Shown in pieces: positions 1 through 64,000 of a stretch of DNA of 64,000 nucleotides. The notes beneath the pieces were generated by a model. It did not search any database. It saw only the letters and a program-made list of their open reading frames with translations, and was not told where the DNA came from. The stretch is from Massalongia carnosa (lineage: Eukaryota), in assembly GCA_965645245.1 (NCBI GenBank), contig OZ287068.1, positions 3,224,001 to 3,288,000 of the forward strand. The letters are read 5' to 3'. Position numbers and translations under genes: made by a program. How positions within the stretch are numbered: the first letter of the stretch is position 1; the number at the start of each line of letters is the position of its first letter.

Positions 1-816
1 TACGACGCGTGGTGTGGGGGCATTTCTCTCAACTTCTCTCAGTTTATTCATGTCCAGGAGTTTCCAGGCTCTTCGGCGGGGAGGCGTAAGGGGTTCACAG
101 GTGAGGCGGAGCCTCGTCGATATTGGTACGTGATCTGAGTCTTGATTCAGCTCCGGGACTGTGATACAGTGTTCCAATCTTTCTACGAGATCTTCCGTCA
201 TGAACACCAGATCGATGGTGCTGAATGAGTTTCTTGCCTCCCATGTCACTGTTCCTCTTGGCAGGGTGAGCGAAAGATTTTTACTTTCAATGATGTCTAG
301 TAGCTGTTCGGACGCCTCGTGTTGACCTCGCACTCTCGCACCTCCCCAATGTGGATGATGAAGGTTGAAATCCCCTAGCAAGATGTGTTCTCCTGGCCCG
401 TTCAGTTGACGCAGGGCGGCCGGTAGGGTAGACGGACTATCCGTCGCTGAGATAGATAACGGGGATGGATTGTAGATGTTGTGTATATGAATTTTTCTTA
501 ACACGCTTCCTATTCTGATTTCTATATTCAATGTGCATAGATCTTCTGTTGGATATTCCACGTCCCAACTTTCTGGATCTATCTTCTCGTTGATATAGAA
601 GCAGACGCGTGTGTCTCCTCCGGATTTGTAAAGTAAGTGAAACCCGCTCTGATAGGGGTTGAGTAGTAGGGCCGTTGTAGGGTTTTTCCATGGTTCTTGA
701 ATAGCAATGATATCGAAATTCTTTGTTTTCTCGTCTGCAAGCAATGGTATCAGTGTGCCTTTCGCACTTTTCCTGACGTTGTACTGCAGAATTGTGAGAG
801 TGTTCGTGTCTCTCAT
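1..816 (-). CDS. LINE ORF2, N-terminal apurinic-like endonuclease (partial; absent from the ORF track because it runs off the window)
   Basis: Manual translation from ATG at 816 gives MRDTNTLTILQYNV..IAIQEPW..NIYNP..LLGDFNLHHPHW..TIDLVF..SDHVPI, open as far as read. Confidence 0.9.
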   Translation of the reverse strand, partial: MRDTNTLTILQYNVRKSAKGTLIPLLADEKTKNFDIIAIQEPWKNPTTALLLNPYQSGFHLLYKSGGDTRVCFYINEKIDPESWDVEYPTEDLCTLNIEIRIGSVLRKIHIHNIYNPSPLSISATDSPSTLPAALRQLNGPGEHILLGDFNLHHPHWGGARVRGQHEASEQLLDIIESKNLSLTLPRGTVTWEARNSFSTIDLVFMTEDLVERLEHCITVPELNQDSDHVPISTRLRLTCEPLTPPRRRAWKLLDMNKLREVERNAPTPRVV

Positions 817-2423
817 AATTGATCGTCATTGTTGAGAAGTTCTTCGTTAGTGCTTGGCGTCCTGATGCGTGGACGACCTCTCACCGGCTTGGCGAAGGCC
901 ATTTCTCGAATCTCCGGATTCATCATTCTTGTCGTTCTCCATTCTTCTCTTCCTCGTAGGGGCTTCTCTCTATCCTCTCTCCTGGGCGATAATGATCGCG
1001 ATCGTGCCACCAGCGGTCTTCCTGCGAGGTTCGTGCTTGGCTTTCTTTTTCTTATTGTTTCCATAGCCTCTGTCATTTCTTCATCGTTTGTCTCCTGTAC
1101 CTCTTCCTCCTCTACTATGGTGCTCCCTGTCCCGTCGGTCTGGCTTCGTTGGGTGTCTTTGTTGTTGTCGGTTGTGATGATCACTTCGACGTTCTGCAGC
1201 GGTGCGTTGGGAGATGGTGTGCTTTTCGATCCTAATCCTCTTTCCTTTCTCTTTTCCTCTTCTCTCCCGCTCGGAGGTGTTGCGTAAAGTCTTCTAGCGG
1301 AGTCCCTTGCGATTTCCGTTCGATGCTTTCTCTCCTTTCTTGTTCTGCATTCTGCCGCCCATGCTGGGTGGCCTTTTTCTCCACACGCTCCGCATCGTAG
1401 GAACCTCGGCGCCTTGTTGCCGGGGCACGATCGGCTTTCGTGTCTCCCCGCGCAGTATCCACATGTGGTGGGATTTCTGCAGAACTTTGCTATATGGCCG
1501 TATTGTTGACAATTGAAGCATTGTGTGAGCTTGCATCCGGCTTCGAATAGCTCGCACGTCTTGATTTCTCCTCTGTCTGCTAGACCTACGAGGATGAGCC
1601 GATTGGCCATCTCCGCAGTTTCTACCTCGATGTGCATAGACGCGTATCTCTTGTTCTGCTTAATGGCTCTAGTGCTCCATGCCACTCTATTAATTTTTAG
1701 GTCTTCGTGCAGATCCTTGTTTTCTCTTATCAGATATTCTATGGCCTTCATTTGTTTTGGTCCTCGTACATCGTTCATCCGCATGCCGTGTGCTATTACC
1801 GCGTATCCCTCTTTACGAATCGTCGCCGATGCCGCCACATTCTTTATCCATGCTGGTTGTGATTGGAGGCTCTGCTTAGCCTGCGCTGTTTTGGTGTGGA
1901 TTTTCAAATCCCCGCTGGGGAGCTTCCTGATACCCGCTATCTCGCTGTTGGGGATTTTTATAGCTTCTATGATTTCTTTTGTCGTCTTTCTTCCCAAGGC
2001 CTCTTGCTCTTTGGGATCTTCTATTCTGACTATGAGTTCTTTCATCTTTCTCTTTTCTCTAAGCATGTTTTCATCGATTTGGGTCTGCGTCTTTCCGATA
2101 TCCCCAGTCGTTCCCCTACGGCCCCCAGACGCGACGGCGGCGTAGCTGAGCGCTTTTCCATTGTTTTCTCCCTGCTTCTCAATCTTCTGTAATCTTTGTT
2201 GTATGTCGTGCAGTATGCTTTGAAGACTTTCTTGATTCGACGCGTCAGGCGCGTCGCGTTTTGCCTCGTTTTGTTCTATGAACTCCACCAATGCGAGTAT
2301 CCAGCGACTCACTACTGCGCCTGGTACGGTCTCCCCCATACCTTTTAGTACCTCCCTCGCTTTACATGTTAAGTGGTAGGCTTCACTCATTTCACGCGTC
2401 AAGGCGTATTCGTTCGTGATCAT
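813..2423 (-). CDS. LINE ORF1 gag-like protein with three CCHC zinc knuckles
   Basis: 536-aa ORF with CFNCQQYGHIAKFC, CGYCAGRHESRSC and CGACGEKGHPAWAAEC. Confidence 0.9.
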   Translation of the reverse strand: MITNEYALTREMSEAYHLTCKAREVLKGMGETVPGAVVSRWILALVEFIEQNEAKRDAPDASNQESLQSILHDIQQRLQKIEKQGENNGKALSYAAVASGGRRGTTGDIGKTQTQIDENMLREKRKMKELIVRIEDPKEQEALGRKTTKEIIEAIKIPNSEIAGIRKLPSGDLKIHTKTAQAKQSLQSQPAWIKNVAASATIRKEGYAVIAHGMRMNDVRGPKQMKAIEYLIRENKDLHEDLKINRVAWSTRAIKQNKRYASMHIEVETAEMANRLILVGLADRGEIKTCELFEAGCKLTQCFNCQQYGHIAKFCRNPTTCGYCAGRHESRSCPGNKAPRFLRCGACGEKGHPAWAAECRTRKERKHRTEIARDSARRLYATPPSGREEEKRKERGLGSKSTPSPNAPLQNVEVIITTDNNKDTQRSQTDGTGSTIVEEEEVQETNDEEMTEAMETIRKRKPSTNLAGRPLVARSRSLSPRREDREKPLRGREEWRTTRMMNPEIREMAFAKPVRGRPRIRTPSTNEELLNNDDQL

Positions 2424-2610
2424 TCTTTAGAATCACCAGCGTCGGCCTTTCAAGAATTCCAAAGATCAAGCGGACATGAACTTCCAACCTTTGTTGTCTC
2501 CGTTATATTGAGTGTAAAATTTTTCGTAAAACACGGATGAGTCTATCATCAATACGGTATTTGAATTGATGTTTGATACTTTAAACTGTGGGTCTGAAGT
2601 TTCATCGCCG

Positions 2611-3003
2611 GCTGAACTTATGGCTCGCAAAGATTTGGTTTGCGAATTTGTAGAGAGCTGACGCTATGTATTGGTTGTCCTATGAGTTGTTGCAGAAACT
2701 ATCGTGAAACAGTTCGGCGATCGATAGGTGAGGGCATGTAATCAAGTTGCAATAAGAATATGGAGCAATGTAAAACATCTATAAACATACTCTAAGGAGT
2801 TGACATGGAACTTGTTGAGACCGTCGAAATAGATATATATTGTATATATGATGTATTACGATTGTCGCAAAGAGGTAGGGTTTTAGATGCAAAAGCTCTT
2901 CGTAGCATCTGGACTTTGAGTTAGCCCACTGGGACACTGCAATTTTAACACCTGCTCCTCCCACGATTTTTTCATAACGTATTTTATAGTCTTGACTTCT
3001 TCA
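2611..3003 (-). repeat. Inverted, internally deleted copy of the SNF2 gene 3' end and 3' flank (16262-16743)
   Basis: Reverse complement matches 16262-16333 and 16426-16743 almost exactly; about 90 bp are missing. Confidence 0.92.
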
Positions 3004-3231
3004 ATTACGAAGGCGTGAACGGGGGATGTCTGAAAGACGGCAAAACAGTCAAAAACAATTTACTTTAAGCACTTGGGTAGTTGCTGGGGACAAGGGGGGG
3101 GAATTGGGAGTTTATAGGGCAAAGTAGTAAATTTACCATGATTTTCCCCATCTCCCCCGAAATAACGAAAAACCCGCTATAACGAAAATATTTTGGTAAA
3201 ACGCCACCATCGTTATGGCGGGGTTCGACTG
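3004..3231. mobile_element. Terminal fragment of a Tigger/pogo-like DNA transposon (one TIR)
   Basis: Ends CGTTATGGCGGGGTTCGACTG|TA, with subterminal ATAACGAAAA repeats; no partner TIR seen in the window. Confidence 0.6.
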
Positions 3232-3233
3232 TA

Positions 3234-5475
3234 GTAGATGAACTGTTAATTTAGTGTGAGGGTGAGGCTTAAGCTAGTCCTAATAAGCAGTAGAACTTTA
3301 CGAGGGGTCTGCCAGATGGGGTCTGTCTCGAATCTATCACTTCATCATCTTTTCATTGATTTATTTCATGGCTGCCTCGCACGTCCAGAATCCTATGCAG
3401 GCTCAAAACCAGTCTCGTCCTGGGCCTAATTCAAAGTCCACCAGTCTTCGCAGCTTGCATTCAGCCCGACTTCCCAAGAAAGCGTTTATGTAGCATGCCC
3501 GGTTGTTCCAATGCTAATGCTTCGATCATTAAACAATTTCGTCTGCATCGAGAGGTGGCCGATCATCCTACACTTCGCGATATTTCTGACGACGAATATG
3601 ATGCTCCTCGACATCGAGTATCCTACACCAGAGAGCAGAAACTAGCTGCTATTAGCTATGCTCAAACTACCTGGAAGTCTCAGAAGGATGGAAGTATGAA
3701 GCTTATCAGTAAATATGCTGCAGCCAACAATCTTGGAATTACTACCACGATGCTTAGAAAGTGGATTGAAAGTAGTTCGAGTATCGCCGCTCAACCTAAA
3801 GGTAAACGAAAAGACAGCAAAGCTATGGGTGTATGTAAAGAGCCTGAGCTTGAAAGGCGACTTTTGGAGTTATTCATGGAAGCCCGTAACACTGGACGTA
3901 AAATCAATAAACGTTAGTTTGTTCGTCAGGGTCGTCAGGTGTATGGTCAATTATATCCTCATCGAGTGACTAAGGCATCCGAAAGAATGACTGAGTATGC
4001 CGAGTTCAAATTCTTTACTGGTTGGTTTCGTGGATTCAGACGAAGGTGTGGTATAGCTGTCAGAAATCCTACCAAAAAAGCTCAGCAGGTGAATAATCAA
4101 ATGTTAATTTTTTTGATGATATTGAACTAATGGCATTCGGTTCATATCAGATTCCCGAGAACTTTCGCGATATTATCTAGTTGTGGTTACAATTGAATCG
4201 TCGCAATTCTCAACCGCTTTCGGGTCAAATTCCTTTGCATGGAGGAGGAAGATTTCGTCTTTGCGATATCGGCAATATGGATCAGATTCCTATTGCTTAC
4301 GAGTTCCTGCAGGGTCAATGCTACGATTTTAAAGGTGCCAAAACTGTATGGATTAAAACCCATCGGTCTGGATGGGACAAAAAACAAGCCACTTTGATGA
4401 TTTATGTTTCTGCGGACGGCATTAATCGATGCAAACCTCTTCTCATATTTAAAGGCCAAGATAGTACAAAATGTAGTCGAATCAAGAAGGAGATGACGCA
4501 TTACGACTCGGGAGTAGTAGTTCAATGGGATCTAAAGGCCTACTGCAATGGAAAAGTCATGTGTCGATGGCTAAAACAGCAGTATAAATACGCTACTCTG
4601 GGACTTTATAACGCTAATACACGGCGTTTTCTATCATTAGATGTGTTTGCGGAACAAAAGCCGATGAGGTAAATAACTGAGCATTTTGTTTTCAAGCTGC
4701 TCATGTTTGCTAACAAATTTTAGGTTAAACAAGCCTTTAAAGATTTAAACGTCATAGCATCATTTATACCTTCCGGCTGCACCGGGTTTATTCAAGTTCT
4801 AGACGTCGCCATTAATAAACCTTTGAAGAATCGAATATCGGAGCTAGCCGACATTCATTACGATGAGCACTTCGAGAAATGGAATAAAGGCTCATACACG
4901 GTGGGTGATCGACGAATTATGCTAACAAAATGGGTGGGACAAGCGTGGAGGGAAATGCACTTGGAGCATTCTTCTTTGATTTGTCAAACCTTTCGAAAGT
5001 TGGAATTGTCTCTTGCTGTAGACGGGTCGGAGGATGATAAGTTGTCAGTTAAAGACATACCAGGCATAACGGTAGGCGATTGGAAGCTTTCTACCGGTCA
5101 GGAGGATACACAAGAGGTAGAGGAGCCTGATACAACTGATAATAGTGAGGAGGTGCAGAAGGATGACGAAACTGAAGGCGTCATTGAAGTTAGGGAGTAT
5201 GTTTTGAGTGATGAATCTGGGGCCGTTTTGAATAGCGATACTGAGATGGATGTTGATGACGATTGATTTTCAGGGGATTTTTACTGATGCTTAGAGAATT
5301 TTTACTACTGTTTTGCACAAAATTGCCCTGTTGATGATTTGTCATCCCAAAATCTCGAAATTATGGTCTTATAGTGCAGGACCCCCCTTATGTTCAGAAA
5401 TAAGCAATTTGAACGGGGTCTTATATCCGGGAGGGTCTTACCCAAAAGCAGGGTCTTATTTGCCAGATAATACAG
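3234..5475 (+). mobile_element. pogo-family DNA transposon, left end missing
   Basis: Right end ..GGGTCTTA repeats..TTTGCCAGATAATACAG|TA; encloses a DDE_1 transposase remnant. Confidence 0.75.
3495..5266 (+). pseudogene. pogo/CENP-B-like DDE_1 transposase with introns and in-frame stops
   Basis: HTH region, GWFRGFRRR, IGNMDQIP, LSLDVF and QVLDVAINKPLK; stop at 3915-3917; likely introns at about 4089-4150 and 4669-4722. Confidence 0.85.
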
Positions 5476-6597
5476 TAGAAGAATTGAAGACTCTCCTTCC
5501 CTCCTTTTTTGCTTTCTTTCGTGGCTGTGTCAAGCAAAACCTAATTAACTAACTAGTCCCACTTAATTGTTGAGAAAGAATCGCCTGCGACGTCATCGAA
5601 GCATGGTTGTAGGAAGTTTACTAGGAGCGCTTCTGTCAGATATTTATTTTATCTTGCCATTCTCGAGATCAGCCAACGCAATTAGTTGAAGGTAATTTAT
5701 CAATCGATGCATTCCTAAGATCTCGTGATGTCTTTCACGTGACTTGCGATAACTAAGTGCCGAGTGCCAGAGCCGTTCCGCCAAACAATAAAAGGCTAGA
5801 AACAACTCAACTTGTCAGTTATCACGTGTATAGCCACAAGGTTGAGCTAACACAGGAATAATCCTATTCCATGTTATCTTGAAGTTCGGAATATCTCTAT
5901 ACTTTATGCTCAACATAATCGCTCATGCAAACGATTGTAGAAGGTGTTTGCAGATACACGAGAGATTTCAGAGGATAGTAATGGGAGGAAATCGTCAACC
6001 CTACTGCCAGATACGAGTACTGTCGAACAATACGAGGAATTACTAATGGAATCTCTGTATGGTCTTCGATAAACCGGATGCTTGAGAAAGATCAAGAGAA
6101 TTCGTGTCTGTCAATGAAAGTCGTAATCGTAAGCTGTTTACACGCTCTGTGTAGAGAAAACGAAGAGCCTGCAAGCTTTTTTGTATCAATACAATTCGAG
6201 CTGTGATAAGACACTAGGCGGCAACAGGCTTTGATTTACATTACCGGACTTGGTGAGCTAGCGTGATTGCAGAGCCGTTTTGGTAGAGCGCCAATGGAAG
6301 GAAAGGTGATTTCACAGCTCTCCCTCTTCGCATCACTTGGCAGCTATACCCAGCCCTATTTATTATGGGTTATAAACCTACCTATGATTGGCATGTCATT
6401 ACAGAGGAGTCTTCACTATAGCTTGTTATGTTCAACAACTTGGGCATCTAAAACGGTTGAATATGCGATCATGACCTAAAGGTTCTCGAGCTCTGTACTC
6501 TATTTACGATGATTGACTTTTAGACTTGTATCTCGTTAAAAACCTCACATGCGAATCTTTAAAAACGATTTTGTCTTTACCAAGCCTGCTCTTGCCT

Positions 6598-9500
6598 TTA
6601 AATGGAGACCGGAATATTCGGCGCCATGGCCGAGGATTGCCGCCAGTCCGCCAGCTGCTTTCGTAACGTCCGTGAAAGGGAAGTCAGATCTTCCAACGCT
6701 TTCTGATACGATTCGCCGTCCTTTGGCTCACGGTTCAGGGTTTCGTGGAGAGCGTCGACCTGATCTTGACACGCGGCTTTTTGATACGGATCAAGATGAG
6801 GCAGCCTAGGCACCTGATCGGGCCTGATTAATGCTCGGTGGGCTCGCTGTGTCCCTGGATCATTGATCCGAGGAATGGCATTGCGAGAGCCTGGTAAAAT
6901 ATTATCGAACGAGATGTCTGGGAATAGCATAGAATCATCAGGTACACTGGGATCGGGTGCAGTCTTGCTCGCATCCTCGTAGTCACTTAACGCCCGCGTG
7001 GAACTTGGTGTGCTTGGGGGGTTGGGTGAGCGACTTGAATTACTCCGTGGACTGGACATGCTTCGTATACCTGGAAGACGATATGCGCTACCTTTGGAGT
7101 TTCGCACACTATTGTTTTCGTGATGCTTCATCGCTTGCCACAGACTAGGGAGTTGGTCTGGGCCCTTGTTCGATGAGGGAGCCGATTCGGTTTCCATATA
7201 ACTTTTGTTAGGTATTTCGATCTCTTTCATCCATCTAAGAAGAGTCTCGACGGAGGGCTTAGCTGGGAAGTGCGCTCGATGTAGATGCTTTGCGGCGTTA
7301 CCTTTATTATGATAGCGCTTGCCAGAAGAACAGGCTTGGCATCTGGCAAGAAACTTCTTGTCTACCGAAGCATCAACGCACACCCAGACTTTTCGGCTAA
7401 TTTTGTGAAAGCGTGTAATGTGTTTTCTTAGGGTATATTCGTTGAGCAGTCCATCGGGGAAGTTGGTGCAAAAATGGCAGAAGGCTCTTGGAGGCGCCCG
7501 TCTTTTTCTCGGCCTAACATTGATATCAAGGGCAGGGAAGGAGGCGTCTGCATCTAGAGTTTCCCTTGAGACCGTCGAGTGCTGCTGATTCATACCCAAC
7601 AAAGATTCTGGCGGTAACCCATAGGGCCCATAGGGGAACGAGGTATTAAATGGTTGTCCAAGATAACGGGCACATGAGTCTATGGTATTATTCGGGCCAG
7701 TTTCAGCTATTGGCATAGCAGCCGGAGTACCTTGGAGCTCCGGAGGGCTTTGGTCAGGTTGGGCTCGTAGCTGCGCTTTTATCTCCGCAGCATCCGCCAA
7801 GCTTGACAGGTCCTCTCTTCCCGTTCTCAATAGAAGTAAAAAGTACTGTTCAACCTCATCCGCGGTCTTAGTCTTTAGAAAATCTGAGATGCGCCTGAAA
7901 TCTCGTCCATACAGTTCTACAAGTTTTGGAAATTCTTTCTTCTCAATTTCAGACCAATACAGTGTTCTTTTACTCCTCCAAGCAGAACCAGATGCAGATA
8001 AACATGTTGCGTTGCCTTCGTTGGCTTCATTATCATTGTGTAAGTAATCATGATTGTCTTCAGATATGCCTCCACTCATGGAGTATCGGGAAGTAGGTGA
8101 GGACTTTGAATCGTAATTGGCAAAAATAGAATAACCGGCCAACGTTTTCTCAAGCTCTCGATCACAAATTGTCTCAAATCCGTCCATGTCGAGCGTTCCA
8201 TCCATATGTGAATATATTGAAAGTCCGCGAACATCGTCCTTGAAATCGGCCAAGGAATGATATCCCTGCTCTTCGATCTTGTCTTGCATCTCTTTCAACT
8301 TTGTTGACGACCTTTCCTGTCTCAAAGAAGTTTCGGCTGAGAAATCTGCTTCCTCCTTTCCTTCTGAACGCATAAAATTCTGCCAACTGCCTTCATTATT
8401 TGCTGCTGCGACCTCAGATTGAAGTCTGGCTAAAACTTGCCGGAAACTGCTTTGGAGAACCTTACGGCCTTGTTCATTCCAACATCGCGACGTACGAGCA
8501 GCGCCGAGCGATTTCCCAGAGGTAAAAACATTGTTCCTCCATGACGAAATGTCACCGGAATAGAGACTGGCTGGGATTTCAAAGTCTTCCATGGACATGT
8601 GATATCTTTTGGTGTGCTTTTCCAGATCCTTACGCGATCGAAATCCCCTTCCAGAGAAGTCACACTCAAGACATGGGAACGAGACAATATGAGTCACTTC
8701 ATGAACATTCCGATCGTGTATTGATCCAGAATGATAATTACAAGTATGAAAGCGGCAGAGAAAACCAAATCGATCAACAAACATAGCAAAGTCGTCCTTC
8801 CCAATATGAGCTGGAAGCTTCGATGAGTCCGTGGAAAGGAGCCGCTCGGTGACCTCTCGCAATCTGCAATCTATGAGACTTAAAAAAGTTTCATCCTTTT
8901 GGAGCTGCCATTGTTCCTGAGCATTTAAGCTTTCGAAGGTTGGTGCCATTTCGTCTAATTGGGATCTAAAATGAAGACAATGATTAACGAGGCTGAGGAG
9001 CTCTGGAAATGAAGCAAGTTCTTGAAATCCAGTTGCAATTCGCTGTGAGCTCTTCTCCGGAACAGGCTCTACGGAAGTAGTTGACCGGTTTTTCTTTACG
9101 TGGGAGAAAGCCTTAAGCGCGTCGACCAATATCATAGCCTGACTATCCAAGACGGGAATATTCTCCAGATAAGCCTTTACATGTGCGGCCCAGAAACGGT
9201 GGCTATAATCCTGAAGCCCATACCCTCCTTGTACAATACGTTTCTCGTGATCCAACTCAGTTGTGCCATCGGAAAACCGCGGCAAGATCGTCAAAGCAGA
9301 GGTCAAATTGGCGATGCAGGAGAATCCGATGCTAAAATGAGCTTGTGCGACATCAACGAATGGACCGCTCTGTGGGTGAACAAGGTATTCTTTTGCGGAG
9401 AAGTGTACCAAATCTAAGACACCGCTACTTGACTTCTCGATGATTGGTGCACATAACTCGAGAATATCCCTATTCATATCCTGACTCCTCGTTTTCTTAC

Positions 9501-11289
9501 TCAGAATTGTCTGACCAGGCCTCAACGCAAGCCCATCAGCAACATCATGTATTGTGACGGGTCGATATGCTGCACACACCCAAAAAAGCACTTTGAAAGC
9601 TCGATCTTTTAGAACTGGACTCAAAATGTAAATGCGTTTCAATATAAGCCCATAGGCTTCTTCCAACCCGTCAGGCAGCTGCTCTATTGCATTCTCAAAG
9701 TCCATTTCTGAACTTTGATGGAGAAGCATTGTGACTACAAGGCGGACCCAAAGGAACATTCCTTTCGCCTTTTCTCGCAGCCGCTGCTCTACGCGTTGAA
9801 AAAGGGACAATTCCATGTTTGGAAAACGAAGCTTCAGGTCTTCAACATTTCTTTCAATGTAAAGGTAGAGAGACTCGGTTGTCTTCCCATCAAGGGCAAT
9901 ATGAGTCTTGCACGGCATTGCTTTGTTTATGTGTATTTCATTCCGGCTGGAGACAAAGATTTTACACTTTTCACCAGCGTGTTTTTGGAGTTCTAGCAGA
10001 CTGGTAAGTAATTCCTTTTGAACCGAATGATCGCATTCATCAACGCCATCTAACACAATGCGCGTAGAATATAGAGAGGAAAAAATTTCTTTGAGCATTC
10101 GTTTCATAGCTGAGCTAGAATGGCCCGAGCCTTTCTGGAGATAGGCCTGGTGAATGAGCGGCGCCAAATCCAGGTTCTGTCGCACCACCTGAACTGTAAG
10201 CGTACGTAGAACTGAGCTACAACTGTCTGGTAGGGACGACTTTAGTCCGCAAAAGTAATACAAAGATGTCTGATCTTGACGAAGCTCAAGGTTTTCAACC
10301 AACAAGGAGCAAAGAAAACTTTTACCAGCCCCTGGAATGCCCGTCATCCAAATCAAACCGTTTCCGATTTCATCCTCAGTCCATGATAATATATGATCGT
10401 TTTCAAGAATCCAATTACATGTTCCAGGCTGACGTTTATCAGCCAGCTGGTGAAGATGTTCTTCTTGGCTATCTTCTGCTGCCGACAGCCATCGGAAGAC
10501 TTCCTGAACCATTCGCTGACGTCGCCGCTGCTCAAAATCTTCATCGTCAAGTTGCCGAGCATCTCTCATTCTTTTCATCTCGGAGAAATGTATAGCGGTA
10601 GCTTCCTTATCAAGCAGATCACAATGAGAGGCTAATTTTGCTAATATAGACTTGAAACGCCGTTCGAAGAGGCCCCAGTCAAAGGCGAACCACAGGTGCC
10701 AGGTTCTGCGACGGAAAAACTTGTACACGCGTTGGATAAACTCGAGTATATCGCTATAGATTAGAGCTAGAACTCGTTGAAAATCCTTACTCTCTCCAAA
10801 TACTGCCTTCAACTTGTCCACCGTCGGAATGGCTTCAGCAATGTCCTTGAACGCCTGAAGTATCTTGTCCATGACGTTTGAATACTGCCTTGCTAGCTAT
10901 CATGGAGCATCAGTCGTGACGTAGAGAAGACAAGGGTTAGAACATACAACAAGCATTAACTTGATTGGCCCCTGATAAGCTTTAGTTAGCTGCTAGCTAG
11001 AATCATCTTATCTCAAGCCGGTCGAGCCTACCCATACCCACGCCATTGGCGAAAACCCTTGACAAAAGGAGTCTATGACACCTGAATAGCTTTCCAGGAA
11101 CCGTAGAATTGGCTCTATTCTCCCCATGTAGCGGAGCGACAGCTGGGCACCTTGCTCGTGCTCAATTTTGCGGATGCCTTTCCATAAATCTTCCAGATTC
11201 GTGTCAACGAAGGTCCGGGCATCTTCGGGGTTGAGAGTTGCTTTCAATTGATCGATGGCCTTCACCACAATTGCTTGTGCAGTTGCCAT
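6598..11289 (-). CDS. NLR-like NACHT protein (about 1526 aa): N-terminal helical domain, NACHT, WHD, 2x C2H2, bromodomain-like segment, SANT/Myb, KLAP1-like zinc module
   Basis: Exons 11289-11032, 10971-10948 and 10896-6598 splice in frame (WVW|GPIKLMLV|LARQY). Walker A GIPGAGKS, Walker B IVLDGVDE, GMFLWV and LVHFSAKEYL are present. Confidence 0.9.
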
Positions 11290-11861
11290 AGGACTGTGCT
11301 GGGAGTAGATCGTTGAGGGGCTGAACAACGGATGACTTTGTTCTTCAGCATTGACTGATCGCTGATCATGTCAATCTTGAAACGTGCATTCTAATTGCAC
11401 CTGCACATATTGGCATAATAAAGAGTCGGTTTGCCTTGAGCCTTGAAAATGATGATACTTGAGTGCGCCTGAATGAGCCGCGTGGCGGTGCACAACCTGA
11501 AGCCTACTCGTATTCCAGTTATGTAAGTCAACCTCGGTTATCATCTGATCAGCTGCTGACAGGTGGGGGTGCTGACAGACGTGCGGGAATTAATCGAAGC
11601 GTGGTCCCACACAAACAACTAATCAAGATAACAACTACGATTTTTCAGCAATTCAAGAGTATTTCTCAGCATTATGAGCTCAGACTAAAGATTCGAAAGA
11701 CAGTGGTGATGAGAATGATCGAAAAGACTTAGTGCTCTATACTCGGTACTTTGAGCTCTGTGTACTCTGTAGCTCCGTAAGGGACTGTATTTTCCCCATA
11801 TATGTAGGTATAACTTTTACTCGTGCGGTAAGCCTGGACTACCTAAGATACTCTTGAGTGG

Positions 11862-13170
11862 CACGCGGGTGAAAAAAAAAACTCCCCCACCAAAACTTAC
11901 CCCTTTTCTTCCCCTTTTTCTTCCCCATCTTCTTCCTCATTCAAAATTTCAAATGCCATCCCACTACGATACACCTCAAAAGGCCAAGGTGCAGGGAGCT
12001 TATGAATTTCTTCTTGCAAATGGCATTTCCATCGATCCTCGAGAGATTTTTCAGCATTTTGGCATTCGAAGCGAGAGACATGGCTATAAGATCATTCGAA
12101 ACGGAGCATCTTCTAGAAGACATCATTCAACGCTGGTTGAGACACGCGATCGCAAATCAAAAGTCACGGAAGCACAAATACAGGAGGCAGATCACATTCT
12201 ACAAGATGAGGGGCTACAGCTGGAAGGAAAACGATACACATGGGAGCAATTGGCTATGGAGATTGGGGCCGACGTTGTCGGTCGTACAATGCACAATGTT
12301 ATGTCGGCTGCTCTAAGCTATGAGAAATGTCTGGCCTGCGTCAAGGGATGGCTGGCCGACCCACCTATGGCAAGACGGGTCGAATTTGCTCACATGATGC
12401 TGACCAGATATCCCAAACCGGAGCAATGGGATCGCGTACGATTTAGTGATGAGATTCATTTTGGATATGGGCCGGAAGGACAGTTACGAATCATTCGTCA
12501 GCCCGGAACACGATATCGTTGGGATTGCATACAGCATCGTGACCCGCCTCCTGAGAAAGATCGAAAACGAAAACATTGCTGGGCTGCAATTGGCTACAAT
12601 TTCAAGTCGGATATTATCTTTTATGACGTGCCGGGCAACAGCAATGGTAAAATGACTCATCAGGTGTATATTGAATCCGTTCTTGACCCCGTCGTCAAGC
12701 CCTGGCTGGAGCGTGGGGATGACTTCGTACTTGAAGAAGATGGAGACTCTGGTCATGGCACGGGCAAGATAAGAAATGCCGTCAAGAAATGGAAGGAAGA
12801 TCATCATTTAGAGCATTATTTCAATTGTGCCTCATCACCTGATTTGTCCCCTATAGAAAATTGCTGGCAGCCAGCGAAGCAGCATGTTCGAAAGTATCCT
12901 CATTGGGACGATGTCAGCTTGAAGCAGCTGATTAGGGATGGATGGGAACGGGTGACGCAGGAATTCATCAAAATGAAAGAGTTCGATCAATGCCCAAATG
13001 ATTGGAAGAGGTAATTAGGGCTGAGGGGGCGATGACTGGCTATTGAATAGAATGTATGTAGAATTTCAATGTTGAATGGGGAAGAAGATGGGGAAGAAAA
13101 AAGGGAAAGAAAAGGGTAAGTTTTGGTGGGGGAATTTCGGCTCAACTTGCCCTTTGTTTTCACCCGCGTG
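11862..13170 (+). mobile_element. Tc1/IS630-like DNA transposon with about 90-110 bp imperfect TIRs starting CACGCGGGTG
   Basis: Left end CACGCGGGTGAAAA..CCCCCACCAAAACTTACCC matches the reverse complement of the right end; flanks are AGTGG and AGCAG, not TA. Confidence 0.88.
11953..13046 (+). pseudogene. DDE_3 (DD38E) Tc1-like transposase with a C-terminal frameshift and stop
   Basis: RFSDE, LEEDGDSGHG and SPDLSPIENCW; the expected tail (NERVRSMPK*LEEVIRAEGAMTGY) lies in another frame after about 12970. Confidence 0.85.
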
Positions 13171-13455
13171 AGCAGAGCGCACAAAGAGTGGGGTTGTTCT
13201 ATTTCAGCTGATGACCTGCATTTGTCCTGTGGCGTTGACCAGGTACAGAGAAACACCTAATCATGCAGCGTCTGCCTCGTCGGCGCTAGCACTCTGTACA
13301 CTGGAGGTCCAAACTCCAGTGTCCCTACAAATAACATCGTTCTCGTTTATCGAATCAACCTATTAAGGAGCTTGCGGTTAGATTGATTATGAAGTCAATC
13401 GAACTTGGAAACGATCTCCCAAATTCGCATTTGACGTAGGCTTCTACTCTTCAGC

Positions 13456-16434
13456 ATGGAGTATGCGTCCGCTCCCGATGAACTTGCTTTGATAGAGAGG
13501 CCAGGGAACCGAGCGATCACAGATGATGATCAGATGTGCTGTTTCGGAATGGTGAGCAAACTCAGTTGAACGTACTCTTTAATATGAGAATGAAGTCAGG
13601 GAGATTTCATGCCGCCCAATAGTGACCCGAGAATTTAGACAATATCATTGTGCCTTTGGCGGACCTAGCTTCGAGTGCAAGCTTTCAATTCATGAAGAAT
13701 TGTGCTGATTGTGTAGTCTAGGTGGTTGATCTTGTCGTGAAGCTTTCGTGCAATTACGAGATTCGGGAGACTCCTATTCATTTAGATGTTATGGAAGATT
13801 CAAGCACCCTCTTTGATCCGAAAGCAAAATCCAAATTCGGATCTCTTAACCTAAGGGCAACCAAAATTCTTGCAGTTCTACGCAAAGAACTCGTGATACA
13901 GATCTTTGCACATAGCTTGCCTAACCTGTCAAAGGATCTGCTAAAGGGAAGTATAACATCGAATGGCAAGACGAAACAGGCAAGGTCAAACCCATCCATT
14001 GGTTTGTACGTAATACTTTATGGACCTTCAGGTCTCGCTCAGCATGTTGGTGACTTTACAGCGAGGTGCAGTCTATACCTGCAACCTCCCTTGTGTTGCA
14101 ACCGAAATGTTCCTTATCAAAATCCACACTGTTTATCCCCCCTTACTTCTGAGAAAGTGTACACATATGAGCTGCTGAATGGAATCTTGGAAGAGGATTT
14201 AGTATCGACCATCGAAACATACTTGAATCCCATCGATCTCTTCGCTGACAGCACGGAGCAAGAAGCGATCCCGGATACGGAATCTCCAGAAGCTTTACGC
14301 ACAAAGCTGTATAAACACCAAAAGCAAGCACTAACATTCATGATGCAACGGGAAAGAGGTTGGGCAACAAAAAGTCATCAAAGAGATATCTGGAAGGAGG
14401 AGAATGACGCTCTCGGCCGGGTGGTATATTTCAATACTGTTAGTGGACAAAGGCAGTTTAGACCACCAAAACAATTTCGAGGCGGTCTACTCACCGACGC
14501 ACCTGGTTTGGGGAAGTCTCTTAGTATAATTGCCCTTATTGCATTAACTGTAGAAAATCGGGGGAACATTCAGCATGATGAGAGTTCATCGAATACAACT
14601 CTCTTAATTGTTCCAAAAACGTGTAAGCTATTTTTTATTTCAGGAACCCACAATAGCTGACTGTTTGCAGTAATCCAGACATGGAAAGATGAACTAGAAA
14701 AGTGAAGTATCCAGAATGAGTGATCTCATGTGCATATAAGTTGACGTTCCTCCCTAGGCATCTCAGCTCGTCCAATGTCATCAAGTTTTGCGTATACTAT
14801 GGAAAAGATAAGACGAAATATCTAGCAGATCTTTCACAATATACTCTAGTCATTACGACCTACTCTGTCGTCCGTTTGGACTGGAAAACAAATAGCTCAG
14901 AGCCCAGCCATCGCCTATTTTTACATAGCGTGCGATGGAAAAGGATCGTCCTGGACGAGGGTCTGCAGTCTTACTTAAAAAAAAAGTCTCCTGCTAATAT
15001 TTTTAGCGCACATAATTCGAGAGCCATCCAAATCTTTTGCACAATCCGTTTGCGCCCTTGAGGCTGAATGTCGATGGGCTGTGACTGGCACACCTATTCA
15101 AAACCGTCTGAGAGATCTATTTAGCTTGTTCAAATTTCTTCAATGCTCTCCATTTGATGATTTAAAGACGTTCAACACCCAAATCGCTCAAAAGTGGAAA
15201 GCAAGATCTGATCCAAATTGCGTGGCGAAACTGAAAACTCTTGTCAATTGCTTGTCATTACGACGGCCCAAAACCATTATTGAGCTACCACCCCGATGTG
15301 ACGTCACGAGTCAACTTGAATTCACCGAAGAGGAATGGCAATACTATGAAAAGGTCCAGGCTGTCACGAAGCGCACGATCGATGCAGCGACCGGGGAAAA
15401 CGGGGGGGCTACCTTTATCAACGCGCTCCAATGGGTCAATGAGCTTCGTCTAATATGCAACCATGGAGTTAAGAGCGGGAAGATAACGCAAGATTTGCCA
15501 AATATATCGGCCAATGTGTCAAGGTGGACCGAACAGGAAGCTCAAGCACGCTTCAATCATCTTGATCAAGTCGGGCTTGCCAAATGTTCTAATCCCGAAT
15601 GTTGCAACGATCTCTCCTCTGCGTTGTCCAGCGAGACTGATACAGAGCATGCTGACGAACCTCGATTGGAAGAGTCACTAGAACTCCTTTGTTCTTTATG
15701 TTTTCATGCTCGGTCAGGAAGGGCTGGGAAGTTTTTCAAAGTTTGCAACCACCTGCCGCGGCGTCCTCTCAATATCGTTGCGCTTGGTACCCAGCAAAAA
15801 CTCGCAGACGAGAAATCAACAACGGCTTCCTTGTTAGATTTCACTTCAGGGGGGATAATTCCCAGCAAAATCAAAAGGCTTGTGCAGGACTTATCCGAAA
15901 CGCCGGAAGATGTTAAAAGGTTTGGGTTGCGGCAACCACAGCTCCCTGGAATCGCTAACAAACCATCGCCTTAGTGTCGTCTTCTCCTCGTGGACAAAAA
16001 CCTTTGATATTATCCAACCCGTGCTAATGAACAAAGGTATCAGATGCGTGCGCCTTGACGGGACGCTATCCGCTTCAAGCCGTATCAGTGTGATAAGAGT
16101 ATTCCGTGCGAACCCCGGTATCAAAGTTCTCCTCGCCACGATCACCTGCGGGGGAATTGGACTCGACCTGACCGCTGCGTCAAGGGCGTATATAATGGAG
16201 CCTCAATGGAATCCCATGAGCGAGTCACAAGCGCTGGACCGCATCCACCGGCTAGGGCAGCTGAAAGAAGTCAAGACTATAAAATACGTTATGAAAAAAT
16301 CGTGGGAGGAGCAGGTGTTAAAATTGCAGTGTCGCAAACAGGAGTTGGCGGACCTGACTTTGAGTGGAGGGGTTATTAGCAGGGCCGAACTTACTCAGGG
16401 TCGGCTGCAATATTTGAAAGAACTTGTGGGCTAA
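13456..16434 (+). CDS. SNF2-family ATPase/helicase, Rad5/Rad16/HLTF-like, multi-exon
   Basis: Exon 1 13456-13551 (..CCFGM); LYKHQKQAL, GGLLTDAPGLGKS, VLDE|AH across an intron, TGTPIQN, a Cys-rich insert, VVFSSW, GLDLTAA and EPQWNP..QALDRIHRLGQ. Confidence 0.92.
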
Positions 16435-17573
16435 CTCAAAGTCCAGATGCTACGAAGAGCTTTTGCATCTAAAACCCTACCTCGTTGCGACAATCGTAAT
16501 ACATCATATATACAATATATATCTATTTCGACGGTCTCAACAAGTTCCATGTCAACTCCTAGAGTATGTTTATAGATGTTTTTACATTGCTCGATATTCT
16601 TATTGCAACTTGATTACATGCCCTCACCTATCGATCGCCGAACTGTTTCACGATAGTTTCTGCAACAACTCATAGGACAACCAATACATAGCGTCAGCTC
16701 TCTACAAATTCACAAACCAATCTTTGCAAGCCATAAGTTCAGCAGGCTTGAAAAGAAGATGTTTGTAAGATCGTCGGGCCGGCGGCATAGAGAGTAATAA
16801 TAACCCAGCATTTCGTGAATAGCTATTTTCGCTTTGTACCCCAGTGACTCCTTACCAAAGCATACGTATCTTCATTTCCAAGTCTTCGCCCCAGAATCGC
16901 TATTCGTACATAGGTTGTAGATCCTCAACGAACTCGAAATGCTCTTGAAATAAGAGGTGCCTCGGTGGGGAGGACGTACGTACCTCTTACCTCGCCCAGC
17001 TAGAATTCTATCCGACTCCTGCCCCATATTGTAGGTTGTCGCCTCCGACGCTCGGCCTCCTCGAACATTCTCCATGCTTAGCAGACCTGAGTTTCTCTCT
17101 CTCCGATCCATATCGTCGCCAGACAGTTCCACAGCTTTGCAACGAAAAGTATTCCTCTTTTGGAGAGCAAGGAGCTCTAAATTCCGGTATCGAGTTATAG
17201 AAGAGGCAAGTAAGTCCGTACACCTGCAAATGTGGGAACCTAGTAATAATGAAAGATGGCTGGTTTTCGGTGATCTAAGTAAATCTATCTCAAAAATATT
17301 CCGTGAGTGTGGATGCATGTAGTTAAGTATCTGTCTGAAAGGCACGTAATAGGGAAGCAAAGTCCCTCTCATTGGCTCTGTTAAAATGGCTCTCAAAGCT
17401 GCTTGTTGGACAAATGACGCTAGTTAACCAGCATCACAGTGGATGGACAACACCTGGACACCCCCTACATAGTGATACACGGACCCTTCCTAGAATAGGT
17501 AAGAATCAACGGTCCAGCCTTGTCACTTACCCACTTCGGGGTAAATGAGCCGCACGGAAACTACGCCGCATAT

Positions 17574-19739
17574 CCCTCTCGCTGTCATTCTAGCACCCCC
17601 CCCCCAAGCTAATCTATATTGGACTAGCTTCCGCACCGATGAGTCATCAGAACATTAGTTTTCTCTAGAGTGTTTGCGCGTTTGTTTACTTTTCAAAGAA
17701 TACTATTCGGTCATTCAATCAAAATAAATCACATAAATTACTATTCTTCTAGCTTCGGAATTGATATTATAAGTATGACGCTCAATGAAGAAGAAATCCC
17801 GAGTGTATCAGACAAATCTCCCATTTCAGCGAAGCAACATAAAATAAATCGCAAAAGAAGTGTTCGGGATATTTTAATCGACCTTCCCCCTATTTCCTCA
17901 AAATATACCCCCATTCGGGTTGAAAACAGGCCTTTTGTTCCGCTCGTTGAAAACGATTCTCGAAATCCTTTGGGATTATTTCGGTTATTTATAACAAGGC
18001 AGCATTGTCGTATCATCGCAAATCATACCAATATCAAGGCAAATAACTACATGGAAAGGGAGAAGGAGAACAATCATCGGGTTTGGACTGACACTACTGA
18101 CTCGGAAATTGAGGTTTTTTTGGGCATATTAATTCTTATGGGACTCGATCATCTACCTGCTACAGAGGATTATTGGAATCAACGTCCTGACAAACCAGTT
18201 ATCATGCCTATTCTGTCCGCGATGTCGCTTGGTCGATTTCAACAAATCAAACGATTTTTGAAAATCAATAATGGACAGACTGAGCCTATCGGACTTGGTC
18301 AAGGACCTGATTGGTGGAAGAAACTGGAACCGTTGGCTACTGATTTCCGAAAGACTTCATTGAAACATTGCAGACCAGGAAGTATGATATCTATAGATGA
18401 ACAGCTGGTGTTATTCAAGGGCCGTTCTCGACATACCTTGCAGATTACTACAAAAAGTGCCCATAAAGGATTTAAAATCTACAGTCTCTGTCAGGATAAT
18501 TATCTGTTGTCATTTATGTTTGCCTCGAAGAGTAGCAGAATAAGTGAATTGAAAACAGTCAGACAATTGGGATTTTTGCCAAAAGATAAACTAACTCCTA
18601 GTGCTTTGCTAGTGATTCAGTTATGTAAAGAACTTCCATCCTCACTGAATTATCATCTTTTCTGTGATAATTTCTTTACTAGTACGAAATTATTCAAGGC
18701 ACTTCGATCAATCGGAATAGCTGCCAGTGGAACTGCTAAAAAGGGCTCGGGCTTTCCAGAAGAATTGTTGGCCATACGGGACGTCACTTCAAAAGGAAAA
18801 GACTGGGGTCTTCAGGCCCATATGGTGGTCGACGATAAGGTGCTTTGTATGGGCTGGGTGGATAATAATGGTGTGCAGTATATGACCACCGGTCATTCTC
18901 CTCAGGACTTGTACGAAATGCACTATATAAATCCGCACAAGAGATATGGAATTCCCGAGACCTCTCTTCAACCTATTGTATCGTATTTCCCATCAACTCT
19001 GGCTCACTCCATTCCCTTGCTCAATCAAGAGGTTCAACGGCCCTTAGGATTACCGATACCAGCCCCAATCAAAGAATATAATCTTCATATGCGGGGATCG
19101 GATGGAAACGCTCAGCAACGAGCGATTTACTCATACAATCGTCGAACGGATCGTTACTGGTGGCCTTTGTTCATTTTTATTTTAGATGCAGCCGGATTGA
19201 ATGCCTATAAACTTTACTCGCTGAACTCTTTCGATTCCGAGGAGATAAAATTTACTCGTTCTGAATTTCTTCGTCGGATTGCTCTTGAACTGATATCAAA
19301 TCAAGCGGGCATCAGGCCCGGCTCATCAAAGATAAGCATCAATACCACGATTGATGCTTTAGTACCATCTCCCATTCATCATTACGTTCGTCTTGAAGGC
19401 AGAAAAAGATGTGTGCAATGTAACGCCGAGAAAAAACGACCTTCAAAGCGGAAGGGAGAGCCACTGGCTGAAATAAGTGTCGATGGGCGTAAAAGAAGGC
19501 GAAGGGGTGCTCAGACTATATGGGCTTGTGGAGGATGTAATCCAATCAGGCCCTGCTGTAAGAAAGCCAGCTGTTGGGAAGCTATTCATATGATAGGGGA
19601 CGAGTAAATAGGTATCTGATACTCCGTACAACTTCTTGTGAATAGGAATAACATTGATTGGTCAAAAGTTTAAGGTTTAGCGCTTTCTAACCAACAATGG
19701 TTTAGCTTGGGGGGGGGTGCTAGAATGACAGCGAGAGGG
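17574..19739 (+). mobile_element. piggyBac-like DNA transposon, copy A1
   Basis: TIR CCCTCTCGCTGTCATTCTAGCA(C)9-10AAGCTAA at both ends; both ends abut AT. Confidence 0.95.
17775..19607 (+). CDS. piggyBac-family DDD transposase with C-terminal cysteine-rich domain, intact
   Basis: SIDEQLVLFKGR, FCDNFFTS, EYNLHMRGSD, YWWPLF and CVQC..CGGC..CC..CWEAIH; first ATG at 17775. Confidence 0.93.
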   Translation: MTLNEEEIPSVSDKSPISAKQHKINRKRSVRDILIDLPPISSKYTPIRVENRPFVPLVENDSRNPLGLFRLFITRQHCRIIANHTNIKANNYMEREKENNHRVWTDTTDSEIEVFLGILILMGLDHLPATEDYWNQRPDKPVIMPILSAMSLGRFQQIKRFLKINNGQTEPIGLGQGPDWWKKLEPLATDFRKTSLKHCRPGSMISIDEQLVLFKGRSRHTLQITTKSAHKGFKIYSLCQDNYLLSFMFASKSSRISELKTVRQLGFLPKDKLTPSALLVIQLCKELPSSLNYHLFCDNFFTSTKLFKALRSIGIAASGTAKKGSGFPEELLAIRDVTSKGKDWGLQAHMVVDDKVLCMGWVDNNGVQYMTTGHSPQDLYEMHYINPHKRYGIPETSLQPIVSYFPSTLAHSIPLLNQEVQRPLGLPIPAPIKEYNLHMRGSDGNAQQRAIYSYNRRTDRYWWPLFIFILDAAGLNAYKLYSLNSFDSEEIKFTRSEFLRRIALELISNQAGIRPGSSKISINTTIDALVPSPIHHYVRLEGRKRCVQCNAEKKRPSKRKGEPLAEISVDGRKRRRRGAQTIWACGGCNPIRPCCKKASCWEAIHMIGDE

Positions 19740-19779
19740 ATGGTCCAGCACGTTAGACCTAACGGACTGGTCTAACTAT

Positions 19780-21945
19780 CCCTCTCGCTGTCATTCTAGC
19801 ACCCCCCCCCAAGCTAAACCATTGTTGGTTAGAAAGCGCTAAACCTTAAACTTTTGACCAATCAATGTTATTCCTATTCACAAGAAGTTGTACGGAGTAT
19901 CAGATACCTATTTACTCGTCCCCTATCATATGAATAGCTTCCCAACAGCTGGCTTTCTTACAGCAGGGCCTGATTGGATTACATCCTCCACAAGCCCATA
20001 TAGTCTGAGCACCCCTTCGCCTTCTTTTACGCCCATCGACACTTATTTCAGCCAGTGGCTCTCCCTTCCGCTTTGAAGGTCGTTTTTTCTCGGCGTTACA
20101 TTGCACACATCTTTTTCTGCCTTCAAGACGAACGTAATGATGAATGGGAGATGGTACTAAAGCATCAATCGTGGTATTGATGCTTATCTTTGATGAGCCG
20201 GGCCTGATGCCCGCTTGATTTGATATCAGTTCAAGAGCAATCCGACGAAGAAATTCAGAACGAGTAAATTTTATCTCCTCGGAATCGAAAGAGTTCAGCG
20301 AGTAAAGTTTATAGGCATTCAATCCGGCTGCATCTAAAATAAAAATGAACAAAGGCCACCAGTAACGATCCGTTCGACGATTGTATGAGTAAATCGCTCG
20401 TTGCTGAGCGTTTCCATCCGATCCCCGCATATGAAGATTATATTCTTTGATTGGGGCTGGTATCGGTAATCCTAAGGGCCGTTGAACCTCTTGATTGAGC
20501 AAGGGAATGGAGTGAGCCAGAGTTGATGGGAAATACGATACAATAGGTTGAAGAGAGGTCTCGGGAATTCCATATCTCTTGTGCGGATTTATATAGTGCA
20601 TTTCGTACAAGTCCTGAGGAGAATGACCGGTGGTCATGTACTGCACACCATTATTATCCACCCAGCCCATACAAAGCACCTTATCGTCGACCACCATATG
20701 GGCCTGAAGACCCCAGTCTTTTCCTTTTGAAGTGACGTCCCGTATGGCCAACAATTCTTCTGGAAAGCCCGAGCCCTTTTTAGCAGTTCCACTGGCAGCT
20801 ATTCCGATTGATCGAAGTGCCTTGAATAATTTCGTACTAGTAAAGAAATTATCACAGAAAAGATGATAATTCAGTGAGGATGGAAGTTCTTTACATAACT
20901 GAATCACTAGCAAAGCACTAGGAGTTAGTTTATCTTTTGGCAAAAATCCCAATTGTCTGACTGTTTTCAATTCACTTATTCTGCTACTCTTCGAGGCAAA
21001 CATAAATGACAACAGATAATTATCCTGACAGAGACTGTAGATTTTAAATCCTTTATGGGCACTTTTTGTAGTAATCTGCAAGGTATGTCGAGAACGGCCC
21101 TTGAATAACACCAGCTGTTCATCTATAGATATCATACTTCCTGGTCTGCAATGTTTCAATGAAGTCTTTCGGAAATCAGTAGCCAACGGTTCCAGTTTCT
21201 TCCACCAATCAGGTCCTTGACCAAGTCCGATAGGCTCAGTCTGTCCATTATTGATTTTCAAAAATCGTTTGATTTGTTGAAATCGACCAAGCGACATCGC
21301 GGACAGAATAGGCATGATAACTGGTTTGTCAGGACGTTGATTCCAATAATCCTCTGTAGCAGGTAGATGATCGAGTCCCATAAGAATTAATATGCCCAAA
21401 AAAACCTCAATTTCCGAGTCAGTAGTGTCAGTCCAAACCCGATGATTGTTCTCCTTCTCCTTTTCCATGTAGTTATTTGCCTTGATATTGGTATGATTTG
21501 CGATGATACGACAATGCTGCCTTGTTATAAATAACCGAAATAATCCCAAAGGATTTCGAGAATCGTTTTCAACGAGCGGAACAAAAGGCCTGTTTTCAAC
21601 CCGAATGGGGGTATATTTTGAGGAAATAGGGGGAAGGTCGATTAAAATATCCCGAACACTTCTTTTGCGATTTATTTTATGTTGCTTCGCTGAAATGGGA
21701 GATTTGTCTGATACACTCGGGATTTCTTCTTCATTGAGCGTCATACTTATAATATCAATTCCGAAGCTAGAAGAATAGTAATTTATGTGATTTATTTTGA
21801 TTGAATGACCGAATAGTATTCTTTGAAAAGTAAACAAACGCGCAAACACTCTAGAGAAAACTAATGTTCTGATGACTCATCGGTGCGGAAGCTAGTCCAA
21901 TATAGATTAGCTTGGGAGGGGGGTGCTAGAATGACAGCGAGAGGG
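19780..21945 (-). mobile_element. piggyBac-like DNA transposon, copy A2 (inverted, near-identical to A1)
   Basis: Same TIRs; I found only three substitutions relative to A1. Confidence 0.95.
19912..21744 (-). CDS. piggyBac-family transposase, intact
   Basis: Identical to the A1 protein except one R/K change (YMERE vs YMEKE). Confidence 0.93.
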   Translation of the reverse strand: MTLNEEEIPSVSDKSPISAKQHKINRKRSVRDILIDLPPISSKYTPIRVENRPFVPLVENDSRNPLGLFRLFITRQHCRIIANHTNIKANNYMEKEKENNHRVWTDTTDSEIEVFLGILILMGLDHLPATEDYWNQRPDKPVIMPILSAMSLGRFQQIKRFLKINNGQTEPIGLGQGPDWWKKLEPLATDFRKTSLKHCRPGSMISIDEQLVLFKGRSRHTLQITTKSAHKGFKIYSLCQDNYLLSFMFASKSSRISELKTVRQLGFLPKDKLTPSALLVIQLCKELPSSLNYHLFCDNFFTSTKLFKALRSIGIAASGTAKKGSGFPEELLAIRDVTSKGKDWGLQAHMVVDDKVLCMGWVDNNGVQYMTTGHSPQDLYEMHYINPHKRYGIPETSLQPIVSYFPSTLAHSIPLLNQEVQRPLGLPIPAPIKEYNLHMRGSDGNAQQRAIYSYNRRTDRYWWPLFIFILDAAGLNAYKLYSLNSFDSEEIKFTRSEFLRRIALELISNQAGIRPGSSKISINTTIDALVPSPIHHYVRLEGRKRCVQCNAEKKRPSKRKGEPLAEISVDGRKRRRRGAQTIWACGGCNPIRPCCKKASCWEAIHMIGDE

Positions 21946-21947
21946 AT

Positions 21948-24295
21948 ATGAAATCCAATGATAAAAAATAGAAAATCATTCAAAAGGCAAAGAGAACAAA
22001 CTTTCGTCAAGAAATCAGTAAGGCCACCGAAACGCCTCAGGGACTATGGCGGCTAGCGAAATGGGCCAAAGACAAAAGTCATCAATCTAGAGAAGTATCC
22101 AAAATGCCGATGCTAAAATTCAATGACCAAGTAGCAGACACGTTTGACCAAAAAGCCGAAATGCTGAAAGGTGTCTTCTTTCCCGCACCACCACCGGCCG
22201 ACCTAAGCGACATAGAAGGATCCTTCTATCCTACATCGCCGCACTGCCCAATAATCATCACCAAGTCAGAAGTATCGACGGCCCTGAGTCGGCTCAAGTC
22301 CGATAAGGCACCGGGCCCAGACGGCATATCTAACAGAATACTCAAAGCATGCAGCGAAAAACTTGTCGAACTACTAACACCTCTGTTTCAGGCGTGCGTC
22401 ACACACTCGTACCACCCGCGGGCCTTCAAAATGGCAAACACAATAGCGCTGAAAAAAACAGGCTAAGGAGACTATACCACGCCGAAAGCCTACCGACCAA
22501 TTGCACTGCTCAACACGCTCAGTAAAGTTATGGAATCCATCATTGGATCGAAAATAACCTATCTAGCGGAAACACACCGGCTCCTACCCGACACACAGAT
22601 GGGAGCAAGGAAGGGCAGATCCACAGAGTCAGCACTGGAACTGCTAACTGAACAGGTTCACACGATTTGGGGACAGGGAAAAGACAAAGTAGCCACACTG
22701 CTAAGCATGGACGTCGCCGGCGCGTTCGATACGGTATCACATCAACGACTAACGCACAACCTACGGAAAAGAAAAATTCCAAAATGGATCACCGGCTGGT
22801 TAAACAGCTTTCTGAGCGATCGAAGCACCACTTTAGCAATAAATCGAAAAGTCACCGGGCGGTTTGCGGTAAGAACGGGTATCCCGCAGGGATCTCCCCT
22901 GTCATCCGTTCTTTACCTATTTTACAATGCAGATCTATTGGAAATATGTGATCGACCAGGCAAAAACACAAGTGCCATAGGATTCGTAGACGACGCAAAC
23001 ATTTTGGCATATGGAAAAAGCACTGAGGAAAAATGCAAAACTCTAGAGGCAATACACAGACAATGTGAGACGTGGGCTTCCCGGCACGGGTCCGTATTCG
23101 CTCCGACGAAGTACGAACTCATACACTTGTCCAGAAATCCCAAAAGATTCAACATGACTGCATCCATCAATATTGCTAGCACCGAAATTGAACCAAAAAC
23201 GGACATCAGAGCATTAGGCCTACAAATCGACACACCAAATTGAAATGGGGACCGCACGTTCGCAAAACGCAAGAGAAAATGGTCAAAAAACCCATGGCAT
23301 TGACAAAAATTTCCACATCAACCCGGGGTGCCACCTTCGCCAAGGCAAGGCAGGTTTACAGTGCCGTGGTGCGTCCGGCCATGACATATGGGTCAACCGT
23401 ATGGCACATGCCCAAAGAAGTCAAAAAGTCAAAAACGTCAACGAGCAAGCTCTCCGTCATGCAAAACAATTGCTTTCGCACCATAGCCGGTGCCTTTAAA
23501 GCCACTCCCATCTCAGTACCAGAAGCAGAGACATTCATAGCGCCCATAGACACGCATCTCGACATGCTACAAGCACAGACAAGGCACCGGCTCCGAGCCG
23601 GAGGCCAATTGAAGATCATCTCCTCCGCATGCAACAAAATAGCTGACAAACTTCGAGGCAAGGCAGGTCGCAAATGACTTCAAAAGCCCACCCCGGGAGA
23701 GCTGAAACACATCTGGGCCAAAAGCCTACTGATCGACTCAAAAATAGTTCAACCACCAAAGGCACACCCACCATGGTTCGAAGTCTACCCGGCGTGGCAC
23801 CGCGAAGCTACCGTTGCGGCAACGGCCCGACACAAGCAGATGCAAACAATCAAAGCACGACAAATGAAGGTCTGGAACGACTCGTGGTGCGCATATCAAA
23901 ATCGCGTCATCGAACCCTCCATAGCACAATCAGTCCCACTGAGCAAAAAACGGCTGAAAATACACACGCAGCTCAAAAAGGCAGAAAGCGCTCTAACAAC
24001 ACAAATCCGCACTGGCAAGATCGGGTTAGCTGACTTCCTCTACAAGCAACGGGTGCCCTCCGTCACCTCACCGGCCTGCTCATGTGGCCGGCACAGACAA
24101 ACTCCAGAACATGTAATCATGTTCTGCAGACTTATTGACAATAGAGAACAGATGTTTCGCGCCGCCGGCACGAGCGATTATCAGCAGCTGACCGAATCAT
24201 CAAAAACTCTGAAGATACTAACTGCTTGGCTAATGAAAAGAGGCTTATTGAATCAATTCTCACTAGCATCAACATTATTGTACAATCAACAATAG
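21948..24295 (+). pseudogene. LINE ORF2 reverse transcriptase plus C-terminal CCHC, frameshifted
   Basis: KAPGPDGI, YRPIALL, SMDVAGAFD, GIPQGSPLS, FVDD and CSCG..QTPEHVIMFC; frame breaks near 22463, 23238 and 23672. Confidence 0.9.
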
Positions 24296-27200
24296 TTGAA
24301 CCTTTCTTTCTTTCTTCTCTTTTCACAAGGCATTACAGTTCCCACACGTCTTTTACACTGCGTCTCCCGCCCGACGTCGACCCGTAGTTACATCGGACGG
24401 GTATCAAGGGATATGGTTTTTACACCTGTGAAAGGTTTTCCATGTAACATAACTTAGATAGCTTTGCTCGCATGGGCCGGCCTACGGCCCGTGTCATATC
24501 GGAGTATGAATACATCATCATCATGTACGCTAGGCATTGGGCTTTTGCTGGATAATCTTCTGGTAAGCCTCTTTGCTTTCATCGCGAGGGGGCGGAACTT
24601 TACACTTGTTTCGAGCTCTGGAAGGGGGTTAGCAAGTTGCAGGATGATTACGAGCGAGCGAGGCGTGTGGCATAGGTTATATCAAGGAAAGCGGCGGCGA
24701 GTGGAAATCATTGACAGGCAATGCTCAATTTGAGGGTTCAATTTATTGGTTGATTTATTCTTTTCGTTTCTGGCAGAATATTTTTTCCGTGCGACGTTTC
24801 CCACCACGAAAGCAGTCTGGTCACATCAACTCTTTTGTTCGGCGTGGTTATTGATAAGCTGCTCGCAAGTTGTTCAGCCACATACGAGCCCTATAGTTTT
24901 CTTGATATAGTCTGCTATGCGTTATCGATTGGAAATGCTTGAATTTTCTCTTCTGATTCTAGTGGAATTGAAACACGATGCTTAGACTTTATGCTTTCTT
25001 GTAGAACCGATTTTCAATTTTCATCATGGGTTTTCGGAGATGCAGATGTAGAAGTAGAATAAATCACAGTGGTCAAGGGTTTGCTTGAGGATTGAGAATT
25101 GACTCATCTGTTTTGATCCGCAACTGACCAGTGTCTATTCGTTTTTCTTTCATGATTGCTTCTCCTGTGAGACAAATATGTCACCTTCTGTTGATTCTCC
25201 GGTTTTCCTGTAAGGATGACACGGAGAGACCGGATCGTTTTATTACCAATATAAAACTCCTTGAGGCCAAATCGCTTTCCTACTTTCCGTGCTTATGGAA
25301 TCTTGATGACTGCTCTTCCTCGATTCAACCATCAGGTAGGCTGGTCTGATTTGGTTTTCGTCCAGGAACTCTGCTTGAACTGTTGCTTGAGCATAAGCTC
25401 ATGAGAATTACGGACGGTAAAGCGATATGGGGGAAAAGGCTATTGTAGCCAGCTTCAGTATGCGATGACTACCCGATAAATATTATAGCAAGAATCTGAA
25501 TGCAGAAACTGAGAAGGACTTTCGTATTCTATTTAACCTTGATTTCAAGATTTGTAGGAGTAAACCGACACCAACTTCATGAACCGTCTCTTCTTGGCTA
25601 TTCCTGTGTTGTAAATACAAGAGGCGTCTTACCATCGTCGTAGTTGAAGAGGTTGCATTATATAAGATAGACGACGAAGTATCCAAATCAGAGCAAGCCA
25701 GCGAAGAGACAAGACCTGAGAAGTGGCTAGTCAACCGGCGCGGAGCCTTGGGATTCTCAGCTGATGTCATGATATCATAGTCTTCTGTGATTGATCACCC
25801 CTAGCCAAACTCAAGTTGAGTAGAACCGTAATGTAGATAGTGGAGATTTTGAAGGCAAAAGATACACTAGTTATGAGCGTGTTTGCACACGGCGTATGGA
25901 CGACTTGCTAAAAACCTCCCATATTCTCTGGTGTTCGGCTGCCTGACCATGGCGCTTAGATGAAATGCGGGACGAGGCAAGGAGAGCGATGCAGTTAGAA
26001 AGCATGGCATCGCAAGGTGGTATCCGCGCAAAGCATGAATCTGTTGAAATTGTAGTTGATTGTAGTTGAAGATTTAAGACAAACGAAAGAGATGCACGGA
26101 GCCGTTTTGAAGGATTTTATTTCGCCGATCAGTTGCGCACCGACCTCTGATATGGTCATGACGGTCAATCTCGACAAGATTTTATTTCAGTATTCTTGAC
26201 CGGTTCACATGAGATGGATAAGTAGAGACAACCTACACCTTGGCGTTGACATTGTAGAAACTCGATACGTTGTTTCGGCTTGGCTTTGGGCTGGTTTTAG
26301 GCCAAAACCGGTGGCCTGGGTGAATTCGGCACGAGTTCATGCGATAATCCTCGGACTAGGTAACATCAAGGAGAGTAAAAGGAAAGTTTGACTTCATAAT
26401 GGTAAAAAGGATCATGGATGCCCAACGGCTTTCGTGTTAGATTGGGTGCGTTTAGGAACGTTGCGTGCTTACTACGTGGCTTCTTGAAAGTCGAGTTCCA
26501 GGCGAGAAAGCCAACGAGGTCACATGAAATCCGATCAAAGATCAAATGCAGAACTCAAGGGATAGGATGGTAGCGGTATGGCACTTACTGGGTGCCTCCT
26601 GTGGTGCCTCCTCGAATTATGATCACCCGATTAGGTAGTTAGTTTTGGTTAGACAACAAAGTCCTTATCTGCTGGTGCAAGCATAGGTACAGAGTAATTA
26701 GCAGTCTCTTTTACCCCCCCAAAGAGTTATACCTTCCAAATGCCATACCCGTTAAACGACAATGAGGATCAGAAAACTCCTGTTTGGCTCTTTGCCACGA
26801 AACATCATGAAAGATGACGGAGAAGGAGGGAAATTCCGGGGCGGCGGCCCGTTATGCCCATGTTTGGTAGTTCGTGCTCTAGACTCTATGCACCCCCCCC
26901 CCAAGCTAACCATTATTGGTTAAGAAGCGCTAAATCTTAATTATCTGACCAATCAATGTGAACCTGATTACCCCTATTTACAAAAAGTTCAAATTTATAG
27001 CTATATATCATTTACTCGTCCCAATTCATATGAATAGCTTCCCAACAATTGGCTTTTCTATAGCAGGGCCTGATTGGATGACATCCTCCACAAGCCCATA
27101 TAGTCTGAGCACCTCTTCGTCTTTTTATTCGCCCATTAACATCTCTTTCAGCCAGTGGCTGTCCCTTTCGCTTTGAAGGTCGTGTTTTGTTGACTTTACA

Positions 27201-28171
27201 ATGCATACATCTTTGTTTTCTTTCAAGACGAACGTAATGATGAACTGGAGGTGCTACTAAAGCATCAATCGCGGTGTTAATGCTTACCTTTGGTGGAACG
27301 GGCCTGATGCCCGCTTGATTTGACACCAATTCGAGGGCAATCTGACGAAGAAACTTGGAACGAGTAAGCTTTTTTTCCTCGAGGTGGAAAGAGTTCATCG
27401 AGTAAAGTTTAAACGCGTTCAGTCCGACTGCATCCAATATAAAAATGAATAAAGGCCACCAGTAACGATCCGTACGACGATCGTATGAATAAACCGCTCG
27501 TTGCTGAGCGTTTCCATCCGACCCTCCCATATAGAGGTTATATTCTCTGATTGGGGCTGGTATTGGTAATCCAAGGGGCCATTGGACCGCTTGATTGGGC
27601 GAAGGAGAGAAGTGAGCCAGAGTTGATGGGAAATATGGTACAATCGGTTGAAGTGAGGTCTCAGGAATTCCATGCCTTTTGTATGGATTTATATAGTATA
27701 TTTCGTTCAGGACCTGGGGAGTGTGGCCGGTGGTCATGTACTGCACACCATTATTATCCACCCAGCCCATACAAAGCACCTCATCATCGACCACCATATG
27801 TGCTTGCAGGCCCCAGTCTTTTCCTTTTGAGGTGACGTCCCGTATGGCCAACAATTCTTCTGGAAAGGCTGAGCCCTTTTTAGCAGTCCTGCTAGCAGCT
27901 ATTCCGATTGATCGAAGTGCCTTGAATAACTTCGTACTAGTAAAGAAATTATCACAGAAAAAGTTAAAAGGAGACTCTGGTTGCAGGTAATCGCATTGAC
28001 TATATAGCTATCTGAAAGGAAAAGAGCAGACTTTTCACCAAAGGGCAAAGCACGCTAAACCTAAAACCTTCCTAGAGAAGATTAGACTACCCGCTATCCA
28101 CGCAGTGAGCCCAACAAGCCATTATAACCATAATCGCAACCGCCATTCAACAGTCCCCCTGCGGTGCGATA

Positions 28172-31100
28172 CTACCTTACTCTTTCCATTTTTTGCAGTC
28201 CCAATTGACTAATGAACCGATTGAAGATGGGCTTATTTAGAGGCTTGGTTAGGCCGTCGGCAATCATCTCTCCGCTGGGTATGTACTCGACCTGAATTCG
28301 ATTTCGCTTGTGCAGGTCCCGAATGTGATGATAGGCAACGTCGATATGCTTAGATCTATCATGAATGTGAGCATCTTTTGCCAGTTGGATAGCGGCTTGA
28401 TTATCTCCTTTTAACCGCATCGGGGAGTCAGCTTGATGCGTCAAGTTCTCACGAATATTGACGTTATGACTGAAATATTTCTCGAAGCCTATGTCTTTCA
28501 TCAGCTGAACGAGCCATAAACCCTCCTTAGCACAAGTTGATAAGGCCATGTATTCTGCCTCCGTTGTAGACGTAGCAACCGACTTTTGCTTTCTGCTCAT
28601 CCACGATATAGGCCCTCCCCCTAGCATGTACACGTATCCCAAGATCGATTTTCTTTCGAGCCTATCAGCTGCGTAGTCTGAGTCGGAATACCCAATGAGG
28701 CCTTGGCCATGATTCCCCCCAGCCCCATACAGTATACCGATGTCAATGGTGGACCGAACGTTCTAAGCAGCGTCTTTAGTGCATGACCGTGATGAGCAGC
28801 TGGATCACTGAGATATTGGCTTAGCCTTCCAAGAGCAAAAGCTATATCTGGCCGCGTATGAATTGCCGCGTACATCAGGCTTCCAACAATTTGCTGATAT
28901 TCTCTTTGATCTATGCGCTTATCATCTTTTCCAGCCGGTCGCAATGAATCATAGCCGTTCATTGGAATTTCGGTAGGCCTATGTTTGTCAGCGCTCATAT
29001 GTGTTCTCTCCATCACATCTTTGAGATAATGCGTCTGGTCCATTCGAAGAGTTCGATTTTTCCGATCTCTGGTTACTCGTATGCCCAGAACCTTCGACAC
29101 TTCTCCTAGGTCCTTGATGCTAACGGCAGCATTGAACTCTTTCTTGAACCAATCGATCTCTTTCATCATTTTGGAGGCGATCACCAGGTCATCTACGTGC
29201 ATGAATATGATGATTCCCTTTTTAGGATGAGTGAATAGGCATGGGTCAGATGAGCATTGAATGAAGCCTAGTTTGGTCAGCTCATTTGTACAGCGGCTAT
29301 TCCATTCTCTGGCGGACTGCTTTAAACCGTATAGACTTTGCAGAATCTGAAGAACTCTACCAGGGGCAACGTTTACTCCTTCCGGTGCGGTCATGTAAAT
29401 GACATCTTTCAAGGTTGATTGGGTAAATGCGTTATTCACGTCCACTTGATGACATTCCAGGTTTTCCATCGCTACTATGGCAAGCACTGCACGTAGGGTA
29501 TCTGATCTTACCGTGGGGGCGAAAGTGTCCTCATAGTCGATGCCGTATTTTTGAGTAAACCCACGGGCGACTAATCTTGCTTTAAACTTCTCCAATGAGC
29601 CATCGAGGTTGGTTTTTACTTTAAACACCCATTTGCAGGTGACGATGTTCGTTTTGGGAGGTGGAACAACTTCTTTCCAAGTCTTATTACCGATGAGCGC
29701 CTTGATCTCGGTGTTCACTGCTTCTTTCCATAGTTCCCCCCACACCGGATCATTTACTGCTTCCTTGTAAGACTTAGGCTCGGGTATGTTTCTTTCAAAT
29801 GAAGAAGCATCAGCCGATAGGGCAGATTCGAATTTGAGATAGCCATCTTCATCCTCGTTATTATCGTCGGCGAACAGCGCTAGAAAAGCGCGCGGTATTT
29901 TGAAAGCCGGTTCTTCGGGAACTGAGTCTTCATCAGATCGCTTTCGCTTCGGGATTGCAACATGAGAGAATATGCTAGTGCTAGCCTTAGGCACAGCTGC
30001 GGCTGGGATTGAATCATTCGCTATGGGCGACTCTTCGGAAGTTGGGATTGGAGGTACGTTTTGAGTGACATCATCTTTCGGGTTTGGTTGGTCATGAGTT
30101 TGATTCTGTTGACTAGAAACCTCCACATGCGAAAATCTTTCTACTAATTTGGCGGGTTCGCTGATTTTCGTTTCTTTTGTCTTTTGTGGTCTTCCTACTG
30201 GCCGTCTTTCTGGTAGCACGTTGGGTGTCTGCTTCCGCAAGTTTAAATCAACGCTGCCACCTTTTAAATTTTCATCAAATTTTACGACATGGCTTCTGAT
30301 GATTTTTCCCATGTCGGGTGCCCAGAGACGATACTGTTTAGTGGTCTCTTCTACATATCCCATAAAGACTCCGATTCTGCCTCTGTCCATGAACTTGTCT
30401 CTTCTGTCCCCCGCGGGTAGCGATTTGGGATCGACGTACGAATAGCATTTGCATCCCCATACCCTAATGTGATCAATGGATGGCTTGACGCCCGTGAAGG
30501 CTTCTTCCGGTGTGCTAGCATAGCCGTCGATGATCGGTCCGCATCCCGTGCGATTCCGAAGATATGCATCAGTTTCCATGGCTTCCTTCCAGAATTCGAT
30601 TGGGAGTTCTGCGTCCTTTATCATGGCTCGCACCGAGTTCTCGGTGGTACGAATTGCTCGCTCGGCGACTCCGTTCTGAATAGACATATGAGGAACGGTG
30701 TATTGCGGAATAATACCGATTGAGGAGCACCATTCATCAAGAGTAGCCTTCAGCTCGGTGGCATTGTCACTCCGTACAGCCAATAGTCTTTGTGCACTTT
30801 GTAATTCGACTTTTATTCTCCATTTTCGCAATTCACCTGGTGCTTCGTCTCGCCTTTTGAGTGGAATGGACCATATCTTTCTAGAATAGTTGTCCACAAT
30901 TTCCAAAAAGTATGTGTATCCTTCTCGAGAGGCAGGCAAAGGACCGCAAATATCGATGGAGACCAGAGCCAGAAGAGAGGTTTTTCGCTCGGTCGCTTTG
31001 CCTCTTTTATTGGTGAGCTTAGTGAGCGCGCATACCTCGCAAATGTGATCCTCTTCTTTGCTGACCGGAATAGGCTTTTCTAGGGTGGTGACCTTATGCA

Positions 31101-32844
31101 GGTTACGAAGCTTTTCTCGGCCTAGGTGAGCGAATCTTCGATGCCATAGCCTGTACGTTTCAGAGTGTTTGTCCGTCTTGGTTGGGTTAAGTGCGGGTGT
31201 TGACTCAATCTCGATTTCCATATTGTTATGTGTTGTTGGACATGTTAAACCCGCGCCGCGCGGCTTTAACGCCTCTGATGAAGACGAGAGTGATGCAATA
31301 TCAACTTTGCTTGGAAAGGCAATGTCATGATGCATGGACGCGGTTAATGCGAATTCATCGAGATCCTTTGCTATTTTCTCGACGATATATACTCCCCCTC
31401 GCTGCCGTGCCTCCATGATCTCCTTGCCTTGCTTGTCATGCATCTTCAGCCCGTGCTGATCGAAACTTCCGATGAGGCCCTTCTCGCACATCCGCCTTCC
31501 AGACAAGAGATTAACCCCTAGCTTGGGGACATAAAGGACAGAAGAAAGAAATCCCTGATTTCCGTGCCCATCCTTGATCACGCACGTACCGCGATGACAT
31601 GCTCTCAATTCTCCCCCGCCGACCTTTATTCTTCTTTCTCTAATCTTTGTCAGAGGTCCGCTAAAGAGCTGAAGCTTGTCAGTCATGTGGGATGATGCGC
31701 CAGAGTCAGCTACCCATTTTGATCTAGGAATCTTACAGACTGCTTCTCTGGAGAGGGCCGCAGTTTCCTCGAGATCATCTAGATCATCGTCATTGTCGCC
31801 TGATGAGAAGCTATCGTTCTCGTCCTCTTCTTCTGACTCGCCAGCGAGATAGCTCCGATGGCGCTTGACGGATGATTTGCCTTTATTGACCTCTTTCTTC
31901 TTCTTCGCGAGGCTCCTGACGTGGCTGCGAGTGCTTTCCAAGAATTCGCACTCTTTGGTCCAGTGGCCGACTTCTCCACAGATTAAGCATCCCTTTTGCG
32001 AGTTGTCCTTGATTTTCGTTTCTCTCTTTGCACTTGAGGACCTTTCGTGCCGTCTGGATCGCTCCTGCCTGGAGTTGTTGAATGTGCTTTGACTTCTGGA
32101 TGGGTTGAGAGGCCGTCGCTGCTCTCTTCGCTGTTCTTTCTGCTTTGCGAGCAAGGCTAAATCTGCTTTCGCCTGTGTTAGCTGAATTTCTTTGTCTTCC
32201 AACCTTTTTATGCCAATTTCGGCATCTACTCCCCCAATTGCATCAATTCCGTCCCTAATGACCGCGTACTCGGCTGGGAGAGATTGTAAGAGTAATTGGA
32301 ATAGTTGCCGAGTGGGAAATGCGTCTCGAAGTGTGGGTGTGGCCATGACGACCTTGTCTCTCAACAACAAAAGTTCCCCCCATGCTTCCTGAACGGTGGT
32401 GTTCTCTTTCATTTTATATGACACCAGCTCTTGAAGGTAATGTCTTCCTGAAGTGGGAAGGATGCTGTTGTACTTGCTTAACAGCGAGGTCCACTTTTCC
32501 GCCGCTGTCTTCATCACTCTTACGCGTTCTTGATCGAATTGGCTTAAGCAGATGGTTATAAGATAGCATGCTTTAGCGTTGTCCTTTCTCCATCTTTCCG
32601 AATCGATAATTGGGGTTTCCGGGGTGAGGGGTGTGTCTGATTTATCTATTCCTTTTCCATCAAGGCTTAATTTGTCCATTCGCTGCTGAAGGTACGAGGA
32701 ATTGGGCTGTGGCTCGCTTATTGTATGAAAGATGCCTTCCGCTTCGAAATGCATTTCGGCCAGCTCGAACCATCTTTGATAGTTCTCCCTTGTCAGAACG
32801 GGCAAGGGTCTTCTTTTCGATAGATCGTCTGCGATTGTTGTCAT
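28172..32844 (-). pseudogene. copia gag-pol (gag, CCHC, protease, GAG-pre-integrase, integrase, RT, RNase H) with a single frameshift
   Basis: CLICGEVGHWTKEC, WVADSGASSH, WHRRFAH, RSDNATE, QNGVAER, FKARLVARG, YGLKQ, HVDD and KHID; a 1-nt loss near 28761 (LRYVRST) separates RNase H. Confidence 0.93.
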
Positions 32845-32882
32845 TTTTGATATTTGATTGTGCTTGTTGGATCCGTCGTATC

Positions 32883-33068
32883 AAGCTGCCGGGAGTGCTG
32901 GTTTATCCTGCCACAGGAATCGTAAGGAGCTGCCGAGGTGCTGGTTTATCCTACCATAGGAATCGTAAGGAGCTGCCGAGGTGCTGGTTTATCCTACCAT
33001 AGGAATCGTAAGGAGCTGCCGAGGTGCTGATTCTTCCTACCTAAAGGAATCGTAGTCGAGCTGCCGAG
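32883..33068. repeat. Tandem repeat (43-45 bp unit, about 4.3 copies) in the copia 5' leader
   Basis: Unit GAGCTGCCGAGGTGCTGGTTTATCCTACCATAGGAATCGTAAG, starting at 32883, 32927, 32970, 33013 and 33058. Confidence 0.95.
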
Positions 33069-34394
33069 ATAGCGATTTGCGAAGAGCTATATCCTTTTCT
33101 GATGTTCGGAAGCTTGTTGCTGACCGTGCTCATAACCAGTTAAAAGGAGACTCTGGTTGCAGGTAATCGCATTGACTATATAGCTATCTGAAAGGAAAAG
33201 AGCAGACTTTTCACCAAAGGGCAAAGCACGCTAAACCTAAAACCTTCCTAGAGAAGATTAGACTACCCGCTATCCACGCAGTGAGCCCAACAAGCCATTA
33301 TAACCATAATCGCAACCGCCATTCAACAGAAAAGATGATAATCTAGAAAGGATGGAAGTTCTTTACATAACTGAATCACCACCAAAGCACTGACAGTTAG
33401 CCCGTCCTTCATCAAAAATCCCAATTTTTTAGCTGTTTTCAATTGACTTATTTTGCTAGTCTTGGAGGCAAACAAAAACGACAACAAATAATTATCCTGG
33501 CAGAGGCTGTAGATTTTAAATCCTTTGTGAGCACTTTTAGTAGCGATTTGCATGGTGTGTCGAGATCGGCCTTTAAATAGCACCAGTTGTTCATCTATAG
33601 AAATATTGCTTCCTGGTATGCAATGTTTCAACGAGGCCCTTTCGAAAATCAGTGGCCAACGGTTCTAGTTTCTTCCACCAATCAGGTCCTTTGCCCAGCC
33701 CCGGAGGCTCTGTTCGTCCATTGTTGATTTTCAAAAATCGCTTGATTTGTTGAAATCGATAAAGCGACATAGCGGACTGAATAGGCATGATGACTGGCTT
33801 GTCCGGGCGTTGATTCCAATAATCTTCTGAAGCAGGTAGACGAGCGAGACCCATAAGAAGTATTATGCCCAAAAACATCTCTATTTCCGAGCCAGTAGTA
33901 TCAGTCCAATTTCGATGATTATTCTCCTTCTCCTTCTCCATGTAGTCGTGTGCTTTGATATTGGTATGATATGCGATGATGCGACAATGCTGCCTTGTTA
34001 TAAACAACTGAAATAATTCCAGAGGACTTCGAGCAATGTCTTCAATTAATGGAACAAAAGGCCTGTTGATAACACGAATAGGGGTATATTTAGAGGAAGT
34101 AGAAGGAATATCGATCAAGATGTTTTGGACACCTCTTTTGCGATTTATTTTATGCTGCTTCGCTGAGATTGGCGATTTGTCTGAAACACTCGGGATTTCT
34201 TCTTCGTTGAGCCCCATTATCACAGTAAAAATCCCGTATATAGAAAGACAGCAATTGACGAGGTCTAAATTGATTGAATGAGGTTTAATGACAGTCAGTC
34301 AAGAAAAAATTGATGTTCGCATGACTAATTCAAATTTGCTAAATGCGGAAGCTAGCTAATAATGTTTAGCTTGTGGGGGGGGGGGGGTGGTTGG

Positions 34395-34635
34395 CACGCA
34401 GGTGACAAAATTAAATTTACACCAAAATTTCCCCCCACCAAAATCATCGTGATTTAATGCCTAAAAGTTTGCAAGCAGTGATTGATGATGAAGACAGAAT
34501 GGCAGATTATTGATTTGATTATTGAAGTTCAAAAAATCATGAAATTAACTAAAAAAACGCTACGGTTTATGATAGAAAATCCGGTGATTTTGGAGGAAAA
34601 AGGTTCGGTGTAAATTTAATTTTGTCACTCGCGTG
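34395..34635. mobile_element. MITE (241 bp) with CACGC..GCGTG termini and 5-bp TSD GTTGG
   Basis: TIR CACGCAGGTGACAAAATTAAATTTACACC / GGTGTAAATTTAATTTTGTCACTCGCGTG; GTTGG at 34390-34394 and 34636-34640. Confidence 0.9.
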
Positions 34636-36334
34636 GTTGGGTAACAATACCAAGGCTCTGATGAAACAATAGTGGCCTTACTTCATGAATGCGGCTCTGC
34701 TGCCAAGAACGGCCGGGACTTGGCTTGGCTCCACAATCTGCATGATCCTACATTCAAACGACGCAACTTGTGGCCTGGCGCGGGCTAAGCTTACCGGAAT
34801 GCTGCAGGATGGGGCAGGAGAGGGCAGGGATCATGCAGGGATGACTGCAGGGATGAACCAGCGGATGAACCACCGTTGCATTCCCGACATCGGACGAAGA
34901 TTTTATCTTGCGTTTGTGGGGCTGAAGATTGGAGTACAGAGTACTATATAACGAACAGGTGCCTCTAAGGCATGCATGACGCATGGAGAACGCTATGCAT
35001 GAGGTCTTCCATGGACCGGGAAGCAAGCAAAAGATGGTTTGTACTCTGTACTCGGTGCGGATAATCCATGTGTACGAAGTGCAGAGTACGTGATGTTGTG
35101 TCATTGGCTTGGCAATCTTAGCGGCATCCTGTGTTGAGGAAATGGCGAAAGTCTCGTCCTCAGAATGCATTGCTACCGATGGAAATGTTCGAGGTGGCCG
35201 GACGCAAATCCCGGTTGCTGCACGACAAAGCAAAAGTCGATCCTTGAGCTAGGCAGAGCCAATCGGGGTTGTCACAAGACGAGAAATAGACACGCAGCAT
35301 ACTACGTGGTCGGGAGATTCTATGGGAGCAAACACTTGACTTCCACACAAGACCATTGCTAAGGGAGGGTTAACAAACCAGGCGATTTGTTGGATAAGCA
35401 ATCGACACAGCACAAGAGGTCCCCCTCTCTAGCTAAAAAATAGAGACATGGGAAGTAAAGGGCACTTCGGCCTCGTTGTGATGGTGCCATAATAACTAGA
35501 GAAGAAGAAATGGCGACAACCAGAGTAGCAAACGAATGAGAACATGAAAATTTCAATGGATTGGCAGAGTACTCCATACTCTCTACAGATTATAGAATAT
35601 AGATAGCGGGCTTGACTGAAACGTCTGGTCTACCGCGTATACAGAGTTAGCAGCGATGAATTGAGGTAGGTAGAGGTAAAAACCACTAGTAATTACGTAC
35701 GGGGGGATCTAACCGGATACAGGTGAGGAATTGCATTAGGGATCAATAGGATTGAGACTAGCGTTCCTGACTAAGATCATTAGATGAAGTCGGAAGCTCA
35801 ATTGAGCACATGTGATTGGTTGATTGAACGCTTATCTCTTCGCGCTACTCATTTAAGTTATCGAAAATGTTGTTTTGAGTTTCTTTTTCCACTTCTCACT
35901 TCTCAGTAACTCTGTATCGCAATCTTTGCCTGGAAAAGCAGAGTAACTAGGGAGTACGCCGTGCAGAGTACAGAGCACATCGCTTGTCGCACCGCAGTGT
36001 CTTGCATTCGCTTTAGGGTAATTTCCGCTAACGTTGACTCTTGGAAACTGCCAAACACTGCAGCGTTAGGCAGATTGTATCTTGCTTTTACCGCATTCGG
36101 CGCCGCTTAACAAAACATTGCCAAGCGTGCAATCCTCCACTCCCCCAAATCCTCCTAACTTCTTTCCCTTCTCTTTTCTCTTGCTCTCCTCAACCCCTAC
36201 AGTTCCGTCGGATTTTGACTGTCTCGTTTCGTCTACAATAACGATCAACAACCCTAGGGATAAACGTTCAACCTTCCGAATTTCATCCTTTGCTCTACCT
36301 TAGGGTACCATCTGATTCACGCCCGACCGGCCGG

Positions 36335-39300
36335 ATGGGTTACGTGGATGTCGAACAACTATATGGACCAGAAGTGAAAGACGATCAGATTGCTCAAGTG
36401 TACGAGTACGAAAACACCCCAGAGAACCGGTCATGGGCCGGCGCTCTGCCGGTGAAGCAGGGTCTCTATGACCCCGAGTTAGAGAAGGATGCTTGTGGCG
36501 TGGGCTTTGCTGCGTAAGTGCCACCAAGGGGTGGAGAGAGACACGACGGACTGATGAACTCGTAGCCACATCAAAGGCAAGGCAAGTCATAAGATCATTA
36601 GCGATGGTATGAAAGCCGTCGTCCTTTTTTCCCCTCCCTCCTCCCCACTGATGCCGTTCTAGCACGAAATCTGCTGTGCAACATGACCCATCGAGGGGCG
36701 GTGGGATCGGATGCTCGAGATGGGGATGGCGCGGGAGTCATGACCTCCATGCCCCATAGGTTCTTTATCAAGAATTTCGAAAGAGAGACGGGGTTTAAGC
36801 TGCCGCCGCAGGGTCAGTACGCTGCAGGGAACCTCTTTTTCAAGCCTGACACAGAGATCTTGAAGGAGTCTACAACGACCTTTGAAGAAATCGCCGAGTC
36901 ATTGGATTTGAGGGTGATAGGATGGCGCGAGGTGCCGCGAGATTCGAGCTTGCTTGGGCCTGCAGCGTTGTCACGAGAGCCGTTGATTCTTCAGCCTTTT
37001 GTCGTCCTTCGGTCGGCGTATGGAGAGGGAAACGCACCAGAAATCGTGGATGGCGAGCGATTCGACGAGAAACTGTTCGAGCGCCAGCTTTACGTGCTTC
37101 GAAAGCGTGCCACACACACCATCGGTCTTCACAACTGGTTCTATTTGTGCTCATTGAGCAACAAAAACATTGTTTACAAAGGCCAGCTATCTCCCGTTCA
37201 GGTATATCAGTACTATCACGATCTTGTGTCCGTGGATTACGAAGGCCATTTTGCCCTAGTTCATTCGCGATTTTCGACCAACACATTTCCTAGCTGGGAT
37301 CGCGCTCAGCCACTTCGGTGGGCGGCCCACAACGGTATATTTTCCAAATGATTTCATCAGCAAAAATCTCAAGACTAATGCAAGCTAGGGGAGATCAATA
37401 CCTTACGTGGCAACAAGAATTGGATGCGTGCACGAGAAGGTGTGATGCAGTCTGATTTCTTCAAAGATGAACTTGATCTGCTATACCCCATCGTGGAGGA
37501 TGGGGGGTCTGATTCTGCGGCGTTCGACAACGTTCTCGAACTGTTGACTATTAATGGCGTCCTGTCCCTTCCCGAGGCAATCATGCTGATGGTCCCTGAG
37601 GCCTGGCAGGACAATGCGGCCATGGATCCCGAGAAATCGGCATTCTATGAATGGGCTGCGTGTCTGATGGAACCATGGGATGGACCAGCTCTTTTTACCT
37701 TTGCAGACGGAAGATATTGCGGCGCGAACCTTGATAGGAACGGCTTGCGGCCTTGCAGATATTACGTGACCGATGACGACCGAATCATATGTGCGTCCGA
37801 AGTTGGGGCCATCCATCTTGATCCAGAGAGAATCATTCAAAAGGGACGCTTGCAACCTGGAAAAATGCTTTTGGTAGACACCATTGCTGGTCGCATTGTG
37901 GATGACGCAGAACTTAAACATAGCGTCTCTACCCGTCAGGACTTCAGATCATGGCTTCAGAAAGAGCTTCTTACTCTACCCAAAATCCTGGAGCAACTTC
38001 AAGGAGCTGGAACCGTGCTAACAGGCACGTTGAATGACCTTCGAGTCCAGCAAGACCCGATGCTGAAGGCTTTCGGATATTCTTTCGAGCAAGTAAGTCT
38101 TTTGCTGGGACCGATGGCAGCAGATTCCAAGGAAGCTCTCGGGTCAATGGGCAACGATGCTCCACTGGCCTGTCTTGCTCATCAGCCTCGACTGTTATAC
38201 GAATACTTCCGCCAACTTTTCGCCCAAGTCACCAATCCACCCATTGATCCGATTCGGGAAGCAATCGTCATGTCGCTCGAATGCTACGTTGGCCCTCAAG
38301 GCAATTTACTCGAGATGGGTGCATTGCAATGTCATCGCCTCCTACTGCCCTCGCCTGTGCTCGCGATTGAAGATTTTAATGCCTTGGTTAACATTACAAG
38401 TCTCCACCCCGATTGGACGGTCAAGACTATTGACATTACATTCCCCAAGACCGAGGGCATTCAGGGTTACATGGACGCTCTGGATCGGATCTGTGTAGCC
38501 GTCACCGAAGCTATCGAAAAGAGCGACAAAATCCTGGTCTTGTCTGATCGGGCTACTTGTGCCAAGCGTGTCCCGGTTTCTGCGCTTCTGGCGACAGGAC
38601 TGGTGCATCATCACATGGTCCGTAATAAGTGGCGCTCCCAGGCGGCCTTGGTGGTTGAAACCGCAGAGGCTCGTGAGGTCCATCATATGTGCGTGCTGCT
38701 AGGCTATGGCGCTGATGCTATCTGCCCTTATTTGGCCATGGAGTGCATTCTGAAGATGAACCGTGAAAAACTCATCAGGAAGCCGGTCTCGGATGAGAAA
38801 ATCATTCAAAACTACAAGTACTCTTGCGATGGGGGGATACTGAAGGTGATGAGCAAAATGGGCATCTCGACGCTACAGAGTTATAAAGGTGCACAAATTT
38901 TCGAGGCGCTGGGAGTTGATGACACCGTCGTCGATCGGTGCTTCACTGGAACGGCAACGCGTATCAAGGGTATGACCTTTGAACTTATCGCTCAAGACGC
39001 CTTTGCCTTCCACGAGAAAGGATTCCCATCGCGAGAGATTGTCAATGTTCCTGGTCTTGCTGAATCTGGTGAGTATCATTGGAGAGATGGAGGTGAACCG
39101 CACATCAATGACCCTGTCAGTATCGCCAACATTCAAGACGCGGTCCGAACCAAGAACGACAAATCTTATGAGGCTTACTCCATGTCCGAGTACGAGCAGA
39201 TCAAAGCCTGTACCCTTCGCGGCTTGCTTGATTTCGATTTCGACGGACGGGCTTCCGTGCCGATTGATCAGGTTGAACCTTGGACGGAGATTGTGCGCCG

Positions 39301-42300
39301 TTTCGTTACTGGCGCCATGTCTTATGGATCTATATCTATGGAATCTCATTCTACCTTGGCAATTGCCATGAATCGACTAGGAGGCAAATCAAACACCGGA
39401 GAAGGTGGGGAAGACCCTGAGCGGAGCTTGCGAATGGAGAATGGAGATACTATGCGGTCCGCCATCAAGCAGGTTGCCTCCGGTCGTTTCGGCGTCACGT
39501 CCAATTATCTTGCAGATTCCGACGAGATTCAAATCAAAATGGCGCAAGGCGCCAAACCTGGCGAGGGCGGTGAACTTCCTGGACACAAAGTCTCGGGACC
39601 TATCGCTCACACCAGACACTCAACGCCCGGGGTAGGCCTCATTTCACCTCCTCCGCATCATGACATTTATTCGATCGAAGATTTGAAGCAGTTGATCTAC
39701 GATCTGAAATGCGCCAATCCTCGTGCTCGTGTGTCTGTGAAACTGGTATCCGAGACCGGCGTAGGGATCGTCGCATCCGGTGTCGCAAAGGCCAAAGCTG
39801 ATCATATCCTCATATCTGGTCATGATGGCGGCACTGGCGCTTCTAGGTGGACTGGCATTAAATATGCTGGGCTCCCTTGGGAGCTAGGTCTTGCTGAGAC
39901 TCATCAAACCTTGGTCCTGAACGACCTGAGAGGACGTGTTATTGTTCAGACTGACGGGCAGTTACGGACAGGCCGAGATGTAGCTATTGCATGCCTTCTT
40001 GGGGCCGAAGAGTGGGGGTTTGCTACGGCTCCTTTGATCGCCATGGGCTGCATTATGATGAGGAAATGCCATTTGAATACGTGTCCCGTTGGCATTGCAT
40101 CTCAGGATCCCGAGCTACGCAAGAAGTTTCAAGGTACACCCGAGCACGTCATCAATTTCTTCTACTACATCTCAAACGAGCTACGGGCGATCATGGCAAA
40201 GCTTGGATTTCGGACAATCAACGAAATGGTTGGACATTCCGAGGTACTCCACATGCGCGAGGACCTACGGACGGCAAAAACCGAGAATCTTGACCTTGGC
40301 CTGATTCTGACACCTGCCCATCATCTACGTCCTGGCGTTGCCACATATAACGTTCGGAAACAGGACCATCGCTTGCATGTTAGGCTCGACAACAAACTCA
40401 TAGCCGAGTCCGAGTTGGCACTTGAAAAAGGGCTGCCTTGTCGTATCGAATGTGACATTGTGAATACGGACCGTGCCATGGGTGCTACGTTGTCCTACCA
40501 GATCAGTCGGAGATATGGCGAAGCGGGCTTGCCCCAAGACACCATACATGCCAATATTAAGGGATCCGCCGGCCAGTCATTTGGTGCATTCTTAGCACCT
40601 GGCGTCACTCTTGAGCTGGAGGGTGATTCAAATGATTATGTCGGGAAAGGACTTTCTGGCGGCCGCCTCATCGTTTACCCACCACGTTCGGCAGTTTTCA
40701 AAGCCGAAGAGAATGTCTTGATTGGAAATGTTTGCTTGTACGGTGCAACTGGTGGTACCTGCTACTTCCGTGGAATGGCGGCCGAGCGATTTGCAGTTCG
40801 CAATTCGGGAGCTACCGCTGTTGTCGAAGGCGTTGGCGATCATGGTTGCGAATACATGACAGGAGGGCGGGTACTTATTCTTGGTGGCACTGGGCGTAAT
40901 TTTGCTGCTGGCATGTCTGGCGGTATCGCATACGTCCTTGACATGAATCAGGACTTTGCCTCAAAGGTCAACACTGAAATGGTTGAGGTCTCTGGACTTG
41001 AAGATCCTACAGAGATAGCTTTCATTCGCGGTTTGATCGAGGATCATCATCACTACACAGGCTCCGAGTTAGCTGCTCGAGTGCTTTTGGACTTCAACCG
41101 AGCTTTGCCAAGATTCATCAAGGTGCTGCCTACCGATTACAAGCGGGTGATGGCGGAAGAAGCTGCCAAAGCAGAAGCTGCCAAAAAAGCCGAGTATCCA
41201 TTGCCGATATTGCCTAATAATCCAGCAAGGCAGATTCAAGAGCAATCGTTGAAGATCAAGCACGACAAGGCAACGCACGCTAAGAAGAACGATATTCTCG
41301 ACATCGAAGAGAGCGTCGGAGATGTCAAGGCCGAGAAGAAACGATCTGCGTTGGTCCTTGACAAAACCAAAGGCTTCATGAAGTACCAGCGCAGGGCCGA
41401 GCGGTATCGCGAACCGGAGAGCAGGACCCGCGATTGGAAAGAGCTTTCGTCTCGGTTGAATGACGACGAGTTGAAATACCAAGCCGCTCGATGCATGGAC
41501 TGCGGTGTTCCCTTTTGCCAGTCGGATACTGGATGTCCCATTTCCAATATAATTCCCAAATGGAACGAGCTTGTCTTCCAAAATCAATGGCGAGATGCTC
41601 TCAACCGTCTCCTTATGACCAATAACTTCCCCGAATTCACCGGCCGTGTTTGTCCAGCGCCTTGCGAAGGTGCATGCGTCCTCGGGATCAACGAAGACCC
41701 CGTTGGGATCAAATCCATAGAATGTGCCATCATTGACCGTGGCTTTAACAAGGGTTGGATGATCCCGACTCCGCCTCCGCATCGCACCGGGAAGACTGTT
41801 GCCATTATCGGTTCAGGCCCTGCAGGTCTTGCAGCCGCAGACCAGCTGAACAAAGTTGGTCATACCGTGACTGTATACGAGCGATCAGACCGCATTGGAG
41901 GTCTACTGATGTATGGCATCCCGAACATGAAGCTGGACAAGACCATCGTTCAGCGCCGAGTTGACTTCATGGCTGCCGAAGGAGTGAAGTTTGTCACTGG
42001 TATATCTGTAGCACCTGATGGTGAAGTCACTCTTCGATCGCTTCGAGACGGAAATGATGCTGTAGTCATTGCAACAGGAGCCACAGTCGCCCGAGACCTG
42101 AAGATTCCCAACCGAGAACTTGAGGGAATTCATTTTGCGATGCAATTCCTACATCGGAACACCAAGTCCTTACTTGACTCGGGGTTAGCTGACGGGGAAT
42201 ATATCTCCGCAAGAGGCAAAGATGTAATCGTTATCGGTGGGGGAGATACGGGTAATGATTGCATAGGAACTTCGGTTCGCCACGGCGCAAATTCTGTCAC

Positions 42301-42962
42301 AAACTTTGAGCTCCTGCCACAACCTCCACCGGAGCGTGCGCGTGACAACCCGTGGCCGCAATGGCCTCGTATCTACCGTGTTGACTACGGCCACAACGAG
42401 GTAAAGACTCATATGGGCAAGGATCCTCGCGAGTACTGCGTCATGTCCAAGGACTTTGTGGGCGATGAGAAAGGACACGTTCGTGGCATCAACACTCACC
42501 GTGTTAAATGGACCAAGAGCGTTTCTGGCGGGTGGGACATGAAACAGGTTGAGGGGAGCGAACATTTCTTCCCTGCGGACCTGGTTCTTCTTTCCATGGG
42601 GTTCTTGGGACCAGAGGATCGACTGTTGGGGACGGAGGTTGAGAAGGATGCCAGGAAGAACATCAAGACGCCTCCTGGTCATTATAATACGAATTTGGCG
42701 GGCGTTTTCGCGGCGGGGGATTGCCGGCGTGGACAGTCTCTTATTGTTTGGTAAGCCTTTCGCATTCTCTCCATGCTGTTCTTTCTCGCTAACCATATGT
42801 AGGGGCATCAACGAAGGCCGCCAAGCAGCTCGCGATGTTGACACCTATCTCATGGGTGTTGGCACCCAGTTACCCAAGACGGGTGGTATCGTTCAGCGAG
42901 CTCCATACGAGATGGTCGGCCATCCGGAGCGTATGCGGCAGCAGGCTGTCGGCGCTGCATAG
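36335..42962 (+). CDS. GLT1: Glutamate synthase [NADH] (fused alpha/beta GOGAT)
   Basis: Exons 36335-36513, 36566-36606, 36663-37334, 37389-42750 and 42803-42962; [43 protein letters not shown] and GDCRRGQSL. Confidence 0.98.
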
Positions 42963-44359
42963 ACTGAACTAGGGTGGTTCCAGGGCTGTATATCCATATT
43001 CACCAACAAAAGATTATTCGCAAGGTACATAGATCCACGACGACTAAGTTACAGGCAAAAGAGAGATGAGGATAATGATTTGTGTACGATGATGAAAGAT
43101 GCAGAGGGGAGAGGCCAAATGTCGGCATTTTGATACAAGTTAGCTTTCTTTCGATCACGATTGTTGCTTTGGGGAAGTTGTGAGGCAGCTTTTTTTTTGG
43201 TTGATTTGAAGTCTTGCATGCGGCCTCTTCAAGAGAGTTGACCGAGGGAAATTAGTACCCGTCGAGATAAAGATCCCCTGTAGAAAATGTTGCTTTGCTG
43301 CGAATGGATTGGGTGGAGGATGTAACTACATTTTTCCTACTCTTTCTCCGAGTTTGCAGCTGTCATCAGCATCAGAAATATCTCTTGCTCTTGCGTGTTG
43401 GCCGATCGAAATCTTCCAGTAAACTTTCTAAACTCTAACGTTTGGTTCTCCTTTCGCGGTGAGTTCTGGAACAGCTCTCTTGGCCAGGAATTGAAACCGA
43501 GTTCCTCTATCCTCCACCACCTCGACAAGACTATGAAAACATTATCTTACATTATCTTCCAACTCGATTCCCTCTCCAATCCTGAACAGCCAAGTCCTTC
43601 CATGTTTATTGCCCCTGACGCTATTTACCGATTAATACATTCATTGGTTGACATTTCGGTTTTCATTCTCTCCACCCACTCAACCTTCCAATAGGGCCCT
43701 CAAGGGAAAAAAGAAGAAACTTCTCATCTGCGACAGATAACAGCTTCCAGGACTTATGAGTCGCCTGGGCTCCCTCCCCTAAGATCCGGAGTAATTGATG
43801 CTAGGCTGGCTGTGCCTGGCCCGCTCCCCGTTCTGCGGCAGCTGGGGGGTCTGGAACGGGTTTTTTTCGATCTCTGCCGTCCAAAACATACGTAGTTCAC
43901 AGGAGAGTTCACAGGAGGAATCCTTGTTTTCTTCGCGTTCAAGAACCTTGTCAAATCTTTGAGATGTGGCTAACCATTATCGCTCCTTTTGAATCGGGAT
44001 CTTTAATCGAAACATTTTGGGGGAGGGCAGGGGGGAGTTTAATCGGAATTGAATGGATTTGAGGGACGACAGGGTCTATACATAAAGTACCTTTGAGGAG
44101 AAGTTTATTCAAGTTTGTCCCAGTCGAAACCCAATAATTACACACGAACAATCGTTCTAGTTTACGATGGATAACTCTGCTTTTACTATTGCATCTATTG
44201 ATTCACGTTGTTGTTGTTGTTGTTGTTGTTATTGTCATCGTAAAAGTCGAATCGTGGACTTTCGTTCAGGTATATTGATTATATCGCCCAGGATCAGAGG
44301 ATGCATGCTCTTCTACTCACTCACCGGCTCGTTGCACCTCTTTGCTACTACCTATTCAT

Positions 44360-45255
44360 CGCACCTGGCGGACACGTATATATTACCACAAACTTCCGAG
44401 CCACCCAAAACGATCCATACATATAATGAACGGCTGACAGCATTCTTGAGGCGTCTGGCCTTTTAACCCCCCCCGGCTAACTTACAATATCTCTTCCTTA
44501 ATCGATTAATCGGGGGTCTCACGCCAGACGGTGCTCTGGGGCCGACTGCCGAAGGGGCCAAGCTCTTCAAGGGCCGGGTAAGTGCAGGATATACTCCAAT
44601 ATGATTTCTATCTGGGTGGTTGTTGTATCAAGGCTCCCAGCAACGGTTAAATTGCTAACCTGCTTCCGACAGGGAAACTTCCATAGCCGAGACCACTACG
44701 CCATTGGACCGTACGGCTCGGCAAAAGATTACGTGATTGCGAGTGTTACGACAAGGAGATATGTCACTACTCCAACGCCCCTGACCCGGACATCGACCGG
44801 GGACCTGTTCGCCGACACCACCCAAACCGAATTCCTAAAAATGCTGCGTGCCAAACGAGAATCGCTGCTGAAGGCCGAGTCCGCGTTTCCCGCCGCCGAA
44901 CCGTTCGTGTTGGTTCATGGGGATCTGCATGGCCGGAACATCATGGTGGCGCATCGTGGCGATCCCCTGGACTGGGAGTTTGCGGGCGCGTACCCGCTGG
45001 AGCGAACTCCTCGGAGGCGAGAGCGTCGATGTCGCGGAAGCGATGGACGAGCACGGCGACGCGGAGAATGGAAAGTGGGCCGGAATCATCAGGCAGCTGG
45101 TGCGGGAAGTGGTGCTGGAGCGCGCGTGGCCGGTTGATCATGTTCGGTGGCTTGGCTTCTTGGGCCGGGGCAATTACGAACTGCAGCTGACGAGGGGGGA
45201 GATGTTTCTCGGATGGGGGAGGGAGAGAGAGGGGGGGGACATAGGGGGAGAGTGA
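44360..45255 (+). pseudogene. APH/choline-kinase-like phosphotransferase, frameshifted remnant
   Basis: FVLVHGDLHGRNIMV and DWEFAGAYPL motifs, with flanking segments in different frames; intron at about 44578-44671. Confidence 0.75.
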
Positions 45256-45950
45256 CGAAGTGGGTGAAAAGGAAGATGAAAGTCCGACCGAGCGGTGTTT
45301 GTAGGTGATGGGTATTCCAAAATGACTTTAGGCTGAAAAAGATATGCTCAACTGAATTCTGAATTTCACAATACGGAGTTCCCAGACAGCTTATCCAACC
45401 CCCTGCCGCTCCCCGCTAGTAAAGGCACCAAACCCCTCAAGAACGATCTGCCTAACTACTTAACTACTTTGGTTTGTTAGATAAACAGATAGACTTTCCG
45501 TTTCGTTTCGCTCGACTTCCTGACGAGATGTGATGTGACTTTGCCTTTCATTTTTTTCCTGAAAGGGAGAGGATGTTAGGAAGAACCCCCCCCCCCCCCC
45601 AAAAAAAAGTATGAGAAAGGAATTGCGGGAATTGAGAGTAGTGGAAAACGAGGGTGATGGGATGGGATGGGATGGGGCTGGAAGATAAAGCCTGCGGAAA
45701 AGGAGGAAGGGAAGGGGACAAGATAAATGAGAAGGGAAGCTAGAACATAAACAGAACCGCAAAGGAAGAGATAAGAGGGGGAGGTGGGAGCAGAGTATGG
45801 CAGTAGTACATAGTGACATAGAGTAAAATCCACATTAGCGAACAAGATATTCACTCATCATGATCTAATTGATTGACTGGTTGATTGATTAATCGGTTCG
45901 AAAGGCGTTGTCGATAAGATAAGTGTTGGTCGTCAGTCATCAGGAAACCA

Positions 45951-48900
45951 CTACCATAGGAAGAATCCGACCAGCCTGTGAAACCCTGCGTCCGTATCCT
46001 CGTCATCCCACTCCCTGCCCTCAATTCGGGCTCTTGTAGCTTCCGCTTGAGCCCGCAAACTCTTTGCCTCGTCCCTGTTACCGACTGCCTCTTCCGCGTT
46101 CCCCAAGCTCCAGAGCGCCCTTGCTAAGTGCGGTTCCATGTCCTTGACGCCTATGCTCATATGCACGATTTCCCGCAGTAGCTGAGCGGCCGCTGCGTCT
46201 TTGCCGGTTTCCCTGAGCATAGTGGCGACAAAAAACATCGAGTCAGCAACCCTTGGGCCTTTCTTACCCAGAACGCTCTTGCGCATTGTAATGCACTTCG
46301 ACGTTAATTCAAGAGCGGTGGATAAGTCACCCTGACCATAGCGGATGCGGGCTAAGAGCAAGATGTCGCCGCTATGTCGAGGGTATTTGGAAGACATGAT
46401 CGACTCTAGAGTATGGTTTTGCAACAGCCAGCAGTCCGTCAAAGCGCTCAGCGCTTTATCGTAGTCTTTCGCCCGCAGGTAAGCTATGGCATAGATCGCC
46501 TTTGTCCTAGACATGCCTTTAGGGTCCCGGGCAAGATGGATTTCATGAGCCATGTCGAGGTACTCGAGCGCCTTGGCGGGATTATCCATCTCGGTGTAGC
46601 TAAAAGCTATGCTGTCATACACGATAGCGATTGCGGGATCACCTGCAGACACCAATTTCAGTCGTAAGGCTAGGGATTCCTGAAAAGCTTCCAAGGCAGC
46701 GTGTGGCTGAGCCATATCCATGACGATATTGCCAAATAGTCTGACGGCAGGATTACAAATCGGTCCTTCGCGATCGATATCTAGAGATAGACCGAACTGG
46801 AGAAACGATCGAGCTCCGGTTGGTTGATCACGTTCCCAAAGGTAACTAAACACAATCACGGTTAGAATACGTTATTGCAGTAATCCTAGGATAAGTATAC
46901 AGATCATTGCTCAGCGATAGTGCTTACTTTCCTGCTCGAAAGACTAGCTCTGCGAAAGATTCCGGCTGACTGGCTTTGAGATTGTGTCTTTTCACAAGTT
47001 CAATCAGTGAGCTGACATGAGGTAAAACCTCACTACATGTCTCCCATGCTGAGAAGCCGTGACCCTGGTGAAGCCCCTTTTCTATCCAAGTGTTTGGAAA
47101 GCCTTTAGAAAGTAGAGAAATCGTGGCATCGAGCAATTCTTGTTTCTCATCATGCGCAATTCGCGCGAAAACAGCGTTCTGAACCAATCGATGAACGGAT
47201 AGAGATTTATTTGCAGAAGACCGGTTGATGAGAGAGGATCTATTGAGTTCGCCCATAGCTTCGCCATATCTGCTAGTTGTCAGTTATCTTCGAGTAAAGT
47301 TCAGCACTCGCACCATGTTCATACTCGAAATCGTCACTCAGAAACTGCAAGCGCTCAGATGCCAAGTTGGCATCCGGATTTTTAAGTATACGTTCTTCGA
47401 TCTTATCCGGATCAAAAAATGCAAGGAGATTTTGCAACATGCTGGCTTCATGGGGCAATTTTTGCAGGGAAATGTCCCAGACGGTGCTGAGCGTATGATT
47501 GTAGTCAATAGGCGTCTCTCCTCGAGCATGTATCTTTGCCGAAGAACGCTGGTAAATGGGGAGAAACTCAACGTAAGAGTAACCACGGTTGCGAATAAAC
47601 TCACTGATCTGCGCAATAGCCAAGGGCAAGCCTCCAAGCAAACGGCATATCTCTTCGGAAGCTCTGCGCTCATCATCATTAATGGGGTTCATGCCAGTGA
47701 GGGAGTGCAGTGTGGCTGTTCCTGCCTGCCCTGCAAATGATCGAAGCTGAAGAAGATTGATGGCTCTCTTGGCTGCAACAGACGAGGAGCGTGTTGTTAT
47801 GATAATGGACCCTCTAACGCTACCTGGCCAAACCTGTAGGAGGAGGTCGGCACTGTCAACGTTGTCGAAAATAAGGAGGAATCGACAGCTGGATGTATTG
47901 AGCCAATCTCGGACTTTCACGCTCGCATTGTTATCATCCTTAGCATCATCACCTTTCGTCAGACCGAGTTTCTTAGCAAAATTCAAGAGGCCTTGTGTCA
48001 TCTTGATCTGGGTTTCCGAAGGAATCCAGGCGATTGCGTCGTATAGCTTCAAGGAGGTATTGGCATAGTGCAAGGCAAGTTGGGTTTTTCCAACACCACC
48101 CAGCCCGTGTATTGCAAGGTCTTGCAATTGGCCACCATTATCATGAGGATCGAGCGTGCTTTTTACTGCTGCGACCTCTTCTGCCCTACCAAAGAACCGA
48201 GGATTGAGCCCATTCGGTATCACGTGACATGGGAGTTTGATGTCATCACTAATATCTGTTTCCTTCAAGCCCTTCATGACATGAATCATTTCTGCCGAGC
48301 TAGATTCTCGAGTCATACGGATTATATCTGCTTCTTCGTCAACACGGCGTGAAAGGTCTCGTAAGCTAGCGACAGTTCTCAGGAATTCGCTGTTGAATTG
48401 AGACCAAGCATGGCGGCTCCTCCCAACATTAGGATTGTTTCGGAAAAATGTGATCGCACGAGCGCAAAAGATGATGATTTCCGTATACATATCGGACAGG
48501 CCGTCTTCTAGTGACTTGGTCATAGGTAACTCCTGTTTGTACCTCTTATACCGTGGAAGGGTGCGATGGAGCTCCTCGAGCATGTCAAGTATCTCGGGCA
48601 TAACGGGTTGCGCGAGCTTCGCTTATGTTAATACGAATCTTCTGTCGAGTCGTAGACAGTGAACTTAACGCTGAGAAGTAGCCTGATAGAACCCCAAAAT
48701 ATGGCTGCAACCTTGCCATTCATACCAAGAGCCCATGCTGACACAACCGCAAAGTCGTTGAGACTTGGGAGGATAGTTTCCAATCGACAAAGTGATCCCA
48801 ACCATGCTTTGGATCTTCTCGCGTCGGAAGGTTCAAGAGCCCGGATTTGATCAAGCAGAGCCATAGGACTCTTGATATTCCATAGATCCTTCTCAATCGC

Positions 48901-49134
48901 AGGGCCTTTAATACCCCCCTTTTTCAGCTCATCGTAGTATTTGTTAATAGCACTTTGCCAAATGTGACTACTAGGCCTGGTGGCAGAAGATTGGCGTTGC
49001 CCCCCAAGAGAGGGTTGATCGAGGTGTTCTCCTATCAGCTCATCGGAGCTTAATGTTGAGGGCTCGAAGGCAGAAAATGAGCTGTTACCAGGGACGACGC
49101 CGCTTGCAGGTCGAGTGCCCGGTGATTGTTCCAT
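45951..49134 (-). CDS. Fungal NLR: N-terminal helical domain, NB-ARC, TPR repeats (4 exons)
   Basis: WGSIRLL, FFGR, HGLGGVGKT, LLIFDNVD, IIITTR, GLPLAI and VHRLVQ; TPR-like C-terminus (ALEAFQESLALR, PRVADSMFFVA). Confidence 0.92.
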
Positions 49135-50377
49135 CTAGACGAGGTTGTGGCTGTAGATGAAGTCTTCATATGTTGGTGCTCGCTGTTGAGGCCTTGCTTA
49201 AAATCGCAGGACTCCATTTTCACAAGCACAAGTTACGCTAGTCAATGCCGGGTCAAGCATACCTAGCCAATGATTTTGCCAAACTCATATCTTCCATGTG
49301 GAAGGCGCAATGTATCACAAGAAGGAGAGAGAAAACAAGGTCCACTGAAAGATCGCTACACGACTAATGCCCCACACGCCTGTTGCGCGATAGAGCAAGT
49401 GATTTATATGCAAAGAGATAGTACGTTCTATCACAGTACCAAACACCCCAACATGCCTTCCGCGCAGCGTTTGCGGGAAGAGTTTATTCTTCCCGAGCCA
49501 ATAGCATTATTGCCTAACATGCATATTTTCACAACGACCGCAGATTCATCAAGAGAATCTCTGTTCTTTCAAGGAAAGTGTTGAATAGCTGTAGCAGACT
49601 ATTAGTGGGATAGGAGAAAGCTATAATCTCAATCCCAATGCTTTAAAAAATTTGGGATTCAAAGTCATATAATCTCTGCAACGTCATTATACCGTAAAGC
49701 CTCCGTTTAGCGTACTCTATTTTACAGGATTATAATACCAGGTTCTAAAACGGCTTTCCTTGTCATGGTTCTCCCTGTTCCCCATACTAAATTTAAACCT
49801 AGTAAATCCTTGTACTCCGTATATAAAACCATTGGACCAATAAATCCCATTTCAAATAACCTCCATAAAACTGGGGTTCTGTATCAAAAGGTGGATCAAT
49901 ACCGTCTGCACTGCGGTCCGTACCTTGTTGCCTGGAACTCATAAAACAGACATCGCACTTCAAGAAACGGCCATAACTAGGAAAGCCACTACCATCATGA
50001 TTGCCACTAAGCCAGCCTCCAAGTTTCGTGGACATCGTCTCTTTGATCGGTCAGGATCGAAAGTCGGAGCCAGCTGGGCAAAAAGGGGATCGGTTCACGG
50101 CTAGGCACAGCCAGAGCCTGGCGCCAGGCGAAACAAGAAATCAAGAAAGACTCCCTACCTGGGTATGCAACGCGAGATAGCCTATCAGCTCCTTGGGTCC
50201 TCGCTTTGCTGTTAGGAACCCGATGCAGACTTGAAGCAATCAAATGGGAATGTTGTCGGTTCAGTAAAGGGCCTTAACTAAATTCTTGCCTTCTTTTGTA
50301 CTACGCCTGATTCTATGGGTATCAAAGCTCGGATAGAAGTCTACGCCATTAGCTGAGGTATAGGAGCTTTAGAATTC

Positions 50378-51829
50378 ATGCTTGCAGCGAGAAAGTTACG
50401 AGGCCGCACTCGCCGAGTGGTCTATCGTTCCCCTGGTTATGGCTTCCTCTCGAGATCAGGTAAACGACCCAAAGTCCTTACAAATACTCTATTCAAGCAT
50501 CGTCTCAGCACGCTTTTCTATCTTGCTAACAGGCTACAGTTGCTGCGCAACCCGTCCCCGCCTCATCACCACTAATCGATCCTTCTATCCTCTCAGTCTT
50601 CAACCCCAAAGAAGGAAAATCCAACCTAACGTCCTCAGCCTCGTGTCCGATCGCTCAAGATCTAAATTGGTACTTACCATGGCTTCGGTGTCAAATCTAT
50701 TGCTTGCCCGAGTGTCTCATCGAACTTTTGTCTGGCTCTGAGAAAACTCGTACCATTGATCTCTCCCGAGACAGCACTCTCTACCAAGTCTTTATATCTG
50801 TCAATCAATGCATACGCGAGAGCGGGAGCCTCGGCATTGATGAGATCGTTGAGTACCTTATTCAAGAAGAAATTCTAGTACCAGCAATAGCTGAGGCTCA
50901 CATAAGCCTTTTGCGCAGGCTTCTAGTCTTTGCAATACTCGGGTGGCAATCGATGCTCTATCTCCCTGCTTTCAACTCTTGCCCACTTGAAGAACTAGCA
51001 GTTTACCAGGACGTCGATCAACCTCACTCGGGATTGGTATTTGATACTTTTAAGATGTCGGTGGACCTAGCAGATAGACCCATGTCAATAATGTTAAAAG
51101 GATACGGCAACATTTTGCTGAGTCGATCGGAAGAATTGACAAAGGTAACCTGCGAGGGAAATACAGACACCTCAACTTGGTTCTCTACTGAACCAGCCGA
51201 GGTCAACGCGGACCTACTTCATGCACTCCTTCGAGTTGATTTTCGATGGGTTGATACCATGGCATTACATCTTGACTATGATAGCTCCACGCGGACTCTC
51301 TCATTGTTTCGCTATCCGTCGCTATGTGTTGCTATGTTGCAATCCGAGGGAGCGCTATATTCCTTTGCCAGCACGGAACTCAACAGCTCAGACCCCCGCG
51401 CAAATCACGACGAGATTACCGATATTCTTAAGGAAACTCTGCTATCGTACCGGCTATTATTTGGCCAAACGAGATCTTCGCGTTTGTTATTTCGTCGGTT
51501 GCTCAGATCCAGCTCGATATTATCTTGGAATTCTGATCCGTTCTTAAGCGGTCTCTGTTCCGAGAGGTATTTCAGCCACCCATTTGTTCTTCAAGATCGA
51601 TTGGTCTATTTCGCCCACCGAGATTTTCCGGTGCTTGGCGGCAAGAATCAAGCATCTCGCAGACGAACTGAAGGGTGCAAGGCCGAAAAATTGGAGAGAG
51701 TTGCTTCGAGATCGGCGTGATACGACACAATACTGGACCTTCTGGCTAGTCGCAATCATCGGTGGAGTAAGCGTTGCACTTAGTCTCGTGCAAGTCATTC
51801 TGCAAGCTGTTTCGCTTTTGCAAAGCTGA
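50378..51829 (+). CDS. Uncharacterised fungal protein with a C-terminal transmembrane helix (RDRRD..QYWTFW type); one frameshift near 51640
   Basis: Exon 1 50378-50459 splices in frame to 50540; FRWVDTMALHLDYD, ETLLSYRLLFGQ and DFPVL, then RIKHL..PKNWRELLRDRRDTTQYWTFWLVAIIGG in a shifted frame. Confidence 0.75.
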
Positions 51830-52198
51830 AATGGCTTGTCGAATGGAGTTCTAGCGTTGACTTGGCGTAGGGGAAAGTGGCGTTGGCTTGTATGAGGGCT
51901 CCGAGATAGGGCAGAGGTTCGTTTACGCGGAGCTTGGTTCTGTCCTATGAACTCGTCTCGTCTAGGCGCAGGGGCCTCTACAGCCGATTGCGCTGGTTAG
52001 CGAATGCAAGGCTGTAGTGGCACGGTTGAAGCCCCGCCCCTCATTGTATCCATAGAGTATGTACCTAGTCTGTACTCCGTACACATAATCTTTTCCAACA
52101 TCTTCCTCCACGCCTCATTTCCTCCCACGGCATCTACGCAGTTTCTCTTAAACCCCTCCCCCTCCACCCTCCCACCCCCCCTCCACCCCCCGATCACC

Positions 52199-52896
52199 AT
52201 GACAATCGTACACATCGTCCTCTTCCGCTTCCATCCCCACGTCACGCAGCTCGCGGTACAGGACGTAAGTACATACCCATTCCATTTCCCATTACCTGTG
52301 TATACATCCCTCCACCCATCCATCCATCCATCCAGCCAGCCAGCCAGCCAGCCAGCCAGCTACAAACCAAAAAAGCAAAGCACGCACAGAAAGCCCGGAA
52401 AGGGTTAAAAAGCACCCCCCGAAACCCAGAAATCCGTCTGTCCGTCTGCCCGCTTTTGCCTAACCTAACGAGCGAGCTGATCCTGAAAACGAAAAAAACC
52501 AAAATCTTCAGGTATGCCGGCGCATGCTCGCGCTCAAGGACCAATGCGTGCATCCTACCACCAAAAAGCCCTACCTGCACGCCTCGGTCGGCGGCCAGGA
52601 TAACAGCCCCGAAGGCATCCAGGTGATTACGCCCCATTCCGTTCCGTTACCTTTCCCCTCCCCCCTCCCCCCCCTTTCCCGCACTTCGCTGCCTGCCTAC
52701 CTACCTGCGAACTATTTTTCGGGGTTTTCCCCCCCCCTAGGGCGGCATCACGCACGCGTTCGTGGTGGAGTTCGAGAACGGCGCGGATCGGGACTACTAC
52801 GTGGCGCGGGACCCGGCGCATCGGCGGTTCGTGGACAGCATTGGGGATGTGGTGGAGAAGGCACAGGTGGTGGATTTTGCGCCGGGGGTTTATTGA
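52199..52896 (+). CDS. Stress-responsive A/B barrel (Dabb) domain protein
   Basis: Exons 52199-52264, 52512-52622 and 52741-52896: MTIVHIVLFRF..GGQDNSPEG..GGITHAFVVEF..DRDYYV..DPAH. Confidence 0.92.
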
Positions 52897-53411
52897 TTGA
52901 TTGATTGTATGTTATTTGTTTTTGTTTGTTTGCCTTGGGTTGTTGTGGGGGGGGTGATAGGGGGTCTTTTTTTATAATTTATTTAAATGAGAGCTAGGAA
53001 GATGGGAAGTTGCATGGGACCGTGGACTTGGAGATGTGAGAGGGAGAAAGAGAGAGAGAGAGAGAACGACTTGGACACCTACTCTTCGTGGTTCTGGAGT
53101 TTCGGGAATATAACATGTTTTGTACTTTCAGTAATATAATCTACTTTCCCCAGGCCCGTCACTAAAAAGCCATGTTGAACGCTTCCACCGCTGGGATGCG
53201 CAACCTCTCGCAAGTTTTAGCTATCTCGTTCAGCGTAAGCGTAGCGGGTTGGCCAGCCGAAACAAGCGCATAGGGAAGTCTATACTTGGCATGTAAGATG
53301 GTATTGTAACTGTATCCCGAAAGGGATAAAAGGTCAAAAATGGCCAAAAAGGGCCGCTAACGGATCGCGCGAACCCACGGGACAAGTCAGGGGTCGAAGC
53401 TACTTCAAACG

Positions 53412-54209
53412 TCAGCCGATCCTCCATTTCCCCCTTCCCTCTATCTGATCTACAAAACGCGGTAACACCAAAGCAAGAAAAGCAAAATCATACTCATATG
53501 ACAGTTCGCCCATGCATCTCCCACACCACCCGCAGTCCTTGTCGCAAATCGAGTAGTCCTGGCTGCCGACATATACACCATATGAGGAGAACGGGTCATC
53601 AAACCATCCCTCATCGCGATCCCAGCTAGGCTGCCGACCGTAATAGGGGTCTGCCGAGGTAGGTGGTGGACCAGCACCAGGTGGACCAGCACCGGCGGTG
53701 GCCTGGTTCGGCTTCACGGTAGGCTTCCCTTTCTTTTTCGGCGCTTTTGCGCGTGGTTTGGAAGATGGGGAAGACGTGGTGGTGGTTCCGGTAGCAGTGG
53801 GAGCGGGAGGCGCGCTGGCTTCGGATTTTGGCGATGGAGTTGGGGGCACGACTTTAGCGTTGGCGCCGTTGGCTTCGGTATGTTTGGCGGTATAAGCTCC
53901 CGCTTTGTCGACTTTTGCCAAGGCCGCTGTGTGCCGTTTGCCCTGTTCATGGGCTGTGCTATCCTTTGGTGACATCGTGGTCAGGCAAACCGTGCAGGTC
54001 CATTTTGGTTTCTTGGGGGGGCGTGGAGGCGCTTTGGCCGTGCTTTGCAGCACTGGAGATGGAGACGAACCCAAATCAGGAAGTAAGTCAGCGTTGGTAT
54101 CATGAATACGATGTGTTGTTGGGTTAAGTGGACCCCAATTGATGAAGACGTGGGCCAAATTCCATTACTTACGCCCAGTAGCAGGCTCTGAACCTTTGAC
54201 AAAAACCAT
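53412..54209 (-). CDS. Hypothetical protein with a U1/matrin-type Zn finger and a C-terminal CDKDCGWCGRC motif
   Basis: WTCTVC..AHEQGKRH; probable exon 1 54209-54173 with intron to 54053; 3' end uncertain. Confidence 0.7.
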
Positions 54210-54803
54210 CTTTGGGCGGTTGTGCAAGATATTCAAACTTGACTCCATTCCCTAGCTCATAGATTATAGTCTTCTTGTGCTTAAGATGACAAGTTGAGAA
54301 CGATAGGGGATCACGAGAAGAAGAGTCGAGCCGCAATGTGAGGGGTTGTTGTTCGGTTCATGTTGCCAGGTCATTATGACTGGCTTTTGATGCTGGTTAC
54401 CGTTTTACGAAGTGCATACCCGAGCACACTTCCAGTCTCTCCATTTCCCAATTCTCCCCAATACCTGCCTATGAGGAGCTGGGAAAATCCTCATCTTTAA
54501 ATTTCCACACTGTTGTTCACGATTCTGCGCGTTCGATTCTCGTTGGACTTATCACTTTTCAGGATGAGAAGCAGGCACACGTACAGAGTATCCGGTCGTC
54601 AATAGAATTAAAGCCGATACTTATAGCCGATTGGTAGAAACGCGCTCTTCAACGAATAGTTATACCTTCCCATTTACTCCGTACATGAATTGAGTATTCT
54701 CGGTCGGCTCAAGGACATGAGTTAACTTGCTTTGGCTGTCAGGAGGCCACTTGTCCTGTTGCTCAGGTTGGGTTAGGTCAATGGCAGAATCTTCTCAAGA
54801 TGT

Positions 54804-54833
54804 TAGATTAGATTAGATTAGATTAGATTAGAT
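54804..54833. repeat. (TTAGA)n microsatellite
   Basis: About six tandem TTAGA units. Confidence 0.9.
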
Positions 54834-54999
54834 CAACCCGTTTAGATGTTTACACTTTTAATAGTAATTTATGTATGTATACTCATAGGCTCTACAATCC
54901 AAGTCTCTACTCTTGCCACAAATCTTCCTGGTCTCTTTTCATCAACAATTCTCTTATTTCATAATTCAGCGTCACAAACTACCAAACTTTTTCCTATCA

Positions 55000-56212
55000 A
55001 TGACCATGCTCACTTCCCTCCCCCCCCTCGCCCCGCACAACGTAACCCTTACCACCTTCCCCCCTTCTTTCCAATCCAGCCCTTACTAACCTGCCAACCT
55101 TTCAATCACCAGCCGCACAGCCTCTTCCACCCCTCCCTCCATCCGCAACCCGCATCTACCCCAAGCCGCGCCGCGCAACCCAACCCCAACCCCGCCCACC
55201 ACCATCACCCTTTCCATCACAACCATGCCCAGCCACACGCCCACGCCCACCCGCAACGCACCATGCTCAGCATGCTGCGCGTGGATGAAACGGCGACTCT
55301 GCATCGGAGAGAGAGTATCCGGCGATATGGAGCGACGTGGTTGAGGCCGATGGGGATTGGAAAGACGTTGCAGGGGACGGATGACGAGAGGGCGGAGAGG
55401 GAGGAGGCGGAGGGAGGGAGGTTAGTTCTTTCCTCTTCTTTTTCTTTTGGGTTTAATTTTCCGTCAGTTTCTCGGAGGGATTAATCGAAGCAAGGGAGTG
55501 TGTTCTTTTCTGTTAGAGGGGAAGGTTTAAACCGTTGACTTTCCCTCTATTCGAATTGAGGCCTGCAGCGGAAAGGAGATGAAACCAAGCTAATCCGCCC
55601 ATCTCCTTTCCAACTAGAGACTTTCCGCTCCCCGATACCGCTACCCTCCCCGACACAGCGACCCCCCCTTCCACAACCGCAGCCCCAGACCGCGATCTCG
55701 ATGACGAAGTCCCCGACGCTGAGGAAGAGGGCGATGCGGCCTGGATCGACGACGAGGATGACGATGAGCGCGACGAAGAGGACAGAGCTGGAGAGGACGA
55801 AGCGGAAGATGGAATGCTTGTCGACGACGAGGAGGAGGAAGAGCCTGTGGAGGGAGATGGCGATTATGCCGAAGAGAGGGATCTAGACGATGATGTGCCC
55901 ATGGGCGAGGAGGGAAGCTATCAGCATACGGACACGGAGGTAGAGGAGGACAGTAGCGAGGGCGAGGATGGGGGTGGGCAGGACGTACTGGAGAGATCGG
56001 TGTGGGGGGGCGGGGCCGTCGCGGGGGGGGTGGGCGGGGGGGTTGGGACGGGTATGGTTATGGGTATGAGTCGGGCCGGTGCCGAAGCGGGTGGCGGGGT
56101 GAGCAGCCGAGGGGTGAGCAGCGGCGGAGGGGGGAGAGGTGGGCTTGGGAACGCGAACCGGCCGGCGAGAGTCCCGGGAAGGAGAGGCGGTGGGAGGGGC
56201 GCGGAGAATTAG
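55000..56212 (+). CDS. APC15: Anaphase-promoting complex subunit Apc15/Mnd2-like protein
   Basis: LRVDE..RRESIRRYGATWLRPMGIGKTLQ..ERAEREE and acidic RDLDD(D/E)VP repeats; intron-containing. Confidence 0.75.
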
Positions 56213-56652
56213 GCAAGGGTACTTCTGGTAAATGAGGCTTGCCGGAAGCATCACGTTCCCGAGTTATCTTTCGCGAGAACTAAACCCACACAAGCTGTCT
56301 GTCGATTTTAACTGGGTCTGTCTACGTCCTTGTTTACTTACGGGTGATCTCATCTCGGCGGGAGGGCGCTTTTGCGTGCGAAAAGAAAAGAAGCTTGAGC
56401 CGGGGGTTGGGGAGAAGGGGAGTAAGTGAATCCTTCTTTATGGAAGATTTTTATATTCTATTATACCTAGATGCACAGATGAATAGCCGTGAGTAATAGT
56501 ATCTTTCCTAATCCCGAAACCTTCGGCGTTTAAGCCTCCTACATATATCCCTCCCTCCCTCCCTCCCTCCCATCCCAGCAAACCCCCCTCCTCCCTTTCC
56601 TTCCACTTCCCCCCCCCCTTTCCCCCAAGTATCAACCTAACCCCCCCCCTTT

Positions 56653-57613
56653 TCAAAGCCAAACCCACCAAAACAGCACCGCCACCGCCGCGAAAAACCC
56701 CACCCACACCCGCCACCCCACCCCCGTCCGCTCCGCCATGCGCAACATGCGGCTCATCGTCCCGCGCAGCCGCGCGCGCGTGCCGTCGAAGGAGTCGTTC
56801 ATGCTGTCGGCGAGCGATGTCGAGCTAGTGATTTCGCTGGAGATGGCGAGGGTTATCTGCAGGGCGTGAGGATATGGTATGATATGGTTCTCGATTATTT
56901 TTTGGGGGAGGTAAAACTCAAGAACGGAGGAGGGAAGAAGAGGTAGGGGGGGGCGAGGGATTCGAACGTACATCCTTTAGCATCTTGACCTTGGCGCTCA
57001 TCCCCTCGATCTGGGCCTCATTTTGGTTTTCCAGCTCCGAGAGCACGGCGTCGCTGTACTGTCCCCTGGATTTGCCCGTTCCTGATTAGCGCTGATCTTC
57101 GTTCTGTTCGATCGCCCCCTTGCGCTCTGGATCTCGGTCTTCGTATCTTTCTACCACTATGCAGCTCGGCTCTTCTTTTGCCTCTTCCTCCCCCTTCAGG
57201 AGATCCCCCTTGAGGCCAAGCCTAGAGAAGAAAACAACAATAACAAGAAACCGCACTCACCTCGAATTCGGCGTCGCGGGTCGAAACCCTCCATTCACCC
57301 CCCCACTCCCGCTCGCTCCGGCTCCGGGCCCCGCTCCCCCAATCCCGCCCACTCCGCCACTGTACCCGTAGCCTACTCCCGGCCCTGTTCTGGGGTGAGC
57401 GGTGGAGGGAGATGCGCTGGCGTTGCGGTTGCGATCACCGGTGTAGTTTTCGAAGAGGGCGGAGCGGGGGTCGCGTTGGTGGAGAGTCGAGGATGGAAAT
57501 CTGGTTAAGTGGAGAGAGAGAGAGAAGACGAGTTAGTTTTGGGGGGGGGGGCTTGGGGGGGAAAGCCCCGGGGGGGGAAGGGGGCAGGAGGGGGGGGGTT
57601 ACCGTGACGACAT
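56653..57613 (-). CDS. BET1: ER-Golgi Qc-SNARE Bet1
   Basis: RDPRSALF, RPATPN, GQYSDAVLSELENQNE..KVKMLKD|ITLAIS, SNARE coil and a C-terminal TM helix. Confidence 0.88.
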
Positions 57614-58208
57614 GGTAGGGTTGAGAGTGGGTTGAAGGATTGTGATTAGGCGGAGTCGAGTTTTGGGAGGTTGATGATATTCATTGGGCGCAGGATTTGG
57701 GATGGGATTTCATGGCGAGTTATGCATTTGTGGAAGAAAGGAACGTGGGTAAAGGACACGATCACTTGGATCGATTGCGAGGAACTCGATTTAGGCGCGG
57801 AAACTCACATTTTGACCATCCTTCAGATATACAAAATACTTATCAAAAAGGCTTAGCCGATGAGTGAAAATGATTGGTTTTCCTGCTGCATGCTATGGAG
57901 GTATCATTCATGTAGCTAGTCGCTGTTGTGCATCTTCAAGCCGGCAGCCAAGAGCCAATACCGCTCGTAAAATATCATATATCTGTGCTAGTTAACCAGC
58001 CCTTGAGTTCAAAGCGAAAGAGCGAAAATCCTCATTTTCATGCTGTAATCGCATTGGAACCCTTTTGGTCCATGCCCTGGGTTTCGTCTACGGGCAACCG
58101 CTCGTCAGATAAATATATGCTAGCCCATCCTTCAAAAACATAACAACAGAAGCTCCACCATCTTTGCGCCGTCGACCAGGAGTAGGCGCAAAACCCAATC
58201 GCATTCGT

Positions 58209-58693
58209 CTACTCCTGCATGGCGTCGTCCTCCTGGTCGTCGAAATCTTCATCTTCATCCTCATCGTCGTCATCCAGATCGTCTCCCGCCTCCTCGGCTG
58301 CTTTGGCGAAATTGATCTGCTTGCCGCGAGTACGGCGGCCAGTACTGATGATGTTGTCCGTGCTAATTTCTTCCATGTTGTCTACATCCGATTCCTCGGC
58401 TAAACATCAATTTCAAAGTTAGGGGCGCTATTCGCAAGGGTAAGGTCTTTCCAACATACGCTCCTCCGGGGGCTATGCAAGACGAAGTCAGTGATACATG
58501 TCACAAGATAAAGCTATTAAATCTACAAGGCTCCTACCTCTTCCTCGGCTCCAGTCTCCTCGTCAGAGCTATCCTCGTCTTCCTCCATGCTCACATCCTG
58601 CGGGAACGACTTCCCTTTCCCTTTCGTCTCCGAGACCGTGGTGGCAAGGTTCGAGTCATTACCTCCGGTCGAGGGACTGATTTTATCCGACAT
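58209..58693 (-). CDS. CHZ1: Histone H2A.Z chaperone, CHZ domain
   Basis: Small acidic protein with KGKGK and EEISTDNII..GRRTRGKQINF; intron-containing. Confidence 0.85.
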
Positions 58694-58941
58694 GACGTCG
58701 AGTGGTGGGAGAGTGGATATTTAGTTGATAGCTGAGGTTTCGGGGTCTGATGATTGAAGGTAGACGTGAAAGTTGGTATGCAAGCGTCGCGAAGTGGAAA
58801 GCGCGTCGCGGGTGCTGACTCTCCTAGGGCTGATCAGTCTGAGCCAATCAGCGGCTTTTAATACCTTCCGTTATAACTTCAATTCACAGTGCTTGGGGAC
58901 AGAGAATAGCGACTGCAGAAACGAATCAAATTCATTTTCCT

Positions 58942-60490
58942 ATGGATTTTTTACTTCCAGATGAACTGGTTTCTTCTATTACAGCATCCATAAGGTGCAG
59001 AGAAGCTCAAATACAGCAACTAGTCGGTTTATTAGATGTAAGCAAATACATACTCTACATGAAAGCAGACAGGCAAAATCCCCTGATCAGAAAATAGTTT
59101 CGTTTCTCCAACCCCTCGACAATTATCCTTCATGGAGTCCGAGCAACGGGAAAGAGCTTAACTCTCAAAGCTGTATTGGATTCCATTGATACTCCATATG
59201 TGATTGTTCGCTCACAAGAATGTATCACCACTCGCCATCTTCTCGAGCGAACTATCACCGCCGCCAAAGAAGCTCTTAGCCATGATGATGACCAATGTTG
59301 GCCAAAAGAGATTGATGGTAGATGTGAAAGTATTAGTATTTTTGTGGTGCAGCTGCAGCGGCTGTTAGAAAGCCAAGGGAAATTCATCTTGGTGTTCGAT
59401 GGGATAGATCACCAGCGGGAGGCTCTGCCTACTTTGTTACCAGCCATTGCACGATTAGGGGAAATCGTATGTCAGTGCCTACGCGAATGAAATTAAGCTA
59501 ATGGCTCTAGATACCCAATCTTACCGTCATTCTCATCGTCACCGCTCCCCAACCCCGAGCGCTCAATCACGCAGGCGTACCTTACGTCCATTTCTCCCCC
59601 TACACACGCTCCGAGTCCCTCTCCATAGTGTCCGAGTCTCCTCTCCCAATTATCCCGGATGGCCCTCTCGTAGATTCCACCCCAATCAGCGACACCGACA
59701 TCTCCTGGCTCTGGCCCCGCTTCTGCGGCGCGGTCTGGGACTCCCTGGGCCAAGCCGCAGCGCGCGACATTGTGAACTTCCGCGCCGTCTGCGCTCGTCT
59801 CTGGCGCCCCTTCACCCAACCCATCGTCCAAGGCGTCCACGCCCCCCGTGAGCTCTCTAAACTAATGGTCAAAAACCGCACGCTGTTCCAAAGCGAAGAT
59901 GCCCTTCAAGACCCTATTCTTCCCTACCAATCATCTGCCATCCCAACGACCACCTCTCAACCCTCCCGCCGTAAGCCTTCCCTTGCACCTTCCAACCATC
60001 CCCCTTTCAACTCCCGCCCCAAGTAACCCAACTAATTTTCTCAGAAGTCCCCCCTCGCTACCCCCACCACACCGCTCACCTCCTCCTAGCCGCCTACCTA
60101 GCCTCCCACATCCCGCAACGCAAAGACCTCCAGCTCTTCAGCAAATCCTCCGACCGCCGCCGCCGCCGCCCTCGCGCCTCCACCATCACCACCGCCTCCG
60201 ACCGCCGCCGCAAAACTCCCCGCCACCTCCTCGGCGCAGCCCCCTTCCCGCTCGAGCGCCTTTTGGCCATCTTCCACGCCATTTCCGCCGGCGAGGATCC
60301 GGCGCCGGAGTCAGGAAGCGCGGAGCTGATGGCGCAGGTGGCGGTGCTGGGAGGCTTGAGACTTTTGATCAGGGGCACAGATGAGGGGAGCGTGGGAGGG
60401 GGAAAGTGGAGAGCGGGGTTCGGGTGGGAGTTTGCGAGGGGGGTGGCGAGGGGAGTAGGGTTTGATTTAGAAGCGATTTTGGAGGAGTGA
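58942..60490 (+). CDS. ORC5: Origin recognition complex subunit 5
   Basis: MDFLLPDE..CREAQI, HGVRATGKS, ECITTRHLLE, LVFDGID, AAYLASH, FPLERLLAIF and KWR..GWEFAR. Confidence 0.9.
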
Positions 60491-63400
60491 TGGGTTGGTG
60501 GGGTTGGACCGTATCTTTGAGGATGTAGGTGTATTTATGCTTCTTTGAGCATTGAAACTGCCGAGGTAAGTCAAACCGTTTAGGTGCATGTGCGAGTATT
60601 CTAAAAGAAACACTTTTTGATTATTTACGGGCATTTCCAACCAACCACCCACCGGCTTAAAACCATGCTAGGCGTATTCCATTCCGGTCACGCAGTCAAT
60701 CACCAGGTACCTGACCCTATCTGTTAGGCTACCGTTTGTTATTACTGTTCTTAGCATAACACCAACAGATAACGATATAAATTCCATGCGAGTTTCGTTA
60801 AATTCCCCCTTCAAAAAAAAACAAAACCTCTTTCTCCCGGGCCCCCTTTTATTCCCCCCCCCTACACCTACACTATATACACCACTTCCCCCTCTTCTAC
60901 ATATCGATACCTATTCCCCCATCTCATCCCCGCCGGGCTCATACCATCCATCTCTCTCTCGCGCCTCCTCCTCCTGCGCTATATGCATGTGGGTGTTATG
61001 GCTCGATAAGCCCGTGCAGGGAACTGGATGGGGGGAGGGGGGAAGGAAGGGATTCATGTAACGTAAGGAAGGGGGGGGGGGTTAGCGGATAGCGGTTAGC
61101 AGAAATTGAAATGGAAACCAAATAGAGCGATGGATTTTTTTTAAACTTTTTGCGTTTTTTGGGGTTGATGTTTTTGCTTTCTTTCCATTTATTGTTTCCT
61201 TCCTCGTTAAATTCTTGCTACTCGCGGTTTTTTATTATACGTTGGTGCCGAGTTAGGAATGTGCATTGCAGTTTTTTGGGGGGGTTCTTTCTATATGCTG
61301 GGATGTTGATGTTGATGTTAGCCTGATGTTAGCCTGTGTTAGCCTAACTAGATTGTCGTCAGGCAGTTGATGACTGCGATTACCCAATTAAGCTAGCTTG
61401 CATTTTAGGAGTTCAGGTAAAATCTCTGCAGATAGTAAACAAATGAACTATCCCTTCTAAATATTCGTATCATGCACCAAGGCGATCGATTCTCCCTCCA
61501 ATAGTTGAGGCGGGAAGAAGGAGAAGAACGAGGGTGTATGGTTTTCCTTCTCTCTTGTTGATATATCTATCGGCTGGTAGAGATTGGCTGGTTGGTTGGC
61601 TGGCTGGGCGAATTTTCGATGGTGGGTAGGTTAGAATAGGGGAGTTAGGAGGAGGGAGGAAGGAGGAAGGAAGAGAGAAGCGAGGGGGGGAAGGAGTGGG
61701 ATGAGAGTGTATGAACAGATATATAAACGGTGAGTGTTGCGGAGAAAGCAAGTAATAGATAAGATATGTTCATTGCGTAACAACAGTGAGTGATTTGATG
61801 TAGCTTCGTACTCGAACTCCTTTACCCGCTCCCTACATGTCTCGTATATTTCATGTCTTTTCTTATGGTATTTATCGTCCTCTAAAGGTCTTTTACCTTT
61901 TTTGAACAATAGGGGGGAATATGTATAGATAGTGAAATAGAGAAGGAGGTAGAGCGGGTGCGCAGGTGGTCGGTCGCTAAGAGAAGAGGGAACTGAAAAC
62001 AGATGGAGAGATGAGACGATATGATATATTGAGGGGAAACCGTAGAGGTAAAATCTGTAGAGGAGAAATTAGGTCCTGCTATTCAGATCCCGCTCCATAG
62101 CATAGCATATTGTTCGTAAAGGAGATCTAGTACCATCATTAATCACTGCGTCATACTTTGTATAATGTACGATTGACTAACGGAGGATATAGATCAATAA
62201 GCTCATTAGAGAACGTCTCACGATATGTTTGGGCTCGCTGGCTCCGACATAAAACCAAGCACTCCTGCCTTCGTGGCTGTCCCTTGATCTGAAATTAGGG
62301 TTCCCCTTGATCGTGTAGACTTCCAGGCACCCCAAACAGCGTTAAGCTTTAGAGCGAACTCATCTTGCTATTCTGTAGGTCGTGTGAAAGAAATAGATGG
62401 CGTAGATAACGCTTAACTTTCTCTTCAGGATTGAGCAGTTGCTGCCAGTAGACTCTCCAAAAAACGCAGTTATTTGAACAGCAGAGGAGAAACAATGTTT
62501 TCCTTAGAAGCACACATTCAACGTCATGATCCCGAGTTAGTAACTTAAGCGTAAATTCAGAGCCTAACAGGGCTTCTTTGGGAGTGCTTTCGAGCCAGAA
62601 ATCGAGATGAGCTTGCTGTCATGGACTCCTAGACCTCGCCGCTTATGCCAAGTGGTTTTTATGAAACACAACTTCTTTGGCTCATACGAATTGCAACGAC
62701 ATCTCTAATTCAATGATTCAATGGGAATAGATTCAGCAACCAGTCTCTTCAATAAGGGATCTCTGACTAGAAATAGAAGCTTAGGGCTTCCCATCAAGAG
62801 TGTCATAATGAGAGCCTGAGTGATGCCTGCAAAGTGAATCAGCGAACTCTCAGATTGATCCAATCATCAGACAGCAGCCTCAGGATTGGCCAAAGGTCAG
62901 ATTAGCTCCTTCACTCATAAAGTCCTCAAAAGGTATGTTTTGGTTCGGACTTCCGTCGACGGTGAATGCTTGCGGAAGCAGATTTCGCAATTGCGAACCC
63001 ATCTGCGGTCTTTTAGCGCATCCTAGAACTGATGATATCTACTTTCTGACTGATTTCTTGGCAATGACAGAGTGCTCATTAAAGATGCCATTTTTTCCAA
63101 TCAACATATGTTCAGCGGCGAAGAAGATAAAAGGAGTATCCAATCTGCGAAAATCCGAACGCACATCCGGGCATCTGAAATTGGCGTGGCGCAATGGAAG
63201 GCCGACGGTTATTATTTGCGTCAAAGAAGGAGTCACAGTAGACGGCGCACATCCTTTAGGCTTACCCACAAGCTCTCGTACGTAGGGTTTAATCTGAATT
63301 CCTACAGTGACTTCGCATGAAGATGAGAATTTCAGCCTCCTTAGATCAACGCCTTGGATATGTGAAAAAACCGATTCAAGTTTACCACTGCAACGAGTTC

Positions 63401-64000
63401 CCAAGGTCAACTCTGGATGTAACGTGTTTTAACGTGAGGCGTCACAAGCTTATCACCATCAGGCCATTCATCAGGCCATCACCAGGTAATATGGGTCGAT
63501 TATGACGTACATGCTGCTACCACCAGAAAGCTAGGTGCATCGTGTATCTTTGCTTAACGTCGGTGAATCATAGACAGTAGTCGAAATAAATGACCTTTTA
63601 GCGCTAAACCTGTGCTTGACTGAAGCTAAAACCAAACAATGTAGATAGCTTAGGATTAGCGTAGGCTATTGGTTTGGTAGCTTGCACGAGCGCCTAGCAA
63701 CGAAGAGTTTATAAGGAAAGTATACAAGTTATTGTTCTACTGAAACTAACTGGCTCTTTCAAAGGACGCTTGAGGGCCATGAGCTTCTATGCTCAGCGAA
63801 TAAAAGCTTGAAAGCGGTTCCCAAACAGCACATTATGTCTTTTGAGCAGCTGAAATCTTTCTATGAAGAAGGCTGCGATGAAATGTATTGAGGGCTTATT
63901 GTCTTGCGAGTTTTTGTCCTTTCATCATCGATAGCCCCCAAATATCTATCTGAAGTTTCAGCGGCTATGCACCATATCGAGTCGACTCCGAAACAGCCAA

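Follow-up and report, generated by a model that had tools for sequence, protein, structure and literature searches.

Do two neighbouring fungal genes that are transcribed away from each other, one for a NACHT protein and one for a SNF2 ATPase, form one functional unit, and what would such a unit act on? The pair lies in a 64,000-nt stretch of Massalongia carnosa contig OZ287068.1 (3,224,001-3,288,000, forward strand), here called the window, and all positions count from its first letter as position 1. A preliminary description of the window had reported two intact divergent genes and read them as a candidate NLR switch plus remodeler. The gene models were confirmed: both genes are intact, the NACHT gene with three exons on the minus strand (ATG at 11289) and the SNF2 gene with six exons on the plus strand (ATG at 13456), with 2,166 bp between the two start codons.

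11032-11289, minus strand: NACHT gene exon 1 with the ATG at 11289, N-terminal helices (alignment with P0015)
10948-10971, minus strand: NACHT gene exon 2, GPIKLMLV (splice sites; gapless match to P0015)
6598-10896, minus strand: NACHT gene exon 3 including the stop codon (open frame of 1432 codons; Pfam matches)
13456-13551, plus strand: SNF2 gene exon 1 (length and CCFGM end identical to P0122)
13722-14622, plus strand: SNF2 gene exon 2 (HIRAN-like domain, YLQxP motif, motif I)
14671-14701, plus strand: SNF2 gene exon 3 (alignment with P0122)
14758-14960, plus strand: SNF2 gene exon 4, terminating within motif II, DEAH
15007-15919, plus strand: SNF2 gene exon 5 (motif III TGTPIQN; RING-position insert; SNF2-rel_dom)
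15975-16434, plus strand: SNF2 gene exon 6 (Helicase_C, motif VI QALDRIHRLGQ, stop codon)

The end of NACHT exon 1 was set by alignment to the orthologue P0015, and the upstream exons can be taken as real because the Pfam DUF7708 match in the big exon begins at profile position 50. This exon covers the end of DUF7708 and the NACHT domain, together with a winged helix and a helical arm; the C2H2 fingers, the bromo-like, SANT/Myb and DUF7896 regions and a tail that is conserved are encoded here as well. The spliced SNF2 product has 867 aa and is identical to the orthologue P0122 at 568/854 positions, with all exon junctions free of indels.

The region between the two genes is split by a transposable element.

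11290-11860, no strand: shared intergenic region, NACHT side
11861-13160, plus strand: Tc1-like (DDE_3) element within the shared promoter region (DDE_3, inverted ends, empty site)
13161-13455, no strand: shared intergenic region, SNF2 side

This element of about 1.3 kb has inverted ends of 70 nt (11879-11948 and 13068-13137, 90% complementary) around an intact ORF (11953-13014; 353 aa, DDE_3 in Pfam), and its read depth was 30-75 times that of the flanks. A TA duplication was not seen at its ends. With a DDE transposase between inverted repeats, multiple copies and polymorphic presence, the element is of the Tc1/mariner type. In run X4, which comes from a relative with about 98% identity, one contig passes straight from 11841 to 13171 and leaves out 1,329 bp; the spacing of about 0.86 kb between start codons, proposed earlier for the element-free state, was thus seen directly as an empty site. 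The accompanying remark that nearly every older transposable element is decayed went somewhat too far, as two piggyBac-like ORFs and one copia-type ORF in the window are still intact.

What kind of protein the SNF2 gene encodes is indicated by its domain order.

~13722-14102, plus strand: HIRAN-like domain in exon 2 (AF2 model, pLDDT above 90 over the fold)
14076-14141, plus strand: YLQxP..C.RNVPY.NPH motif in exon 2 (conserved, family-specific)
14493-14519, plus strand: motif I TDAPGLGKS in exon 2
~15582-15761, plus strand: RING-position insert in exon 5 (alignment with RING-bearing relatives)

Rad5 and HLTF are HIRAN-SNF2-RING DNA translocases of post-replication repair, and the SNF2 protein follows the same order, with a HIRAN-like fold ahead of a SNF2 ATPase that carries an insert at the RING position. 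Pfam detected SNF2-rel_dom (E 3e-27) and Helicase_C (E 1e-15), and ATPase motifs I-VI are all kept (GLGKS, DEAH, TGTPIQN, QALDRxHRxGQ). The Rad5 of K. lactis came closest among solved proteins both in sequence (E 6e-56) and in fold, and Rad5 was also found by Foldseek with the HIRAN-like fold (6l8o, E 2.9e-4). This fold aligned to the HIRAN domain of HLTF over 101 residues (Z 7.7, rmsd 3.0); the best eight VIA rows were HLTF, Rad5 or lp_0118 (Z 6.4-7.7), and the next row reached 4.5.

Unlike Rad5/HLTF, the protein is not matched by the Pfam HIRAN model, has about 860 aa and a dedicated NACHT neighbour, and retains one of the two RING zinc sites. The insert has the pattern C-x4-C...C-x2-C...C-x-H; compared with RING-bearing relatives, C-x4-C and C-x2-C are kept, whereas the relatives' C-x-H and final C-x2-C are missing. 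Between the lobes there is no complete C3HC4 RING, and Pfam found no RING in P0122. As judged from these residues, the SNF2 protein is probably a motor that lacks the activity of an E3 ligase, because only one zinc site is retained.

In a quick tree of 49 rows, for which the matches contained no RAD16-labelled sequences, the SNF2 family formed a separate Pezizomycotina clade (33 rows, support 99) outside the RAD5-labelled (95) and TTF2 (100) clades. The variant motif I and the degenerate RING-like insert, which had earlier been taken to suggest an accessory paralogue, are both present; the unusual motif I (xDAPGLGKS) is peculiar to Lecanoromycetes and does not characterise the family. The label of accessory paralogue covers only part of the matter, since the HIRAN-like domain makes the architecture Rad5/HLTF-like.

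The partner was compared with fungal NLRs, STAND proteins with a NACHT domain of which HET-E, HET-D and NWD2 are examples.

9889-10425, minus strand: NACHT/NPHP3_N NTPase domain (Pfam NPHP3_N, E 3.6e-34; NACHT also matched)
~10318-10341, minus strand: Walker A GIPGAGKS in the NACHT domain (invariant columns in alignment A1)
8599-8757, minus strand: two C2H2 zinc fingers (retained by the SNF2-paired NACHT proteins of all clades)
8227-8301, minus strand: bromodomain-like stretch, weak in the window copy (Pfam Bromodomain, E 0.029)
7834-7959, minus strand: Myb/SANT domain (Pfam PF00249, 28.3 bits against a cut-off of 24.4)
7234-7479, minus strand: DUF7896 region with two more C2H2-like fingers (Pfam DUF7896, E 3.4e-13)

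Like these NLRs, the window protein combines an N-terminal helical domain (Goodbye/NACHT_N/DUF7708 type) with a NACHT NTPase and a winged helix. In the Atlas, its N-terminus has as neighbours the fungal STAND clusters DUF7708, Goodbye and NACHT_N (best score 0.92). Walker B reads LDGVDE, and G181, G183, K184, S185, D275, G276, D278 and E279 of the NACHT domain are invariant in alignment A1. Where fungal NLRs carry WD40, ANK or TPR repeats, none of which Pfam found in the window protein, the latter has C2H2, bromo-like, SANT and DUF7896 domains. The Cys/His columns of the C2H2 fingers are invariant in alignments A1 and A3, Leotiomycete proteins included, and the fingers also occur at locus L066. 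The bromodomain exceeded the Pfam cut-off in the orthologue P0006 (24.8 against 21.7 bits), and the DUF7896 region, preceded by a basic KRR stretch, keeps C1132, C1135, H1151, H1156, C1178, C1181, H1196 and H1201 invariant in A1. The putative C-terminal chromatin module of the preliminary description was thereby borne out at the level of domain matches.

All clades of the pair share the Goodbye-like/DUF7708 N-terminus, which bears an additional helix motif of its own (IE.EQ..R..LR.MRRIEP), Walker A and B, the winged helix, the helical arm and two C2H2 fingers. DUF7708 itself is a general N-terminal domain among NLRs, and another NLR of the window that has DUF7708 lacks both the helix motif and a SNF2 neighbour. 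The C-terminal module is exchangeable, with bromo-like, SANT and DUF7896 finger domains in lichen fungi and highly repetitive WD40, or WW, elsewhere. Full-length orthologues were 41-95% identical, and in Lecanoromycetes the protein is conserved from end to end, which also sets it apart from fungal NLRs. Since it is conserved over its full length and free of repeats, the lichen-clade protein resembles a conserved regulator more than it does a rapidly evolving receptor.

The same features bear on a classical cell-death NLR, a reading in which DNA ends that are foreign or broken are detected by the HIRAN-SNF2 protein, which is itself monitored by the NACHT protein via the N-terminal contact, and regulated cell death is executed by the Goodbye-like N-terminus. 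Highly similar WD40 repeats are the pattern of fungal non-self receptors, and as in fungal NLRs, highly repetitive WD40 arrays occur in some paired relatives: L066 carries them, and in one paired clade they are 90-92% identical at the DNA level. Together with the clustering of the N-terminus and with relatives annotated 'HET-E-1 related', this would fit a death-inducing receptor. The fingers that are invariant in all clades and the SANT and bromo-like domains of the lichen proteins instead point to a DNA-bound protein, and the modelled N-terminal helical bundle gave no clear match to a solved pore-former. We regard a cell-death NLR as improbable.

Is the adjacency of the two genes more than chance? 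The preliminary description had set conserved divergent adjacency and congruent trees as the test. From metagenomes, 78 loci were retrieved by NACHT peptide patterns only, and adjacency was scored from NACHT to SNF2 only; a locus was evaluable when the NACHT N-terminus and at least 4 kb of upstream sequence were present (n=31). A SNF2 homologue stood head-to-head upstream of the NACHT gene in 30/31 evaluable loci, and a SNF2 piece was also seen at 4/47 of the others. In a Dirinaria sp. genome the pair has consecutive locus tags (Q9191_004972 and Q9191_004973). Single genomes can hold more than one family type, as in Sticta canariensis (window-type NACHT, L033-type SNF2) and Rhexocercosporidium (L034-type SNF2, L051-type NACHT). 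The window and the metagenome loci have only the two genes in common. Between clades, the pair region matched in 75/75 comparisons and the flanks in 0/274, and within the lichen clade the figures were 15/15 and 2/60. The head-to-head arrangement was thus retained in at least seven deep lineages while the surrounding synteny was lost.

Gene trees of 24 rows (eight duplicates dropped) had 16/21 splits in common, against a mean of 0.2 and a maximum of 3 in 2,000 label shuffles, and their patristic distances were correlated with r = 0.94, a value reached by 0/2,000 Mantel permutations. This congruence is partly expected from common species history. Both parts of the proposed test thus came out in favour of the pair, with homologues that are linked and a SNF2 protein that falls outside the RAD5-labelled clade.

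Several loci depart from the common pattern. At L020 the NACHT gene is full, and the 9.6 kb upstream, an island with a GC content of 17-28%, contain no SNF2. The Myb-bearing relative at L025 lacks both the NACHT N-terminus and a SNF2, and at L059 SNF2 lies downstream on the same strand as NACHT. In Lobaria immixta, Sticta, Protoblastenia and Fulgogasparrea the NACHT protein is present, and no window-type SNF2 was among the 120 matches listed, which may be a limit of search or annotation. The YLQxP motif occurred in 44 of these 120 SNF2 matches, including Fusarium and Aspergillus proteins.

That the adjacency is functionally meaningless, either a remnant of synteny or the result of both genes being carried by a mobile element, is disfavoured and to us hardly credible. 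The pair does sit in a TE-rich stretch of the window, and the flanks vary between lineages, but it is the pair and not its flanks that is matched between clades. Terminal repeats bounding the pair were absent in the window, L001, L034 and L066, and the trees track named taxa and each other.

We modelled the N-termini of the two proteins as a complex, with P0122 residues 1-240 and P0015 residues 1-250, Pseudocyphellaria aurata orthologues entered as single sequences.

~11113-11187, minus strand: predicted SNF2-binding helix in NACHT exon 1 (conserved motif and complex model)

The complex scored 0.69, the best of three controls 0.01; in the calibration, 51/78 solved complexes, 2/108 mismatched pairs and 7/44 blind neighbour pairs passed that mark. 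Runs agreed in at least 45% of contacts, with partner pLDDT of at least 72. In the predicted interface, NACHT residues 36-59 pack against the region of the SNF2 YLQxP..NPH motif, in columns that are invariant or near-invariant in both families; at position 49 the window copy carries Q, and at least 90% of relatives carry R. The model supports direct contact of the two N-terminal motifs. It also places this contact at the effector end of the NLR and not at the sensor end, a point against the cell-death reading.

Mere co-regulation from a bidirectional promoter, with both products required simultaneously, for example to tolerate DNA damage or to run a chromatin programme of development, would involve neither binding nor NLR-type signalling. 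It would be in line with the divergent arrangement as the conserved feature, about 0.9-1.3 kb between the genes, with a lichen-clade protein that is conserved like a housekeeping regulator, and with binding evidence that consists of a model. Yet the motifs modelled in contact are invariant and family-specific, the pairing outlasts exchange of the whole NACHT C-terminal module, and at L059 the genes are still neighbours in altered orientation; no conserved promoter motif emerged from a simple k-mer scan. Co-regulation alone therefore appears unlikely to us, if still worth serious consideration.

A functional two-gene module is well supported, and the pair probably works as one DNA-directed unit. 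Somewhat better than evenly probable, in our judgement, is that it represents one conserved, co-inherited Pezizomycotina module in which a DNA translocase of the Rad5/HLTF type is coupled to a STAND switch of the NLR type. The earlier switch-plus-remodeler reading is supported in part, by linkage, matching trees, chromatin domains and the contact model. The two proteins would bind via their N-terminal parts, with the NACHT helix (residues ~36-59) touching the motif after the HIRAN-like domain. Held to DNA or chromatin by the fingers and reader domains that it carries, the NACHT protein would sense a signal with its variable C-terminal module, and its nucleotide-dependent switching or oligomerisation would recruit or release the translocase, which may act on DNA ends or DNA structures via the HIRAN-like domain and ATPase. 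With one partner on chromatin and the other acting on DNA, the output would therefore be DNA-directed and nuclear rather than a membrane pore. The role would most likely be surveillance of aberrant or selfish DNA; this step is the weakest, and a defence role, like the anti-TE, allorecognition or drive-type roles raised earlier, is conjectural.

A literature search found no paper on a NACHT-SNF2 pair; several known systems share parts of its design. In fungal NWD2/HET-S-type amyloid clusters an NLR gene adjoins the gene of its presumed downstream partner, as in the window. In contrast to these clusters, the two partners (alignments A2 and A3) share no motif in hhalign (best probability 0.3%), the partner is a DNA translocase and no pore-former, and in the predicted contact a helix meets a linear motif. 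Plant RPS4/RRS1-type head-to-head NLR pairs have an integrated DNA-binding domain in one partner. The window pair is likewise divergent, with a common promoter and DNA-binding domains in one partner, but only one of the two is an NLR and the other is a SNF2 ATPase. PADLOC matched the SNF2 core to ZorD, DpdE and DrmD profiles (Zorya, Dpd, DISARM) through the generic helicase core only; the NACHT protein matched no PADLOC model, and both partners together fitted no single system. Prokaryotic NTP-dependent conflict systems with SWI2/SNF2 effectors are described in Kaur et al. 2020 (PMC7159879), and as presented there they resemble the pair as regulated NTPase systems whose output includes a SNF2 helicase on nucleic acid, whereas the window pair is eukaryotic and carries chromatin-reader domains.

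The two divergent genes were modelled as follows.

11032-11289, 10948-10971 and 6598-10896, minus strand: exons of the NACHT gene, product of about 1,526 aa
13456-16434, plus strand: SNF2 gene, six exons within this span, product of 867 aa

A Tc1-like (DDE_3) element lies in the 2,166 bp between their start codons. When the SNF2 product was aligned with its orthologue P0122 from Pseudocyphellaria aurata, every exon junction was free of indels. The host is a lichen-forming ascomycete and, among the matches listed, the closest named relatives of the two proteins belong to the Lobariaceae (Peltigerales). In the NACHT protein, Pfam identified DUF7708 (its match within the big exon begins at position 50 of the profile), NPHP3_N/NACHT, the winged helix, Myb/SANT and DUF7896, and the invariant Cys/His columns of the alignment revealed two C2H2 fingers past the NOD module and two further fingers within DUF7896. 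A bromodomain is above the Pfam cut-off in orthologue P0006 and weak in the window copy.

To survey the arrangement, metagenome contigs were scanned with two NACHT peptide patterns, that is, starting from the NACHT protein only and in the NACHT-to-SNF2 direction. The scan gave 152 stretches; confirmation left 122, which were reduced to 78 distinct loci. Loci were regarded as evaluable when the NACHT N-terminus was present together with at least 4 kb of upstream sequence (n = 31). An SNF2 homologue was found directly upstream on the opposite strand in 30 of these 31, bearing out the conserved divergent adjacency that the preliminary description had proposed to look for among homologues. The gap between the NACHT start and the first matched SNF2 residue was 0.67-3.1 kb, mostly 1.0-1.4 kb, counted to a residue that lies at about position 30, or later in weaker matches. 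At 4 of the 47 non-evaluable loci a piece of SNF2 was present at the contig edge.

Four loci deviated from the pattern. L020 has an otherwise intact NACHT-Myb-DUF7896 gene, with an 8-kb island (1000-9000) of 17-28% GC immediately upstream in the place expected for the SNF2 partner. L025 has neither the NACHT N-terminus nor SNF2, and in L059 the SNF2 gene is located downstream on the same strand. L009 carries only an SNF2 fragment (residues 411-431 at 7-69), located upstream at 470 bp from the NACHT start; the partner may have been truncated, or the fragment may be an artefact of the contig. Among named genomes, the locus tags of the two genes are consecutive in Dirinaria sp.; for Pseudocyphellaria aurata and Xylographa soralifera the contigs listed for the two proteins are equal in length, which fits one contig but is no proof of it.

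Linkage without meaning is one rival explanation of the adjacency, and a flank control bears on it. Between clades, the pair region matched in 75 of 75 comparisons and the flanks in 0 of 274, and within the lichen clade the corresponding values were 15 of 15 for the pair and 2 of 60 for the flanks. Ordinary synteny around the pair is thus gone, and the two genes are all that the window has in common with the survey loci. No terminal repeats were found around the pair in the window, L001, L034 or L066.

Congruence of the two gene trees, also suggested beforehand as a check, was analyzed with the 32 rows in which both genes were well covered, reduced to 24 by removing 8 near-duplicates. The NACHT and SNF2 trees had 16 of 21 splits in common, compared with a mean of 0.2 and a maximum of 3 in 2,000 label shuffles, and the patristic correlation was 0.94; the expected congruence was therefore found, part of it owing to shared species history. 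Different family types can coexist in one genome: in Sticta canariensis the NACHT is of the window type and the SNF2 of the L033 type, and in Rhexocercosporidium the SNF2 is of the L034 type and the NACHT of the L051 type. Since a single genome can hold different types and both trees show identical deep clades, the two genes appear to have duplicated and diverged together. The distant survey loci were placed by their best named SNF2 relatives. L034 is Leotiomycete-like (Rutstroemia and Hyaloscypha at 64-67%), as are L051 and L067 (Botrytis, Botryotinia and Cadophora), and L047 is Chaetothyriales-like (Exophiala at 47%). A search with the L051 NACHT exon gave Leotiomycete matches, from genomes other than those of the listed SNF2 proteins.

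The first ~127 residues of SNF2 exon 2 (protein residues ~33-159) have a high-confidence predicted fold that matches HIRAN of both HLTF and Rad5. Z values were 6.4-7.7 in the first eight VIA rows and 4.5 in the next one, and Foldseek returned Rad5 at E 2.9e-4. Past this HIRAN-like fold lies the invariant motif YLQxP..CDRNVPY.NPH. With the N-terminal domain as criterion (E ≤ 0.001), the family comprises 566 representatives. The ATPase motifs are intact, and at the RING position C-x4-C and C-x2-C are all that is left. Both the motif I variant TDAPGLGKS and the degenerate RING-like insert are present as described earlier. TDAPGLGKS is limited to Peltigerales; nearly all remaining Lecanoromycete rows have IDAPGLGKS (one NPGLGKS), and the distant partners have the canonical ADQ/DMGLGKS/T. 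The closest solved sequence is K. lactis Rad5. In a 49-row tree that included RAD5-labelled and TTF2 proteins, the family and other motif-bearing fungal SNF2 proteins formed a starred clade outside the RAD5-labelled and TTF2 clades, so that placement inside a RAD5 orthogroup, which would have spoken against the proposal of the preliminary description, was not observed. PADLOC gave generic helicase-core matches only. In three public lichen annotations (P0122, P0124 and P0125) the SNF2 orthologue is named 'alpha-1,6-mannosyltransferase', a name that looks wrong because the SNF2 and Helicase_C domains do not fit it.

Every paired NACHT protein has the N-terminal helix motif IE.EQ..R..LR.MRRIEP and also keeps DUF7708, NACHT with the winged helix, and C2H2 fingers. 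Clades differ in the C-terminal module. It contains bromo-like, SANT and DUF7896 domains in the lichen clade, a WW domain in L067 and, in L066, WD40 repeats after the conserved C2H2 fingers (12935-14160, 126-nt period, 90-92% DNA identity); nothing was recognisable in this module of L034. DUF7708 occurs generally in NLRs; its neighbours in the Atlas are the Goodbye and NACHT_N clusters. A second NLR in the window (45954-48622, minus strand), with DUF7708, NB-ARC, DUF7779 and TPR repeats, has neither the helix motif of the paired clade nor an SNF2 neighbour. Foldseek matches of the NACHT N-terminal model (pLDDT 74) were limited to generic helical bundles and designed proteins, none of them at E ≤ 0.001, which is no proof of a new fold. 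Profile comparison of the NACHT and SNF2 families found no homologous domain in common.

Another rival explanation is that the two genes are co-regulated and their products do not bind each other. No promoter motif emerged from an intergenic k-mer scan, in which the sole signal came from the splice donor and adjoining end of SNF2 exon 1. For binding, a complex was modelled from orthologues of one species, P. aurata (P0122 residues 1-240 and P0015, the NACHT orthologue, residues 1-250), because the N-termini encoded in the window are spliced. The model scored 0.69, and the best of 3 controls 0.01; 51 of 78 solved complexes reach this mark, as do 2 of 108 mismatched pairs. Contact agreement between model runs was at least 45% and partner pLDDT at least 72. 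The predicted interface joins NACHT residues 36-59 to SNF2 residues 150-153 and 165-170, which are invariant and near-invariant columns in both family alignments. The model supports, but does not show, binding of the two N-termini.

The best-supported reading is a two-protein module in which an NLR-type switch that has parts for binding DNA and chromatin would control a HIRAN-SNF2 translocase, one whose ligase would have been lost. A candidate surveillance role of this module is favoured by the NLR architecture, by the exchangeability of the sensor module, with highly repetitive WD40 arrays among its forms, and by the several paralogous pairs, but conservation of the lichen-clade NACHT protein over its full length argues against it. 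Known fungal NLRs signal to membrane-directed death effectors, and a further rival has the NLR execute death and guard the translocase. To our knowledge, the function of most fungal NLRs has not been established. In the two-protein module, a deeply conserved pairing of an NLR with a Rad5/HLTF-like DNA motor would point to a nuclear, DNA-directed output of a whole NLR clade.

In a more specific version, which we consider possible but rather doubtful, the pair would serve filamentous ascomycetes as a nuclear innate-immunity module. The NLR, held on chromatin by zinc fingers and readers, would sense selfish or invading DNA or the effects of such DNA (transposons, plasmids, viral DNA or non-self nuclei) and deploy the dedicated translocase against that DNA, with no membrane-pore killing. 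If true, this would be the first described DNA-targeting effector arm of any eukaryotic NLR and a eukaryotic counterpart to prokaryotic STAND systems with SNF2 effectors. We found no description of the NACHT-SNF2 pair among the papers listed on fungal NLRs, NACHT, SNF2/helicase, HIRAN or DUF7708; a Xanthoria preprint restricts its NLR count to NLRs with repeats. The interface, in which a short helix meets a short invariant motif, is testable, and a large, uncharacterised Pezizomycotina SNF2 family would gain a partner. The pair can be studied genetically outside lichens as well, since relatives of Botrytis, Hyaloscypha and Exophiala carry it.

The window was also compared with sequencing run X4 of a relative (~98% identical). 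In the NACHT C-terminal region (6641-7545), 24 residue-changing and 9 silent differences were counted among the 33 listed of a larger number (175 others over the whole compared stretch), a ratio that is only a hint of possible relaxed or diversifying selection. NACHT residue 49 (~11143-11145), within the predicted SNF2-binding helix, is Q in the window copy and R in at least 90% of the aligned relatives.

The DDE_3 element between the genes has inverted ends of 70 nt and an intact ORF; the SNF2 start is ~0.3 kb and the NACHT start ~0.57 kb away. As stated in the preliminary description, the gap is shorter once the element is removed: an X4 contig connects 11841 with 13171, with 1,329 bp missing. 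Because of this empty site and of an element depth 30-75 times that of its flanks in runs X1 and X3, the element is a recent, polymorphic insertion from a multi-copy family in the shared promoter region. Further elements were found in the window. Two intact, opposed piggyBac-like (DDE_Tnp_1_7) ORFs of 654 aa (17643-19604, plus strand; 19915-21876, minus strand) with a perfect 226-nt inverted repeat (19519-19744 / 19775-20000) look like very recent copies. An intact copia-type polyprotein ORF of 1,419 aa (28624-32880, minus strand) is surrounded by LINE, RVT_1 and piggyBac-like fragments, and from ~36.6 kb housekeeping genes follow (glutamate synthase, Apc15, ORC5).

Follow-up and report, generated by a model that had tools for sequence, protein, structure and literature searches.

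A conserved array of zinc fingers, SANT and DUF7896 on a NACHT protein of lichen-forming fungi suggests a switchable regulator of genes more than a rapidly evolving immune receptor

The NLR-like proteins of fungi have been regarded almost exclusively as receptors for cell death or allorecognition whose repeat sensors evolve fast. A gene of the lichen fungus Massalongia carnosa raises the question of what kind of protein results when the same NACHT chassis is joined to a chromatin-type C-terminus that is constrained and inherited like a housekeeping orthologue. The sequence-only reading of this locus had offered two answers, an NTP-gated transcription or chromatin factor and a fungal counterpart of the plant integrated-decoy NLRs. 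We analysed a stretch of 64,000 nt from contig OZ287068.1 (the window; all positions are in window numbering), and no description of an architecture combining NACHT with C2H2 fingers, a bromodomain, SANT and DUF7896 was found in the literature searched, at the level of titles and passages.

The gene lies on the minus strand and consists of one 1,432-codon exon (6598-10896) preceded by two short 5' exons, giving a protein of about 1,526 aa:

11032..11289, minus strand: exon 1, 86 codons, with the ATG at 11289-11287 and the start of DUF7708; GT follows at 11031
10948..10971, minus strand: mini-exon 2 (GPIKLMLV), between introns 10972-11031 and 10897-10947, which have GT..AG borders and CTAAC branch sites
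6598..10896, minus strand: exon 3, 1,432 codons followed by a stop codon (6598-6600), encoding protein P0001, collinear with 22 full-length relatives

Amino acid numbers throughout refer to the exon-3 protein P0001. Exon 1 matches the N-terminus annotated for the Lobaria immixta orthologue P0005 at 73% identity (63/86, E 4e-44), and annotated orthologues run unbroken as ...WVWGPIK(L/M)ML(M/V)LARQ... across the region of mini-exon 2. Every motif named in the sequence-only reading was found where that reading had placed it, within the single minus-strand open frame 6598-10896, and the exon claimed to continue uninterrupted after the winged helix is indeed part of a 1,432-codon frame free of stops. 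That reading lacked the two 5' exons (11032-11289 and 10948-10971), DUF7708 and a conserved C-terminal tail (6601-6921). Elsewhere in the window, a 1,419-aa ORF (28621-32880) was considered as a paralogue and rejected, as it encodes a copia-type retrotransposon polyprotein.

An exon of this length could in principle be an artefact, either several genes (a NACHT gene and one or more zinc-finger/SANT genes) joined by read-through into a single ORF, or a pseudogene in decay. The relatives P0048, P0050 and P0055, each 834-838 aa long, have their start near the position of aa 590 and carry no NACHT, as a read-through of separate genes would lead one to expect; they may be true short paralogues or pieces of an ORF interrupted by an intron. 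However, besides the stop-free frame in the window, the same continuous frame is present in three other loci (L002, L003 and L006), curated gene models in several named species cover all domains, and whole-length dN/dS is 0.25-0.37. We consider an artefact of this kind highly improbable.

The modules follow one another in the order DUF7708, NACHT, a putative winged helix with a helical region, a pair of C2H2-type fingers, a bromodomain in decay, SANT, DUF7896 and a helical tail. The N-terminal half comprises:

10579..10896, minus strand: exon-3 part of DUF7708 (aa 1-106), Pfam 29.5 bits, cut-off 25
9943..10425, minus strand: NACHT nucleotide-binding domain (NPHP3_N/NACHT, aa 158-318), Pfam NPHP3_N 118.7 bits and NACHT 28.5 bits
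10318-10341, minus strand: Walker A motif GIPGAGKS (aa 186), intact
10036-10059, minus strand: Walker B motif IVLDGVDE (aa 280), intact
8797..9600, minus strand: putative winged helix (aa 433-507) with a helical region conserved as far as aa 700, mean pairwise identity 0.54

Full-length orthologues align to DUF7708 profile positions 3-146. Across 41 sequences, conservation of the Walker residues G, G, K, S and D, G, D is 90% or higher. The GPIID_WHD model scores 19 bits in the window protein, below its cut-off of 27, and 28.7 bits in the orthologue P0083; it is matched by 10 of the 25 family members at E<=0.01. Pfam detects no C-terminal repeats (ANK, WD40, TPR, HEAT) at E<=1 in the window protein, and no C-terminal repeat families at E<=0.01 in any of the 25 family members.

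The C-terminal half contains the following features:

8599..8757, minus strand: two tandem C2H2-type zinc fingers (aa 714-766) with invariant Cys/His ligands
8140..8475, minus strand: putative decayed bromodomain, modelled as a four-helix bundle (aa 808-919) without ZA loop and acetyl-lysine Asn
7834..7959, minus strand: SANT/Myb-like three-helix domain (aa 980-1021), Pfam Myb_DNA-binding (PF00249) 28.2 bits, cut-off 24.4
7492..7521, minus strand: basic cluster RPRKRRAPPR (aa 1126-1135), a candidate nuclear localisation signal
7201..7491, minus strand: DUF7896 ("key lime pathogenicity"-type) double zinc finger (aa 1136-1232), Pfam PF25438 49.9 bits, cut-off 25
6601..6921, minus strand: family-specific conserved tail (aa 1326-1432) with many invariant columns and a helical hairpin at its end

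The SANT repeat proposed from sequence is confirmed both by the Pfam match above cut-off and by a superposed three-helix fold. Myb_DNA-binding is matched by all 25 family members (E<=0.01), and the family profile of this segment finds CoREST3 at E 6.4e-8. The predicted model, with pLDDT 95-97 over its three helices (aa 983-1024), superposes on the CoREST SANT2 domain with Z 7.6 and an rmsd of 1.6 A over 55 residues in VIA-align, with a Foldseek probability of 1.0; by family profile, the best solved match is CoREST SANT2, followed by EZH2, MTA1 and NCoR2. With Foldseek against the PDB, no match at E<=0.001 was obtained for either structure model.

For the segment described as resembling a bromodomain without the acetyl-lysine Asn (at about 8230-8310), the description stands. 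In the window protein the Pfam Bromodomain model (PF00439) reaches 13.9 bits, below its cut-off of 21.7, and the assignment is backed by orthologues that pass, by a profile match to TAF1 and by fold matches. The orthologues P0212 (24.8 bits) and P0223 (24.9 bits) lie above the cut-off, the fragment P0175 reaches 63.9 bits, and 12 of the 25 family members match at E<=0.01. The family profile finds TAF1 bromodomains in the PDB at E 2.7e-7. The AlphaFold2 model has four helices (mean pLDDT 63-96 in the covering 10-residue blocks), and about 28 of the best 50 VIA-align rows are bromodomains with Z 7.0-8.3, in a range (Z below about 13) that is common for helical bundles; Foldseek probabilities for this part are 0.2-0.6. 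The acetyl-lysine motif of bromodomains is YN. P0175 has a near-canonical ZA loop and YH where YN is expected, whereas in the alignment to P0175 the window protein and the eight other family rows shown have unrelated residues at the ZA loop and the Asn. The bromodomain is decaying in place while its neighbour modules stay constrained.

The two C2H2 fingers claimed from sequence are identified solely by their ligands. Finger 1 (C714-x4-C719-x12-H732-x3-H736) has classical spacing and finger 2 (C742-x2-C745-x15-H761-x4-H766) a long x15 spacer; none of the eight ligands varies, whether among the aligned relatives (25 of 25) or in a larger comparison (44 of 44). No C2H2 Pfam model matches the window protein at E<=1, and weak C2H2 matches occur in three of the 25 family members. 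Foldseek gives weak matches to TFIIIA and KLF4 (E 0.7, probability 0.44-0.54), and the predicted model of the pair has pLDDT 72-92 in the covering 10-residue blocks. The pair is thus classed as putatively C2H2-type from its invariant ligands.

The zinc module that had been compared to KLAP1 is real as a zinc module: DUF7896 is matched by all 25 family members. The link to KLAP1, however, goes back to an automatic cluster name, an Atlas cluster called "Key lime pathogenicity protein family protein" in which PF25438 occurs in 100% of members (score 0.89, a lead); neither "KLAP1" nor "key lime" is the name of any of the 10 stand-alone DUF7896 clusters looked up. In the available part of PMC12735693, KLAP1 of Colletotrichum acutatum is called a putative transcription activator. 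The term DUF7896 is absent from the literature searched.

In the window protein the DUF7896 match covers profile positions 2-57 of 83 only, and the invariant ligands are C1140, C1143, H1159, H1164, C1186, C1189, H1204 and H1209. The predicted model of this part has pLDDT 93-98. Its pI is 10.3, with RKRR just before it (charge and pI taken over aa 1126-1235). The basic cluster has the family consensus KRRPxPRA with R1132 invariant, and is possibly a nuclear localisation signal. Stand-alone DUF7896 proteins share 37-39% identity with the module (E 3e-23 and 2e-29), and more than 80 of the 150 representatives listed by an exhaustive search match this module only; a word-based search gave just two short proteins with the DUF7896 part. 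The existence of these stand-alone kin, together with the many representatives carrying that module only, suggests that modules of the array have free-living counterparts. Neither the tail nor the finger pair has a free-living counterpart among the hits examined. The tail is predicted with pLDDT of at least 95 for aa 1354-1414 and 89 for aa 1415-1424. For the model of DUF7896 plus tail, VIA-align found no solved fold above Z 5.4, in rows that mostly span the tail; the best of these are the dimerisation domain of Mto2 and a zinc finger from an archaeal virus.

The distribution of the family shows that this architecture is not a one-off fusion but is conserved class-wide in Lecanoromycetes. All 16 named species with the family belong to Lecanoromycetes and represent both subclasses (the lineage was verified for four of the 16). 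In a gene tree of 49 rows the named rows cluster by order, and the window sequence falls in the Peltigerales clade with support 100. Versions that are 91.5% identical to each other occur in loci L002 and L005, which come from records sharing one accession prefix, and there may be more than one copy per genome.

Across 22 full-length rows, mean pairwise identity is 0.63 for the two fingers, 0.58 for SANT, 0.55 for DUF7896 and 0.51 for the tail, beside 0.57 for the NACHT nucleotide-binding domain and 0.22-0.34 for the linkers. In three close pairs from one clade, dN/dS is 0.11-0.27 for the fingers, 0.15-0.27 for SANT, 0-0.24 for DUF7896 and 0.19-0.39 for the bromodomain-like part, versus 0.27-0.35 for the nucleotide-binding domain; over all folded modules of the same three pairs the values span 0-0.52. 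Neither pairwise identity nor dN/dS, the latter in these three pairs of one clade, gives a sign of diversifying selection on the C-terminal modules. The folded C-terminal modules are under purifying selection and are as constrained as the NTPase.

In one relative, at locus L007, the helical region and the finger pair are retained but are followed, within a single ORF of 798 codons, by a Med15-type KIX domain (42.9 bits, cut-off 25.6) and poly-Q tracts. The surroundings of the gene in the window contain two further features:

13722..16434, plus strand: SNF2-family helicase gene (SNF2-rel_dom exons and Helicase_C, by domain matches), the head-to-head neighbour
11773..13014, plus strand: Tc1/mariner-type transposase ORF (DDE_3, by domain match), between the NACHT and SNF2 genes

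A divergently oriented SNF2 neighbour is also present in loci L002, L003/L004 and L006. The window shares the head-to-head arrangement with a lineage in the Teloschistales clade, although the NACHT proteins of the two are only about 46% identical, and the first large exon of the SNF2 gene is 46% identical to its counterpart at a relative's locus (E 2e-91). The NACHT and SNF2 genes lie 2,432 bp apart in the window and 963 bp apart in L003, and the region of the window is rich in transposons.

These observations bear directly on the proposal that the protein is an integrated-decoy NLR, in which the modules would be copies of host regulators (Snt1/NCoR-like and KLAP1-like) that bait effectors of mycoparasites or symbionts. 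The clear relationship of the DUF7896 double finger to stand-alone fungal proteins agrees with this proposal, and plant RRS1-WRKY is likewise an NLR with a transcription-factor-type domain. Plant integrated-domain NLRs, however, keep their LRRs, are paired with a helper NLR and are lineage-specific, and where tested, none of this holds for the window protein: a canonical repeat sensor is not retained, the head-to-head neighbour in the window and in L002, L003 and L006 is an SNF2 gene rather than a helper NLR, and the array is ancient and class-wide, not patchy or recently spread. Moreover, all folded modules have dN/dS values far under 1, and the tail and finger pair have no counterpart among the free-living hits examined. 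The comparison with RRS1-WRKY thus fails in most of the features tested, and we regard a decoy as improbable because of the class-wide, order-wise inheritance, the constrained modules, the SNF2 neighbour and the KIX-bearing relative.

The main rival is a surveillance NLR with an unconventional sensor, which we consider possible though on balance doubtful. The zinc-finger/SANT/DUF7896 array would bind nucleic acid or a nuclear cue that is foreign or derived from chromatin, for example from a mycovirus, a transposon or a partner-derived factor; binding would free NACHT for oligomerisation, with DUF7708 as output. A canonical NB-ARC-DUF7779-TPR NLR elsewhere in the window (47276-48622 and 45954-46871) likewise has DUF7708 at its N-terminal end, so that in NLR grammar DUF7708 is likely the output and the C-terminus likely the sensor. 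The NACHT half resembles ordinary fungal HET-E/TLP1-like NLR clusters, one of them automatically named het-e-1 (a lead), and the transposon-rich surroundings would suit such a role. In the available part of a survey of Sordariales NLRs (PLoS Genet 2025, PMC12258605), zinc fingers are reported in 57 of 4,613 NLRs, with 52 C-terminal and 34 of C2H2 type, and the authors take the C-terminal ones as sensor domains.

Against surveillance, fungal NLR sensors are described as highly variable and positively selected in the available part of PMC9815663, whereas the modules here are as constrained as the NTPase. The family follows species taxonomy like a housekeeping orthologue, with its SNF2 neighbour kept. 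The KIX domain of the L007 variant is a co-activator module and not an obvious sensor, and DUF7708 has no known effector activity, the term being absent from the literature searched.

A nucleotide-gated transcription or chromatin regulator is, judged from sequence and predicted structure, the best reading, and we give it an even chance. It fits the class-wide layout, the purifying selection, the SNF2 pairing in two distant lineages and the KIX-bearing relative, as well as the high pI of the DUF7896 part and the RKRR ahead of it. Among solved structures, family profiles place the modules closest to proteins of chromatin or transcription (CoREST, EZH2, MTA1, NCoR2, TAF1 and BRG1). Several points count against it: DUF7708 and the ordinary HET-E/TLP1-like NACHT are shared with NLRs, the fingers have no significant Pfam or Foldseek support, the bromodomain pocket is lost, SANT domains often bind proteins and not DNA, a genome may hold more than one copy, and the Sordariales authors' view of zinc fingers as sensors (available part of PMC12258605) points the other way. 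Since the layout is conserved across lichen-forming fungi, NACHT with its chromatin-type array resembles a regulator that can be switched more than an immune receptor that evolves fast.

The gene product is a STAND (NACHT) NTPase that lichen-forming fungi have conserved, with nuclear-type binding modules in place of repeats, and we propose that it may act as a nucleotide-gated switch. In a resting ADP state, NACHT and the helical module would hold the protein closed. A trigger would lead to nucleotide exchange and oligomerisation, which would cluster several DNA- or chromatin-binding arrays and thereby allow cooperative binding and recruitment at target loci. The nuclear location, the binding to DNA or histones, the nucleotide gating and the trigger are all proposed elements of this model. 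If the model is correct, a recognition event or metabolic cue could reprogram chromatin directly, possibly in thallus development or partner recognition, and the swaps of the output array in relatives (an intact bromodomain, or KIX with poly-Q) would point to a family of nuclear factors that are gated by NACHT and modular in build. The protein would then be a candidate class-specific regulator for lichen biology. We suggest, tentatively, that it might be the first fungal NACHT transcription or chromatin regulator of a CIITA- or MalT-like kind, kept since the subclasses of Lecanoromycetes split and head-to-head with an SNF2 remodeller gene. The family can also serve for testing what DUF7896 does, a module tied to the KLAP1 pathogenicity factor by automatic naming.

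Among known systems, the T-NACHT NLRs of Sordariales, as far as the available part of PMC12258605 goes, are alike in that zinc fingers take the place of repeats after a HET-E/TLP1-type NACHT, and one of them (schves-1_g6232) combines T-NACHT with Myb_DNA-binding. The word "bromodomain" and the combined finger-bromodomain-SANT-DUF7896 array are absent from the searched part of its supplements. The Sordariales cases are rare and are read there as sensors or decoys (PMC12258605, available part), whereas the window family is class-wide, orthologue-like and constrained. Stand-alone DUF7896 proteins (the "key lime pathogenicity protein" family) share the double-finger module of aa 1136-1232 but are 140-760 aa long and have neither NACHT nor tail. 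The SANT domains of CoREST, NCoR, MTA1 and EZH2 and the bromodomains of TAF1 are the best solved relatives by profile and fold; the window bromodomain differs from those of TAF1 in lacking the ZA loop and the Asn, and the likeness to CoREST/NCoR-type domains does not imply that the window protein has an HDAC- or LSD1-like partner enzyme.

In terms of mechanism, CIITA and NLRC5 are animal NACHT transcriptional co-activators, in which a NACHT NTPase serves transcription control and not cell death, and by analogy they illustrate how the window protein may work. They differ in having LRRs and activation domains and no DNA-binding domain, and belong to another NACHT subclass, so that no homology beyond the NTPase is implied. 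In the bacterial STAND regulators (MalT, the LAL family and AfsR), oligomerisation of the NTPase gates an attached DNA-binding domain; these are prokaryotic proteins with an HTH or SARP output and a TPR/SUPR sensor, and without C2H2, SANT or bromodomain. If the lichen family is gene-regulatory, STAND-gated transcription would extend from bacteria (MalT/LAL) and vertebrates (CIITA) to fungi.

The main exon (exon 3) of the NACHT gene is a single stop-free frame, and amino acid positions refer to its translation, P0001. The predicted gene is composed as follows.

11289-11032, minus strand: exon 1, 86 codons from the ATG at 11289, 5' of exon 3
11031-10972, minus strand: intron 1, GT..AG
10971-10948, minus strand: mini-exon 2, 8 codons (GPIKLMLV)
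10947-10897, minus strand: intron 2, between mini-exon 2 and exon 3
6598-10896, minus strand: exon 3, 1,432 codons

Exon 1 matches the N-terminal end annotated for the Lobaria immixta orthologue P0005 at 63 of 86 positions (73% identity, E 4e-44), and both predicted exon junctions correspond to continuous reading in annotated orthologues, which leads us to predict a full protein of about 1,526 aa. The sequence-only reading had placed finger, bromo-like, SANT and KLAP1-like modules in one uninterrupted exon, and the stop-free frame agrees with this; that the gene model is an artefact is very unlikely. Pfam models matched P0001 as follows.

aa 6-106, minus strand: DUF7708, 29.5 bits
aa 158-318, minus strand: NPHP3_N/NACHT, 118.7 bits
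P0001, minus strand: winged helix GPIID_WHD, 19 bits, under the cut-off of 27
aa 866-890, minus strand: Bromodomain, 13.9 bits against a cut-off of 21.7
aa 980-1021, minus strand: Myb/SANT, 28.2 bits against a cut-off of 24.4
aa 1168-1221, minus strand: DUF7896 (PF25438), 49.9 bits against a cut-off of 25

The Walker A (GIPGAGKS, aa 186) and Walker B (IVLDGVDE, aa 280) motifs are intact and are kept across the NACHT family. No C2H2 Pfam model matched P0001 at E<=1. The two C2H2 fingers proposed earlier are nevertheless recognizable by their ligands, C714-x4-C719-x12-H732-x3-H736 and C742-x2-C745-x15-H761-x4-H766, all eight of which are invariant in 25/25 and in 44/44 aligned relatives.

The next module had been described as bromodomain-like without the acetyl-lysine-binding Asn, and this description holds. 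P0001 itself scores below the Pfam threshold, while orthologues P0212 (24.8 bits) and P0223 (24.9 bits) exceed it, 12 of 25 family members match the model at E<=0.01, and a 44-sequence family profile retrieves TAF1 bromodomains from the solved structures (E 2.7e-7). By these sequence comparisons the window protein alone does not qualify as a bromodomain protein and the family does. The AlphaFold2 model of aa 700-1035 (mean pLDDT 74) contains four helices (aa 808-843, 852-875, 882-899 and 905-919); bromodomains, including those of ASH1L, ZMYND11, ATAD2 and TAF1, make up about 28 of the top 50 VIA-align rows among 48,161 chains, with Z of 7.0-8.3, a range that helical bundles often reach. Both the ZA loop and the acetyl-lysine Asn are missing from the window protein and from the other orthologues in the alignment shown. 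In the ORF fragment P0175 the same finger pair is followed, at the equivalent position, by a near-canonical bromodomain (63.9 bits). The most economical reading is that an ancestral bromodomain has decayed in place.

The SANT repeat is confirmed by its superthreshold Pfam score and by structure: its three helices are modelled with pLDDT 95-97 and superpose on CoREST SANT2 (Z 7.6, rmsd 1.6 A over 55 residues; Foldseek probability 1.0), and the family profile retrieves CoREST3 (E 6.4e-8), then EZH2, MTA1 and NCoR2. The zinc module following it consists of two Cys2-His2 units with invariant ligands (C1140/C1143/H1159/H1164 and C1186/C1189/H1204/H1209), and the Pfam DUF7896 model spans the second unit only. 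Stand-alone DUF7896 proteins have both units (aa 1136-1232; 37-39% identity, E 3e-23 and 2e-29). The zinc module claimed earlier is thus present; its kinship with KLAP1, the 'key lime pathogenicity' protein, is a lead from an ESM-Atlas look-alike cluster that was named automatically 'Key lime pathogenicity protein family protein' and carries PF25438 in all members (score 0.89). The DUF7896 part is basic (pI 10.3; 24 K+R against 8 D+E) and directly preceded by RPRKRRAPPR. In the model of aa 1125-1432 (mean pLDDT 77.8, pTM 0.66) it is followed by a disordered linker and a helical hairpin, with pLDDT of 93-98 in the DUF7896 part, at least 95 in the hairpin at aa 1354-1414 and 89 at aa 1415-1424. 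Neither Foldseek nor VIA-align gave a convincing solved relative of this model. Across the protein, the helical parts gave fold matches of middling strength. Elsewhere DUF7896 stands behind a protein kinase domain (P0195, 961 aa) or next to a Myb domain in the short protein P0107 (366 aa).

A word-based search with the C-terminal half retrieved 59 relatives, nearly all of 1,150-1,590 aa and with the same Pfam set as the window protein. Exhaustive phmmer against 1.84 billion representatives gave 49 matches at E<=1e-30, 361 at E<=1e-10 and 900 at E<=1e-3; among the best 150, the weaker ones were mostly proteins of 140-760 aa matched by the DUF7896 module alone. The N-terminal half found 243 relatives, and the best 120 of these nearly all have DUF7896. 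Many of these relatives are metagenome-derived predictions at the ORF level. Among the matches listed, all those with species names are lecanoromycete, from 16 species of Lobaria, Pseudocyphellaria, Sticta, Bacidia, Xylographa (two), Fulgogasparrea, Teloschistes (two), Thelotrema, Wetmoreana, Lambiella, Protoblastenia, Villophora, Cornicularia and Dirinaria; lineage was confirmed for 4 of the 16, covering both subclasses. FastTree was run on 49 rows (the window, 16 named and 32 selected unnamed sequences, omitting P0204, a second model from the same Teloschistes species). Named rows cluster by order, and the window falls within the Peltigerales clade with support 100. Four of the branches were flagged as long.

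Several relatives depart from the common plan. The Lambiella insularis model P0244 joins the NACHT and Myb parts to an inositol-pentakisphosphate 2-kinase domain (179.8 bits), and is probably two adjacent genes fused by the gene caller. P0048, P0050 and P0055 (834-838 aa) have no NACHT and share a start, 'ML', that corresponds to about aa 590 of P0001; true NACHT-less paralogues and ORFs truncated by a common intron are the two alternatives. In one locus (L007:856-3252, plus strand), a single 798-codon ORF with long poly-Q tracts, the helical region and finger pair are followed by a Med15-type KIX domain (KIX_2, 42.9 bits against a cut-off of 25.6) instead of bromo-SANT-DUF7896; the contig end removes the NACHT part.

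Constraint is evenly spread along the protein. Mean pairwise identity over 22 full-length rows is 0.67 for DUF7708, 0.57 for the NBD, 0.54 for the helical region, 0.63 for the finger pair, 0.58 for SANT, 0.55 for DUF7896 and 0.51 for the tail; the bromo-like part is the least conserved folded module (0.37), and linkers lie at 0.22-0.34. Nei-Gojobori dN/dS, from three pairs of close loci in one clade, is 0.25-0.37 for the whole and 0.27-0.35 for the NBD. The C-terminal modules give 0.11-0.27 (finger pair), 0.15-0.27 (SANT), 0-0.24 (DUF7896), 0.19-0.39 (bromo-like part) and 0.30-0.52 (tail), and the linkers 0.37-1.5. Synonymous divergence is mosaic along the NACHT ORFs of metagenome loci L002, L003 and L006: L002 is near L006 over the 5' two-thirds (dS 0-0.09) and near L003 from the DUF7896 part onward (dS 0.03-0.04), which suggests recombination between lineages or chimeric assembly.

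The neighborhood of the gene contains a conserved partner and many mobile elements; transposons abound in the window's first third.

13722-16434, plus strand: SNF2-family helicase gene, head-to-head with the NACHT gene
11773-13014, plus strand: Tc1/mariner-type transposase ORF (DDE_3), 413 codons, within the divergent NACHT-SNF2 promoter region
17643-19607, plus strand, and 19912-21876, minus strand: piggyBac-type transposase ORFs (DDE_Tnp_1_7), 654 aa each, back to back, inverted
27012-28007 and 33591-34298: piggyBac-type fragments
28621-32880, minus strand: copia-type LTR retrotransposon polyprotein (gag, integrase, RVT_2), uninterrupted, 1,419 codons
1-2426, 4181-5266 and 22467-23243: mobile-element remains, comprising a LINE-type endonuclease (Exo_endo_phos_2, 1-825), pogo-type DDE_1 pieces (4181-5266) and reverse transcriptase RVT_1 (22467-23243)
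36602-42754, plus strand: ordinary housekeeping gene for glutamate synthase (GOGAT), in two large exons

The head-to-head layout recurs in metagenome loci L002, L003/L004 and L006, whose NACHT proteins are about 46% identical to that of the window; in the tree, the L003 protein (P0264) groups with the Teloschistales. Between the window and a metagenome locus, the first SNF2 exon shares 46% identity (E 2e-91). The NACHT-SNF2 gap is 963 bp in L003 versus 2,432 bp in the window, and the Tc1/mariner insertion may affect expression of both genes in the Massalongia carnosa genome. The two piggyBac-type ORFs are identical at 653 of 654 positions, and the element looks recently active.

The NACHT family thus descends in an orthologue-like manner, is under purifying selection and keeps a fixed partner gene. 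The sensors of fungal NLRs are characterized in PMC9815663 as highly variable and positively selected. Because of this difference, and of the nuclear-type anatomy, we favor a nucleotide-gated transcription or chromatin regulator; the domain anatomy indicates a STAND switch joined to nuclear-type binding modules. We give this reading, one of two offered from the sequence, an even chance: the modules, the selection and the SNF2 partner speak for it, and the gating and nuclear role are our interpretation. The main competing explanation, a possible but less probable one, is that NLR grammar is retained: the C-terminal array would act as the sensor, and DUF7708 would be the output. The latter is also the N-terminal domain of a canonical fungal NLR in the same window (45954-48622, minus strand).

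47276-48622, minus strand: NLR ORF with DUF7708 (28.4 bits), NB-ARC (70.7 bits) and DUF7779 (Pfam)
45954-46871, minus strand: adjoining TPR_12/TPR_10 repeat ORF (Pfam)

A Sordariales survey interprets C-terminal zinc fingers as sensors (PMC12258605); purifying selection in the NACHT family stands against such a role, given the positive selection described for fungal NLR sensors. The other earlier proposal, an integrated-decoy NLR of the RRS1-WRKY type, is improbable, as it fails on retained sensor, helper pair, patchiness and selection.

We found no description of the combined NACHT and finger-bromo-SANT-DUF7896 architecture in the literature searched, and the word 'bromodomain' is absent from the examined files of the Sordariales survey. 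C-terminal zinc fingers in fungal NLRs are already published in that survey, which, in the same files, reports a Myb domain in one NLR of 4,613. A Xanthoria study defined NLRs by repeat domains, and the NACHT family would therefore go uncounted there.
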